Source: Ophelia neglecta
Taxonomy: Eukaryota
Length of the DNA stretch: 64,000 nucleotides
Direction: 5' to 3'
Assembly: GCA_965285935.1 (NCBI GenBank)
Contig: OZ260662.1
Coordinates: forward strand, 63,922,001 to 63,986,000
Both the position numbers and the translations under genes were made by a program. This document shows, piece by piece, positions 1 through 64,000 of this stretch. Numbering within the stretch: the first letter of the stretch is position 1; each line of letters starts with the position of its first letter. The notes beneath the pieces were generated by a model. It saw only the letters and a list, made by a program, of their open reading frames with translations, was not told where the DNA came from and ran no database searches.

Positions 1-605
1 TAATCTGTCTAAAATGAACAAAATGCTATGTTTAAGTGATATATTAAATTCATTAATTGTGATTTATTATTGATATCTACTCCTTTAAAGTGTAGTTGAC
101 ATACAGCAGAATGGCTACGAAGACTAAAATATCACACTTTATCACAAATTGCCAGCAACTTTGATCATATCATAATATGCAGATTTAAACCAGTACACTT
201 ATGACACCAACAAGCAGATGGTCACTCTCTACAGTCCACACTCTATGGAGTGTTAATGTTAGTAGGAAAAAGCATTTAAAAGCATAATAAACTGAGTAAT
301 ATTATGTTTATGGTTTATGCATAGATCTAGTCTGTATTAATACAAAACAAAATAGCAGGTATTTGGCAGTAGTCAACAAGAAACTCATGATTACTTCTGC
401 AAGGTTGCCACAAAAGTATGTCCAACATTTCTGTGGTACTTATTTTGTTCATTTTGTTGGTTTACAAGACATTATCTTCAAGAATCTAAAAAGGACTATT
501 GCACATTCCCATAGCATACACATGTTAGTACATGTACATACAGCATAAAGGCACTGAGCTTGTATACAAAACAATCCTGAATAGCTGGCAAAAACTAAGG
601 TCATA

Positions 606-752
606 AACACATATAACATGCCAAGCACTTATAATATGACACATATAACATGACAAGCATTTCTAATTATAACATGACAAGCATTTCTAACATGACATAT
701 AACATGACAAGCACTTATAACATGACACATACAACATGACATGCACTTATAA
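606..752. repeat. Degenerate minisatellite (~20-30 bp units built on ATAACATGACAAGCACTT) downstream of SLC12A9
   Basis: Repeated AACATGACA/AAGCA(C/T)TT motifs visible about 6 times. Confidence 0.8.
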
Positions 753-2026
753 GTCTTTCAAAGGAATATACACAAACACAAAGAATTTATGAAACCATCC
801 AACAAATCAATACGCAACATTCTGGGACAGTGTATGTGTCCGATGGTATAAATGGGAGTTAACAAGGAAATAGAGGATGAACTTTTTTCCCACTGTTTCC
901 TGACCATGTTGATTTTAGTAAACAGGTGTCTTAGCCATACACATTCAGAGAGCATTTCTGAAAGCTTTACAAATACATTAGAATGGTATTACAATGGTAG
1001 AGATATATCATAAAGATGAGTGTACTTGATGGAAGTGGATAATCAGGGTTTACTAGGTATAACATGATCAAAGAAGAGAACATTAACTAACCATCCATCC
1101 CCGGAAACCCCTAAGTTATTGCAATGGCTTAAGGCAAATGACACATTAATTTATGAACTGTAGTTCACCAAGTAATAAATGCCATCATATTTGTGAATGG
1201 CTGCTATTTCCCAGATGTATGTACCATACAGCATTCTGTTCTATACTCACAGGACTCACATACAAATTGTACACTGTACTGTGATGCATGAAGTTTTCAC
1301 AGGATGAAAGTTTCCCAGAATTGTCTAAAAATATGAAATTTTAACAGCATGTTATCTTTGCCAATACCATAAGGCGCCACTAGATTCTAATGGTGTATGA
1401 ATTTTTGCCGCTCTTAATTTTCCCAAGGAGAGGCACAAGGTTAAGTTTAGCTCAGGAAGTCTTAAACAAAAAGTTAACACTGTCTGAAAATAAATATGAA
1501 AACTCATGTTTCTGAACACAGCATAAAATATTTTTCTCAGAATAGATGCACCCGTATCATGGTACCAGACAACAATCACTTTTGAGAAATATGATTGACA
1601 CTGATATTTTTACATGTACCTGTATGATGTTATGATATTATATAATTGATATGTTTAAATCCATCTGAAGCTTAAGAATATCAACTAACACTATACTGCT
1701 ACACGGACAACTACAGACATTCACAAGATTTCATGGCATCTGTCCTTGGCACACCCCTGCAAACCAACATTAAAGAAAAGACCAATGCCAACAAAAAAAG
1801 TTCATTAAATAACATTTCCAAAATATACATGATAGTATTACTCATTAACAACCATAGTGTAGTCTGGACAAAATAAAGGAAAGGGTGGAAACAATTTGTT
1901 AAAATGTGCATTTAATAGCACAAACAAATAGCTCTAACATTAATCCTTGAATATAACAGAAAAAGGCATAGCAAAATGATAAAAGTCAATTTATCACATC
2001 ATGCAAAACTATTAATTCATACCAAA

Positions 2027-5000
2027 TCACAGTGTTGTAGACGTGACAGGGAAGAGACCATGGACAAGGACTGTCGGGGGGAAGTCCTCGGTCAGTTTTG
2101 TCAGCTGGCTGAGGTAGTGTACTTGTGTGCTTTCATCTTCTGGTGCTTTCGGCAGATAACAGAATGTGACTGCTGTTTGCTGACACTGGTTTCTAACCAA
2201 TTCATTAACTGCTTGTAGGTAATTATCGGGAGTTTGTCCAGCCAACATATTTGAGTGATGATAGTAATCTGAATCAGACTCAGTGGGAGAATCCTCTAAT
2301 TGCTCTGTTACATTTTTCCATGTGACCATTTGAATTTTGCCAGGGATACGCAACTGTCTTAATAAGTTTGCTAACTTCACCTTTTTCCTTTCCGTGTCCT
2401 CAGATGGGTTCTCTATACACATGAATATTCTTAGTTTAGTTTTACTTTTCCAACCAGGAACCATGTGAAGTATGCATGCCAACTGCAGCATGAACAGACA
2501 GGTGTTGTCAAAGTAGTTGGCAGTGTCGGGCCTGAAAAAGTTCACAGGCCAAACATCTATATACATCCTATCTTTGCCATTACTACTCTTAAATACAGCC
2601 TCTTTATCTAAATTTCCAAAATGCCTAAAGAGGCAGACATTTTTACTCAATTTGACTGCATCATATATCATATGCACATAGTCTGTGATGGCAACTTTTT
2701 TCTCATCATTAGATGTGCGCAGCAGTGGAAAGTGATCATAGAATTCTGTATTGTCTCCTTCCGGGTCAAGAATTGAGCTATAAAATCTTTGTCGACGATT
2801 CCGCTTTGCTTTCAGTTTAGCAAAGGAGTCCTCTGGCAGTGCATGATCATAGAAGCCCATACATATTGTGTTAGGTTTCATTCCTCCTAAGCCAGACACC
2901 CTGATCAAATGTTGCATGCCATTCCTAACACTATCTGCCAAGGTTAATTCAATGAACGCCTTCACTTTGAGGTAATCCACCAAACTCTGCCACCTGCTGT
3001 AAGTAGATTGACATGGGTCGTCGGTCTCTTTGTCCAAGTCTCCCACCTCTACATGGCCCAAAACATACAGCCCCCCCTTCTTCAGGTCATTTACAAAATC
3101 TATCAGTTCACAGTTAGCTCTTGGATTGGCTACAAAAAGTAAGATCTGAGGTCTCCAGAATTTCACATGATCTTTCCTTCTATCCAACATCAAAAGGTAT
3201 TTCCTCACCTAAGAAAAATTGTTCAAATTTATTATCAATTCAAAGCACTAAAATGCTAATATACATAACAAATGAAAATCCCAGCAAAATTATTGTTCCC
3301 CTGTATCTCCTTTAAAAGGTGTTCCCTGACCTGGTGGAATATAAGAGCTTGGCTTATTGAACCCCATGTGATTGGGAAGGATCTCAGATGAAGGACAATA
3401 GCAATGATCAACACAGCAACAATGGCTCCAGAGGCATACTCTACACTGATAAAGAAACACATAACCATACAGCCAAGCATCCCCAACAGAGACGTGTGCC
3501 ATGAGAAGTATTTAAATGTTGGCCTGAAAAAGAAAAACATAAACGTTGAGGTGGAAATACGCTTCTTTTTGGATCATATTTGTGTACTTTTAGGCCCTTA
3601 TTTGTTAAAATGATGACAAATGATATAATAGTAAAACCAAATTGGCATTGGCAGCCCAATGTAGCCATAGGAGCTGGTGTGAAGAAGCATTATCGGGCCA
3701 CAAAGTATGTTAAATAACCAGAAACTTGAATTTCAAAAGTGGGTTATATTCAGAGGCATAAATAACAAACACTGGGACATTACCTGAAATTTGGTGCTGA
3801 TGCCAGGTCTAAGGCCAGGCAGGCTAGATTTGTAGAGGCATAGGACAGCAGAAAGAGTTCTGCGGCCATCGGAGCTATAGCGTTGAGAGAGCCTATCAGC
3901 AGCACAACCTGGTTAAACAACAGTCAAATAAAGATTTTCTCCAAAAAAAAATGGCACACAACTTGTGATGTAAGGGGTTTATTATTTCTTGATAATTTTT
4001 AAAGCTGAGTGCACTCACCTGAACAAGGCCCCAAGATATTAGAACTGCTACATATGGATTTCCATTTTTAGTAGTTACAGTAGCTGGCTTGAGAAAAACC
4101 CCTGCAATAAGCATATTAATTATAATCATAGAAATATAGAAGGGTAATTACTTACTGTAAATCTTATGCATCTTGAGGAAATGTAGTGAAGTAAAAACCT
4201 ACTTGACTAACTTACAAAATAGTTCATCCCTTGCCAAAGCTTCCAGCACTCTTGATGCTCCAATGAGATTGCCCAAGGCCGCTGACAATGTTGCAGCAAA
4301 TATGCCAATGACAACAAATGGTGGCCAGTAGTTTATAGATTGAAGATAATTATAGTTGTTGACAAGAAGCTCCCTGAAAGTATAAAGGAACCAGAATAGG
4401 GCTACATATAGTGTCCAAATATAATTAAATATGGTCGTGTATTTTTCTAAACCACTTGGATCAGACTTTAAAAGCAGATTTGACTGAGAAATTGTTTATT
4501 TAGATCTATATTTTCAGGACCACCATGTCTCATTTCCTTGTATAATTCATAGGGAGTAAGGAGGTTGCAAAAGCAATGTATTTGAAACTTTTTGCCAAAG
4601 AATATTTTGCAAAGGTTTAGTTTCTCTTTGGGCAAGACATGTTATATCCTTATTACTTTGTATTATACCGTACAATTATATCTTAAACATTTAGCAACAA
4701 TTTTAAAAATTACCCATGCACAAAATTTTGTTGCACATGATATCATTAGACAATGTAAGTTCAGTTAATACTGATTATTTTCAAGAGCTATTTTGTTAAT
4801 TTAAAATGTTAATACCTTAGTTTATATGTTGATGAAAGGAAACAAATTGTATTACCATTCACAAGTGAAAGCTGTGAAGAATGACAAAACAATGTAGATG
4901 GCGAGCGTGAATGCTGCGGCTGATAAGGTGCCTTTTGGAATGGCTTTACTTGGATCCTTGAGCTCACCTACATTTAAAAGGAAAAGACCAAAAATGATTA

Positions 5001-8000
5001 GCAGCATAATTTACCAGAAAGGGCAGACACCAAACCATTTGGATTAACAATATATAGATAAACCGAAATAAAAGAGGCATGATATATTGGTCACTTTTTT
5101 CTATTGTACTACTTAATTAATCATATTCATCACCCTCAGGGTCTATCCGATGAATGCCAACAGAATACAAACAACTTTCCTATATGCCCCAATACATTTT
5201 GAAAGCCAGCCTAACTGCTCAAATAAACAAGTAACACTGGGCCTGAAGTAATGCTCCATTTGTTTTCTCTAGCCCCAGCAACTCCAATTTTTCTCAAAAA
5301 CTAATCATTCCCAAGGAGGTTTGTGGTGCTTCCTGCCCTTCAATTTCAGCTTTTTTGTGCTATCTTGTTTAGACACGTTTTGAGTTACACCATGTTTGCT
5401 AACTAAGATATCAGTAGTACACCTAGTAAAGCTTCAGTTTTTTCTCACATAAACTTGGTCAAAACATTTTTTTTATTGGGATCAATCAAATAATGCAGAG
5501 CTCTCCTGCAGTTTCACCCTAAAATTTATTAATTATATGTACCATATTCTCAGTAATATTTGTGTGACCCAAGAACGCTTTAGAAAAACTGAAAACCTAC
5601 CAGTAGCCATAAAGGCTAAAATGGAAGGTTTTGTCAGAAGAAAGAAGGGGGGTGCTTATTAAGGCATGGGCGCTTATTACAAAATTAATTTGGTTGCATA
5701 TAAGCCTTCATTTACACTTTTGAATTGAAAAGATTCAGCTTCCCGACTTGTACACCCCTCAGGTATTTTTTCTGATAATTATCATGCAAATTCTCAATTA
5801 TCATGCTAAAATTTATTTTACTAACCTGACATGTTAGCTCCATTCATAATACCAGTCACACTGCTAAATAACACAGCAAAAACACTTGCAAAACCCATCT
5901 TATTGCCTGCTATGTAATCAATGGAAAAGTGTGCTAGAAAAAAAAATGTAAAGAATTATTTTCAGATGTGTTAAGACTGTGACTTTCATTAAAATAAATC
6001 AGATGCATTAGTGAAACTGATGACCAGTGTTCACAAGCTAAAACACACAATATTCATGTGCCTAAATGATCCAGGAGGTGATTGTTGTCAGAAGCATTAA
6101 CAAAGAAGTGAAGGGTCAAGATGGAGGTGGCAACAGTGTACCAATTAAACCAATTTGTACATTTTCCCATTATAATTATGCACTATATGCTAATTATCTG
6201 CAGACTTTAAATTCTGTTATTATGATTATCCACCAAAAACTCTAGAAAGCACAGAAAATGCAGCTCAGGTAGAAGCCAATTTATTAGCCCTGCACTCAGC
6301 CATAAAAAGGGAGCAATTTAACTTATATTCCATGTACCATCACAGAGATACAAGTTCCAACAGGAACACAAAGGATAAACTGTTAACTCCTAAGATTTAG
6401 GGCTATGACCTAGGTTAGAGTCGACAGAACTACATCCATTTTTACTCGCAAAACTACAAATTTTAATAGTTTTTGACCGCTAAAACCAGCAAAAAGAACT
6501 AAATTGTGGATGTTATTTATATATGTACGAATAGAAAAAATAAAATTGGTCATTCAATCCAACATGTATTATTGATATACTAACTAAATGTAGTTAGTTG
6601 GTTAATATGAAACAACAAGAACAGGGCACCTACGGAATAAATTGCTGACAAATGTGTCAGTATTGAAGCCAGTAAAGTTAGCAGTCCAATTTCCACAGCT
6701 TTCTGAGGATTCATTGAGACTGGCATTAGCATGAACCACTCCTGTATTGGATGATGGGAACGGGATACAAAGAACAGACTGACCGATCATACTCACTACC
6801 ACAGACAATGTGCAAACCACCAAAATCTGAAATTAGTCAAGTTGCAGAGACAAAAGTATAAATATATTTTAAAGCTGATGATTTGATGAATAACAAAGTG
6901 AATTATTTTAGTACGCATTGATATACACAAAAAGTGGATTTTTTTACTAGTTTTCAGAAACCAGCATACCTTAGATTAATAAGATACACATTTATCACAA
7001 CATTTGCATGGTTTCCTTGGCTTATCTCACTTGGGCAGGAGTATGCCATTTTTTTGGGGAAGTTTATGAATTTAAGTGGTTTGCAGCCAATTGATGCACA
7101 TCATAAGCTGACTGCATGATCTAAGTTTAAAAACTGCTGCCAAATTGTAAACAATGTCAAGAATGTGCCAACAAATTATGCATTTTTAGTACTTATTAAT
7201 ATTGTTTTTTATTTTATCACTCACCAATAGGATGAAAACAGACGTACGAGCAAACATAGCAGCCCCAATAATGCATACAAGCAGGCAGAATGCTAGCACC
7301 ATGGAACAGTACAAGTAGTTCCACCATCTGGTACCGCCTGGAATACCTGAACCATCCCCTAACATACTACCTGAAACATGAAAAACACATTGTCATCATC
7401 AAAGTTCAAATTTATTCCTTGCACCATTAGACATTACTATTTATGAAATTACCAATCTAAAACAACAGCTTATCTGTTCAATAATTTAATAATTGAAACC
7501 TAAATTTGTTTTTCACTTAGGCATGACATACTGTATACTGGGGCACTTTTATTTAAGTTAGTAATGATGATTATGATATTCTAAATAGTTTTTAAGGAAA
7601 TACAACTAAAGCATACCTCCGGGTCCAAAGTTATCCACTACCCCTTCAACAAATCCAGTAATGTATAATGCACAACTAAATATGTTTGCCAGGAAAAAAA
7701 GGAGTCCAATACTTCCTCCAAATTCTGGACCAAGAGCTCTGCTAATCATATCTGTTAGAGCTGTCAAGGCCTTACAACTGTATCACTAAAGTAAACATAT
7801 ACCCGGTACACTTATATGTACAGATACTCTACCACAATACATGTATGTGTTAGGAACTTCATTCACCACTTAGTAGGGATGGGTTAGAAGTCTGGGGCAG
7901 CACCCAGCGCCCATTCAAAATGTCAAGCAAGGCTGATTGTGAAAAGATAAGAAAAAAAACCTTTTTTTGGAAGTTGAATTCCACTAAACACACATGACCC

Positions 8001-11000
8001 TATACCCTCCTCTACACCCTCCTCTCTCTCACAAATAATAACCCTTCTCATATCATCTATATTTTTCAGGATTGTTTTAATAAAAAAAAAGCTGCATATG
8101 GTCAGTGGTTAATATCTTATGATGAGTCCAACATAAAATAAATACTTTTAAGTAAAAATGCATCTTATGTTTTGTTACTGTGACCTATTCAATTTATACA
8201 TAGCTGAGCCGTGTACATGTAGCTCAATATTGTACGTAATTGCAATGATAAAATTATATGTATTACAGCTCTAGACAATAGTTGAATTTATTACTGTATT
8301 TTAATGCATTGTCTGCAACAGGATTTAAGGATCTCAGCAATGGTAGCAGTAGCTATGTTTGGACTACTCTGTTAATACAATGTATTAGTTTTTACTTGGG
8401 ATGAACCCCCAACCCCACTGTACATCTCAATTCTTTATCCTCTCCATCACACACCTTTGCCCTCCACCCGCTAGCAGCTCCATTCTGGAATGAACTAAAA
8501 TATTTGTATGCATCCCCCATGTACCTGGACTCGTTATAGGACAATAAAGGCATGAGTCATACCTTGATATCTGCACTTTTTCAGGTAAACAATGAGATAA
8601 TCTTAATACATGTAGACACCCAGCACTTGACTTACTACAGTAAAGGATATATCTAACAGAGGAAACACAAAGCTGAATCATGTCAATGACAAATCCTGTT
8701 GAAAAAATAAATTATATTTTCTTCTTTTTGAACATATTCTATGAAAAATTTCTGGTGTTACAGAATACTGTTCATTATTATATTCCCAGTGTTACGGTAA
8801 ATGAAAACTTTCGTGTGTGCTGATTAACATGACTGCAGCCAGGGCCTCTTAATAGTGGTTTTAAAACTGAAAAAAGGATACAGTATGCTCCACCACCTTC
8901 TATGGCACCATTTGTGGAGATCGCACATATTGAGAGAATGGTCAGGTACAAAATAATGTAGGCCAGTGCAAACTGCAGCAGTGTGTATAAAAGCCCAGCA
9001 TTTCCCACAATGAAACCTGCAAAATAGAATAATTTCAATCATTCTGAGCTTGTAGGATAAGATAAAATCAAAACATGGTAAGGATCTGACAAGTGATTGC
9101 TGGACTGCCCAGCACAAGTAAAAATAGAAGTGGGACTGTGAATTTTAGCTTCATTTGCATATGTCATAAGCGATAGATTTTAAAAGTTTGGTCAGGTCCT
9201 GCATTGTAAAGTAAGATTTAACAAAAATATAGTAAGAATGGGACCAAATCAATATAACTAGGCTGTATTTTGCAAGAATGAATAAAAATGGAAAATGCAG
9301 GAAAATTACATTGTGCAATAAGCCTGAAACAGTCAAAGTATCAATTCCATGTGTCTGGAACTCTTATTGAGGGTGTATCTTAAACAGTAGACCAACAAAC
9401 GTGTAATGTGCTGAACATTAAACAGTTAGGTAAGAATATGTTAAGAACACTTTATACAGAGATGAAAAAGGTATTACATGCTTAGGTGATCATTCTTTGA
9501 TTCCTTGTTTTACAATCCCGCTAATATGCAGCATACTGGCCCGCTAAGAAAAAAGGTGTTTTTTCTAATCAGTGTTGCCTGTCAACAGTTTTTACACACT
9601 CTCATTGGCATGAAGTTTGTATCATAAAATCATATGGTTTTTTGATAAAAGATAAGGAATTCAGCAGGTATCTTTTAGACTACCCCTGGCCTGGGGTGAA
9701 TGACCTGACGATGAACTTGCAAACATTTTCATCCAGACTGACTGACTCATACTTTCTGGGTTCACTTGAAGTGAAAATTTTGGTAAAACCAAGTAATCAA
9801 AAAATGATCGCTTTAGCCAAATAAATTATTAACTGTTTTGTCAAATTTTATCATTACAAGTGGCTTTCCAGTCTCAATTCAGGATCTCCTGTACACATTT
9901 TTTATAGAATTGACAGGATTTTACCAAATATATGAAAGTTGCTCTAATAATTAACATAGCCAAAAAAAACCTATAAAGGGAATCTTCAACGCATAATCTA
10001 AATGTATTAAGTTAGGGTTTATCTTGTTCCTAACCAATCACAAAATTACTTAAATACAATAAATGACATTTTTAAGTTATTAATTTGTCAGGGTTGTTAA
10101 AAATATTATGATAATTTGTACAGATTGTATAAATTGTATTTATTTACAACATTTACTATGATTGCAATCAATGCATAAGGCCTACTAGTGGCTGGAAAAA
10201 AAAATCAAAAAAATCAAAAAATCATAAAGCATGAATTTTCGCCTTGATTTAAATCATGATTTAAATCACTGATTTAGATCATTTGATTTAAACCAAACAA
10301 CCTGTTATTGGTACATATCTTTTAACTATTCTTTGAACTCTTTTTCTTCCATTTCATTTCATATTTATAGTACCTTCCACTAGGGGTGGAAGATAACCAC
10401 TGGCTTACTTGGTATTATAGTTAATCTATGGTACAAAGTACAAAATTTTAAACATATCAACACACGAAAGGCTTATATATATACAGGAAACCACCACTTG
10501 AATTCTTATATAATGAAAATGAAAGCATTTTTGAAAATGATAAGCTCTGTGCCTTTGAGCTGGAGAACAAAGGATGTCCTGTCATGGCACATTATATTAG
10601 GACAACTGCATATTAGGGCTTTAACACAAGACTAAGTGATGTGGTGTCAGTAAGGTCCCTCTGTAAAACATGCCTTGAGCATGCTAAGGACATGAATCAA
10701 CTCAGCAATATGTACCGGTACTATTAAAGTATTATGTCTTGGTTAATATTCAATAAGATTTATAAGTGTATAGTATAACGATACATTTATAAGCATCATG
10801 TAAGATAATTTGACTGTCATAATTTAAATTGCATAGGTCATGTGTATCACATGCTGAATATCGAGTTACGCTAAATTTAGCAAGTCAGTTTGGAAGACAA
10901 TTGAAATGGTGCGTCATTGAAGCATTAAACCAAACATTAAGGTATCATTTGTAAGAATAATATTATATGTAAATCCCGTAGTTTCTAAGATACAGTACAG

Positions 11001-12943
11001 GTGTTCATGGACCTCCAAACAGGAAATGATGCCTTCTTCACATGGCGATGCCGTAATCAATTTTTTTCTAACGGAAACCAGAAGAACCAAGAAAAGACTT
11101 CTTCCTTAGTCCTGTAGTTTGTTGTTTTGACGATAGGGCACGCCAGAAATAATTTATGATGCTGTGAAAGCTGTGATCGTTATCGCACCACTGACAAATT
11201 GGTCTTTCATATTATTTGGTTCAGACATACAGTTAAAACCGACGTTTAAATCAGCACTGCACAGCTTCCTAGACTCCTACCCCCATAACAAATATTTTAA
11301 ATGCTCAAACACTGGACATCGTGGAGGGCATACGTACACACTTACTCGTTTATCACCATATCACTTTTTATAAATACTGTCCTGTGTCTGTGGGTCAGTA
11401 TCTGGATATGGATCACTCCGCGCATACTAGATGGGGGTTCTGGTCCCAGATCAAAGCTTTGAAAATTGACATTTCCCAGTTCTCAGTGAAATACCGTATC
11501 CGACCGGGTTAGCGCCCAGGGCGTTAAAATTGGCCGAAACGCAAAATTTGGGGGTGGGCGCTAACCCAGACATGGGCGTTTAGGGAGCCAAAAACCTTCG
11601 GCAGGTGTTTGATAATATGGACTGGGTTGACCATGACAGAATTTTCTGGAAACGCTGTACTACTGTACACATTGCGCCACCTATCGGAGTGATGTCATAG
11701 AATGGTGTCGTGTGCATGGTTTCAACTTGAGTAATACGTCACTGCTTCTGCCATAAATTGTGATGAAACGCACAAGTTAAAATCACGGAGACCACCTGTT
11801 CCATTTGATGAACGAAGTAAACAAGATTTATTGCAGATTGTCAAGCTGTTATGGATTAGGAGTGGAGGTTATTATGATGGACCCTCATTATCAAAATTTG
11901 CTGCCAGAGTTGCGAGTTAGTGAATACTGGTTTTGTCAATTTGTGCACTCAATTAGTAACATGGAACTCGTAGTCTCGTACTTGATGAAAAATATGAGGG
12001 GATAATCAAAGCTCAGATCACGATCTGGGACTGGTTGGGGGTGGGCGTTTAAGCTAGTTCTGCCCAAAATGGGGGGTGGGCGTTTACACGAACATGGGCG
12101 CTAACCCGGTCGGGTACGGTATATTGAAATTTACGAGTTCCCAGGAATTACTTCGTTCCTGGAGACTGTAATAACAGAATCCCAATTCACAAAAATAGAA
12201 ACACAGTTGTGTATTCAATATATCAGAATCATATTTCTTTAAAAAAAAATAATAATCCAAGCCCAGGTAAGTGTTATAGGAGCTCACTCCAGGTATTTTG
12301 TTTCGTGACATCCTGGGCATGACGTTCCCAGCTTTAAACCGCAGTTCACAGGATTTTAACTGTTAACTGTCATTCCCAGTTCACGGATATTTTAAATGGG
12401 ATTTCCCGTTTCCCAGGTATCTTCTGAGCCAGATCTCGAATCCCGGGAAATACATAATTCCCAGTTCACGGACATATCAAAGTTCAATTCTAGTTTAATC
12501 CCCCCCCCCCCCCCCCCCGAGTACTGTCTCAGTGTGCCCAGTTTATAAACATGTACATCCAATAGGGCATTAAATATGTAGCCCAACTACCGTACATTGA
12601 AGCATACTACTATTAAAGGTGTATATTCATATAGTTATATCCCCATACACTCACCAAGACGGAGAAATAACACCGTGCTGAACATAGACAATGCAACAGG
12701 ACTAAAAACTCCGGGAAAAGTTCGTAAACTCCTCTGTGACAGTCTTTGGCCGTGGCGATAGTCAAGCGATAAAGTTCGGTTCAGATTCCAAGTAGAGCGG
12801 TCACCTCCGCCAAGCAATGGACGGTTTTCGGAGTCGTCTGTGACTGAAATATGTGTTTCTGCATTTGGGTTAATCGTTACTGGATCAGCCCCTTGATAAT
12901 TGTCTAAAATGTCCCTCATAGGGGAGGACCTTCCAGCAGCCAT
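2027..12943 (-). CDS. SLC12A9: Solute carrier family 12 member 9 (CIP1-like cation-chloride cotransporter), 12 coding exons, ~952 aa: 12655-12943, 8882-9016, 7617-7751, 7225-7370, 6634-6826, 5826-5933, 4856-4967, 4216-4373, 4019-4101, 3784-3908, 3331-3523, 2027-3208
   Basis: Exons join in frame through GT-AG introns (total 2859 nt). Family motifs: [118 protein letters not shown], and C-terminal VTSTTL. N-terminal dileucine ENRPLL. Confidence 0.95.
7752..8881 (-). other. U12-type (minor spliceosome) GT-AG intron between SLC12A9 exons 2 and 3
   Basis: Donor T|GTATCCTTTTT. Branch-like CCTTGAC (7769-7763) about 12 nt upstream of the acceptor AG, with no polypyrimidine tract. Confidence 0.9.
10089..10304. 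mobile_element. Degenerate hAT-like MITE
   Basis: Ends CAGGGTTG...CAACCTG, internal GATTTAAATCA repeats, flanks TAATTTGT / TTATTGGT (6/8, possible decayed 8-bp TSD). Confidence 0.45.
11494..12119. mobile_element. Non-autonomous Tc1/mariner-type MITE (CCGTA termini) in SLC12A9 intron 1
   Basis: 25-bp TIRs CCGTA(T/C)CCGACCGGGTTAGCGCCCA (1 mismatch), TA on both flanks, subterminal GGGTGGGCG repeats. Confidence 0.9.
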
Positions 12944-12986
12944 CGTTAAGCCAGTGTTATGATTACTGTTAAAATTAGGTCAACCG

Positions 12987-12996
12987 AGTCATGTGC
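12987..12996. promoter_or_regulatory. M-box/CLEAR-type MiT/TFE E-box just upstream of the SLC12A9 start codon
   Basis: AGTCATGTGC about 45 bp upstream of the ATG, next to a CRE-like GACGTCA and upstream G-rich, CpG-rich sequence. Confidence 0.45.
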
Positions 12997-15019
12997 GGCT
13001 AGACGTCATATCACGAGGTTTGTGACACAGATGCATAAAGGACAAATAGAAAGGGGGATTCCCATTTAATGAAGCGGGGGGGGGGGGGGGGGGAAGGATT
13101 TTGCCGGGGATTTTGTGGGTAGGAGACCTACTAATAGAGTGTTTAGTATTTATCGCCGGGCCGGGGAGGGGGTGGGGGGCGGCGACATGCAACAAATTAT
13201 TATCGGCCCGCACCTAAACTGCTAAAAGACGGTGGGTGTATAAATGGGTCCCCTAAATTATGAGGGCCTCCGGGCATCGCTGGATACGATTTTTAATGCA
13301 TACTCTGCTCGCAACGTCAAAGACATGCTGGCGTTGTTTTTTCTAAGCCTTCCTCGGACCGCGGCGTCGGCCCCTGCGCTAAAGAAATCCGACATCATCG
13401 TGGCCACGTTTGCTTCGTTTTGGCAAAAAATTGAAAACTTTAACATATATTGTAGTGACCCATCTCCCTTGTAGGATCGAGTATGGTAAAAAGATGTGAA
13501 CTTGTACCCCTTAGAGGGATGACACATTTTGGATAAATTACCATCTGTCAATATTTAAAGAGCGTTATTGGTACGTTTGTGACTCCCAAATGTATAGGCC
13601 TACAGCAATGCGGGCGGATTTTTTGTAGGCCTACTGAAACTCTCAATCGGGAAAGTTCTATAGGCCTACCTATGAAAAAATAGTGACGACGAATTGGGCG
13701 ATCCGGTTATAACATAAGATGGCCAAGCCTATCCTTTCTTTTTATCAAAATTGAAAGTTTGATTTTTCACACCCGAATAGACATTTGATTGTACCCAGGC
13801 GGCATGTATTAAAATGTGTTTTAACTTGTCTTATAACCGACTAAGACACCCTATTGTCATGCATTCATGTTTTCAAAATTGATCAAAAACTTTTGAGTGA
13901 TTGCCCTTATAGATCTACTATTTTGTATAAAAAAGTGTATCGGCTTGTGCTTCTTCTGACTATAGTCCTATAAATTTGGGACAAAATAAAAGTTACACAG
14001 AGACAAGTTCATCTTCATGCTGGCAAAACGAACGTAGAAAACATAATTATGCTTTCCAGGTGGGGGAGAATCTGTGCGACTACGTCAACGGCCCGTCAAA
14101 GGCCGTGGTCAGCCGAGACCTGCCAACCAATCAGGAACGCAGTCGGCGTTTAATTACTGCGTCTGCGCTCGAGGCTTGGGCGGTTATAAGTAAGGGGACC
14201 ACCGTGATCGGCCTTTTCAGTTATTCGCGTACTGGGAATTTAAAGTTTAATTTATTGTGAATCGGGATTCGACAAATGACCGAGGTTCGGGATCAAGGAT
14301 TTGAATTCCGTTACTAGGGAATCACTATTTTAATTTTTCGGGAAGCGGGAAATATACCTTAGGCCTATCCTTATTGGCATGAAAAATGCAGACTTTAAAC
14401 ATTCGGGATTTGTCCTTTTTCAAACTGGGAACTTGGACCACCCTTACCTCCCATCATAAGTGATAATTTAGTTTAGGAACGAACACGTTGCATCCAAGAT
14501 GCATCACTAGGCCTATCTATATATAGATATCACATCTATATATATAACAATGGACCACTGTTCTTTGTGCCAGGCAGGGCACGCATGAACATCACTATAG
14601 CGGTATATCGGACCAATAAATCCACGGCAGCCGCGGTAAATCCGCGGCAGCGGGGAAGCCCATGCGCAGCCGCGGGGAAGCCCCGGTGCAGCCCCGGAGA
14701 CTCCCGTGGCGATTAAACTAACCAATCAGATTTTGGCTATCATATGCTTTCGGATGCATTCCAACTTTAATATTTTGAAAATTCATACATGCAGCCGTCA
14801 AACGACCACGCACGTCAAACTTGGAACCAAACCATCACATGTGAGAATTTATCACCTAGTTCATTATATGGCCTCCAGGGGTCAAGCCCCGTAGAGCTAA
14901 GCTGGACTGTGGCGAGGGAGTGTAATAATTCTGGTTCTCTGCGCATGCGGGACCTTAGGCACTCTATGCTTAAAGTATAGCCACTCCACGGGAGTTACCC
15001 GTAAAACTGTTTAATACGT

Positions 15020-15180
15020 GGGACCACCCCATTCCGCACGTATGTATTTTCTTGTGACTCGGTAAAGTGGGTGTCCTGCAGACATATTATTTGGTCGCCT
15101 TTCGTTCTTAAATGATTAAATACATCTTTCCTTTCAACATAATCTCCCAGCCCGCGACAATTCTGAGACATAATTTTCAT
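15020..15180 (-). pseudogene. Fragment of L1/Tx1-clade ORF2 apurinic-type endonuclease N-terminus
   Basis: MKIMSQNCRGLGD...RKDVFNHLR...IICLQDTH, followed by a frameshifted EWGG. Confidence 0.75.
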
Positions 15181-15370
15181 TGAAAAGGACTTAGGCCTAT
15201 CCACTGTAGGCCTAGTATTTGCTAAACTGAACATAAATCAACCATGTTTAAAATATTTTGAATAGAGGGCCCATGGAATAGATATTCCAAATTAAGACGG
15301 AAGTTGTGCCAAGCAAAAAGAAATACATGTAGGTGCAAAGTTTAGAAGAACAAAAGAAGCTCAGTTTATC

Positions 15371-15397
15371 CATAGATATGTATTCTCTATATCTATG
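15371..15397. mobile_element. 27-bp palindromic micro-element with perfect 7-bp TSD
   Basis: GTTTATC|CATAGATAT-GTATTCTCT-ATATCTATG|GTTTATC. Confidence 0.75.
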
Positions 15398-16358
15398 GTT
15401 TATCTCAGTAGCGCACACGCCCCAATTGCACTCGTTCAGTACTAGATGATGTTAGAAATTGATGAAATGAATTCAACTGATTTCCATTCTTATCTTCCAG
15501 AGGATTTGTTGGGGGGATCGCTGCCAAAAATGGCAATGGAGGCAGTTGGTAGGGTGTTGGATGTTAGGGGGCGAATCTCACAAGTTTGAGACCGCAGAGA
15601 GAGAATAGGCTCTCAGGAAAAGATTGTAGTATCATGGCTTGTGATTGGCTGCTTCACATTATTGGGCGGGCCTTATTCTACAGACGTGCGGTTGACCCGA
15701 GGCAGCCGCGGGTTTATTGGTCTTGCCGGCGCGCGGCTGCCGCGCGGCAGTCGTGTGACAGTCCCGGGGAGCCGCGCGGCAGTCCCGGAGCAGCCGCGCG
15801 ACAGCCCCGCGGCCTCCCACCTGCATCCGCGGATTTGTTGGTCCGATATACCGCTATACATCTCATACAGTGCGATTAAAGTTAATAAACCTGTGTTGGC
15901 CCGGGTAACTTGAAGATATCGACTGTTTTTACAACTGTTCCGTTCGTAGTCCATATCGGTATAAATTTATTTGAGAGGATACTCTAGGAAACAAAATACA
16001 CTATTTGTTGATATTAAAAAGCTGACAGATTCCGATACAACATTATTTGTTGGTATTAAAAAGCCGACAGATTCCGAAACAATACACTATCCCCACATCT
16101 TTCTACGTGTTTCATCTTGCCTAGGTTTCCCGTACAGCCTACCTAGACTACCGCGTAACATTTTGATCATGTAAACGTGCCTGATTCAGAGCCTTCTATT
16201 TTAAAGATACTTATTTACCACATACTAAAAATTTATCAATCTAACAACCTACCTGTAACTTGTGAAGTATGACGCAAACTATAAAAAGACAAACAATGGT
16301 GTTTTCATCTATTAAAGGGTTATAGATGAAAGAATAATATATATATCATATATTATTC

Positions 16359-18467
16359 TACCCTTCGCAGCAGAGGCTAATGCTTATCGCATAGCTTCTC
16401 CGCATCACCCTCTGCCGAAAACCGAGGGAAATTTCCGAGAACTCGGAACTCGAAAACGAGGCCGTTTGACGTCATACATGGGGAAAGCCCTTTGCTACAG
16501 GCGGAGAGCGGAGCTGTGTAGGTTGCAGTGACGTAATAGGACTTTCCCCATGCAGTGGCGCCCCCTGTTGGGCTGTTCTAGAGCTTTCAGGACCGATAAA
16601 AATATCTGGTTATCTGGCCTGTGATTGGCCAAAAAAGCTAGACGAGCTGTATAGCATGCTGGACTATGTGTTATTTATAAAATAGACTTAAGGTCTTATC
16701 ATTTAGGAATAATTGATAGACGCATACTGGTGTTGTTGGCGCAATGGTGGCCATGGCAAAGACATGTCACACTTTTTGCGCGGCCCATTTTCGGAGGCCG
16801 GCAGCCATTTGGACGTAAAGAGAGGAAAAAATGATCATTTCTTTAAGCTCACGTTGAAAAAAATTTGCCAACTAATGCTATCCTCATTTTTTGATATGTT
16901 GTTGCCTTAACTGGTGTCTTTCAGCGACACACATCAGCTAAGCCCGAGCAATATCGTGAATAGGTGATAAACGACCAGCAAGGCACGCGATTTAACATGT
17001 AAGAGATAGGGATTTTAATTACGTCCCTGCAACCTATAGCAGGATTAGGCTGATTTGGGCATTTTTGGCCAATATTCCTATAAATTTTGCCAGTTTAGCA
17101 GAAGGGAACACGAGAATTTACTTCTTTTGGAGCTTTTAGGGTATACCGAGGCAGTCGACCCCTTTCTAATAATGTACGGAGGACCAGTAGGGCCATAGGG
17201 TGGTATGGGCCAAAGGAAAGGCGCAGCGGGTAGGTATGATGGCCAGTGATGGCCAAACTGACGCCCTTTTTCCTTTCTTTGCAATGTAAAGCATGTGTAT
17301 TCTGATGCACACATTCACATGAGGCGTAAATCTTAGATCTACGCCCACTGGATTTGCCTCACATGTATTCAGCATGGATGAGTGTATAAACAAAAACGAT
17401 CAGTGGCGTTTCTCGTGTTCCCTGTAACCATGGCAACTATGCTGACAGCACAACTATGATGGCAACTAAGCGCTTATCATTTTTATTTGTGTCTTTTCAA
17501 CTGTCTCTTGTATCTGGGTGTTCGCGGAGGTAGTTTATGTCGGTTAACTACAGAAAGTATGGCCACAGGCTGAGCTTATTAGCAGTGTGGTTACCATGGC
17601 AACAGTCGTCATAGCAACGGACATTATGTAAATTCTCGTAGAGTATGTTGGTGTGGTTGACTGACATGCTCAACTGTGTTTGAAAACATAACTTGCAGTG
17701 CTTGCTGCATGACAATGTACATTGGCAAGCAGCATTTTCACGATGCAGCAGGAGGCGTCTTCAGGGGGTCCATTTGGGTCCGTGCCGAGAAGACATACCA
17801 TTTTGGAATAGCATGAGAGGGTCAAATATTTCATAAGGGTGCAATAAAAGTGGTTGACTTTAAGTTGAAATAACCCAGAGAATCGATTGAGCTCATAAAA
17901 TTGGCAGGTTTTTAGAGTTTTTATTGATTTCAGGTTGCAGTGACGTAATAGGACTTTCCCCATGCAGTGGCGCCCCCTGTTGGGCTGTTCTAGAGCTTTC
18001 AGGACCGATAAAAATATCTGGTTATCTGGCCTGTGATTGGCCAAAAAAGCTAGACGAGCTGTATAGCATGCTGGACTATGTGTTATTTATAAAATAGACT
18101 TAAGGTCTTATCATTTAGGAATAATTGATAGACGCATACTGGTGTTGTTGGCGCAATGGTGGCCATGGCAAAGACATGTCACACTTTTTGCGCGGCCCAT
18201 TTTCGGAGGCCGGCAGCCATTTGGACGTAAAGAGAGGAAAAAATGATCATTTCTTTAAGCTCACGTAGAAAAAAATTTGCCAACTAATGCTATCCTCATT
18301 TTTTGATATGTTGTTGCCTTAACTGGTGTCTTTCAGCGACACACATCAGCTAAGCCCGAGCAATATCGTGAATAGGTGATAAACGACCAGCAAGGCACGC
18401 GATTTAACATGTAAGAGATAGGGATTTTAATTACGTCCCTGCAACCTGTACTCTGCTACGAAGGGAA
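16359..18467. mobile_element. Short TIR element (~180 bp when empty; Academ/MULE-like 9-bp TSD) that hosts the long-direct-repeat element below
   Basis: TIR CCCTTCG(C/T)AGCAGAG at 16361 and 18451-18465. Flanks ATATTATTC / ATATAATTC (8/9). Related diverged sequence at ~22297-22410. Confidence 0.6.
16521..18446. mobile_element. Non-autonomous element with two 514-bp long terminal direct repeats (16521-17034, 17933-18446), each bounded by its own TIRs; KolobokP-like architecture
   Basis: The repeats are near-identical (one mismatch seen). Each begins GGTTGCAGTGACGTAAT and ends ATTACGTCCCTGCAACC. The whole unit is flanked by TGTA on both sides; the inner flanks are TATA and TTCA. Confidence 0.8.
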
Positions 18468-19052
18468 ATATAATTCCTACTACAAACATATTGCGCCTTA
18501 CAGTATTGTCTACTTGATAAGCGAACAACAATATAGGGCCTACAAAGGTTATCGAGGGGAACTAGGCCTATTAAAGACAAGAAATGTTAAGAGTAGCGAC
18601 AAGGAAAAGTTTGCGATACCCGATGATTTGCCTTCTTTCGTCTACAATATCCGGTCAAAAAGTGTCTTCATCATACTTATTAAATAGCCTTAAATTGTAG
18701 ACTCTACCCATGCCACTAGTGAAATAATGTCCCGTGGGACATGCGATCAAGAACCTTTGTAGGTCGAAATTTGCCCAGTATTTTACCAGAGACTAAAAAG
18801 AACCCCACCTTTACTATTCCCTGTTTCACAAAGTTGAGGATCAATCGCCTATTGTTTTTTATAGGCCTAAAACGGTAACATGCTCCATGTGTGACAACTG
18901 GACGGACGGGTGCAATTTTCTTTATTTTTTACAAAGAATACCTACTATTTTAACTCTATAAGCTACTGCTTAACCCATGGAGACGTCTTAAAAAACTATA
19001 CAAATTACTTGGCGTGATTTGAAAATTCTTTCTCTAGGTTTAAAAGCCTGTA

Positions 19053-19229
19053 CAGTGTACCCTTTGTTTGTGGTCACCTGTGTAATAAAGTCACCTGTCC
19101 ACTAAGATCAATAAATAATAGTCCCATTCATGTGTTAAATGACTTGCCTATTAAGGTCATCTAATTAATTTGATAATGTGATCCGTTTTTTCCAGTCCCT
19201 TGACAGACCTGATTAGATAGGTTTTACTG
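19053..19229. mobile_element. Pogo/Tigger-like MITE (copy 1)
   Basis: TA|CAGTG...TTTTACTG|TA, internal GGTCACCTGT repeats; homologous to 24365-24543. Confidence 0.8.
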
Positions 19230-19684
19230 TATTTATACAGATAGCATTTCAGTTTTGTAATCATTCTATTTGTTAGTGATGCATGGTAGGTTTGTGTTCC
19301 ATCGAATCCCGTCTGGCGTCTTTTTTATATGATGTATTTCGTTTGGGTCTGCTGACCCCACTTGTCATTTATAGTTTCATTTGTGTTTAAATCGTTTGAT
19401 TAATGACATTATCTAATTTCATATGTCGCATGTTATTCATTTGGAAATTCTTTAGAACATTATGCATTTGAGATAGGCCAAGCATACTTTTAGATCCTCG
19501 GCAGGCGCATTCACATAATAGCAACAAGGTGAAATGTCTTTTAATAGATTAATGAGCTAACTATTGAATTCATATATAAATGTGACCAATTAATATTGAC
19601 AGTAAACGGCCTTCAGAGGTCGAGTCTACGTACGAGCCCACTAGCCGGCGTGAAAATGTATATATGGACCAAGTTGCATTTATG

Positions 19685-20106
19685 TACAGTTGCTGGATAA
19701 GGCCACCTAGATTTTATTTTTTATCTCGTTCCCTCAAGATAGGTATCTCGTTCCCTCAAGATAATATCTCGTTCCCTCAAGATAATATCTCGTTCCCTCA
19801 AGATAGGTATCTCGTTCCCCCATGAAAGGTATCTCGTTCCTTCAAGATAATTATCTCATTCCCTCAAGATAGGTATCTCGTTCCCTCAAGAAAGCGTGTG
19901 TCATGCATGGTTTGTTGAGCTAAATAGCAATATATATGTTGGCTAATTTAAGGAACTTATTAACTATTTTGAGAGAATAAGATACTTATCTTGAGGCTAC
20001 AAGATACTTATCTTGAGGGAACGAGATATTATCTTGAGGGAACGAGATATTACCTTGAGGGAACGAGATAAAAATAAAATCAAGGTGGCCTTATCCAGCC
20101 ACCGTA
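19685..20106. mobile_element. Foldback-type MITE with inverted arrays of a 20-21 bp subterminal repeat (TAC-terminal, IS3EU-like ends)
   Basis: TIR TAC(A/G)GT(T/G)GCTGGATAAGGCCACC. About 8 TATCTCGTTCCCTCAAGATA units on the left and inverted units on the right. No TSD recognised. Confidence 0.8.
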
Positions 20107-20282
20107 GGTTTCTACCACATCTATATAGTGGTCTATAGGAGATGACCTGATGGCAGTCAGCCAAGGAGTTAATATATGCTGATTTGTTCTTAAAAGGTTA
20201 TTTTCCAGCCAACAGTAAGTGGCATCAAAACAGATTTTAATCAGAACAGATCATTTGGTGCCCTCGATGAGCATATACCTAC

Positions 20283-20526
20283 CAACTCTTTGGAACAAAT
20301 TGGTGCTTAACTGGCCTAAAGCAACACTAGCAAATACACCACCGATCCATCCTAGATTCCTCCGCTGTTTCTCCTGCGACATCGGCCCCATACTTAAGCT
20401 GCGGCTAAGATCGAACACCCTGGAAGAAATTAGTGGTGTCTTCTCCGAATGCGAGGACAAATGTACACTGCCATCCTCTGGTACATTGATGGGCCGGTAC
20501 CGGACTGAGTCTATCCTTTCCCTCAT
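20283..20526 (-). CDS. SLC12A9: Alternative (duplicated) first coding exon of SLC12A9 encoding a different N-terminus and TM1
   Basis: ATG at 20526; MRERIDSV...SEKTPLI...DLSRSLS...RNLGWIGGVFASVALGQLSTNLFQRVG aligns along its length with exon 1 (MRDILD...SENRPLL...NLNRTLS...[27 protein letters not shown]). It ends G|GTAGGT in the same phase 1 as exon 1. Confidence 0.75.
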
Positions 20527-22296
20527 ATTTCTGCCTTCTGATGAATTGATGTTTTGGCTGCGGTTTATCCTCACATTGGCTGTCAATAGTCTATCTTTCT
20601 GTTTCGTCTGCACTTTATCCTCACCTTGGCTGTCAATATAGGCTATCTTTCACAATGTGCCTGACAATGGTAAACAACAATGGTATCAACCTGCATCTAA
20701 CCTCTCGCTCTCGCTTTAAGCTTATATGGATATGTATACAAATAGTTTCAAGTTTAGGCCGTTAAGCGGATCATTCGTGTTCAGTTTAATATGACAGGCA
20801 GCCCAGATGTTTGCAATCGTATCTTCAGAAGATGGCGGTATAGCTAAAGGCTACGGTGTTATTCAACAATTTTAGAAACGATCGTCTTAAAAGCGTGTCT
20901 TATATCAATCACAATGGTCAGTCATATCCTACTTATCTCACTTGGGATGTACGACAATCAAGGACAGCTTACTTTTGACAAATTAGTACCAAATTCATCG
21001 GTCAATTCAACTGAACTCCCCGTTGAGGCCTATATCCATATTGTAATAGTTATATGGAACTAGTTTTAGCCTATATTATGGAAACTCGTGACGTACGTCC
21101 TTGTGCTGGGTTGCAGTCCTTAAATAGCGGTAAAAAACTAAGAGCCATCAGCAAATGTCGGCGTATAGCTGTATAGGCCCAGGCACATGTTTGTCCTGCT
21201 ACTTTAGCTATAGCTCGATAATAAATAAATGATTAAGAAAATCTCCTATATTCTGTAAAGATGATGACCTAACTATTTAATTCATAAATCACCTTTATGA
21301 CAATGATGGCCTCACCATTGATTTAATTCAAAACTTAAGATAATATCAACAAACCCAGTGAATTTATCACGGTGGAACATCACAACCTCAAGTGAAAGCT
21401 AGGAAATCGAGGAAATGCCACAACATGAACATGTCCGATGATCGCCATTTATTATTAAATCGATATTCACGTGATTCATGCACCTAGCAATCTAGTTGGA
21501 TTTGGCAAGCCAAGTAAACGGGCCTATGTCGTTCATGATATTCGTGTTCACAAACACTGGGCCTACAGGCATTGGCCAATTCGGCACTTTTGTCATGTGC
21601 ACTTTCTCTTCAAGTCTTAAGCAGTTGAAAGTTTGATTTTGCTGCTTAAGTCACGCACCCATTTGCAGTTAGGCAAAAATATTTATGGTATGACTGGGCG
21701 TATAACCAACTTCCCCATAAACAGGAAAGCAGTTAAATTATACCTACATATGAAAAGGGCGGGGTGGGGGCAGTTTTGGAAAGGACAGAGTGGAGACTAT
21801 TTGATCCCCTCCAATCCCCTCCCCATTTTATTACAGCGGCAATCAACCCCCTCCCCCCCCCCTCCCCCCCAAAAAAAAAAACGCCTCTAGTAGGCCTAAA
21901 TGAGCCAGCAATAATTTTTCCCATTTTAAAAATTATCGCTGGAGCATTACGAAGTGGGCGCCTCACGAAGGAGATGCCAAGTAAAGGTGGGGCGTAGAGA
22001 GCTAGGCCGAAGTGTATTACAAACAAGTGTCTTTAAAAAGACATATTGCACTCGGCAGGCTTAAAACAGGCTGAAATGGATCCCGTGTCAGCTCTGTGAG
22101 TGTATTATGGATAGTAAGTAGATATACATGGTCAGTTTGTCCAATAGCCAAAGGTTTTACTATTAATAATAATTATAAAGACTATTTGATCATTAGCTGC
22201 AGTCAATGCAACGTGACACAAGTCTGAGGTCAAACGTTCATTTGAAACCGGCGACGGACAAGGCTGTCTAACTGTGTACATAGTAATCATGCAATC

Positions 22297-22410
22297 AGGC
22301 TAATGTTCTTCGCACAGCTTCGCTGCATTACCCTCTGCCGAATGTCGGGGGAACGATATCCTGGAATATGAAAACAAAGCAGTATGGCGCGACTCGTGAT
22401 GATAGCCCCA
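22297..22410. mobile_element. Diverged relative of the left arm of the 16359 TIR element
   Basis: AGGCTAATG..CGCA.AGCTT...GCAT.ACCCTCTGCCGAA is shared with 16374-16420. Confidence 0.55.
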
Positions 22411-24364
22411 TTTCTATTAAGGCGTGGTCACACAGCCAAACTAGCACATAAACGCATGAATCACGCATTAGAATTTGGTTGTGCGTGCCTGTCCGTCGAT
22501 AACTCGAAATTTACCATGCAGATCGCATTGGACCTTACACAAACTTCGTCCAGAACCGACAACATTGTAAACCGCCATATGATCCGTAAAACTGTAAACT
22601 TTGAACACACCTACTCAAAATCTATAACTGGGTGACTGTAATGGAATTGCAGATATCTCACGTTCCAGGTATTCATTTCGTTGGTATCCAGTTCAATTTC
22701 GTGTACTTGTACTGACCTTGGCCCTCTTAGTCACCGAGGCGCGCGCACGCCGCTGGGTCAAAATTGAACAGCCAATCAGAGAACGGCTTGCCCTCGCTCC
22801 GGTCCTGAGTGGGGGTTGGCTTGAATGGACGCCAATTAGCAATAGGCTACAACATAGCATAGATTCAGCCAATCAGATGCATGGCGTGCATACTGAGATA
22901 AATATACATTGTCAACGATCTTCATGTGTAAATAAGTCATTCATTTTTTTAGTAAGTAGCATAGCATTTTGTCACCAAATAGTTTACCATCTTATTTTGT
23001 AATTGAGACAATAATAAATATTTTCTCAAAGAAAATTAGTAAAATTACATTTTTAAGGTACTACTTGCTTAAATGACAAGTAGATGGATGGTATTTACAG
23101 TGTTCAAAGGGGGTAAGCATATTCAATCGATATGCTGAAATCCGAGCTGGTGAAGGTGCGTTTGATAACTTTTATCCAATTGCTAATATAATTAGCTACA
23201 AATACATATTAATGAAATATCGCAACAAGTGTTTTTAAAAATATATTTTACTCACCTAGACGCTATAATGGCCGCTTATGGCAAAACGATTGTCATGTTA
23301 TACCCTAATAGGGGGGATTTATCCAAATTTGTCAAAGTTCCATTTATTGGCAATTGGAGCCCTTTTAGATGATAGAATAATATTTTTGTTTTTAAAAATA
23401 ATAAATTTAAACCACCCCAAAGTATAAGACTAATGAACACCCAGTTGGGACAACCACTTCTCAAACCTACCCTCTTTGACCTACCCCTGTGACCTCTGAC
23501 TCTACCCCTATGTGGTCTCAATATCCCTCATAATTGCCCTTGAATCCACACTCACAAATAATAAAACTTGCAAATTTACATAAATCTGCCTGCCACCCAC
23601 CCTAGTTATATTACGTACTCCACTATACCCAATATTAATAAATTAGCTTGATGAACTACCTAATCTGCTTGGTCTTCCGATCCCCTATTATCCTTGACAC
23701 AGTATGCACCCTAAATACCCCATACAACCATAATCTAACATAATTTCTTCTGGGACCACCTCCCGGAAATGCTTTGTCCCCCAGATATAAGTTTGAATAC
23801 CCCTATTGCACCCGGACATGCTATTTGAGAAACACCCCCTTCTGCAGGACAGGTGGTTTTTTTTTACCCTCCATATCCAAGACAGCTGTGCATCCCCCTT
23901 CCTGGAGGACAATTTCTAGAACAGCCCTTAAAGCATATTGGCCTGGGTAATTTGTTTGTGATAGATCGCGCCACGCTAGTGCCTATACTACTTCTTCTAC
24001 CGCACTATATTTAACAGGATTTATTGGATGAATGGTTTAGAAGCACATTCATATTGCCAGAAAATAATCACTTAATGATTTCTTTTCTGAAATTAACTTA
24101 CATTGCTGCCCTAAGCTTGGATTCTTACACCAAAAAATACTTTGGCTAGATGGCCCAGTTGATGGCACCCTGATGAACACACAACATTGAATGTTAAATG
24201 TAAAATATTGTTTTCCACTGAAATGTCACACATATTTTTAAACCCTTTATTTTCTTGAGCCCTTTACTTCATTCACGAGCAGGGTCAAAATCACGTAATT
24301 AAAGGGCCCAAGAAAATAAAGGGCCTGCAAGAAAATCTTGTAGGAAGCTCTAAAATGCAAATTA

Positions 24365-24543
24365 CAGTGAAACCTGTGTTTGTGGATACCTGGGTAGTGA
24401 GGTCACTTGTCCACTAAGGTCACCAAATAATAGTCTCCTCCCATTCTATTCCTGTATTGAGTAACCTCCATATTAAGGTCACCTGTATAATGTGGGCATT
24501 TAATTCCAGTCCCTTGACTGACCTGATTAGACGGGTTTCACTG
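24365..24543. mobile_element. Pogo/Tigger-like MITE (copy 2)
   Basis: TA|CAGTGAAACC...GGTTTCACTG|TA; homologous to 19053-19229. Confidence 0.85.
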
Positions 24544-24793
24544 TACATGTAAAAGGCCAGTGTAATCCTGTAAGTTGTGTTTTACAACCCCAAATATTCA
24601 GGGCCATGCAATAATTATAAGGGTTTTACAATACTTAAAATGCTTTTCTTTTTTAAGGTTCTTGTATCAAGCCAGCCAGTTGATTAGTCCATAGGAGTAA
24701 TGTGCCATCTGGCTCTCTGTAAGAACAGAAATAAAATGTCCCAATCCCTAATTTCTCTCAGTAATAATATTGATATCTCTGGAACATTGTTTA

Positions 24794-25133
24794 CCATCAA
24801 CACTTGGCCGAGAGGTTAGGGTGTCAACCTCGCAAGTGGTAGATTGAGGTTCAAATCCCAATCCTGTCAAATCCTGTCAAAGTAAAACTAGGTACTGATA
24901 GCTCCCCTGCCAGGCGCCCGGTATTTGCGGGCAGTATCAGGACTGGTCAACCCGGTGTCAGTATAATGTGACTGGGTGGGGTTCCCTGTCTGGTATCTAA
25001 GGCAGGTACTCCAGTGATGCAGCACTCTAAGGAGCACATTGAGCCCATTGCCACAAGTGAGCACCATGGGGATATGACCATACAAGTGTTTAAAGCCATG
25101 TCAAACCCCAACCAACCTACCTACCAACCAACC
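24794..25133 (+). mobile_element. tRNA-derived SINE (central domain resembles Meta/MESC-type SINEs)
   Basis: A-box TGGCCGAGAGG, B-box GGTTCAAATCC, central GGACTGGTCAACCCGGTGTCAGTATAATGTGACTGGGTGGGG, simple (CCAA/CCTA)n tail. Confidence 0.75.
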
Positions 25134-26193
25134 CAGGGCAATTATCAATGCCTGATTTGTGGTGCTGATTTATAACCCTTACAAATAAACAAACAAACTG
25201 GATTATAATTAACGCTTTATTCGACCTTCATATAACTTATATATTGTATTTTAATATATACTTCTTTGTAATTTAATACTGTAGTAGACAAAGGGAAAAA
25301 AAGTTCATCAAGGATTAACTTGGCCCTTTTCGAAAAATACACTTTGTGTACTTAATCAGGGACTAGAGACATGCATGCAAATGTATTGTATTGAAGTGTT
25401 TCAATTTTGCAACAATTGTTTTATTATGATATTAGCAAATTTAAACCCAGGCAAACATTTTTTACCCTTACATTTGGCAAAGTCCAAAATCAAACTGGCA
25501 GGAAGGCCTTTCCATGTTGTAAACATTTGTATAACAATAAATACCCTAGATACTTCTGCAAACAACAAATGATCAGAAAATTCTCCATCAGAAAATTCTC
25601 CAATCTAAATAATACATCAACAACAAAACATATAACCCTTGGCTAATAGGGCCTACTCTAATACAAATATAATTTTGTATATCTTCAAAGTAAAAATAAC
25701 CAACATTATTAATTTATTATATCTGAATCATGTAATTGATAGGCTGGTATATTAACTTTCAAATGCACACATAATTTTGGTCTTAAGCTTTAAAAAGTAG
25801 AGCCACTAGTGTACTTCGGCCTTCTAAAATCTGGCTTAAAAGAGTAGCAGACAGTGTAAAAACATATCACCCCCAAACCCAAAGGTAACTAACAAGTCTC
25901 TTTTTCATTGATTGGGGGTGGACATTGGTCAGCAAATTTTGCATGCTGATCCTTTAGCTGAATTACTCTTAATTTTTCTGCTTACCAGGTACTTGTAAAA
26001 AGATAGTTTTTTTTCTTCTTTCATTTTGCATTGTTATATCCATATTGTACGGATCCTAAACAGTGACCTCAGAATAGGCTACAAGATTTCTCTAGAATTT
26101 TAATTTGATTTGGACTAAATCTGTACATATGTGCATGAACATTTGCCAACCAAATCTGAGCATACAATCATTACTTTTCTTTAGGCGAATAGA

Positions 26194-26480
26194 TTGGTCT
26201 ATCAAAATCTAAAATATTTTATATTCTCCTAAAATATAATATATCCTATAAACATTGGGTCATCAAAGATAGCATATTAAAAAAAACTTTATGACAATGC
26301 TGACAATATGTAGGATGTTGAGTAAAATCAGGTGATAGCTTGGTCTATCAAAATCTATAATATTTCCTATTCTCATAAAATATAATAGATCCTATACAAA
26401 TTGGGTCATTAAAGATAGTATATTTAAAATACAAAATGACAATGATGAAAATGAAATATGTAGGATGTTGATGAAAATCA
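26194..26480. repeat. Diverged tandem duplication (~146 bp x2) in the 3' flank of Dispatched-like A
   Basis: TTGGTCTATCAAAATCTA...TAGGATGTTGA..AAAATCA occurs at 26194 and 26340. Confidence 0.8.
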
Positions 26481-26589
26481 CACACACAAATACTTTCTCA
26501 CACACAAAATTATAATGTACATGTATATTCGACACCTCCTGACCTTCCCTTAAGAAGCAGGAAGATTAATATTTGAACAATAAAAGTAC

Positions 26590-29500
26590 TTAGTATAATA
26601 AGTTATCTTCAACAAGATGAATATCAAATGTCTTAGACCCGGACAACACTAGATCGGTACTGCTGCTTGGAGAATCTGCAGAATCTGATGAGATTACACT
26701 TTCAAATGCAGGCTTTACATCACCAGTATTGTCATTTTGTTTCGAATTAAATATGGATTCATTCGAGTTCATGTTATGATTGGCAAGACGAGATGGTCGT
26801 GCCATTTCTTTCAACTTATATTGATCCGTGTCATTCAGTGACTGAAAGTAAGTTTGTCGAGTGTGTGTAATTTTGCTCTTGACAAAACTGTTTTTTACAT
26901 CTCCAATCATAACAGAGTTGTTGGTACATGTCCGCACAGTTTCTCCATTTGACTTTTCCTTATCTATCTTGAGTTTATTAGAACGACGTACGCAGTGAAA
27001 CAAGTACCTGATATCCCCACATTTTCCTAAAGGACCAATCAATGCACACAATGAGAGAAAGAAAAAGGTGGAAAATGACCAACTCACTGTCATGACTATC
27101 ATCAAAAAGACCCCAAAATTGCGGTAGCCAAGGACCCTGCCACCCATAACAGCGGCTCCTGCTAAAAAGGTTGTGAAAGTCGCCATGGCAACAGCCGAGC
27201 CTACCTTAGACATCGCATTGGATACACGCAATGCCCTCGTGCTGCCCACATCTAGAAGGTAGGCAACCCCATAGTGAATAGTGAAATCAATGGATAGACC
27301 TACAGCTAAAGTGATGGTGATGGACTCGAAGAAACCGAGCTCCCATCCTAAAAGGACTAAAATGCCAACTGTGGTTGCTATGATGAGAGCAATTGTGACA
27401 ATGGAATAAATAGTAATAAGAAAATTCATAGATGTCAACAACAGAACTAAACACCCCACAGCCAAAGACACCCCGATTCCAATCAATGTACCGCCAGCTA
27501 GCGACTTCTGGAGGTCATAGTAGAAGAAGTCATGGCGTGCTCCGCACCACCAAAAGTCTTGTAATTCAGTTGAAACATGCTCTTTTTCTTCCTGAACAAA
27601 TCTTTCCACCTTCGAATAAAAGTCGTCTGTTATGTCGTACAGAGTTGTCCACTTGTATGTGGTAGGAATGACTAGCATAAATGTTTTTATACTTTGTCCC
27701 AAGTTGTCATATATTGGAAATCCAACTATTTCTTTCTTCTGTGATTCGGCCAATAAGGTCATTGATGTAAGGATGTGAATATTTTGCAAACAAATTTCGG
27801 CTAATTTTTCTTCCAGTGGATAGGATAAATCACAACATGGGTGTATTTGTATACCTGTTGAATTGCAGGGTTCTCTAACTATTTCAGAGAACACATCAAA
27901 GAAACATGCATGCTTCTCTGGTTCAAGAACAAAATTTTGGTCCAACAGATGCAGGCATAATTCCCTGTTCTGCAACTGAGATGATTTTGCATAAATGTTA
28001 TAGTTCTCATGAAACAAGATAGTTCCATTGTCTTGAGGGTCTAATTCACTTCCTTTGTCTGAAGAATCAACCCCCCATACAAACTGAATATAAACGTTGT
28101 ATTGAAGAACATTTCTCAGTTCCAACTCATATCGAAACTTGTCCGTCATTTCGTTCCTGTACTTCTCAAAATGATGTTCTGGATAGAATACTTGCATTTC
28201 TGCTGATGTGGGCAATGTTAACTTTGGTTTGATAAATACAATAATTATACCTGATATACCAATTGAAAGAAATATCAGGACCCAGAAGTATCTGGCCTTG
28301 ATAATTATCTTTGGCAAGTATTTGTTCCAAAATTTGTTCGAAATATTGGTCAATTTTTTGCACTCACATCTGCAACAGGACAGTAAGTTACTTCTGGCCA
28401 TTAGCACCAATATTGGCGGAACAAACGTGATCATAAAAAAGAAATTCAACATTATACAAATGCCGGCGAACATACTGAAGCATTTGAGCGATGTGATGTC
28501 GCTTACATAATTAGCGAAGAGCGCTGCTGCTGTGGTGAGACTAGTGACTAAGATTGACACAGCACCGTGAGTTAAAGTGAGAGACGCGATCTTCTCAACC
28601 TCATTCTTCTTACCATCTTGGTCATAAACAAAAGAATTCCAGATATCAAACAGTATGAATACATCATCAGCTCCCACAGCTATACATAACAAAACTGCTA
28701 GGACGTTAATGAAAGGAAAAAACGGAAACCGAAATACCATAGCATAGAAGAAATAACCGGTCAGAATAGTAAATACCACCACAACAAGTATCACCATAGT
28801 CAAAATGAAAGACCTCATGTACAAGACAATGGCAATTAATACCAGGGACATTGCCAGACCATAGAATGGTAAATCACTGATTACATAATTGTTGAAAATT
28901 TGAATTTTTATCAGCAGATCCATTGATTTGGATTCTACTAGACCGTCATCAGATATGATGTGAACATTGTCTAAGTTATCTACATAATAGTCCCGGACAT
29001 CTGATAGGTCTTTGGTGGGGTCTAACCAAGAAGGTCTGAAAATGATCTGTGAATATGTTACTTTTAACTCTCCAGCAGTATCCCCATCAGTCAGGAAATT
29101 GATATCAGTGAGGTAATTAAGTATTTTGTAGACAACATTGTGCCGAAAACATTGCACAGGTAAACCTGAGCATTCTTCATTCAAATAGCAATTTTTTAAA
29201 GTTTCGTTGTAAAAGTATGCAGAGCATAGTTTTAGTACATTTATGGTATTGTTGACATCTTCTGTTGTGAGATCATTGCAGGTTTTGTTATTAGTCTCAG
29301 CAATATAGTAAGGCAGCGAGTGACCCCTGCAGTTTCCAACAAAGTGTGGGCTGATATATTTGTCTTCTATGCTACAAATGGCTTTCAAATGAGCCACATC
29401 CAATAGGTTTGCATCCTTGGTGGTGGCCTGAACTGCCATCCTTGGAATTTTGTTTTCTGCAATCATAAGAAAAGATCAGGGGTTTGATACCATGGTAAAT

Positions 29501-30885
29501 GGCGAGCTGCACAACAAACTTCTCTTACATGCAACATGACAATGTTTTCATAAAAATAAGTTCCAGATACCATGTACTGTCAGTCTGGAATAAAGACTAC
29601 AGCTATTAGCCAGTGCAACTCACTATAATATAAATTTAAGAAAAATATTATAATTTTAAGAAAAGCAAGGAGATGGCTGTAGTTTAATGCTCTAAGTAAA
29701 AGCAAACTGATAACAAAAAAACTATGTTCAACTTACCCAAGTCAAATATGATGGGTTCTGACAGACAAGACATATTGGATTCCGCCTTGACATCCCTCCT
29801 ATTTCTGGAGACGGCATCTAGAGGAGGGTGCTCAGGCACTCCAGGTATTACAGTTAGATTGCCATTCCACAGTTGACGCTGTAGCTCTAAGGCGGCCTGT
29901 GATCGTCCCCGTATGGGGGTCCCACGGGTTTCGAACCCCTACAACAGAAACAGTTAGGAGTTTTCGAGAACTCAAGCTGCAAATCCGCATGTCCAGGTCC
30001 ACATGCTATATAATCACTCATCTCCTTTCCTCTACACAATGCTTTGTGGGGATTGGGTAGAAAACAAAATCCTTTTTCTTTATTAACTTGTGATAGGCTA
30101 TCTACATAAAGAGAGCCTTTTATAAAAATAATTATGTGAATCTAATTCTCAATTCTGTCAACTTAAACTAAACAAGAAGTTCTTAAGCCAATTATCAACA
30201 GATAACACAGACAAGTTGAAATGGGCCACCTCCGTTATAAGGAATATGTTTGGCGCCCGTTTCACCATGCTCGCTGAATCCAGAGATACATCAAGGTGCA
30301 TAGATGGGTAAAATATCCACAGCACATGAATCCATGCCGGTCGGCCTTAAATGTGCTTGTATAAGTTTTATGTATCTAAACTCATGGAAAATTATGACAC
30401 ATTATGCCATTAGGGGCCACCACAGAAATTTTGTACACAGCTTGGTATAGAAAATAAAAGGACAAATGTCCACAGTTTTTTATAAATTATCAGGCACTAA
30501 GGATTTTAGCAGGCAATTGACCGACCGTCGACACTCAGCGAAAACACTGTAAAAATTACCACAGAATGTATAAAAGTAGGATTTACCTTTCTGGGGTCTT
30601 CAAATGAAGGCACACCATGAAACCAAAGGGCTAAGGGTCCACACACACCTACTAGCACCACATCAAAGACAATAAACACTACTGGGTAGTGTGTTACAAG
30701 TTTTGAATACCTTGAATGACAGAAAAGTAACTTCAAAAGTCGATTGTCTAAATGAGCATTTGTTAAACACACTCAATCAGTTACAGTAGAAATGTTTACG
30801 AAAATTTGCAAAAAGAAAACGGGGGAGTGTCATCTTACCAAAAAGTGTTAATTTCATCCCATGTCAACATATTAACCATAACCAT
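26590..30885 (-). CDS. DISP: Dispatched-like protein A (RND/sterol-sensing 12-TM), ~1079 aa; exons 30839-30885(30896), 30587-30710, 29737-29938, 26590-29456; further 5' exon(s) possible
   Basis: In-frame GT-AG splicing. W-YSKLV TM1 exon, DP-K|GFETRGT, furin-like RNRR, SSD with PFINVL and VGADDVF, VTSLTTAAA, TM10 GLSIDFTIHYG, LGWELG. Confidence 0.9.
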
Positions 30886-31705
30886 ATTAGAAGTTTCTGT
30901 TAAATGTTATCAATAATGAGTTATACTCAAATTCAATACAGATTTTAATAAAAAATCTAACAAAAGCATTAACCTTTATAACATTTTGTTACATACCATC
31001 CCATTGTTTATAAAATGTAGGACCTAAGTAAGGCCTATTGAAATGTCATACACCGCCACTTCCTCCTATCGTCCACATTATAGTTCTTATCATACAGTTA
31101 CATAAATACCTCGATCTGTCGAACGGGTTGGACTATGAACCTGCATCATGGAACAGCTTAATTTTAGGTCCAATGAATTATACAATAGATTAAAATAATT
31201 ATAGGCCTAAATGTCCACCATACATTGTTTATACTCTCTAATCATAAAGTCTTTGGCATGTGTTTTCTTTACCCCCTTGGGATCACATCTGAGACACTAA
31301 ACCAAAAGAGCACTCACCAAAGGATTATTAAGTTTACACATTTAGCATAGGGTAAATAATACATGATTATGAATATGAAGCAATATAATAGTTGAGAATA
31401 TAATTCAAACGGGAGCACATCCATACCTCATGTTCTGAGATATTTACTACTACTAATGTATGCTATAGAAGACTGATTATCTACATAGCCTTATCATAAC
31501 ACCCTGTCCCCCAACTAATTAATTAGGCCAAATATAAAATAGTCTTAATCTTTTTCCCATTTTTGAAATCAAGTAAGAACATTCTACTGGTCCACACGCC
31601 TAGTAACTTTCTGAATCAGCAGGCCCTGTTTCAATTCAGCAGGCCCTGAAAATTTGACCAATAAATTGCCGCCACAACATGTAAAGGTCTGTAGGTATTT
31701 TTAAC

Positions 31706-32775
31706 GGTATCAGGACATTCCGTCCCCAAACCAGTCCGGCCCCTAGTCGATCCGGCCCCATAACCTTAGTCGATCCGGCCCCACTCCCTTAGTCGACCCG
31801 GCCCCTGACGTTTTACATATTAATTGCATTTAGCAGTATTAACGCCTAAGAAAGAAGTGCTCGCTGCCATGTTTGACACTTGTCATGTCCTACCTGCTCA
31901 TTGCAGGTGAGGATTATCTTTTAAGGGATAAACTAAAACTAGTACGGAGGTGTGACAACACAAATACCTGTGTTGCCTTGATCTCATTTCACAAATCCAT
32001 AAGTGTGAAAACGGAGAATCACTTTATCCCATGTGGATTCAAATGTTCTTTTGAATTTTATTTGTTTGATGTTCTTTGATCACAACTGAATGAATAGAAT
32101 TGGTAATAATAATGTTGAAATACAGTAAATATTTCAAAACCCCAATACACCAATTTATATACACTGTGAATACTTGAAAGGGGGCCAGTTCTTGAATTGT
32201 GTGGCTGATATGACAACAAACAACAGACTTTTATTTTTATATTTCACTTTATTTTATTTTTTTCATTACAAGAGAGTAGATCTACATGAATGATTATTGC
32301 CAACTCAGCCAGCTGTAGAATTGTAGTTCAATCTCCCCTTGTCATGGAAGGAGTCAAGATAATTCTATCACACCTCTAAAAAAAAAAAATCTTACAATTA
32401 TAACTAATACGTATTGTGACAAATACATAGTGAAATATTTAATTTTTATAATTATTTGCACTTTTCATTCCCCCCTCCCAAATAAAAATACCAGATTGGC
32501 CCCGGTTTCGGTGTTTCTTCTCGGTTTCGGTGTTTACCCCTACCGGACAAGTTCGTGTTATTTGGATCTTGTGTAGTAGACGATCGTCGTCGGTATAACA
32601 GCGACTTTAGCACAATATTTAATATATATCTACAGTAATATACACTATACACTGAAGTGTTAGTGGGCTGATAGTGGGGCCGGATCGACTAAGGGAGCGT
32701 GGACGAATCAACCAAGGTAGTGGGGACGGATCGACTAGGGGCCGAAGAGTTTTGGGGACGGAACATCTAGAAAGC
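31706..32775. mobile_element. Non-autonomous TIR element (MULE/hAT-like) with 8-bp TSD
   Basis: TSD TTTTTAAC at 31698-31705 and 32776-32783. Inverted TTCCGTCCCCAAA ends and subterminal TAGTCGATCCGGCCCC repeats. The empty site GGTATTTTTAACGAGGC is present in the paralog at ~56096. Confidence 0.9.
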
Positions 32776-33046
32776 TTTTTAACGAGGCAATAATACTGTA
32801 TTACAAGAACCTATTACTACATGTTAAATAAGAGATGCAGAAAAACTGCCTCGTAAAGCCGAATGCGATGCATAACCAGTAGATCTTAATTACCACTCAG
32901 ACTAATATGCACGCATAGCGCATGGCAGTTCCATACTGCTGTTGTTTGTTGGTAGTATTAACAGTCAGACCAGGTCTGTGAAGAAGCCTTGAAGCTTCCC
33001 TTTAATAAACAACAGCGATACATCTACGTGATCCTCATGTCCTCAC

Positions 33047-33500
33047 CTTGTGTCATTCTGCTTTCACCAACACTGCTGGAGGTGTCAAGTAGTCTTGTTT
33101 ATTTACTCCGTGCAATATACATGGCTGAATATCGCTTAATACCGGGCTTATATTGATGTATAGCCTTGGTCTGCGTCTGGCTTCCCAGATCATGACAACT
33201 TTATTTCCGGCAGGTGCCATACGCCTGCGCTAGAGCTAGGCAGTGTAGCCTCCAAGACCCACACTGCACAGGCGTCCGTCAACTGCAGGCAACTGGGGGT
33301 TAGGCCAAACGCCGGAATACCGCTTGGAATACTGGAATACCCAGTAATAATTAGTAATTTTGTCGAAATAGCCATAGAATCGGTATTTATAATCCTATGT
33401 TTAGATGATTTTTGTGTCGATTGAGGCTTTTCCATTGGGATCGGCTAGGCTGCTATATGGCATTTTTCACAAAATGTCCGTCGCCGGTGTCCGTCTTATA
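33047..33500 (-). promoter_or_regulatory. Putative promoter / first exon region of Dispatched-like A
   Basis: CpG-rich segment ending in strong donor ATGACACAAG|GTGAGG (phase-compatible with the exon starting at 30896). Conserved in the duplicate at 56386. Confidence 0.4.
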
Positions 33501-34586
33501 GGCCTAGGGCCTATGTCTATGTATGTATGTATTTTATTTATTAAAGTGACATGTCTTTCAATAACAAAGGATGCAAGTAATACATATATAAAAAAACAAG
33601 ACCCAACCCAACCTGGGTTTATATGTCACTACAGACAGATAAGTTGGAAAAAAAGTAAGCAAGGTCTATTGCATGTGTTGCAAGCACCCAAACTACACAG
33701 AATACATAGGCCTAGGCTAGGCCTAACAGTTTTTCTGAGATTATAAGCATCATGTATAAAATAAGCCAATTTTTTCTGACAATGTTTAGCAAGAAAAATA
33801 AATTTTTCATCATGGTTCAAAGTACTAAAATTAGGTTTAAATTCAGTTGCTGCTGAGAATAGCCTTTCCCGGAGTGCATGATAAAGTGGGCAAATACAAA
33901 CAAAATGTTTCTCGTCCTCTATTACACCCAAATCACAAACCTCACATAAACGAGCTGATAAATCTAAACCACTATATCGACCAGTTTCAATTTTCAAAGG
34001 CAGCACACCTGACCTGAATTGCGCTAAGAGACTCCTTTGAGAACGAGAGAGGAAACTAGTAATATAAGGTTCACAAATAAAATTTTCCTTAAATAAGACA
34101 TAAGTAGATCTACGTAATTTAGGTTTAGCCTCAAGACCAACCCTCCATCTCTGCTCCACCAGCTGGGTAAGCCTATAGATATCACTACACTAATATCACA
34201 CACTTGTTTTTCATCATAATTTTCCACAAGACCGAGAGTATCAAAAACATTGACAAATATATTATTTTCATGCGAAATATTACAGAGAAAAACTTGTTTT
34301 GTTAACCGATTTTGGTCCATACCTAACAAACGATTCCATAACTTTACAACTGCCAACATCCTCCTTGCACTTGGCGGTAACCAGCCCATGTCACCTTGAA
34401 TTAAGCATGAATGGGAGCCTTGGGAGGCAGGCCCAGGAAGTACCTGTGAGCCCGATATTCAACTTTGTCAATTTCAGGGAATTTACCATCTCCCCATATT
34501 GCAGCCATGTAATCGACAATAGGAACAACACAGGATTGAAATAATTTTTTAAAGGTAAAATATCCAACATCTTTTATGGTTTTGAA

Positions 34587-35972
34587 TTAAGATATAATAC
34601 ATCCAAGAGCTCTGCCACCCGAGTCTGCCAACAGCTTTGAAGCATAAATAAAGTCTAAATGTTCATCAAAATGAATACCTAAATATCTATAGTAGGACAC
34701 TTTTTCAATCAACTCATTGTTGTAAATAAACCTATATTCAGTTTGCTTGGTGCGTTTTCTTCTGAAGTGTACAACTTTGGTTTTGTCTATATTGATTAGC
34801 ATTCTCCACTTTTTACACCATTTTTCAAGGCATTGTAACATTTTTTGCAGACCCTCTGCTGATTCTGATAAAAGAACAATATCATCTGCATATAATAATA
34901 TTGAGAGGATATAGTCAGAGATATGAACACCAACATTTAAAGCATTGATTTCATGAACAAGGTCATTTAAATATAAATTAAACAATGTTGGCGAGAGTAC
35001 ATCTCCCTGTCGAGCTCCCGATGAGGTCATAAACCAATTTGTAAAATGATTATTAATTTTAATACAATATAGGGAATTTTGATATAAAGCCTTTATAGCA
35101 TTGTAAAATTTACCATCAATGTTATTAATGATGAGTTTTCCTAGTAACAAATCACGATCTACCCAGTCAAAGGCCTTCTGCATATCCACAAAACAGGCAT
35201 AAACTGACTCATTTTGTGAAAGTTTACGTCTTATTAATGATGATAATACATAGCCATGATCTGAACAAGATCGCCCTTTCCTAAAGCCATTTTGTTCTTC
35301 AACATAGATAGAAGGTTCCAGAAAATTCACTAATCTACGATTTAAAATAGAATCGTATACTTTCCCTACACAGGACAGGAGACTAATACCTCGGTAGTTT
35401 AACGGTTCATGCGGATCTTTGGCTGCACTCTTTGGTATTGGTGTTATAGTGGATTTAAGCCAAATGGAGGGTACAATAGAGTAATTGAATATACATTGAA
35501 ATAGAGACAACAGGGGTTGTAATACCCCAGGATTTTTTAAAACCTCATATGGAACAAAATCTATACCAACAGCTTTCCTGCTTTTTAGTTTTGATAGAGT
35601 CGCCAACACTTCAGAGGGTTCAATACCAGCATTTAAGTTATTGATATTGTTATTTGGGCTAACATAATGGTCAGTGAAAACTTTTTCCTTTTCATTTTTA
35701 AAATGTATGAACTCTTTATAAAATAATTCATCAAAACCATCTATGTTTCCAGGCTTATTGTAAAGCTTGAAGAATTCTTTTTCCCAGTGATCAAGAACAG
35801 TGTTGATGTCAGTGTGAATAGAATCATCAATTTTGACTTTTAAAGGAATATGTTTATGACTTCTTGGTCCTAAGGATTGAATGTGTTCCCAAAATTGTTT
35901 AGGATCACTTGAATTTAAATTTTCAATCTCAAGCATTTGAGACCGTCTATGTTTTTGTTTTGTTGCTAACAT
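34587..35972 (-). pseudogene. LINE ORF2 reverse transcriptase domain (disrupted by stop/frameshifts)
   Basis: 461-aa ORF with the YADD catalytic motif; continues in other frames at 34024-34389 and 33629-34159. Confidence 0.9.
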
Positions 35973-36000
35973 CTGAAAATTTTAAGAAAGAATCCATTTC

Positions 36001-39000
36001 TTTTTACACTTGTCCTTACAAATACGTTCAGGTAGATGATCCAATACTGAGATAAGGTCCGATAAGTCACCTAACCTCGAATTTAAATCGCCACCAAAGT
36101 AAATAGCGTCAACGTCCTTGTAAATATATAACATAGCAATTAGGTGGGCGAAAAATTCTGTAGCATTGCTCCAAGGGGAGCCTTCAGGGGGCAAATACAA
36201 AGAAAAAATCACAAAGTTAATTTGTTACTTTGTGACTAAACTTTAAACCTATAATTCCATCAAAGGTCTTGTCAATGCACTTAACCGAAAATACATTTAA
36301 CACAGAGTCTTTCACGAGAATACCTACACCGCCTGACCCCTTGGGGGCTCGGAGGTGTTGACCATGTCTGTTTAAACCATACCACGAGAAGCCTGATAGA
36401 GTTATAGTCTGCATGTCTTTACTCAGGTGAGTTTCAGATAAACATAAGATGTCACAGTTCACATGTCTGATTATTTCAGCTCTCAAAATCTGATTGTCAA
36501 TGGTGACATTCCAACTTGCTAGGGACAGTGATCCAAACAGAGATTTAGTGGAGTGCGACTCCGGCTGGTCCCGGCCTTCTACTAGTGAGACTCTGGGGCG
36601 TGACGAGGTCCTGCGGAGTAAGGTCTTGGGCCAGACTGAAATCCTGGGTGATTCCACGGGCCTGTCTGGGGTGGCAGAGGATTCCACAAAGGAGATTGGT
36701 TAGGAGCTGAGTCAGGATGTCGTGGCCACAGAGATTGGGGTGGAGGGCCAGGAGGTTGGCCACCAGCATGATCATTGCGAATCAACCTACCATTGCCTGC
36801 GACTCTCATGTAATTTCCCAAAGGGAGCTCATGGGGCATGGTTTTAAAGTTAAGTTCGATGAGACGATCAGTGTGGCTTTTGGACAACTGTATAAAGACC
36901 TTGCCAAATTTCTTGTAATTCTGCAGCTTGAATTTGCTTCTGAGAACATTAACCTTTGTTTGTTCATCAGACAGTTGTATTTTGACAATACCTGATTTGC
37001 CATTTCTAGGCTGAGCTCTCTCTGCGCGAACGATCGGAGTGTCTATTCCTACACCTTCCTTAATGAGAGTATGGACTTTCTCAACAATTTGTTCGCCAGG
37101 CTCTGCCACAAGCCCTATAGCAATGATGGACACCTTGGGATCAAAAGGCTCATCCTGTATAGCATGTTAGATCGTTCACACTTTGTCAATCTCTCTGTGA
37201 TGGAGTTTAATTCCTTATCATATGTTTTGAATCTTGTGTCCACCTCAACCATGAAAGAGTCAAGTTGAGTTTTAATTCCATTTATTTGAGCACTTACTGA
37301 TTTATCAAGGCCATCGAGACGAGACTCTAATGAGGTTCTAAATTCAGATAACTGATCCTGCAGTTACTGCACTACACAGTTCTGTTATTTCTGTCCTTTG
37401 ACAATTTGAGATATAGACCTTTGATACAGGTTCCTTGCCGGGAGACGTGTCACTTAATGTTCTCTTTACCCTGTCCACAAGTGAAGAATATTGTTCAGCA
37501 CTGAGGAGTAAATATATAGTCTACAACAGATTTACCTCTTGAGTTAATACAAGTGAAATCATCATTTCCCAGACGACTATTGAGAACACAGCATTGAGAG
37601 TCTTTTAGAAAATTAATGAAAAGTTCCCCATAGGGATTTTTACACTTGTCCTTACAAATACGTTCAGGTAGATGATCCAATACTGAGATAAGGTCCGATA
37701 AGTCACCTAACCTCGAATTTAAATCGCCACCAAAGTAAATAGCGTCAACGTCCTTGTAAATATATAACATAGCAATTAGGTGGGCGAAAAATTCTGTAGC
37801 ATTGCTCCAAGGGGAGCCTTCAGGGGGCAAATACAAAGAAAAAATCACAAAGTTAATTTGTTACTTTGTGACTAAACTTTAAACCTATAATTCCATCAAA
37901 GGTCTTGTCAATGCACTTAACCGAAAATACATTTAACACAGAGTCTTTCACGAGAATACCTACACCGCCTGACCCCTTGGGGGCTCGGAGGTGTTGACCA
38001 TGTCTGTTTAAACCATACCACGAGAAGCCTGATAGAGTTATAGTCTGCATGTCTTTACTCAGGTGAGTTTCAGATAAACATAAGATGTCACAGTTCACAT
38101 GTCTGATTATTTCAGCTCTCAAAATCTGATTGTCAATGGTGACATTCCAACTTGCTAGGGACAGTGATCCAAACAGAGATTTAGTGGAGTGCGACTCCGG
38201 CTGGTCCCGGCCTTCTACTAGTGAGACTCTGGGGCGTGACGAGGTCCTGCGGAGTAAGGTCTTGGGCCAGACTGAAATCCTGGGTGATTCCACGGGCCTG
38301 TCTGGGGTGGCAGAGGATTCCACAAAGGAGATTGGTTAGGAGCTGAGTCAGGATGTCGTGGCCACAGAGATTGGGGTGGAGGGCCAGGAGGTTGGCCACC
38401 AGCATGATCATTGCGAATCAACCTACCATTGCCTGCGACTCTCATGTAATTTCCCAAAGGGAGCTCATGGGGCATGGTTTTAAAGTTAAGTTCGATGAGA
38501 CGATCAGTGTGGCTTTTGGACGACTGTATAAAGACCTTGCCAAATTTCTTGTAATTCTGCAGCTTGAATTTGCTTCTGAGAACATTAACCTTTGTTTGTT
38601 CATCAGACAGTTGTATTTTGACAATACCTGATTTGCCATTTCTAGGCTGAGCTCTCTCTGCGCGAACGATCGGAGTGTCTATTCCTACACCTTCCTTAAT
38701 GAGAGTATGGACTTTCTCAACAATTTGTTCGCCAGGCTCTGCCACAAGCCCTATAGCAATGATGGACACCTTGGGATCAAAAGGCTCATCCTGTATAGCA
38801 TGTTAGATCGTTCACACTTTGTCAATCTCTCTGTGATGGAGTTTAATTCCTTATCATATGTTTTGAATCTTGTGTCCACCTCAACCATGAAAGAGTCAAG
38901 TTGAGTTTTAATTCCATTTATTTGAGCACTTACTGATTTATCAAGGCCATCGAGACGAGACTCTAATGAGGTTCTAAATTCAGATAACTGATCCTGCAGT

Positions 39001-39139
39001 TACTGCACTACACAGTTCTGTTATTTCTGTCCTTTGACAATTTGAGATATAGACCTTTGATACAGGTTCCTTGCCGGGAGACGTGTCACTTAATGTTCTC
39101 TTTACCCTGTCCACAAGTGAAGAATATTGTTCAGCACTG
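36001..39139. repeat. Near-identical 1503-bp direct duplication inside the LINE (36001-37503 and 37637-39139)
   Basis: ORF track repeats at offset 1636. Only one substitution noticed (QLSKS vs QSSKS). Confidence 0.95.
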
Positions 39140-42100
39140 GCCATCTTTACAGTTCACAGCACCAAAGATATGAAGTTTATCTTAAAATATATTTAAAATA
39201 TACACAATTCCATGCAAGTTTCAATTGGTGTAAATACTAGCATGGATGTACTTTCACATGGCAACGCAAAAAAATGGAGCTCTTGGACTAACCATTTGTT
39301 CAAGATGGGAAATCAAAGACGGATGTGCCAATTGTTGCCATCTTTCAAAAAGCTCCTAAAGCTGCTAAATAATCCCAATACGAGGATTTTTTAGTACATG
39401 TAGATCTAATCATAATAATATATAAACTAAGTTATACCATTAAGAATACGCCTTTATTAATCATACTTCAAGCCATTTTTTATTAACTCGTACAAAAACA
39501 CAGGACGGAAAGTTACATAAAGGCCTAAACTTTAGTTTTAATTCTTCCACGCGTAGGCCTAACGTTACTATATTTTATCGAAGTCACTTAATGCAATTTA
39601 CAAAATAGCGTAGGCCTATACACTTGACTTGTTGAATAGAAAGTTTTGATATAGGCCTAATGGGCTGTTTTATTAGAAGTAATGTATGATATTCGCTCCC
39701 TCAATGTGGACCGACAGTAAAATAATAGCAACATATTTTTTATCATAGAAATGGGACGGAATACTTTTTACAGTGTTTTTCTTTGTTCCTATTGTTAGTA
39801 GGCCTATAGGCCTATATACTTAACAAATACTAATAAATTTTGACTTTAACTAAGCCTAAGAATAGAAACTTTGCATTGTGATGCTCTGTTGACTTTGTGC
39901 TCAATTTGATAACAACTGTGTTGTTGCTATGGTTAGGAGGAAGGAAGGGCTAAACAATACGAAGAATTAAGAATAAAAACAATTTCAACAATATGTATTT
40001 TAACAATCTGCTTTACTCATAAGGGGGTGGGGGTGGGGGGGGGGAGGATAGTCAGATTTGACTGGTCAGGTTTGTGTAATATATGGCTGTTACCATATAG
40101 GCCTAGTTACCACCCTATTATTTTAATAATTCAGTAGTATTATTAAGTGTAAAAAATCTCTCACTATTCACGATAGAAAGGTCAACAATATCTCAAATGA
40201 ACGCTGGAGTAATTCACTTACACTCGATACATGGACAATGACCATAGTAGGTAGGTATCTTATGAGCCTTATTTGCATTAATTGTGCATATTCGTTCCAT
40301 AATGATAAACAATCATTTAAACGTTTTCCAGAATTTTTAAGATGAAACATAACACGAAGAAACATTTATCTAATAAAAAATGGCAGTCTTTGCTAAAATT
40401 ATTCAAAATGAAAATTTAGTCTGATTTTAGAGTTTTGGCTGTTTCAGGTAACAGGTTGATTTTGCCTTATTTGTGGCATTACATAGGCTATTCATTTAGA
40501 CTTAAATAGCTTTTTATCTAGATATGTTAGAACAGTGCTTAATAATAGAAGTAGAGAATAACTTAAATGGTATGGCGAAGAAAAACCCTTTTTTTTTCAT
40601 TACCAGTTACTATTCACACTAGTCTTTAAGGCAGTTTGATTGTTAAATAAACTGTTTCCATTGGCGACATAATTTGCATATTTCTCGTGCTTTCCCATAG
40701 TAATTGGGAGAACTTTTTATCTAAATGACTTAGATAAGTTTGAAATTGCCCAAGCAAAAAGTGGTCCTTAATTATGTCTTGTTTTCTAGAAAAGGACTTA
40801 AGGGTAGGCCTACTAGTGACCAAAGAATGTTCATAATTATAGATATATTTGTAATTACAGGGTGCTGAGTCAACCATGGGATAAACCTGACTAAATAGGC
40901 CTATGTCTTGAACGTGTCAAAGTTACAGAGTGAAAAGTTCCAAATTGGGTGTTTCAACAAATGTTCTCTCTTTCTCAGGAAATATTTACCACTGATTATT
41001 GCAACATGCCTAATAAATCATGTCAATTCTTACTAATAATTGAAATACATAACTAATAATAATTAGTGGCATTCTTTGTTTACACTGTGTTTTTGCGCAC
41101 ATGTTGCTAGTTTTATTGCATGGGAATATACTCCATTCCAAAGAGATATAAGCAATCTTATCTACTTTAAATAAATAAAATTCTATTTGGTAAATACTTT
41201 ATAGGAACTGAACATCATCTAGTAATAAATTATGGAAGAATCCATGGAGATTCGCATTAGTAGAGATTTGATACCTGTCTTACTGTATGAATACATAACT
41301 ATGTAGGTCTTAATTTACATCGGGTAACAGTTTTTACTTTGCAAGTTGAAAATGACCAATATTGTTACCCCTATCGCTTGTTGCTCGATAACACCTGTTA
41401 AATCGATCCGAGTGGTTGGTTGCAGAGCGCCGGCAGCCGAGGTGGGGTTAACGCGGATAAAATGACCATAATTAGGTCATTCGGAATCGCAAATACTTCA
41501 CCGTTTGCTTGATATTACCTGTTTCCGAATGAAATAAAGGCCATGATTTCTCTTTCCCAGGTGCATAGTAGGCCTACACATTTTGGTACGCTATCTTAAC
41601 TGAATGTTAAAGCGTTTTTGTTTAGGATATACCTGTTGCTTGGACGTTTTTATCTTTGCAATCAGGACAATATTTGTTTATGCATCTAACTGATATTTGC
41701 TAATAGATGATGTTTTCCGATACAGCTATCCACTCTTTCATCTGCTCCTTGTTTGCTGTTCCTACCATTCTCGGTCCTTAAACTGCGTAAACACATTTTT
41801 CCTATAAGGACCTAAGCCGACACTAGTCCAGGCCAGTAGGGACTAAATTGTGCAGATTTGTCTACAAGTGCAAAATATGGCCCAAATGTATGGAACAGAA
41901 CCTTCTCTTTTGATTTTTGGTTAGAGCCGATACAAGCGCTCACTGGGGCAGCCATATTGGCTAAATCCAAGATGGCCGCCAGCCGGAATGCCAGTATCAC
42001 CATGCATATATTTGTTGTTTATTAAGCTAAATAAGTGTTATCAAATGGTTCCCTAAATGCTATCGTATTAAATTAGCAGGTAACGTTATTTTAACAAATA

Positions 42101-43354
42101 GAAAACATTCCATGGGAACATTCTCCCCACGTTACTTGGTAACGTTATTGTAGGTTACAAGTAATTTTCTTCATTTACATAATGTTACATTGTTTACTGA
42201 GGTAATGCTGGGTGATTCTAATGACTCCATTTTAGCATTGAGGATCTTTTCTTTGATGGACTTACCAGTTAATGCTTACGCATGATTTAATTTTTTTCCT
42301 GATTTATACAAATCCAGAAAAAAAGTGATTATTTTAAAGGAAAAAGGATTTATTTCACATATAGAACCGGATTTTTAAAAGTTTAAATATAAATGCTTGA
42401 GTATTCTTATAAACATCAGGTACAGAAATCATCAAAATTCAATAAAATGATCAGTGTTTTGAGAAGAGATTTCCACAATATTGGTCAGACATAATGATAA
42501 CGACCAATAGACAAACGCACACATACAACACACATAAATTCATTTCGGTAAAAATATTAGCAAATTTTAGAACCAGGTGTTACAATATTAATTACATTAA
42601 TTAAAATCATTAATTTTATTAATTAACATTATTAAATTATGTTACATTCCTTATGATATAAACTTTCAGCATTATAATTTTCAATAAGATTTCATCAACC
42701 GATATTTTAATGTTGCTGTATGGGCTCCAAAGGACAACAGTTGCGCTGCACGTGGTCAGCGGCCGTATCGGCATTATAACGTGTATTTGTAATCTTCATG
42801 TAAATGTTTATGCTTACAAGTGTACTAAATGTCAGAATAAATGTAATAAAGCACACATTTATTCAATACATTCATGCATACACATACTCTTAAACTATTT
42901 CTCCTCTGACCTGCCAATCAACCTTTTATTATGTCAACTGGAAATATTTGTGCTCTCCAAAACGTAGAGGAAAGTAAAAGGCTTTCGCCTGTATTGCACC
43001 GGTGCATTAGCCACTTTCCTCTCAAGCCGAATGCGTGACCCAATTAGACAACGGCTTCAGTGCCCAAGCCTTAGAAGGTGATTCGAGGAGTTGAACAAAA
43101 CACCACATGACAGCTTACATAATGTGGATTGTGAAATTGGATGTTACCACCTTTTTTGTTTGAAATTGCACTTTTTTATTTCCGTTTTATGTTCATTTGA
43201 CAGATAGGAAAAAAATATAAAATCTTCGATTTAAAAGGGTTTGGTATGTTTTGCAAATTTCTGGACTTCTTATTTTCGAACAAAGAATACATAACTTTAT
43301 CAATAGAATGAATACTTGCATTCGAGGGGTGGAAAGTATGGATTGACCATTGGT

Positions 43355-46300
43355 TTAATGTTGATAATGATATCTCCACGTTGTTGGATAGACGCCTGTG
43401 TACCTTCCTGACTGAGACCGACCTAGTCTGGGTAAACTCCCCACCCCAAAAGCACCCTGAGCTGGATTAACTGAATACATGGGATATATTTGTGATTGTC
43501 GAAGAATCGCTCCTCTTCGTCCGCTTTCGAAAGAATAATTTGAATTTGGACCATGGCTTTGGGTCTCCTGAAAGCGATGAGGGCTGTCGATGTTTCCCAT
43601 CTGGGCTTGGTAATATCGTGAAGGATCATGATCACTATTGTAATTATTGTGTAGCGGAGGTTTGAAAGCACGAGGTGTTTTATAACCAGGATACATCCCA
43701 TTCGGACTGTAAGGCGGAGGAGGTCGAGTTTGTCTGCTCTTACCCACGTCCCGAGCGGAATGTTGATACAGAACTTGTTCTGTCCTGGACATACGGTCTT
43801 CGTTTTTCTGTGAGTAAATTTTCATACACTTGCATTTAAATAGATACATTAAATTTCCTACGTTTCCTAGTGGTCCAATAAACCGGCAAAGAGGGAGAAA
43901 GAAAAACGTGGCGAAAAGCCAACTTATTGCCATACACGTCATTAGAAAAATACCGAAGTTTCTATAGACTACAACCCTGCCTCCCATCAGTGCGGCACCC
44001 GCAACGAACGTGGTGATAGCCGCCATTAGCAGCGCGAATCCAACGGTGGAGAGCAAGTCCCTGATCCTTGCTGATCTTGTCGACTCGGCGGATAGCTTGT
44101 ATGCAATGCCGTAATGTATGGTGAAGTCAATAGACAGACCTACTGATAGAGTTATGGAAAGTGACTCAAACGTGCCTAGCTCCCATCCAACTAAAACAAG
44201 TATCCCGATTGTGCTCAATATAGCCAAGCCAATAGTGAAGATCGCATAGGCAGTCAGAAATATATTCATAGAAGTGACTAGCAAAACTAGGAAGCCAACA
44301 CCCAACGACAAGCCGATGCCGATATATGTCCCGTCTGCGAGAGCATTTTGGAGGTCATAAAAGTAAAAATCGCGGCCATTCCACCACCCCTTGTCAAGGC
44401 CCCTGGGTGCCATACCAATCTCTCCCATGACATAATCATCGAATTCTTTGTAGTGTTTTTCCATTTCGCTGTTGATGTCAGACCAACTCCTATTGGACTG
44501 GACACGAATGATAAATGCCCTCATCGACGTGCCCGTCTTGTCAAAAATCGGATATCCTATTAGAGTCTTTTTATGCGAGTAAACCCAATTTTTTAAATGA
44601 CCTGAAAAATCGGAAGAAGTGGAGCATAATTTTGCCATTGTTTCATTCAACGGAAAGGTTAGTTCGCAGCAGGGGGCTATGGTGGTCAAAATTGTGGGTG
44701 AATACGGATTGGCGGAAACATTACATGATCCTTGTATCAGGTCTTTAAAGACCTGCATAAAATTGCGATAACTTTCGTTTTTTAATGTGAAAGGCTGGCT
44801 GAGAAGATTAGTTGTAAAAGTCAACATCCATTCCTGACCCTCCTGGCTGAAGAGGTTGAAGTCAGGGTCCAATTCGTAATGTCCTTTATCGTCAGGATTT
44901 AACACATTGCTGTGGTCGCCTTCCTTAACACCCCACATTATCACAACTTCCAGCTTGATGCGTCTCCGCGTTTCAATATCACATTCGAAATGGAACTCGG
45001 TTGATCTCTCGTGTATGTACATCTCAAACGGATGTTCTGGATAGAATAATTTTAAATTGTCAGATTTTGGCAATGTCAGTTTAGGAGTAACAAATGAAAG
45101 CACGATACCCCCAACACCGACCCCAAGAAAAAGGACCAGCCACAAAGGCCACACTTTTATCACCAAGGCTGGAAAAAATTTGTTCCAAACTATATCGGTA
45201 AATTGCCGCAGTTTATCAGAGCAAGGATTGCACGACTTACAAGGATCACCGCAAACTGCTCTTGCTTTTTCCATGATAACCATAACTGCTGGCACCCAGG
45301 TAATCATGAAAAAGAAATTGATCAAAATGCATGTACCAGCAAAGATACTAAAACATTTGAGCACAGTCACAGTGCTGACAAAATTAGCGAACAGTGCAGC
45401 TGCAGTTGTCAAACTGGTGACAAAAATCGACAATGCTCCGTGTTTTAGAGTATTCGACACTGTCCTCTCGATATCTACAACCGCATTTCCTGAATCATGT
45501 TGGGCATACTTTATCCATATATCTCTTATTATAAATACGTCATCAGCCCCGACCGCTATTAACAATAAGGCAGCAAGAAGATTCAGAAAAGGAAAGAATG
45601 CAAATCGAAAAACAATGTAATAGAAAAAGTAACTAAGCAAAAGGCTGAATATGACCGTGAAGAGTATAACAAAAGTAAGAACAATGGAACGCATGTAGAG
45701 AATTATGACAAACAATACCAGACCCATGGCAAGAGCATAGTAGGGAAGATCGCCAACGACGTAATAATTAAATACCTCAATGTCAAGTTTCATGGCACGA
45801 GACACGACTTTTTCATTGGTAGATGTGACTACTTTGCCTTCTATTTTGTCCAGAAAGTAGTCCTTTAACGTGTCAGTGAGCTTGGCCAGACTTGCAGACC
45901 ATGAATCCCTAAATATGATCTGACTGTAAGTCAGCGACCCAACTTTGGTATTTCCCTCTTTTAAAAAGTTTTTATCGGCAAGGAAATGTAATATTTTGAA
46001 CACCACATGGTGCCGTTGGTAGCACTTGGGCGGCATTCCTTCACACTGTCCAAGAAGATAACAAGATGACAGGGACCTGTTGAAATAAAACGGTGAACAG
46101 GTAACCAAAAGGTTGTTCATACTGTCAATGTCTGACTGGGTGATTTGGTCGCAAGTTTTGTTTTGAAGGCCTGCTACGTAATATGGCACGGAGTGTAGTC
46201 TGCAGTCTTCTTCGATGCTTTTAAAATAGCTCAAGATATGCATACTTTCGAAATCACACATCGCTTTTAGCATTTCGACTGTCATCAAACTACTATGGCC

Positions 46301-49300
46301 GTCGAACGCCTCTAATACGAAGGAGAAGACTTTGTCATCTGGTGAAATAAAACAAGGTTGGATGTTATTAATTACTGGTATGGTTTGATATTAAAGATTA
46401 ATAATGAAGTCTTCCAAAAGTTGGATCCTAATAACCCACCATCGATATATTCGGCAAGACAATCCAAGTGTAGATCTGAGCCGGGAGATCGCTTCCGCCT
46501 GGACGAGCTGACAGTTGGCTCGTTAGTCAGATTACCATTAAATATGTCTTCTTGAACAAGGTTAGCTGCTGCCAAGCGTCCCTGGATTGTCGTGCCTTTA
46601 GTGGCAAAACCCTAAAATATAGTAATATTTCTTATTAATGAAGAAAAAATATTTGATTTTCATATTGTGGAGAAATATGTTTCCCAGTTCCATGCTGCTA
46701 TATTATTCAAATATTTCTATTCCAATATCGACATTTCTATTTCCTATGCAATACATCAAATGGCAAGCAATTTTAAGAAATGTAAAAAGCTTATTCGGTC
46801 GAAACTTATAATCATAATGTAAAAGTAGAGTATGCAGGTATAAAAATTTCCAAGTTAGAGCAGTACGGTTATTGCTTGATCCAATATCTTCACGATGCAG
46901 CAAGTGATCTTAACTGCTTTCGGACTGCACATCTGTCGGAGTAACAAAGAACTACGGCAATAGTACAATATGTACTCCTTAACGGCACGTACAGCTGACC
47001 GCTAATTTTGGCCGTCCATTGTTATCCTGCTATGAACCGTTGTTTATATGAACTCTAGTGCATTTCTTATTCAACAGTATAATTCGGGTAGATCCATAAC
47101 AAAAGATTGAATTGTACAGGAGGAAATTTAAGAAATTAAGATACTAGTGTGCTGAAATAATATCATGACTATAGGTGTTTGAGTTAACTCCTAGGTGTTA
47201 TTACATCCATTATCAATAAAGGAAATACCTATATAATACTTCAGTAAAAATTTGAAACAACAGTTTTGCAAATAAACGTGACCTTTTTTGGGTTGTCAGT
47301 TGAAAGAAGGACACACTCGTTAAGCAAGGTGTTAATTAATACCTTAGTCTAATTCTGTTTTCATGGCCTGAGGTCAATCGAACGGAGAAGAATTGTCAGC
47401 AGCCTCAAAGTTGCATATTAAATAACCCATGAAAGGTACCGAAAAAATTAGATATCGTTTAACAAATGTAAGAAGTGGAAAAGCTTCAAATTATGGATGT
47501 CGAGGTCACGACATATCGAGTACACCCCATACGTGTGTAGAGGTATGTGTTCTGTTAGCCAACCACGCATAGGCGGACGTCGTGCGTCACTGATTCATTC
47601 TAGTTCCGGGCGAGGACAGGCTGAACATGCTAACATGGCTGCGACCGGAGGTCTATCCGCGGCCATTTATTACTTTAAAACACCCAGTTTTCAAAATGGA
47701 TGTAAAAAATTCCAACTTATATGTTTGCAAACCAATTTTTCCACAATATACATCTAAGAGGCTGGCTGCCTGTGGTTTCCCGTACGTTGACGGTTGGTTT
47801 AGGTTCTAGGCCTATATATAGTTGCTATTGTTGTAGCCTAATATCTGGGACACAAGAAACAGGGATTGGAAGGCGGTAGTGTCCTTTGATGGCATCTATC
47901 ACTCGCTATTGTTCTCGTGTTAATTATCTGTTATCTATCATCACTGGCGGCTCCTTTCATGTGATTACTTTCGTCAGGTGGCGTATCAGTTGCCTGCGGT
48001 GTCGATGCAGCATGTACACCAATATTACATCTGTCAAGTTATAAATGTTTCTTGTGTCCCAGCTAATATCTACGCAGTAAAGGCTATATAGTGGCTTTGA
48101 GGAGTCTATTCTGCACATCTTAGAGCTTAGGGCTAGATATGCGTCCACCTCATACTGATTTAACGTCTTAACGTCTTCAGACTTTCATTCTTTTTCTACT
48201 GTCCGGATTGTATTGTCATTAAGATGTAAAAGCGGTTGCTTTTTAAACTGCATGTGCACTTACATCTACCATCCGGCTAAGAAGTCATGTGTCCGTCACA
48301 CAGCCTGGACATAAATTCGTCTGTAGTCACATATTAACATAAGGCAGAGACCTACATAGAACTATATTAGAAAGACCCGTCATGGTATTACCTTTAAAAG
48401 TCATTCCTGTTCTTGAATTCTTTTTCACGTTTTAGTAATATAACCATAGTTATACTCATGTATATCCTATCTGCGTATAAGGTTTTCCACTATGCCTAAT
48501 TATAGCAATTGTGCACTAGTTAGATGTATATAGATATTATCATTTTTTGTAAAGGTAGTAGGTTCAAGGGACAAATAACCATGAATAGTAGAATACAGCG
48601 TGAGTATATAGTAAAAGTACAGTATTAATTTTTCCACAAGTTTATTATAATACAATACTTTATGACCTTAAGGTAAAAATGACGTACAGCTTTATGTTAC
48701 TTGATGTTCATGGTGAACATAGATGTTATTCGGGCCTATATACACTAAAGCAGGGGTAAAGAGAACGTGCACATGAATCTAGCTTTTATCTGAATTGGCA
48801 TAGACAAATCTAAAAGTCACCAATCTTTATTTTACCTGCAAATAAGTGGTCTTATTAAAAAAAGGAAATTTTATAAGTACCTTGGTTGGCTCGCCGAACG
48901 AGGGAATACCGTGCTGCCAGTACACAATTGGCGTGCAGATTGCCACCAAGAGAATGTCCGCTAGGATCACAATATACGGGAATTTGGTCAGGAAGCGCGA
49001 ATACCTGCAATGTGCATAGGGAAGAAAAGAAGTGTGAATTTGCAGGCGAATCGCAGTGGTTTTCGGGAGACTACATCATACGTTCTTTGGGGTAGTACCA
49101 ATGTCGGCAAATAAGTGGTGCCAATACTTCCAATCATTCTGGGTCTCATGCTCCGCTTAAGGCAAATAAAAGGCACGGAGCTATGGGCTAAATGAAGACG
49201 ATAGCGTGCAGCTACCCATCTATCTAACTATATTTCTATTTATATCATTCTGTCTAGCTATAGTTAACTCAGAAGTAGTCTAAACTACTTTTTGGCAGAT

Positions 49301-52300
49301 TGGGGGCTGATGATGTTAATACGTTCTAATACTAAGTCCTATATTAGCTGCATTTTAATAATAAAACTATTTAAAGAAAAAAAAAATGTCCAAGAATTAA
49401 GTACTGTTCATGACATATTAATTTCCAGCTTTGAAGGATTCAAAGATTGGCCCATGAAAGTTTGCGGAGGTGTTCAAAGCTGGGAGTGGTGTGTGTGTGG
49501 GGGGGTTCACGGAGGGAGGGGTGGGGTTGGGGTGGGGTGGGGTGGGGTGGGGGGTGTTTAAGTGTTAATATTTGGTTTTGTCCATGACATTTTTTTTTGT
49601 ATAATCTTAGCTTGTTTTAAGATTTCCTCATCCACAGCCTGCCCGGTCTGGGACAGTTCGAGTGAAAATATATGCCTTCCAGCTTTAGCTATCAGTACAA
49701 CAGGCGGTGTACACTGTCCGCCAATGGAAGAGTTCAGGACATTAAACAAGTCAGATGTTGTAGAGCACCCAGATTGAATATTCGCAGATATAATGGGGTA
49801 TGTCAATACTTCCCCGTTTTCTAATCATGATTGATTTTTGGACAGGGAAAGGCCTGGTAACATTCAATGAATAAAGAATGAGATTGTAATCCGTAAATAA
49901 GTTTGCCCACCTGTACTTTGTCAAGAACAGAATAATAGGTCCTAGAAATTACACAGTCAAGAATATGGCCCGATCTGTGGGTAGTAAAAAATTGTTTGAA
50001 ATTGAGAAAGTCAATGATTGATTGATTGATTGATTGATATCTTTATTCCTCCAATTCTGGAGGATATGGGAGAAGTGTTGGATATCATTGGCCTCTGGAT
50101 TACCCAAGTTAAAGTTAAAATCTCCAATTATAGACACAGTGTTTGCAGTGGTGACTAGTTCATAGAGAAACGAATTATCTCGTCCTGAAAACCAGAGGTT
50201 GAAATATTTCTTTCTTCAGTCTGGTGAAAAAGAACGTTTTGTAGCCTTAACAGAAGTGTTAGTAATCACTGGCCTCTGGATTACCCAAGTTAATGTTAAA
50301 ATCTCCAACTATATAGACACAGTGTTTGCAGTGGTGACAAATTCATAGAGAAACGAATTAACTCGTCCTGAAAACCAGCTAGTGAAATATTTTGTTCATC
50401 AGTCGGGTGAAAAAGAACGTTATGTAGCCTTAACTGTTATTTGAAAGTCATTACATTTGGTCATCAATTGAGAAGGAAGAAACGTTTTGGCAGATGATAC
50501 AGATACATTTTAATGTGCAGATGCATACTGCCAGGTTCAGAGAGAACCTGATTAAACCCTTTATGCAATTGGGTAAAGCAAGCAAATTAACAACGAAATG
50601 TAAAAAAGCCTGCTTTCTGATATTCAAAAATGGAAACAAAACAATTGTGGACTACCTAGATGATATCATTTAACAAAATCACCAGATCAAATGTGTTAGG
50701 GACACAAACATTCTTGGTGACCTTATCAATTATATGAACACTTGAAATCGCAAGATCATATTGAGGATCTCAGAAAAGACTTAAAAAAATAAATAATGTA
50801 TATATGATAATAAAAAATAAAATGCAAAATCATGCAAATGAACATCGTTTTACGGCTTTTTACTCTTAAGTTCAGTATGACCCTGAAGTCTACGGAATGC
50901 CCTACCAAGACCTCATAGGTAAAGTACATAAGCAACAAAACCGGGCGTAATTATAATATGTTCAATAGAATTCAGATATCCGACATCTGATTTGCATAAA
51001 CAATTTAACGTGCTACTTTTCAGGGACTTACATAATATCAATGTCCTGAGATTTAACTACAAACAACATACCTACCAAAATTATACCAGACCAACTTAAT
51101 AAATTAACTTATTTTATACATAATCATTAACCAAGTAAAATATTCACTTGTACTGACTAAAACACAAAATGAAAATAGAAAAAAAACCATCCGCTTTAAT
51201 GGAGCGGTCCTGTCGAAACTACCCAGCTCACGTTCCTTACTAACCAATATCTTTAGAGGTTATTATCACTGTAGGCAGGGTAATGTAACTCACTCTCCAC
51301 TGAAATAAGAGGATTTTAAGCCTCGACAATGATAAAAAGATATCTAAATAACGACGCTACCCAATCAAAGATTGGGGCAAATTATTACCGAGATCAAAAA
51401 ACAGGGAACTATGTTTAGGTTGTGCCTTGTAGGGATCGTAGTGTACATATATTGGGACCCCAGCACTATAGGTTTGCGTAGTAATATTTATATTAAAGGA
51501 AGATTAGCTTCCTATATTTGACAGTGGAAGATAAGAAGTAACGCTACCGTAGAAATATGTTATACTTTCTTGTCTAAAATGTTTAGACTTCTGGATTGTT
51601 AGATCTTTATCTTGTTTCAAAGTTACCAAATATCTTGGACTACAAATTTTCTTACATGTATATTGCTAATTAATATGATCATTACACATTGCCAACCAAA
51701 CAAATACATTGATTCAGCAATATACAGATAGGCCTTTTGACTTAACTATCCTAGGAATGTTTACAAAGTAAGGTTGCCTTAGACCTATGAGGTTCTTTGA
51801 GTCTAATAGCAGCCCTAACTTTTAACATTTGAGAATCGGTATATTTGCAATGGAAAGTGATTTTGTCTGTTGCGGAACAATCAAGCTTACCAGAAATTAA
51901 AATAAAATCCATTTCCATGTGAAGAAAAAAGGTTACTATCTCTATTATAAAACTGCAGAGATTACCAAAATTGATTGTTTGTGCATGCAAATATTAAACT
52001 AATAATGATTATTTCCACAGATACACGTTGTTTTTTTACTCTTAAGGATATATTTTTCCCAAATTTTGGATGATGGAACGGTATTGGAGGGGGCTCGCCT
52101 CAAATAACTGTACAGGGCAAATGAAGGGGAGGCGAGAAAAAGGAGAGCGGGGAGGGGGGTTCTAAATATCGCGCACTTCTTTCTCCCAGCCCCCTCCCCC
52201 CGCGCCCCTTCTTGCCCTTCCGCCCCATGGAAATGAATCTAACTGACCTGTTTCTTAGGCCTATACTTAAATAAGGAAGAAACGGTTTGTGAAGTAAAGG

Positions 52301-52523
52301 CTTTGAATAAATATTTGTCCGGTACGTTTGTTGGATCCTTGTCGACATTACCATACATGCACCGGTTAAGTGTTTGGCACACAATAACAAGACACTTAAA
52401 CAATTCAATCGTTTAGCAATGTCATTCAATTTCAATTAATTGATGTGAATCACAGTGATTCGTTTTTGATTCTGAATACCGTATGAACACTACAACTAGA
52501 ATATCACATACTCACCAACCCAT
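43355..52523 (-). CDS. DISP: Dispatched-like protein B, ~1095 aa; exons 52516-52523, 48881-49004, 46440-46611, 43355-46338
   Basis: MG-W|YSRFLTKFPYIV...EPTK|GFATKGT...RRKRS...|DDKVFSF. Same 124-nt TM1 exon and intron phases as copy A. VGADDVF and GLSIDFTIHYG present. The first micro-exon is less certain. Confidence 0.88.
50040..50434 (-). mobile_element. L2/CR1-like endonuclease fragment, locally duplicated (~50091-50251 and ~50271-50434)
   Basis: IIGDFNFNL motif; two imperfect copies; adjacent (ATTG)n. Confidence 0.6.
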
Positions 52524-54843
52524 TCTTCCTGCCTTAATTTTCAACCGACATAATCTCCCCTTGTAATAGGCCTAATATGCTATGCCGATTTCTACTGTAT
52601 ATCAAACATCCAACACCCTATCCCTGTGTCGTCTACCAGATCAATGCTGGCCCTGTTGATTAAGGAAGTAGTTGGCCGCATGCCACTGTCATAACCAAGA
52701 CCACGGGACTTCTTCTGATTTGTCGTTACCCTCTTGAGTATGTTTTGCTTACGGCCATCATGCATTAGTAAAATGTCGTTAGCAAGAGGAATGTCCATGC
52801 AATATATGCATAAGGTATGCCTATAAGTTAAGTAGTCCACTGTATGCCTAAAATACATGTACTTCTCCCTTTTGGTTGACCACCTACAAAGCAGTGCACA
52901 GTTAGTAAACAAGCAATCGTGACAAAAAGGACACACTCGCTACCTTCACTGATAAAATAATATCTTAAAGTCATAAGTCCATACTTTAGACCTCCCTTTA
53001 TGCTTTAGTGCGTTTCAATGTATTTTACACACGGCTGATTTCGAGACGCCATTAACAATAAATGTTTGTTTTTCTGTTATGCCTTACAGACCAGAATAAT
53101 TTTCTTTCAATATTATTTTAAGCATTATACCTTGATGCAATGTTGATAAAATTATAAGAAAAAGTTTTGAATAGACTACATCAAATTAAAACATCGTGGT
53201 ATTAATTTATATTTGCCTCTATAATTTTTTCCCGTTTAACACGGCTTTCAGGTACTGTATAAACTCTTAAGCACATTTTTCCTGCGCAAATACTGGATGT
53301 ATTTTTTGCAGTACCTGTGCATGGCCTAGTGCCAATTTCAGGCGATCGTCCTACACAATCGCACCTGTAATGTTACATGACTAGTTGATGCAGACATTAC
53401 TAAAAAAAAATCAGGAAATAGCCACATTAGCTAGGTTCGATTCGCTAAAACTGACAGGCGCCGTTGCAGGAAATCCTAAATTTCTGATTAACATGGATCA
53501 ATATAGAATTGATTTGCTATATAGGCCAATTAAACACTGCACTGTCAAGGGAAAACGCAGTAAGGGCAAATTTGACATTGTGAAAAAACGCAAAAAGGAT
53601 GTGCATAGGCACCAATTCATTAATACTAGATATGAATTTAATATTTTATACCAGAACACTGCTAATGATGATTGGAATTAATTGCACGAGAAAAACATAT
53701 TTTTTAGAACCGTTTTGCGTTTTACCTTGACAGACCATGCGAACATGAAAACATGTCAAAACAGACGGGGACAAAAGCAGTCAGTGCATAGGAGATTTGT
53801 ATTAGAGCATATCAAACATATGGCTCTTCGATTTAATTAATATATATATTTATGTCCTGAAAGTCCCCCCAAATTGACAGAGCTGAACAGACCTATGCGG
53901 TGATATGTTCTATTGACATGGTTAAGAATCACTGACGGTAGTTGGTATTTATACAGGGAAGTGAATCCTCGGTATGCCGCTGTAAACGAACAGTAACACA
54001 AATTAAACGTATAGAGTTTGCTTACGTCAGAACAAGCAGGTGTGTGAATTCCCCGTCGATACATTTAGGTATTCATTTTTGCTTCCTTAGTCTACAAGCC
54101 CGCCAAAAAGCAGCATCTTGAACTTATCGGAAAATCTAACTTTTTAATTATATTAATTTTGCTGCCGATACTATTGTTGGCCGGTCAATTTTTATTAACT
54201 GTCGGTAACCCGAGTATCCAAGGTAAATATTTCAATGTTCGGAAACACAGGTTATTCTAAAAGATTCGCCTTACAAAATGTATAGTGTTACGCTGTGAGT
54301 AGTCTCTTCCACTTCTTAATTGTGAAACAAGGTTGAACGGTACATCTCTAACTTTGCAAGTATAAATTAAGGCACTGGTAATTATTTATGGCTGGGAAGG
54401 GGGGGGAGGTTCAATTCAGTTATTATCAGGCCAGGTAATAATCATACAAAATGGTATACATTACATAGATAGTACACACTTTTAGTTTGGATTAAAAAAA
54501 TTGTCCCTGTCAAAAGGGGTAGGTAACCATCTGTTGTAAAATAAGCTACAGTTTTTTTTATATGTAAGCCTAGAACATAACCTTTCCTGATATTTTGTGA
54601 TTAGATTCAATTCAAATATTGCGGAACTTGGAGCACCTTTAGCCACCTTTCTTTGGAAGGGTTTGTTCTCAAGTCCCTGAGTTGGAAGGATTCGATTGTA
54701 GTCGTTATTCTTAATATTCATTTGTTCCGATGATGACAAAATTACTTAATGGCTATCAGATGTTGTTATACATTAGTTTATTGAGCGAAATATATTATAA
54801 AATAAGCCCCTGTAGTTCCATATAATGTGACTGTGTGTTACTA

Positions 54844-55019
54844 TAGTGAAACATGCCTTAACGACCACCTCTATGCTGAGATCACCTGTTAAATCAGATC
54901 ACTAATATTAAAACCCTACTGTCCTCTCAGTGTCATATAACATGTCTAAATAGACCACGTCCATAATCAGACCAGTACATTTCAGTCTCTTGGGTGGTCT
55001 CAATTCCCAAGTTTCAGTG
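54844..55019. mobile_element. Old Pogo/Tigger-like MITE related to 19053 and 24365
   Basis: AGTGAAAC...GTTTCAGTG|TA ends with GACCACCT/ATCACCTGT internal repeats. Confidence 0.55.
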
Positions 55020-55079
55020 TATGGGATTTTATTTAGCTCGAAGACCTCGGTCTCCTATTCATTTCTGTGCTTAAATGCA

Positions 55080-55750
55080 TGCAGAAAGTGGAAGACTTCG
55101 CTGCCCTGCTCAAACCAAAATAGAGAGACACATTGCACCAGTGGTGTGTCGGTGATAGAGACTGAATCGGATAGGAAGGCATCAGGATCAATAATGGTAA
55201 TAGCGTATTGAGTGTAATCGATATATATCTCCCGTATTGTAGCATATCAGATCCTACCTTAGTCCTGGATGAGTTGAATGAAATTCTAGAAGCTCAGCGG
55301 GAGATAGGACCCTGTGTTATACTTGGTGATTTTAATGCACATATTGGCCCAGAGGGAGGACCTCGAGGGTGGGGTTACACTTCTAATAAAGGTCATACAG
55401 ACAATCCAGGAGGAAGGCAGAGTTAGAGTACGAGTTACAGGAGCAGACAAAACAAAACAGCGAGAGTCATGAACTTGACCAGCGCTACCTCTGGTACATA
55501 GTTAACAAGAGGAGGAAAGCACCACAGGGACCGCGATAAAATCCTATCCGGACTGACACAGGGGTGGTTGTTTCCACACCCGAAAATCTGTGTGCGGAAT
55601 TTCGTCTTACTTCGAAGATCTTGCAACACCGTGCATAAATCCAACTTATGATGACGATTTTAAATCTCAAGGATAAGGTCAAGTATCGCTAGATTACACT
55701 GCTCACTGTTTTCTGTAAATTCTTCGAAGGGGCCCTATTAGCAATATGCG
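55080..55750 (+). pseudogene. Degenerate LINE ORF2 fragment (endonuclease and linker)
   Basis: IYLP...LDELNEIL...CVILGDFNAHIG, with a downstream DQRYLWYIVNK-like segment. Confidence 0.6.
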
Positions 55751-55832
55751 AGAGCTGGCTTTTAGCTGATGACCGACTGAGTAAGGTGCGGCCATTCCGG
55801 GCTGTTCAAGCCAACACTCATCTCTGCTGTCC

Positions 55833-56000
55833 GCGAAGTTGTGTCATTTAACAACGGATGAGAGATAACCCTGTTCATGCCGCCTTCTAGCAGGAAACAA
55901 AATTTTATTTGGCTTTGCGAAGTTGTGTCATTTAACAACGGATGAGAGATAACCCTGTTCATGCTGCCTTCTAGCAGGAAACAACATTTTATTTGGCTTT
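55833..56000. repeat. 84-bp tandem duplication close to the segmental-duplication junction
   Basis: GCGAAGTTGTGTCATT...ATTTGGCTTT twice (55833, 55917). Confidence 0.9.
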
Positions 56001-56494
56001 AAAGAAATGTGAACATCACCTCGTGCTGAATGTCATGGAGAAGAGTATCCTTGGTAATTTGTCAATAGAATGTCCGTGAATTTACGAAAACGGTGGTATT
56101 TTTAACGAGGCAATGATACAATGACGTGTTACATGACAATGTAACATATCATGTTAAATAATAAATGAAGAATAACAGCTAGGCCTAATAACTGCCTCGT
56201 AATGCCGAATGCGTTATATAACCAGTAGATCTTACCACACAAAATAATATGCATGCATGGCAGTTCCATACTGCTGTTGTTTGTTGGTATATAGTATTGA
56301 CAGTCAGATTAGGCCTGTGATGAAGCGTTGAAGCTTCCTTTAAATAAACATCAGCGATAGATCTACGTGATCCTCATGTCCTCACCTTGTGTGATTCTGC
56401 TTTCACCAACACTGCTGGGGGTGTCAAGTAGTCTTTTTTATTTGCTCGGTGCAATATACATGGCTGAATATCGCTTAATACCGGGCTTTTATCT

Positions 56495-57130
56495 CTTTTC
56501 ATGAGTTTGCATTTGGCGCTAGCAGTAGATCGCTTACGTCACTGCATTTGATACTGTTGTTAGGGAGATTCCGTTCGGATGCCACTCCGCACGTCGCCAA
56601 TTGGCTGGACTGCCGTTATGACGTCTTAGACTAGATTTATCGGGGAATCCCTTCTATTCGTGGACTGGAGAGTTGGGAGTTCGCCATCTCCGCAACACTC
56701 TCAACAGTTGAAATTGAAATGAATAGGGCTTCGGAGTTTTCTCGATGAGTGTATCCGTTCATGTGTCTATGGTAGACTACTCGCCACCGTAAATCGGTAG
56801 ACAGTGCTTTCATCCGGGAATGTACTCGTACTCATAAACCAGTAACTTTTGGTGAAATCCACTCAAATTCATGAATCAGTTGATAGGCCTAGATGTCCCT
56901 CTGTTCAGGACGTGATAATCATTAAACAATCAGCAAACTCTCCAGTCCGTAAAACAGCGGTTGATCAGATGAAGGGATTCCCCGATAAATCTAGTCTAAG
57001 ACGTCATAACGGCAATCCAGCCAATTGGCGACGAGCGGAGTGACATCCGAACGAAATCTCCCTAACAACTGTATCCAATGCAGTGACGTAAGCGTTCTAC
57101 TGCAAGCGGCAAATGCAAACTCATGAAAAG
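56495..57130. mobile_element. Foldback element with ~160-bp inverted arms (56495-56654 / 56971-57130)
   Basis: The arms are reverse complements (CTTTTCATGAGTTTGCATTTG...GGGGAATCCCTTC). Absent from the paralog at ~33149. Confidence 0.88.
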
Positions 57131-60100
57131 CGAAAAATTCGGCAACCCATCTATACGACGTATATTGTAAGTAAATGTATAGCCTTCGTCTGCGTTTGGC
57201 TACCCAGGACTTCACAACTGTATTTCCGGCAGTTGCCATACGCCTGCGCTAGAGCAAGACAGTGTAGCTTCCAAGACCACACACACTGCACGGAATACCG
57301 CTGGAAATCCTGGAATACCCCCTAAAAAATGATCAATTTTGTCGAAACACCCCAAGAATCGGTACTTATAGTCTAATCTAGTATGTTAAGATGGCTTTTG
57401 ATTCGATTGAGGCTTTTCCCTTGGGATATATGTCATCTTTCACCAAATGTCTGTCCTCGGTGTCCGTCTTTTAGGCCTACTTAAATAAACACGATTCCAT
57501 GCAAGTTTCATTTGTTGACGTACATATTAGTAGGCTATGGATGTTTTTTTCACATGACAACGCAAAAATTGGAGCTCTTGTACAAACCATTTGTTCATGA
57601 TAGGAAAATCAAAGATGGGTGTGCCAATTGTTGCCATCTATTCAAATCCCCCTAAAGCTGCTAAATAATCCCAATACAAGGATATTTTTGTACCAACATA
57701 ATAATAAACACATGTTTATACTATACCATTAAGAGTACCCCTTCAAAAACTTCATACTATTTTTTTAATAAACTCGTACAAAAACACAGGACAGAAAGTT
57801 ACATATAAACTTTAGTTTTAATTGATCCACGCGTGGGCCTACTATATTTGATCAAAGTCACTTGCAATTAACAAAATAGCATGTAGGCCTATACTCGACT
57901 TGTTTAATGGAAAGTTTTGATAAAATGGGCTGTTTTATTAGAGGTAAAATATGATATTTGCTCCCTCAATGTGGACGAACAGTGAAATGAAGATATTTAT
58001 CACAGCAACGGGACGGAATACTTTTTCAAAGTGTCTTTTCTTTATTCCTATTGTTAGTATATATAATTAACAAATACCAATGAATACTTTAAAGACCCTT
58101 TAACTTGGCCTAAGAATAAGAAACTTTGCATTGTGATCGTGTGTTGAATTTGTGACAACAGCTGTATTGTTGTTATGGTTAGGAGGACGGAAGGGCTCAA
58201 CAATACGAAAATTTAAGAATAAAATCAATTTCACCAATATGTATATTAACAATCTGCTTCACTCATAAGGGGGTGGGGGGGGGGGGGGGGGAGGAGGGGT
58301 GGTCAGATTTGACTGGTCAGCTTATCTTTGTACTATGGACGTTACCATATAGTAACCACCCTATTATTTCGACAATTCAGTTGTATTATTAAGTGTAAAA
58401 ATGTCTCATTTGCATTAATTGTGCATATTCGTTCCATAATGATAAACAATCCTTTAAACGTTTTCCAGAATTTTAAATTTTTAACATGAAAGAAAGCACG
58501 AATTATACCTTATCTGATTAAAAAAAATGGCAGTCTTTGGTATTTAAAATGAAAATTTAGTCTAAATTTAGAGTTTTGGCCAAAAAAGCTGTTTCCCTGT
58601 CAACAGGCGGATTTTGCCTTATTTGTGGCATTACATATTCATTGAGACTTAAATAACTTTTTATCTCTATATGTTAGAACAGTGCTTAATATCTTATATG
58701 CAAGCCAGAATAATGCGCCAGAATAATTGGGAGAACTTTTTAGCTAAATAACTTAGATAAGTTTGAAATAGCCCAAGCAAAAAGTGATCCTTAATTATCT
58801 CTTGTTTTCTAGAAAAGGACTTAAGGGTACTTGTGACCTAAGAATGTTTATAATTATAGATATAATTTTATGTAATTACAGTTAGGGTGCTGAGGCATCC
58901 TAGGGAGAAACCTGACTAAATATGACTTGAACGTGTTTGCTTGTCAACTAGGGTATCAAAGTTACCAAGTGAAGAGTTCCAAATTTGGTCTTTCAACAAA
59001 TGTTCTCTCTTTCTCAGGAAATATTTACCACTGATTACTGCATCGTGCCTAATAAATCATATCAATTCTTACTAATGCTCGAAACACATAACTAATAATA
59101 ATTAGTGGCATTATTTGTTTACACTGTGTTTTTGCGCACATGTTGGTAGTTTCATTGCATGGGAACATACTACATTCCAAAGAGATATTAGCAATCTTAT
59201 CTACATTTACTTTTAATAAATAGAATCCTATTTAGTAAATACTTTATAGGAACTAAACATCATCTAGTAATTTATTATGGAAGTATCCATGGAGATTCGC
59301 ATAAGTAGAGATTTGATACCTGTCTTACTGTATGAGTACATAAATATGTAAGTAGTAATTTACATCGGGTAACAGTTTTTACTTTGCAAGTTGAGGGACT
59401 GGTCCAGAAAATATTGTTACCTCTATTGCCTGTTGCTCGACTACACCTGTTAAATCGACCCGAGTGGTTGGCTGCAGAGCGCCGGCAGCCGAGGTGGGGT
59501 TATTTCAGAGGAAATGACCAAAATTAGGTCAATCGGAATCGCAAATACTTCACCGTTTGCTTGATATTACTTGTTTCCGAATGACATAAAGGCCATGATT
59601 TCTCTTTCCCATGTGCATAGTACACATATTTTGGTACTAACTCAATGTGATAGCGTTTTCGTTTAGAATATACCTGTTGCTTGGACATTTTTATGTTTGC
59701 AATCAGGACAATATTTGTTTATGCATCTAACTGATATTTGCTAATAGATGATGTTTTCCGATTCAGCCATCCACTCTTTCACCTGCTCCTTCTTTACTGT
59801 TCCTTTATCATTCTCGGTCCTTATACTGCCTAAACACATTGTTTCCATAAGGATCTAAGCCGAGAGTAGTCCAGGCCCTTAGGGACTAAATTGTGCAGAT
59901 TTGTCTATAAGTGCCAAATTTGGCCCAGATGTATAGACCAGAACATACTCTTTTGATTGTTGCAGAGAACCGAGACAAGTGCTCACTTGGGCAGCTATAT
60001 TGGCTACATCCACGATGGCCGCTAACCGGAATGCCAGTATCACCATGCACATATTTGTTGTTTTTAAGCTAAATAAATGTTATCAAATCGTTCCCTGAAT

Positions 60101-60580
60101 CTTATCGCATCAGATAAGTTGGTAACGTTATTTTAACAATTAGAAAAACATTCCATGGTAACATTCTCCCCTCGTTACTTGGTAACGTTATTGTAGGTTA
60201 CAAGTAATTTTCTTCATTTACATTATGTTACATTGTTTACTGAGGTAATGCTGGGTGATTCTGTTGACTCCATTTCAGAACGGAGGATCTTTTCTTTAGT
60301 GGACTTACCAGTGGATGTTTACGCATGATTTAAATTTCTTCCTCATTTCTACAAATCTAGTAAAAGTGATTATTTTAGAGAAATAAGGATTTATTTCACA
60401 TAGAGAATCGCATTTTTAAAAGTTTAAATAAAAATACTTGAGTATTGTTATAAATATTTGTCACGGAAATCATTAAATTCAAAAACATGTTCAGTGTTTT
60501 TCCAGAATCTAAGTTTATCTCATAGATAAATGCACACATACAACACACATAAATTCATTTCGGTAAAAATATAAGCATAT

Positions 60581-63500
60581 TTAAGAACCAGGTGTTTCAA
60601 TAACATTAAAACCATTGGTTTTATGTTGATAATGATATTTCCATGTTGTTGAAGGTGGATAGACGCCTGTGTACCCTCCTGACTGAGAGCGACCAAGTCT
60701 GGGTAATCTACACACCCCAAAAGGACCCTGAGCTTGATTAGCTGAATACATGGGATGTATTTTCAGATGTCGAGGAATCGCTCTTCGTCCGCTTTGGGAA
60801 GAATAATATGAATTTGGACCATGCCTTTGGGTCTCCTGAATACGATAAGGGCTGTTGAAGTTTTCCATCTGGGCCTGGTAATATCGTGAAGGATCATGAT
60901 CACTATTGTAAGTATTGTGTAGCGGAGGTTTGAAAGCACGAGGTGTTTTATAACCAGGATACATCCCATTCGGACTGTAAAGGGGAGGAGAACGATATTG
61001 TCTGCTCCTACCCACGTCCCGAGCGGAATGTTGATACAGAACTTGTTCTGTCCTGGACATACGGTCTTCGTTTTTCTGTGAGTAAAGTTTCATACACTTG
61101 CATTTAAATAGATACATTAAATTTCCTACGTTTCCTAGTGGTCCAATAAACCGGCAAAGAGGGAGAAAGAAAAACGTGGCAAAAAGCCAACTCATTGCCA
61201 TACACGTCATTAAAAAAATACCGAAGTTTCTATAGCCTACAACCCTGCCTCCCATAAGTGCGGCACCCGCAACGAACGTGGTGATAGCCGCCATTAGCAG
61301 CGCGAATCCAACGGTGGAGAGCGAGTCCCTGATCCTTGCTGATCTTGTCGACTCGGCGGATAGCTTGTATGCAATGCCGTAATGTATGGTGAAGTCAATA
61401 GACAGACCTACTGATAGAGTTATGGAAAGTGACTCAAACAGGCCTAACTCCCATCCAACTAAAACAAGTATCCCGATTGTGCTCAATATAGCCAAGCCAA
61501 TAGTGAAGATCGCATAGGCAGTCAGAAATACATTCATTGAAGTGACTAGCAAAACTAGGAAGCCAACACCCAACGACAAGCCGATGCCGATATATGTCCC
61601 GTCTGCGAGAGCATTTTGGAGATCATAAAAGTAAAAATCGCGGCCATTCCACCACCCCTTGTCAAGGCCCCTGGGTGCCATACCAATCTCTCCCATAACA
61701 TAATCATCGAATTCTTTGTAGTGTTTTTCCATTTCGCTATTGATGTCAGACGAACTCCTATTGGACTGGACACGAATGATAAATGCCCTCATCGACGTGC
61801 CCGTCTTGTCAAAAATCGGATATCCTGCTAAGGTCTTATCATAAAAGTAAACCATATTTACTAAATGACCTGTAAAATTGAAAGAAGTGAAGCATAATTT
61901 TGCCATTGTTTCATTCAGAGGAAAGGTTAGTTCGCAGCAGGGGGCTATGGTGGTCAAAATTGTGGGTGAGTACGGATTGGCGGGAACAATACATGATCCT
62001 TGTATCAGGTCTTTAAAGACCTGCATAAAATTGAGATATCTTTCGTTTTTTAATATGAAAGGCTGGCTGAGAAGATTAGTTGTAAAAGTCAACATCCATT
62101 CCTGACCCTCCTGGCCGAAGAGGTTGAAGTCAGGGTCCAATTCGTAATGTCCTTCATCGTCAGGATTTAACACATTGCTGTGGTCGCCTTCCTTAACACC
62201 CCACATTATCACAACTTCCAAATTGATGCGTCTCCGCGTTTCAATATCACGTTCGAAATGGAACTCGGTTGATCTCTCGTTTATGTACATCTCAAACGGA
62301 TGGTCTGGATAGAATAATTTTAAATTGTCAGATTTTGGCAATGTCAGTTTAGGAGTAACAAAGGAAAGCACGATACCCCCAACACCGACCCCAAGAAAAA
62401 GGACAAGCCACAAAGGCCACACTTTTATCACCAAGGCTGGAAAAAAATTGTTCCAAACTTTGTCGGTAAATTGCCGCAGTTTATCAGAGCAAAGATTGCA
62501 CGGCTTACAAGGGTCACCGCAAATTGCTCTTGCTTTTTCCATGATAACCATCACTGCTGGCACCCAGGTAATCATGAAAAAGAAATTGATCATAATGCAT
62601 GTACCAGCAAAGATACTAAAACATTTGAGCACAGTCACAGTGCTGACAAAATTAGCGAACAGTGCAGCTGCAGTTGTCAAACTGGTGACAAATATCGACA
62701 ATGCTCCGTGTTTTAGAGTATTCGACACTGTCCTCTCGATATCTACAACCGCATTTTCTGAATCATGTTGGGCATACTTTGTCCATATACCTCTTATAAT
62801 AAACACGTCATCAGCCGCGACCGCTATTAACAATAAGGCAGCAAGAAGATTCATAAAAGGAAAGAATGCAAATCGAAAAACAATGTAATAGAAAAAGTAA
62901 CTAAGCAAAAGGCTGAATATGACCGTGAAGAGTATAACAGAAGTAAGAACAATAGAACGCATGTAGAGAATTATGACAAACAATACCAGACCCATGGCAA
63001 GAGCAAAGTAGGGAAGATCGCCAACGACGTAATAATTAAATACCTCAAACCCAATGCGAAGTTTCATGGCACGAGACACGACTTTTTCATTGGCTGATGT
63101 GACTACTTTGCCTTCTATGTTGTCCAGAAAGTAATCCTTAAACGTGTCAAAGGGATTGGCCAGACTTGCAGACCATGAATCCCTAAATATGATCTGACTG
63201 TAAGTCAGCGACCCAACTTTGGTATTTCCCTCCTTTAAAAAGTTTTTATCGGCAAGGAAATGTAATATTTTGAACACCACATGGTGCTGTTGGTAGCACT
63301 TGGGCGGCAATCCTTGACACTGGCCAATAAGATAACAAGATGACAGGGACCTGTTGAAATAAAACGGTGAACAGGTAACCAAAAGGTTGTTCATACTGTC
63401 AATGTCTGACTGAGTGATTTGGTCGCAAGTTTTGTTCTGAAGGCCTGCCACGTAGTATGGCACGGAGTGTAGTCTGCAGTCTTCTGTGAAGCTATCAAAA

Positions 63501-63901
63501 TATCCCAAGATATGAATCCTTTCGAAATCACACATCGCTTTGAGCATTTCTACTGTCATCAAACTACTATGGCCGTCGAACGTCTCTAATACAAAGGAGA
63601 AGATATTGTCATCTGGTAAAAAATAAAACAAGGTTGGATGTAATTAATTACTGGTATGGTTTGATATTGAAGATTAATGAAGGCTTCGATTTATTAGAAC
63701 CGATAACATGTTGGATCCTAAAAACCCACCATCAATATATTCGGCAAGACAATCCAAGTGTAGATCTGAGCCGGGAGATCGCTTCCGCCTGGACGAGCTG
63801 ACAGTTGGCTGGTTAGTCAGTTTACCATTAGATATGTCTTCTTGAACGAGGCCAGCTGCTGCCAAGCGTCCCTGGATTGTCGTGCCTTTAGTGGCAAAAC
63901 C
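60581..63901 (-). CDS. DISP: Dispatched-like protein C (5'-partial; exons 63730-63901 and 60581-63612), recent paralog of B
   Basis: Open ~1010-codon exon highly similar to B, same splice sites, VAADDVF and GLSIDFTIHYG. Upstream exons lie beyond the window. Confidence 0.9.
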
Positions 63902-64000
63902 CTAAAATATAGTAATATTTCATATTAAAAAATGAAAATGCTCACCGATATGCAACAAGCCAATTCCTGCATGGCTAATTAAGGCATTACAACGAATAAT

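Follow-up and report, generated by a model that had tools for sequence, protein, structure and literature searches.

The window analysed here, by which we mean the whole stretch of 64,000 nucleotides, carries on its minus strand a gene of the SLC12 transporter family whose first coding exon is present in two copies. We call the copy closer to the rest of the gene canonical exon 1 and the more distant one the alternative exon 1. The features discussed below are the following.

20283..20526, minus strand: alternative exon 1 (alternative first coding exon), ATG at 20526, open frame of 81 codons
20277..20282, minus strand: donor gtaggt of the alternative exon, directly 3' of the G at 20283
20564..20637, minus strand: 24-base direct repeat, present twice at a spacing of 50 bases and lying 40-110 bases ahead of the alternative ATG
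14995-15234: LINE endonuclease-like frame between the exon-1 copies
12655..12943, minus strand: canonical exon 1, ATG at 12943, ENRPLL tail and SMFST-type first transmembrane helix (TM1)
8882..9016, minus strand: shared exon 2, acceptor ttttgcag|GT at 9016, encoding the end of TM1b and TM2
2030..8881, minus strand: later shared coding exons (approximate), open frames matching the orthologue in contig L003
within 7609-7782, 7189-7392, 6605-6832, 5824-5955, 4855-5010, 4202-4495, 3899-4147, 3783-3923 and 3259-3573, minus strand: individual later exons (approximate), frames matching L003
2030-3208, minus strand: last exon, 393 aa, SLC12 C-terminal domain
26590-29466, 43355-46288 and 60581-63631, minus strand: single-exon Patched/sterol-sensing-domain paralogues (dispatched- or PTCHD-like), 958-1016 aa
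33600-38800: fuller LINE copies (reverse transcriptase and endonuclease frames, partly duplicated), within the region 33400-38800

The three Patched-like paralogues stand in tandem upstream of the transporter gene, and the one at 26590-29466 is its next upstream neighbor. The 7.3 kb separating the exon-1 copies (13000-20280) are inflated by repeats, the corresponding distance being 1 kb in L003 and 0.43 kb in L004; contig depth is very high at 17400-18600 and 19000-19400.

Since exon 2 corresponds to positions 15-63 of the Pfam AA_permease domain, the beginning of the permease core, TM1, comes from exon 1. In Pfam, four exons match PF00324 (AA_permease) and the last exon matches PF03522 (E 9e-27), and the last exon also finds solved SLC12 chains with E-values down to 3e-19. 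Among the 120 matches listed for the last exon, all names that give a function are SLC12A9 or a generic SLC12 C-terminal domain, and the vertebrate, arthropod, and Ciona relatives are 41-50% identical. Assigned by named matches and domains, the gene belongs to the SLC12A9 (CIP1/CCC6) branch of the SLC12 cation-chloride cotransporters, with AA_permease (APC/LeuT-fold) and SLC12 domains. It is a single-copy gene: the 762-Mb genome holds one copy of the SLC12 C-terminal domain of SLC12A9 and exactly two exon-1-like sequences, namely the alternative and the canonical one. Neither exon-1 peptide matches Pfam when searched alone; the searches in this analysis used one exon at a time.

The alternative exon encodes a cytosolic tail of 55 residues, containing EKTPLI and an xLSRSLS motif, followed by a TM1 of its own type. 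Within the open frame no other in-frame ATG precedes its start codon, which lies 7583 bases from the canonical one. At 20283 the exon breaks off in phase 1, one base into a Gly codon, and canonical exon 1 ends on the same Gly residue in the same phase (ctt g|gtgagt). Joined to exon 2, either donor rebuilds that Gly (g+gt), after which the frame continues as Phe-Ile-Val-Gly-Asn-Ala-Gly. An earlier, sequence-only reading of this DNA had proposed an intact ATG-initiated exon about 7.6 kb upstream of exon 1 that stops at the same residue and phase with a good donor (here G|GTAGGT) and can be spliced to exon 2 at 9016. All of this holds, the last point as splice compatibility, and the TM1 strings and the EKTPLI and ENRPLL motifs that it quoted match the sequence as written.

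That the two exons are related is equally clear. A single BLASTP comparison aligns 88 residues of their peptides at 32% identity (E 1e-8), in line with the proposed homology along the whole length with strong divergence. Both open the alignment with M-R-[DE], and both have an acidic dileucine-type motif (EKTPLI in the alternative and ENRPLL in the canonical exon, as the same reading had noticed, although this is a match in sequence only), and xLxR[ST]LS ahead of a hydrophobic helix. When all minus-strand frames of 1-13000 were compared with 13001-26600 by tblastn, the two exon-1 copies formed the sole pair (E 3e-8), and no relics of other SLC12A9 exons were found within 13001-26600. The copies are adjacent, homologous, of similar length, and on the same strand; the alternative exon is a true and old duplicate of exon 1. 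If the alternative donor were spliced to the AG that precedes the canonical ATG, a stop would follow after five codons, and two TM1 helices would break the fold; the two exons should therefore be mutually exclusive.

Three independent sets of DNA reads from the organism contain the alternative exon as well; they belong to a single study and were the only runs that a search of public data returned. Contigs from these reads (approximately 10-30x, mapped on 17400-23399) run over the alternative donor unspliced and are thus genomic. Among the variants listed none falls in the alternative exon and many fall in its flanks, the listed contig pieces covering the exon only partly. The 24-base repeat just upstream of the exon reads attgacagccaa[g/t]gtgaggataaa, and its second copy contains a CCAAT at -53. 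The pair is a possible promoter-proximal element, and no counterpart of the repeat or its CCAAT was found upstream of the alternative exon in the other species.

To place the arrangement in a wider context, we turn to public contigs, where both exons occur in six species: that of the window and those of L003, L004/L005, L007, L008, and L010 (contigs L003-L010 are from ENA ERZ25069296, ERZ25083882, ERZ23498638, ERZ25069859, ERZ25767047, and ERZ24900295). A word search with the alternative exon returned two related open frames, orthologues that are 74% and 67% identical, and an exhaustive profile search together with a second word search added about 45 more alternative-like frames on many contigs. 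In all six species the alternative exon precedes the canonical one on one strand, at distances of 0.4-9.6 kb in the five besides the window.

L003 (66-kb contig): alternative exon 10073-10321; canonical exon ending at 11592, in a frame that is open from 11283; about 1 kb apart
L004/L005: alternative exon 529-798; canonical exon ~1290-1611; about 0.43 kb apart
L007: alternative exon ~10073-10220; canonical exon ~19651-19851; 9.6 kb apart
L008: alternative exon ~10145-10400; canonical exon ~18153-18395; 8 kb apart
L010: alternative exon ~10118-10304; canonical exon ~19067-19342; 9 kb apart

In L003, one syntenic Patched-like orthologue (3570-6422) lies upstream, as in the window, and is followed by both exon-1 copies and then by all later SLC12A9 exons; exon 2 is 83% identical between the window and L003. 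The six species are distant from one another: the C-terminal domains are 54-75% identical to that of the window overall, with 75% for L003 and about 55% for the L008 and L010 contigs, compared with 41-50% for vertebrates. At all nine alternative-type loci examined, a donor of the form GTAGGT, GTGAGT, or GTAAGT follows the first base of the Gly codon, and the residues read through past this donor are unrelated between species. The last 27 residues of the exon are invariant at 26 positions among the window, L003, and L004, and most orthologous alternative exons have a dileucine-type motif, E/D-x-x-P-L-[IVLM] (EKIYLL in L007). One further contig (L006:454-721) holds an alternative frame with no ATG ahead of the conserved tail and a pyrimidine-rich stretch before it; in that species the exon is possibly an internal one, or translation may begin at a Met farther on.

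In a maximum-likelihood tree of tail plus TM1, sequences group by exon type and not by species: the alternative/canonical split appears in 100% of the bootstrap trees, and a single clade (support 98/86) unites the canonical exons of the six species. The duplication is therefore older than the six species. The exon-1-like sequences of gastropods form a clade of their own in this tree, with Batillaria (L011) standing apart from the alternative exons. No second exon-1 type was seen within 10 kb of the Batillaria frame (L011:10001-10408) or in the DNA examined of the gastropod-like contig L012. In the annotations of Batillaria attramentaria and Nucella lapillus, exon-1-like frames appear as small hypothetical proteins in their own right (P0162, P0164, and P0168). 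A further protein, P0012 (95 aa, from an ENA contig of 1339 bases), has an alternative-type frame fused N-terminally to a bacterial LacI-type helix-turn-helix (PF00356); a chimeric metagenome contig or fortuitous read-through is the probable cause.

Pairwise comparison of the 27 TM1 codons gives similar figures for both exon types.

Alternative exons, 28 pairs: median pS 0.81 (saturated), median pN 0.154 (pN 0.03-0.26)
Canonical exons, 15 pairs: median pS 0.84, median pN 0.144 (pN 0.066-0.198)

In the alternative exons pN thus amounts to about one fifth of pS, just as in the canonical ones, and the 150 intron bases past the donor are no more similar than shuffled sequence. On these estimates both exon types are under purifying selection. 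The sequence-only reading had named a dN/dS near 1 or disruption in relatives as the signs of a relic; pN lies well below pS, and the frames in relatives are intact. Because frame, start codon, and donor have been kept in many lineages despite the divergence, the alternative exon is not a neutrally decaying copy.

The DNA upstream of the two exons gives some hints on how they might be chosen. Lysosomal genes carry the CLEAR motif as their TFEB/MITF site. In four of the six species the 300 bases preceding the canonical exon contain CLEAR-like sites (TCA[CT][GA]TGA), with 7 sites found against 0.35 expected from the background of the loci, for a motif that was chosen after being seen. These E-boxes take the forms TCACGTGA, TCATGTGA, and TCACATGA, and lie upstream of canonical exon 1 in the following contigs.

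L003:11283-11592
L004:1233-1611
L007:19552-19849
L010: ~18870-19015

Upstream of the canonical exon of the window no strict site was found, only near matches around 12980-13010; upstream of the six alternative exons there were none, nor was any promoter motif conserved there across species. This pattern suggests a separate lysosome-programme promoter for the canonical exon, located in the intron of the alternative exon, the latter being driven from elsewhere.

As for the product, the exchange would affect the middle of TM1. In zebrafish NKCC1, seven residues of TM1 (L219-M225) bind Na+, K+, and the first Cl- via main-chain atoms at the helix break (PMC9784483; see also PMC4301019). The type-specific residues of our two exons lie in mid-TM1, where canonical exons read L-S-M-F-S-T-[V/A] and alternative ones L-[G/A]-Q-[L/F]-S-T-N (V instead of N in one species). 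With the L-F-x-R motif as an anchor, which we assume to be equivalent, the NKCC1 heptad aligns ungapped to this stretch. Should this alignment hold, the exon types differ at four of the seven ion-site positions, the alternative type adding Gln and Asn side chains, and the isoforms would plausibly differ in their ion or substrate handling or in their kinetics. Solved SLC12 chains matched neither the exon-1 peptides nor an alternative-exon profile, the PDB copy searched holds no SLC12A9 structure, and the ESM Atlas look-alikes of the alternative exon, the best of which scores 0.84, gave no useful information. Human SLC12A9 needs its ExxxLL motif for lysosomal localization (bioRxiv 10.1101/2023.05.22.541801), and both tails keep a dileucine-type motif; both isoforms are therefore probably endolysosomal.

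Taken together, we find it quite likely that the locus is a single lophotrochozoan SLC12A9 gene with an ancient, selected, and mutually exclusive alternative first coding exon. Each exon 1 would provide a start codon, a cytosolic tail with [DE]xxxL[LIV] and xLxRSLS motifs, and the first transmembrane helix. The phase-1 donor of each would be joined to the shared exon 2, with one exon-1 copy per transcript. The canonical exon would use its own proximal promoter, with TFEB-type E-boxes in most species, and transcription of the alternative exon would begin at a start site farther upstream. Two full-length transporters would result, identical except for their N-terminal tail and TM1.

That the alternative exon is spliced to exon 2 we infer in two steps. 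Given that there is no room for further exons in L004 (0.43 kb) and that the window holds no partner exons, the alternative exon is not part of another gene, and it thus either joins exon 2 or acts alone. As its donor is conserved but the read-through tail behind it is not, splicing is favored over a stand-alone frame. In the protein collections (a profile search and a word search, with a 24-sequence alignment), alternative-type matches were short genomic frames reading into the intron, and no alternative-type protein continuing into exon 2 was found; such isoforms could hide in clusters whose representative has the canonical N-terminus.

Some other explanations deserve to be weighed. First, the choice could be made by splicing and not by the promoter, with a shared upstream non-coding exon and promoter, or with a further coding exon ahead of the alternative one. 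An AG following pyrimidine-rich stretches shortly upstream of both ATGs fits this idea, as do the L006 frame, in which no in-frame ATG precedes the conserved tail, and the close spacing in L004, which leaves scant space for a promoter. However, L004 is itself among the four of six species with CLEAR-like motifs directly upstream of the canonical exon, the conserved ATG is the first in-frame one in the window, and no upstream exon was identified. We consider a choice by splicing unlikely.

Less probable still is a small gene of its own, not spliced to exon 2 and encoding a single-pass membrane peptide made up of the tail and a TM1-like helix (e.g., a regulator or decoy of SLC12A9). The small hypothetical proteins of the gastropod annotations would be in keeping with such a gene, and all database products are short. 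Yet short products are what a gene caller makes of any exon left unspliced, the sequence past the Gly is unconserved whereas the donor GT(A/G)(A/G)GT occurs at 9/9 loci in the canonical phase, and the gastropod sequences form their own clade, their status as alternative-type exons not being established. Finally, the exon could be all that is left of a lost tandem paralogue, or a functionless exon duplicate in decay. This would suit the low identity to exon 1 (32%), the 7.3 kb with repeats and a LINE-like fragment between the exons, and the finding of DNA runs only among the public reads, but is very improbable in view of an intact frame, ATG, and donor in many species whose synonymous sites are saturated and whose introns are unalignable, of a pN/pS ratio near one fifth that the canonical exon shares, and of a tandem arrangement kept in six species.

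Returning to the single gene with an alternative first exon, a more far-reaching version may be put forward tentatively, and we would rate it as possible rather than probable: an ancient isoform switch between an NH4Cl exporter under TFEB/CLEAR control and a second isoform with another ion preference or compartment and a separate promoter. The ion-site chemistry of the two would differ through Gln and Asn side chains placed in the unwound center of TM1. Equally tentatively, such a switch would be older than the split between lineages that share only about 55% identity in the SLC12A9 C-terminal domain.

If the preferred reading is true, a conserved pair of TM1 helices in an otherwise identical protein would amount to natural mutagenesis of the ion-binding center, and comparing the isoforms could reveal which TM1 residues set substrate selectivity or kinetics. 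There is also a warning for annotation, as gene callers render the alternative-type exon as small orphan proteins and some gastropod annotations treat exon-1-like frames likewise.

The function of SLC12A9, lysosomal export of ammonium chloride, has been assigned only recently. The gene described here is orthologous by its named best matches to human and mouse SLC12A9, the lysosomal NH4+-Cl- exporter, with which it shares an N-terminal ExxxLL in the canonical exon, and the TM1 of vertebrate SLC12A9 resembles the canonical SMFS type. The earlier reading had professed no knowledge of an alternative first exon in this gene, and our literature search agrees, as it returned no description of an alternative TM1 exon for SLC12A9/CIP1, human and mouse included. 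Alternative first exons arising by tandem duplication are familiar as such; the SLC12A9 instance is new to the literature searched.

Within the SLC12 family, promoter-linked alternative first coding exons are found in KCC2 (a/b), KCC3 (a/b), and other genes. In contrast to the present case, these are known to encode cytosolic N-terminal residues only, and are not known to be homologous duplicates of each other or to replace a transmembrane helix. A closer parallel is NKCC2 (SLC12A1), whose variable exon is an internal cassette (exon 4) that encodes TM2 and is chosen by splicing. Its principal variants, the three called A, B, and F, are described as differing in localization and transport characteristics (PMC2790964). 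Both cases concern tandem homologous exons of an SLC12 gene that are used, in SLC12A9 probably, one at a time and that swap a helix lining the ion pathway. They differ in that the SLC12A9 exon is a first coding exon that brings its own start codon, sorting motif, and TM1, the choice probably being made by the promoter, and in that it belongs to the lysosomal branch and to invertebrates. Should the two isoforms indeed be made, SLC12A9 would stand beside NKCC2 A/B/F as the second SLC12 case in which transport is tuned by exon duplication.

Follow-up and report, generated by a model that had tools for sequence, protein, structure and literature searches.

The 3' flank of one copy of a segmental duplication carries a series of six-base insertions, in each of which a single TA has become TAGGCCTA through the gain of GGCCTA. 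The duplication lies in the window analysed here, a stretch of 64,000 bases from a 762-Mb animal assembly (OZ260662.1, 63922001-63986000; G000:C2). The observation is real and stands well above chance. Most probably it reflects events of a known kind, excisions of a transposon that left footprints, here from a family that we did not find. In its specific form, that the TAGGCCTA motifs are Tc1-type excision footprints of a TA-targeting cut-and-paste element with GG...CC ends, we give this reading a probability of roughly 60%.

The window holds three tandem intronless open reading frames for Dispatched-like proteins of ~960-1020 residues, with sterol-sensing and Patched domains identified by Pfam scan. 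Their nearest named relatives in a protein search are annelid proteins from Paralvinella, Owenia and Capitella, at 37-39% identity. Two of the three frames lie within the duplication, and the features are arranged as follows.

26590-29466, minus strand: Dispatched-like open reading frame
43355-46288, minus strand: Dispatched-like open reading frame
60581-63631, minus strand: Dispatched-like open reading frame
39196-46647: copy A of the segmental duplication, comprising the Dispatched-like SSD frame at 43355-46288 and its 3' flank (self-BLAST, Pfam scan, protein search)
57483-63938: copy B of the segmental duplication, comprising the frame at 60581-63631 and showing the unscarred state at most sites (self-BLAST, MAFFT alignment of A and B)

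By self-BLAST the two copies are 94% identical in the reading frame and only 80-86% identical in the 3' flank, which is built from old interspersed repeats. Divergence by substitution is 15% over 39200-40560, 11% over 40695-42590 and 4.8% in the reading frame. A preliminary description of this DNA had taken the duplication to be recent; the 11-15% substitutions in the flank indicate that it is old. Both copies retain a G-rich tract (GGGGGTGGGGG..., at 40023-40044 and 58269-58291). Outside the duplication, a 1503-base direct repeat (36001-37503 and 37637-39139, 99.9% identical, with a spacer of 133 bases) directly follows a reverse-transcriptase reading frame on the minus strand (34587-35972).

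Insertion sites, which we refer to as scars, were called from a MAFFT alignment of A against B together with the raw sequence. Other genomic copies of the flank repeats (L004-L028), which are ~70% identical, served as outgroups.

39395-39408: TACATGTAGATCTA, a net gain of ~10 bases relative to B and ten outgroup copies, with further changes adjoining
39520-39527: A-only scar, now AAGGCCTA and one base off the motif; six bases absent from B and ten outgroup copies
39554-39561: scar shared by A and B, mutated to TGGGCCTA in B; outgroups without the scar
39560-39567: TAACGTTA, ACGTTA gained in A, at the TA on the right side of the shared scar at 39554 (A/B alignment, outgroups)
39611-39618, at 57884 in B: shared scar; outgroups without the scar
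39652-39659: A-only TAGGCCTA, with exactly one TA in outgroup L020 (A/B alignment, outgroups)
39799-39806 and 39807-39814: two adjoining A-only scars, TAGGCCTATAGGCCTA, at a plain TA run in B (A/B alignment, outgroups)
40098-40105: A-only TAGGCCTA (A/B alignment, outgroups)
40484-40490: A-only TAGGCTA, the five-base variant (A/B alignment, outgroups, Logan contig)
40805-40812: A-only TAGGCCTA (A/B alignment, outgroups, Logan contigs)
40896-40903: A-only TAGGCCTA (outgroups, Logan contigs)
41569-41576: A-only TAGGCCTA (A/B alignment, outgroups)
57531-57537: TAGGCTA, the five-base variant and the sole B-specific event (A/B alignment)

Every GGCCTA insertion that the preliminary description had placed in copy A and found absent from B is borne out by the alignment, as are its GGCTA variants in A (40484) and B (57531) and its ACGTTA in A (39560). 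Counting the sites at which bases have been added to a single ancestral TA, 10 are specific to A, 1 is specific to B and 2 are shared. At 39395-39408, read earlier as CATGTA followed by GATCTA, the net gain of ~10 bases stands; given the neighbouring changes, TACATGTAGATCTA is only probably a pair of stacked scars from other families, CATG and GATC.

None of the outgroup copies has the added bases at any of the sites, where a single TA is mostly found instead; this identifies the events as insertions in A and not deletions in B. Because the outgroups also lack both shared scars, the insertions at 39554 and 39611 predate the duplication. Polarisation with outgroups, suggested in the preliminary description, thus agrees with its account of independent, stereotyped insertions that are not products of slippage: the added bases are derived, they sit at TA, and the ancestral sites have no GGCC. 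The scars are heritable, some being common to both paralogues and since mutated. Logan contigs assembled from public runs of one sample, possibly the source sample of the assembly itself, match 40285-40981 without difference, including three scars. A consensus artefact, which the preliminary description had considered, is countered by the occurrence of these scars in independently built contigs, and this match, taken together with the shared and mutated scars, excludes an assembly artefact. One Logan contig reads empty at 39652 and may derive from the paralogous repeat L020 (92% over 60 bases). No indels are listed in the contigs from this one sample, and neither in these contigs nor between A and B did we see an element-bearing allele or paralogue at a site that is scarred elsewhere.

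These observations also bear on a trivial origin of the motif, through selection for a palindromic binding site, slippage, deletions in B, or sequencing or assembly error. Slippage is conceivable for some stacked scars, as the stacked form TAGGCCTAGGCCTA is also a six-base tandem repeat; it cannot make a first copy where the ancestral site is without GGCC. The outgroups give insertion in A, the scars recur in separately assembled contigs, some are shared between paralogues and have mutated, and the sites lie in dead repeats with no common flank. A trivial origin is therefore largely refuted by the outgroups, the Logan contigs and the flank comparison, and we regard it as very improbable.

The scars are clustered. 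A density of nine in 2.2 kb never arose in 5,000 permutations over TA sites, and ten neighbour gaps of at most 200 bases were found against 2.3 expected (p = 5e-5). Ten lineage events fall on A against one on B (binomial p = 0.012), so that B is nearly scar-free. The A flank has gained ~1 scar for every 16 substitutions, an approximate value resting on the assumption that half of the ~330 differences arose on A. This ten-to-one asymmetry, together with the presence of other motifs in the same stretch of A (ACGT, and probably CATG and GATC), indicates a local insertion hot spot, and the scar density of the A flank points to such a hot spot acting over a long time and not to a genome-wide burst. 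An unusually intense cycle of insertion and excision since a recent duplication, as proposed in the preliminary description, does not fit an old duplication with one nearly scar-free copy. The 3' flank of A may instead have been a preferred insertion target, for example through open chromatin in germ cells. Clustered scars are also found elsewhere in the window.

13595-13668: second hot spot, three TAGGCCTA in 74 bases, followed by a half-scar CCTA
33707-33725: triple stack TAGGCCTAGGCTAGGCCTA

Across the genome there are 642 stacked TAGGCCTAGGCCTA, scattered throughout, against ~77 expected from random re-hits, an excess of about 8 times. Part of this excess may come from hot spots or from slippage of the six-base unit, and it also agrees with renewed insertion at, or close to, earlier donor sites.

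The motif is both abundant and specific. The window contains 30 copies of TAGGCCTA against 0.78 expected from base composition, making it the most enriched 8-mer that is not a homopolymer. Among forms of the type TA-Gn-Cm-TA only n = m = 2 (the same 30) stands out in the window, the rest remaining at background, and among palindromes of the type XYGGCCX'Y' only those with TA flanks do so. The genome as a whole has 69,501 copies of TAGGCCTA and 3,592 of its reversed control; because this control contains CpG, the ~9,000 copies expected from composition make a fairer comparison. Some of the genome-wide copies are products of amplification and not separate events, since each unit of the satellite arrays at G000:C1:639363-664293, which have a 40-base period, includes one TAGGCCTA. 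Minor forms are all rare: these are TAGGCTA, seen in A and B, the half-scars TAGGCCTACCTA and TAGGTAGGCCTA beside full scars, and the 9-mers TAGG[G/C]CCTA, which are enriched over those with A/T centres. Beyond the TA, the flanks show a weak A/T preference and neither a common sequence nor a fixed third base. A weak A/T preference around the TA is usual for Tc1/mariner targets. In the literature that we searched we found nothing relevant to the TAGGCCTA motif or to footprints on a genome-wide scale.

Excision of Tc1-type elements leaves TA, two terminal bases from each end of the element, complementary to each other, and TA again (TA + NN + N'N' + TA). The sites described here have this form: the extra bases have TA on both sides, and where B or the outgroups have one TA, A has TA-GGCC-TA; the insertion is derived relative to the ancestor at all sites; and the minor classes that imperfect repair would produce are present, all of them rare. 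We infer the existence, past or present, of a GG...CC element and its cut geometry as follows. The element would insert at a TA, which is duplicated; on excision the transposase would cut one strand a few bases inside the element, so that the flanks keep TA and the terminal bases with a 3' overhang; and host end-joining would then close the break to give TA-GG-CC-TA. In one version, modelled on Tc1, whose footprint is TACATGTA, the ends would be GG...CC and the overhangs of a 2-base stagger would be filled in. In the other, with GGCC...GGCC ends, the stagger would be one of 4 bases, as in Minos, leaving self-complementary overhangs that could be joined by simple ligation; this would explain the uniformity of the scars.

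The likeness to the Tc1 footprint is close. On the proposed mechanism the TA is duplicated and two bases are kept from each end, as for Tc1, and in both cases the product is a palindromic 8-mer and the net gain is six bases. The present genome also has an excess of TACATGTA (117,701 against 63,683 for a CpG-free control, an excess of ~54,000) and resident TA-flanked elements with CAGT ends, namely a MITE at 24363-24545 and Tc1-like families. By analogy, this pairing fits a derivation of TAGGCCTA from GG...CC ends. The preliminary description had held that each motif is the scar of a different TA-targeting family and that CA...TG MITEs exist in the window. The second point is supported by the MITE at 24363-24545; the first fits the TACATGTA excess with its CAGT-ended parents, whereas for TAGGCCTA the GG...CC parent was not found. 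The scars differ from Tc1 footprints in their GGCC filler, in the missing parent, in scale (~70,000), in uniformity and in their clustering and stacking. We know of no Tc1/mariner family that would yield a GGCC filler, and none of the families found here would do so. The footprints known for Tc1, mariner and Sleeping Beauty are less uniform than TAGGCCTA, and the near-absence of variant footprints is a counterpoint to the footprint reading. The six-base footprint of the Minos type, made of four terminal bases and TA, shares the net gain of six bases at TA; the difference is that the ends of Minos are not self-complementary and that it leaves two footprint forms.

Structural scans of the window, of ~300 kb from other loci of this genome and of ~168 kb from other species gave no TA-flanked GG...CC inverted ends, in agreement with the preliminary description, which had seen no such parent. 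The search that it recommended, for TA-flanked families with GG...CC inverted ends and a transposase, likewise returned none among the families whose ends were read. TAGG and TAGGCC show no enrichment in the window outside the scars, so the parent is rare despite 30 scars, whereas the CA...TG scars have visible parents. A GG...CC parent may be rare, with few copies that made many hops, it may be extinct, or it may belong to families whose ends are unread; either few copies with many hops or extinction would explain its rarity.

Several candidates in the window and beyond were rejected as parents. The segment at 56561-57064 belongs to the interior of a longer inverted repeat, L086:4220-7538 is likewise enclosed in a longer one, and the inverted ends of 19698-20093 reach past the TA. 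A MITE of ~400 bases at 19690-20100 has arrays of subterminal repeats, each repeat 21-22 bases long (TCTCGTTCCCTCAAGATA...), in its two arms. Of the units that we saw, one alone is both abundant and GG...CC-ended, a 516-base unit (16520-17035) with 18-base inverted ends, GGTTGCAG...CTGCAACC, and at least 963 candidate copies genome-wide. Its copies (16520-18447 in the window; L068-L081) are 98-100% identical and recur with a 1412-base period, and those at the start of an array often have TA at the left. This unit was rejected as it lies in 1412-base tandem arrays and its flanks are not consistent TA duplications. A TA-flanked element of 1.26 kb at 14596-15858, whose inverted ends are at least 24 bases long (TAGCGGTATATCGGACC...), contains two TAGGCCTA and one TACATGTA.

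Among transposase families, those of the Harbinger type (PF13359) are very abundant and young, and the transposons look recently active. Two families were examined, Ha and Hb, on several chromosomes (L029-L040), with copies ~99% identical within each family and intact reading frames of ~530 residues. The Ha loci stop short of the element end, and the Ha consensus contains two TAGGCCTA; Hb, the only family with a readable end, has a TAA duplication and GCGAG ends and was rejected as the parent. PIF/Harbinger elements duplicate TWA, three bases, and as a source they do not match a gain of exactly six bases at a two-base TA with no fixed third base. Inverted ends that usually start with GG are a feature of the PHIS superfamily, which includes ISL2EU and PIF/Harbinger, and ISL2EU duplicates AT at an A|AT|T target (PMC4482050). 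These groups thus resemble the expected parent in their GG-starting ends, and the Harbinger type in its abundance and youth here, and differ from it in their target duplications, AT for ISL2EU and TWA for Harbinger against the TA of the scars; ISL2EU was rejected on this ground, and the count of ATGGCCAT in the window is 0.

Around the 24 best matches to Tc1-like transposases (PF13358) there are no bracketing inverted repeats; the two readable family ends are of the CAGT type, and these families were rejected as parents. Classical mariner transposase (PF01359) has no matches in the genome. Pogo-like DDE_1 transposases (PF03184) have at least 150 matches genome-wide, many with open frames of 300-700 residues. 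Hairpin footprints of the hAT/RAG type (P nucleotides) have a palindromic filler copied from the flanking host bases; this origin was rejected as the filler here is always GGCC regardless of the flank.

The missing parent, set beside ~66,000 excess scars, speaks for a TA-directed process that needs no resident transposon, for example TA cleavage by a domesticated transposase or nuclease, followed by a stereotyped, templated fill-in of GGCC. The extreme uniformity of the product, the re-hitting of old scars ~8 times more often than random and the occurrence of several scars within tens of bases (13595-13668) would all suit such a process. To our knowledge, however, there is no enzymatic process that adds a fixed filler at TA, and the flanks offer no template for a constant GGCC. 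Furthermore, TACATGTA behaves alike in the same genomes and has parents with matching ends, and a GG...CC parent may lie among the pogo-like families, which have at least 150 reading frames. The data can be accounted for without an undescribed TA-directed insertion process, and we consider a transposon-free origin unlikely. The more particular proposal of an enzyme, host-encoded or domesticated, that writes a constant GGCC at TA and acts as a hot-spot mutator common to several annelid-like species, we hold to be improbable.

The parent could also be missing from a chromosome-scale assembly if the elements were confined to the germline and removed from the body-cell DNA that was sequenced, and removal of this kind is in keeping with the uniform scars. 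Against this, the scars acquire mutations as any other DNA does (AAGGCCTA at 39520, TGGGCCTA in B) and occur inside amplified repeats (the Ha Harbinger family, the 40-base satellites), so they were already present in germline DNA when these repeats multiplied. We therefore think germline-only elements a highly unlikely source, and favour excision footprints of a GG...CC element.

Contigs from other species were picked from public assemblies by the Dispatched-like homologues that they encode, and counts of the two motifs, with the expected numbers, are given below.

ERZ25069859, 45.5 kb: TAGGCCTA 6 (0.56 expected); TACATGTA 5 (1.44 expected)
ERZ24900295, 22.7 kb: TAGGCCTA 3 (0.22 expected); TACATGTA 7 (0.84 expected)
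ERZ25069296, 22.9 kb: TAGGCCTA 2 (0.29 expected); TACATGTA 12 (0.69 expected)
ERZ21939214, 22.9 kb: TAGGCCTA 1 (0.31 expected); TACATGTA 1 (0.58 expected)
Paralvinella GCA_025642065, 16.9 kb: TAGGCCTA 0 (0.23 expected); TACATGTA 1 (0.45 expected)
ERZ22147071, 22.6 kb: TAGGCCTA 0 (0.25 expected); TACATGTA 2 (0.79 expected)
ERZ25084518, 15.4 kb: TAGGCCTA 0 (0.22 expected); TACATGTA 0 (0.37 expected)

In these small samples TAGGCCTA is in excess in contigs from three other species, which also show an excess of TACATGTA. The protein encoded by ERZ25069859 shares only 42% identity with its best match in this genome, and the contig therefore comes from a different species. On these small samples, TAGGCCTA is not private to this genome. 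With 12 TACATGTA in 22.9 kb, ERZ25069296 (L082) is also dense in Tc1-type scars.

If the scars are footprints, they record ~66,000 fixed events of insertion and excision by a family of which hardly any other trace is left, and they would provide a gauge of past cut-and-paste activity, of germline insertion hot spots and of the fidelity of end-joining in an annelid-like lineage. The missing parent is a concrete and answerable question, and the contigs from other species widen the range of genomes in which to look for it. Should no parent exist, a new kind of sequence-specific mutational process would become possible.
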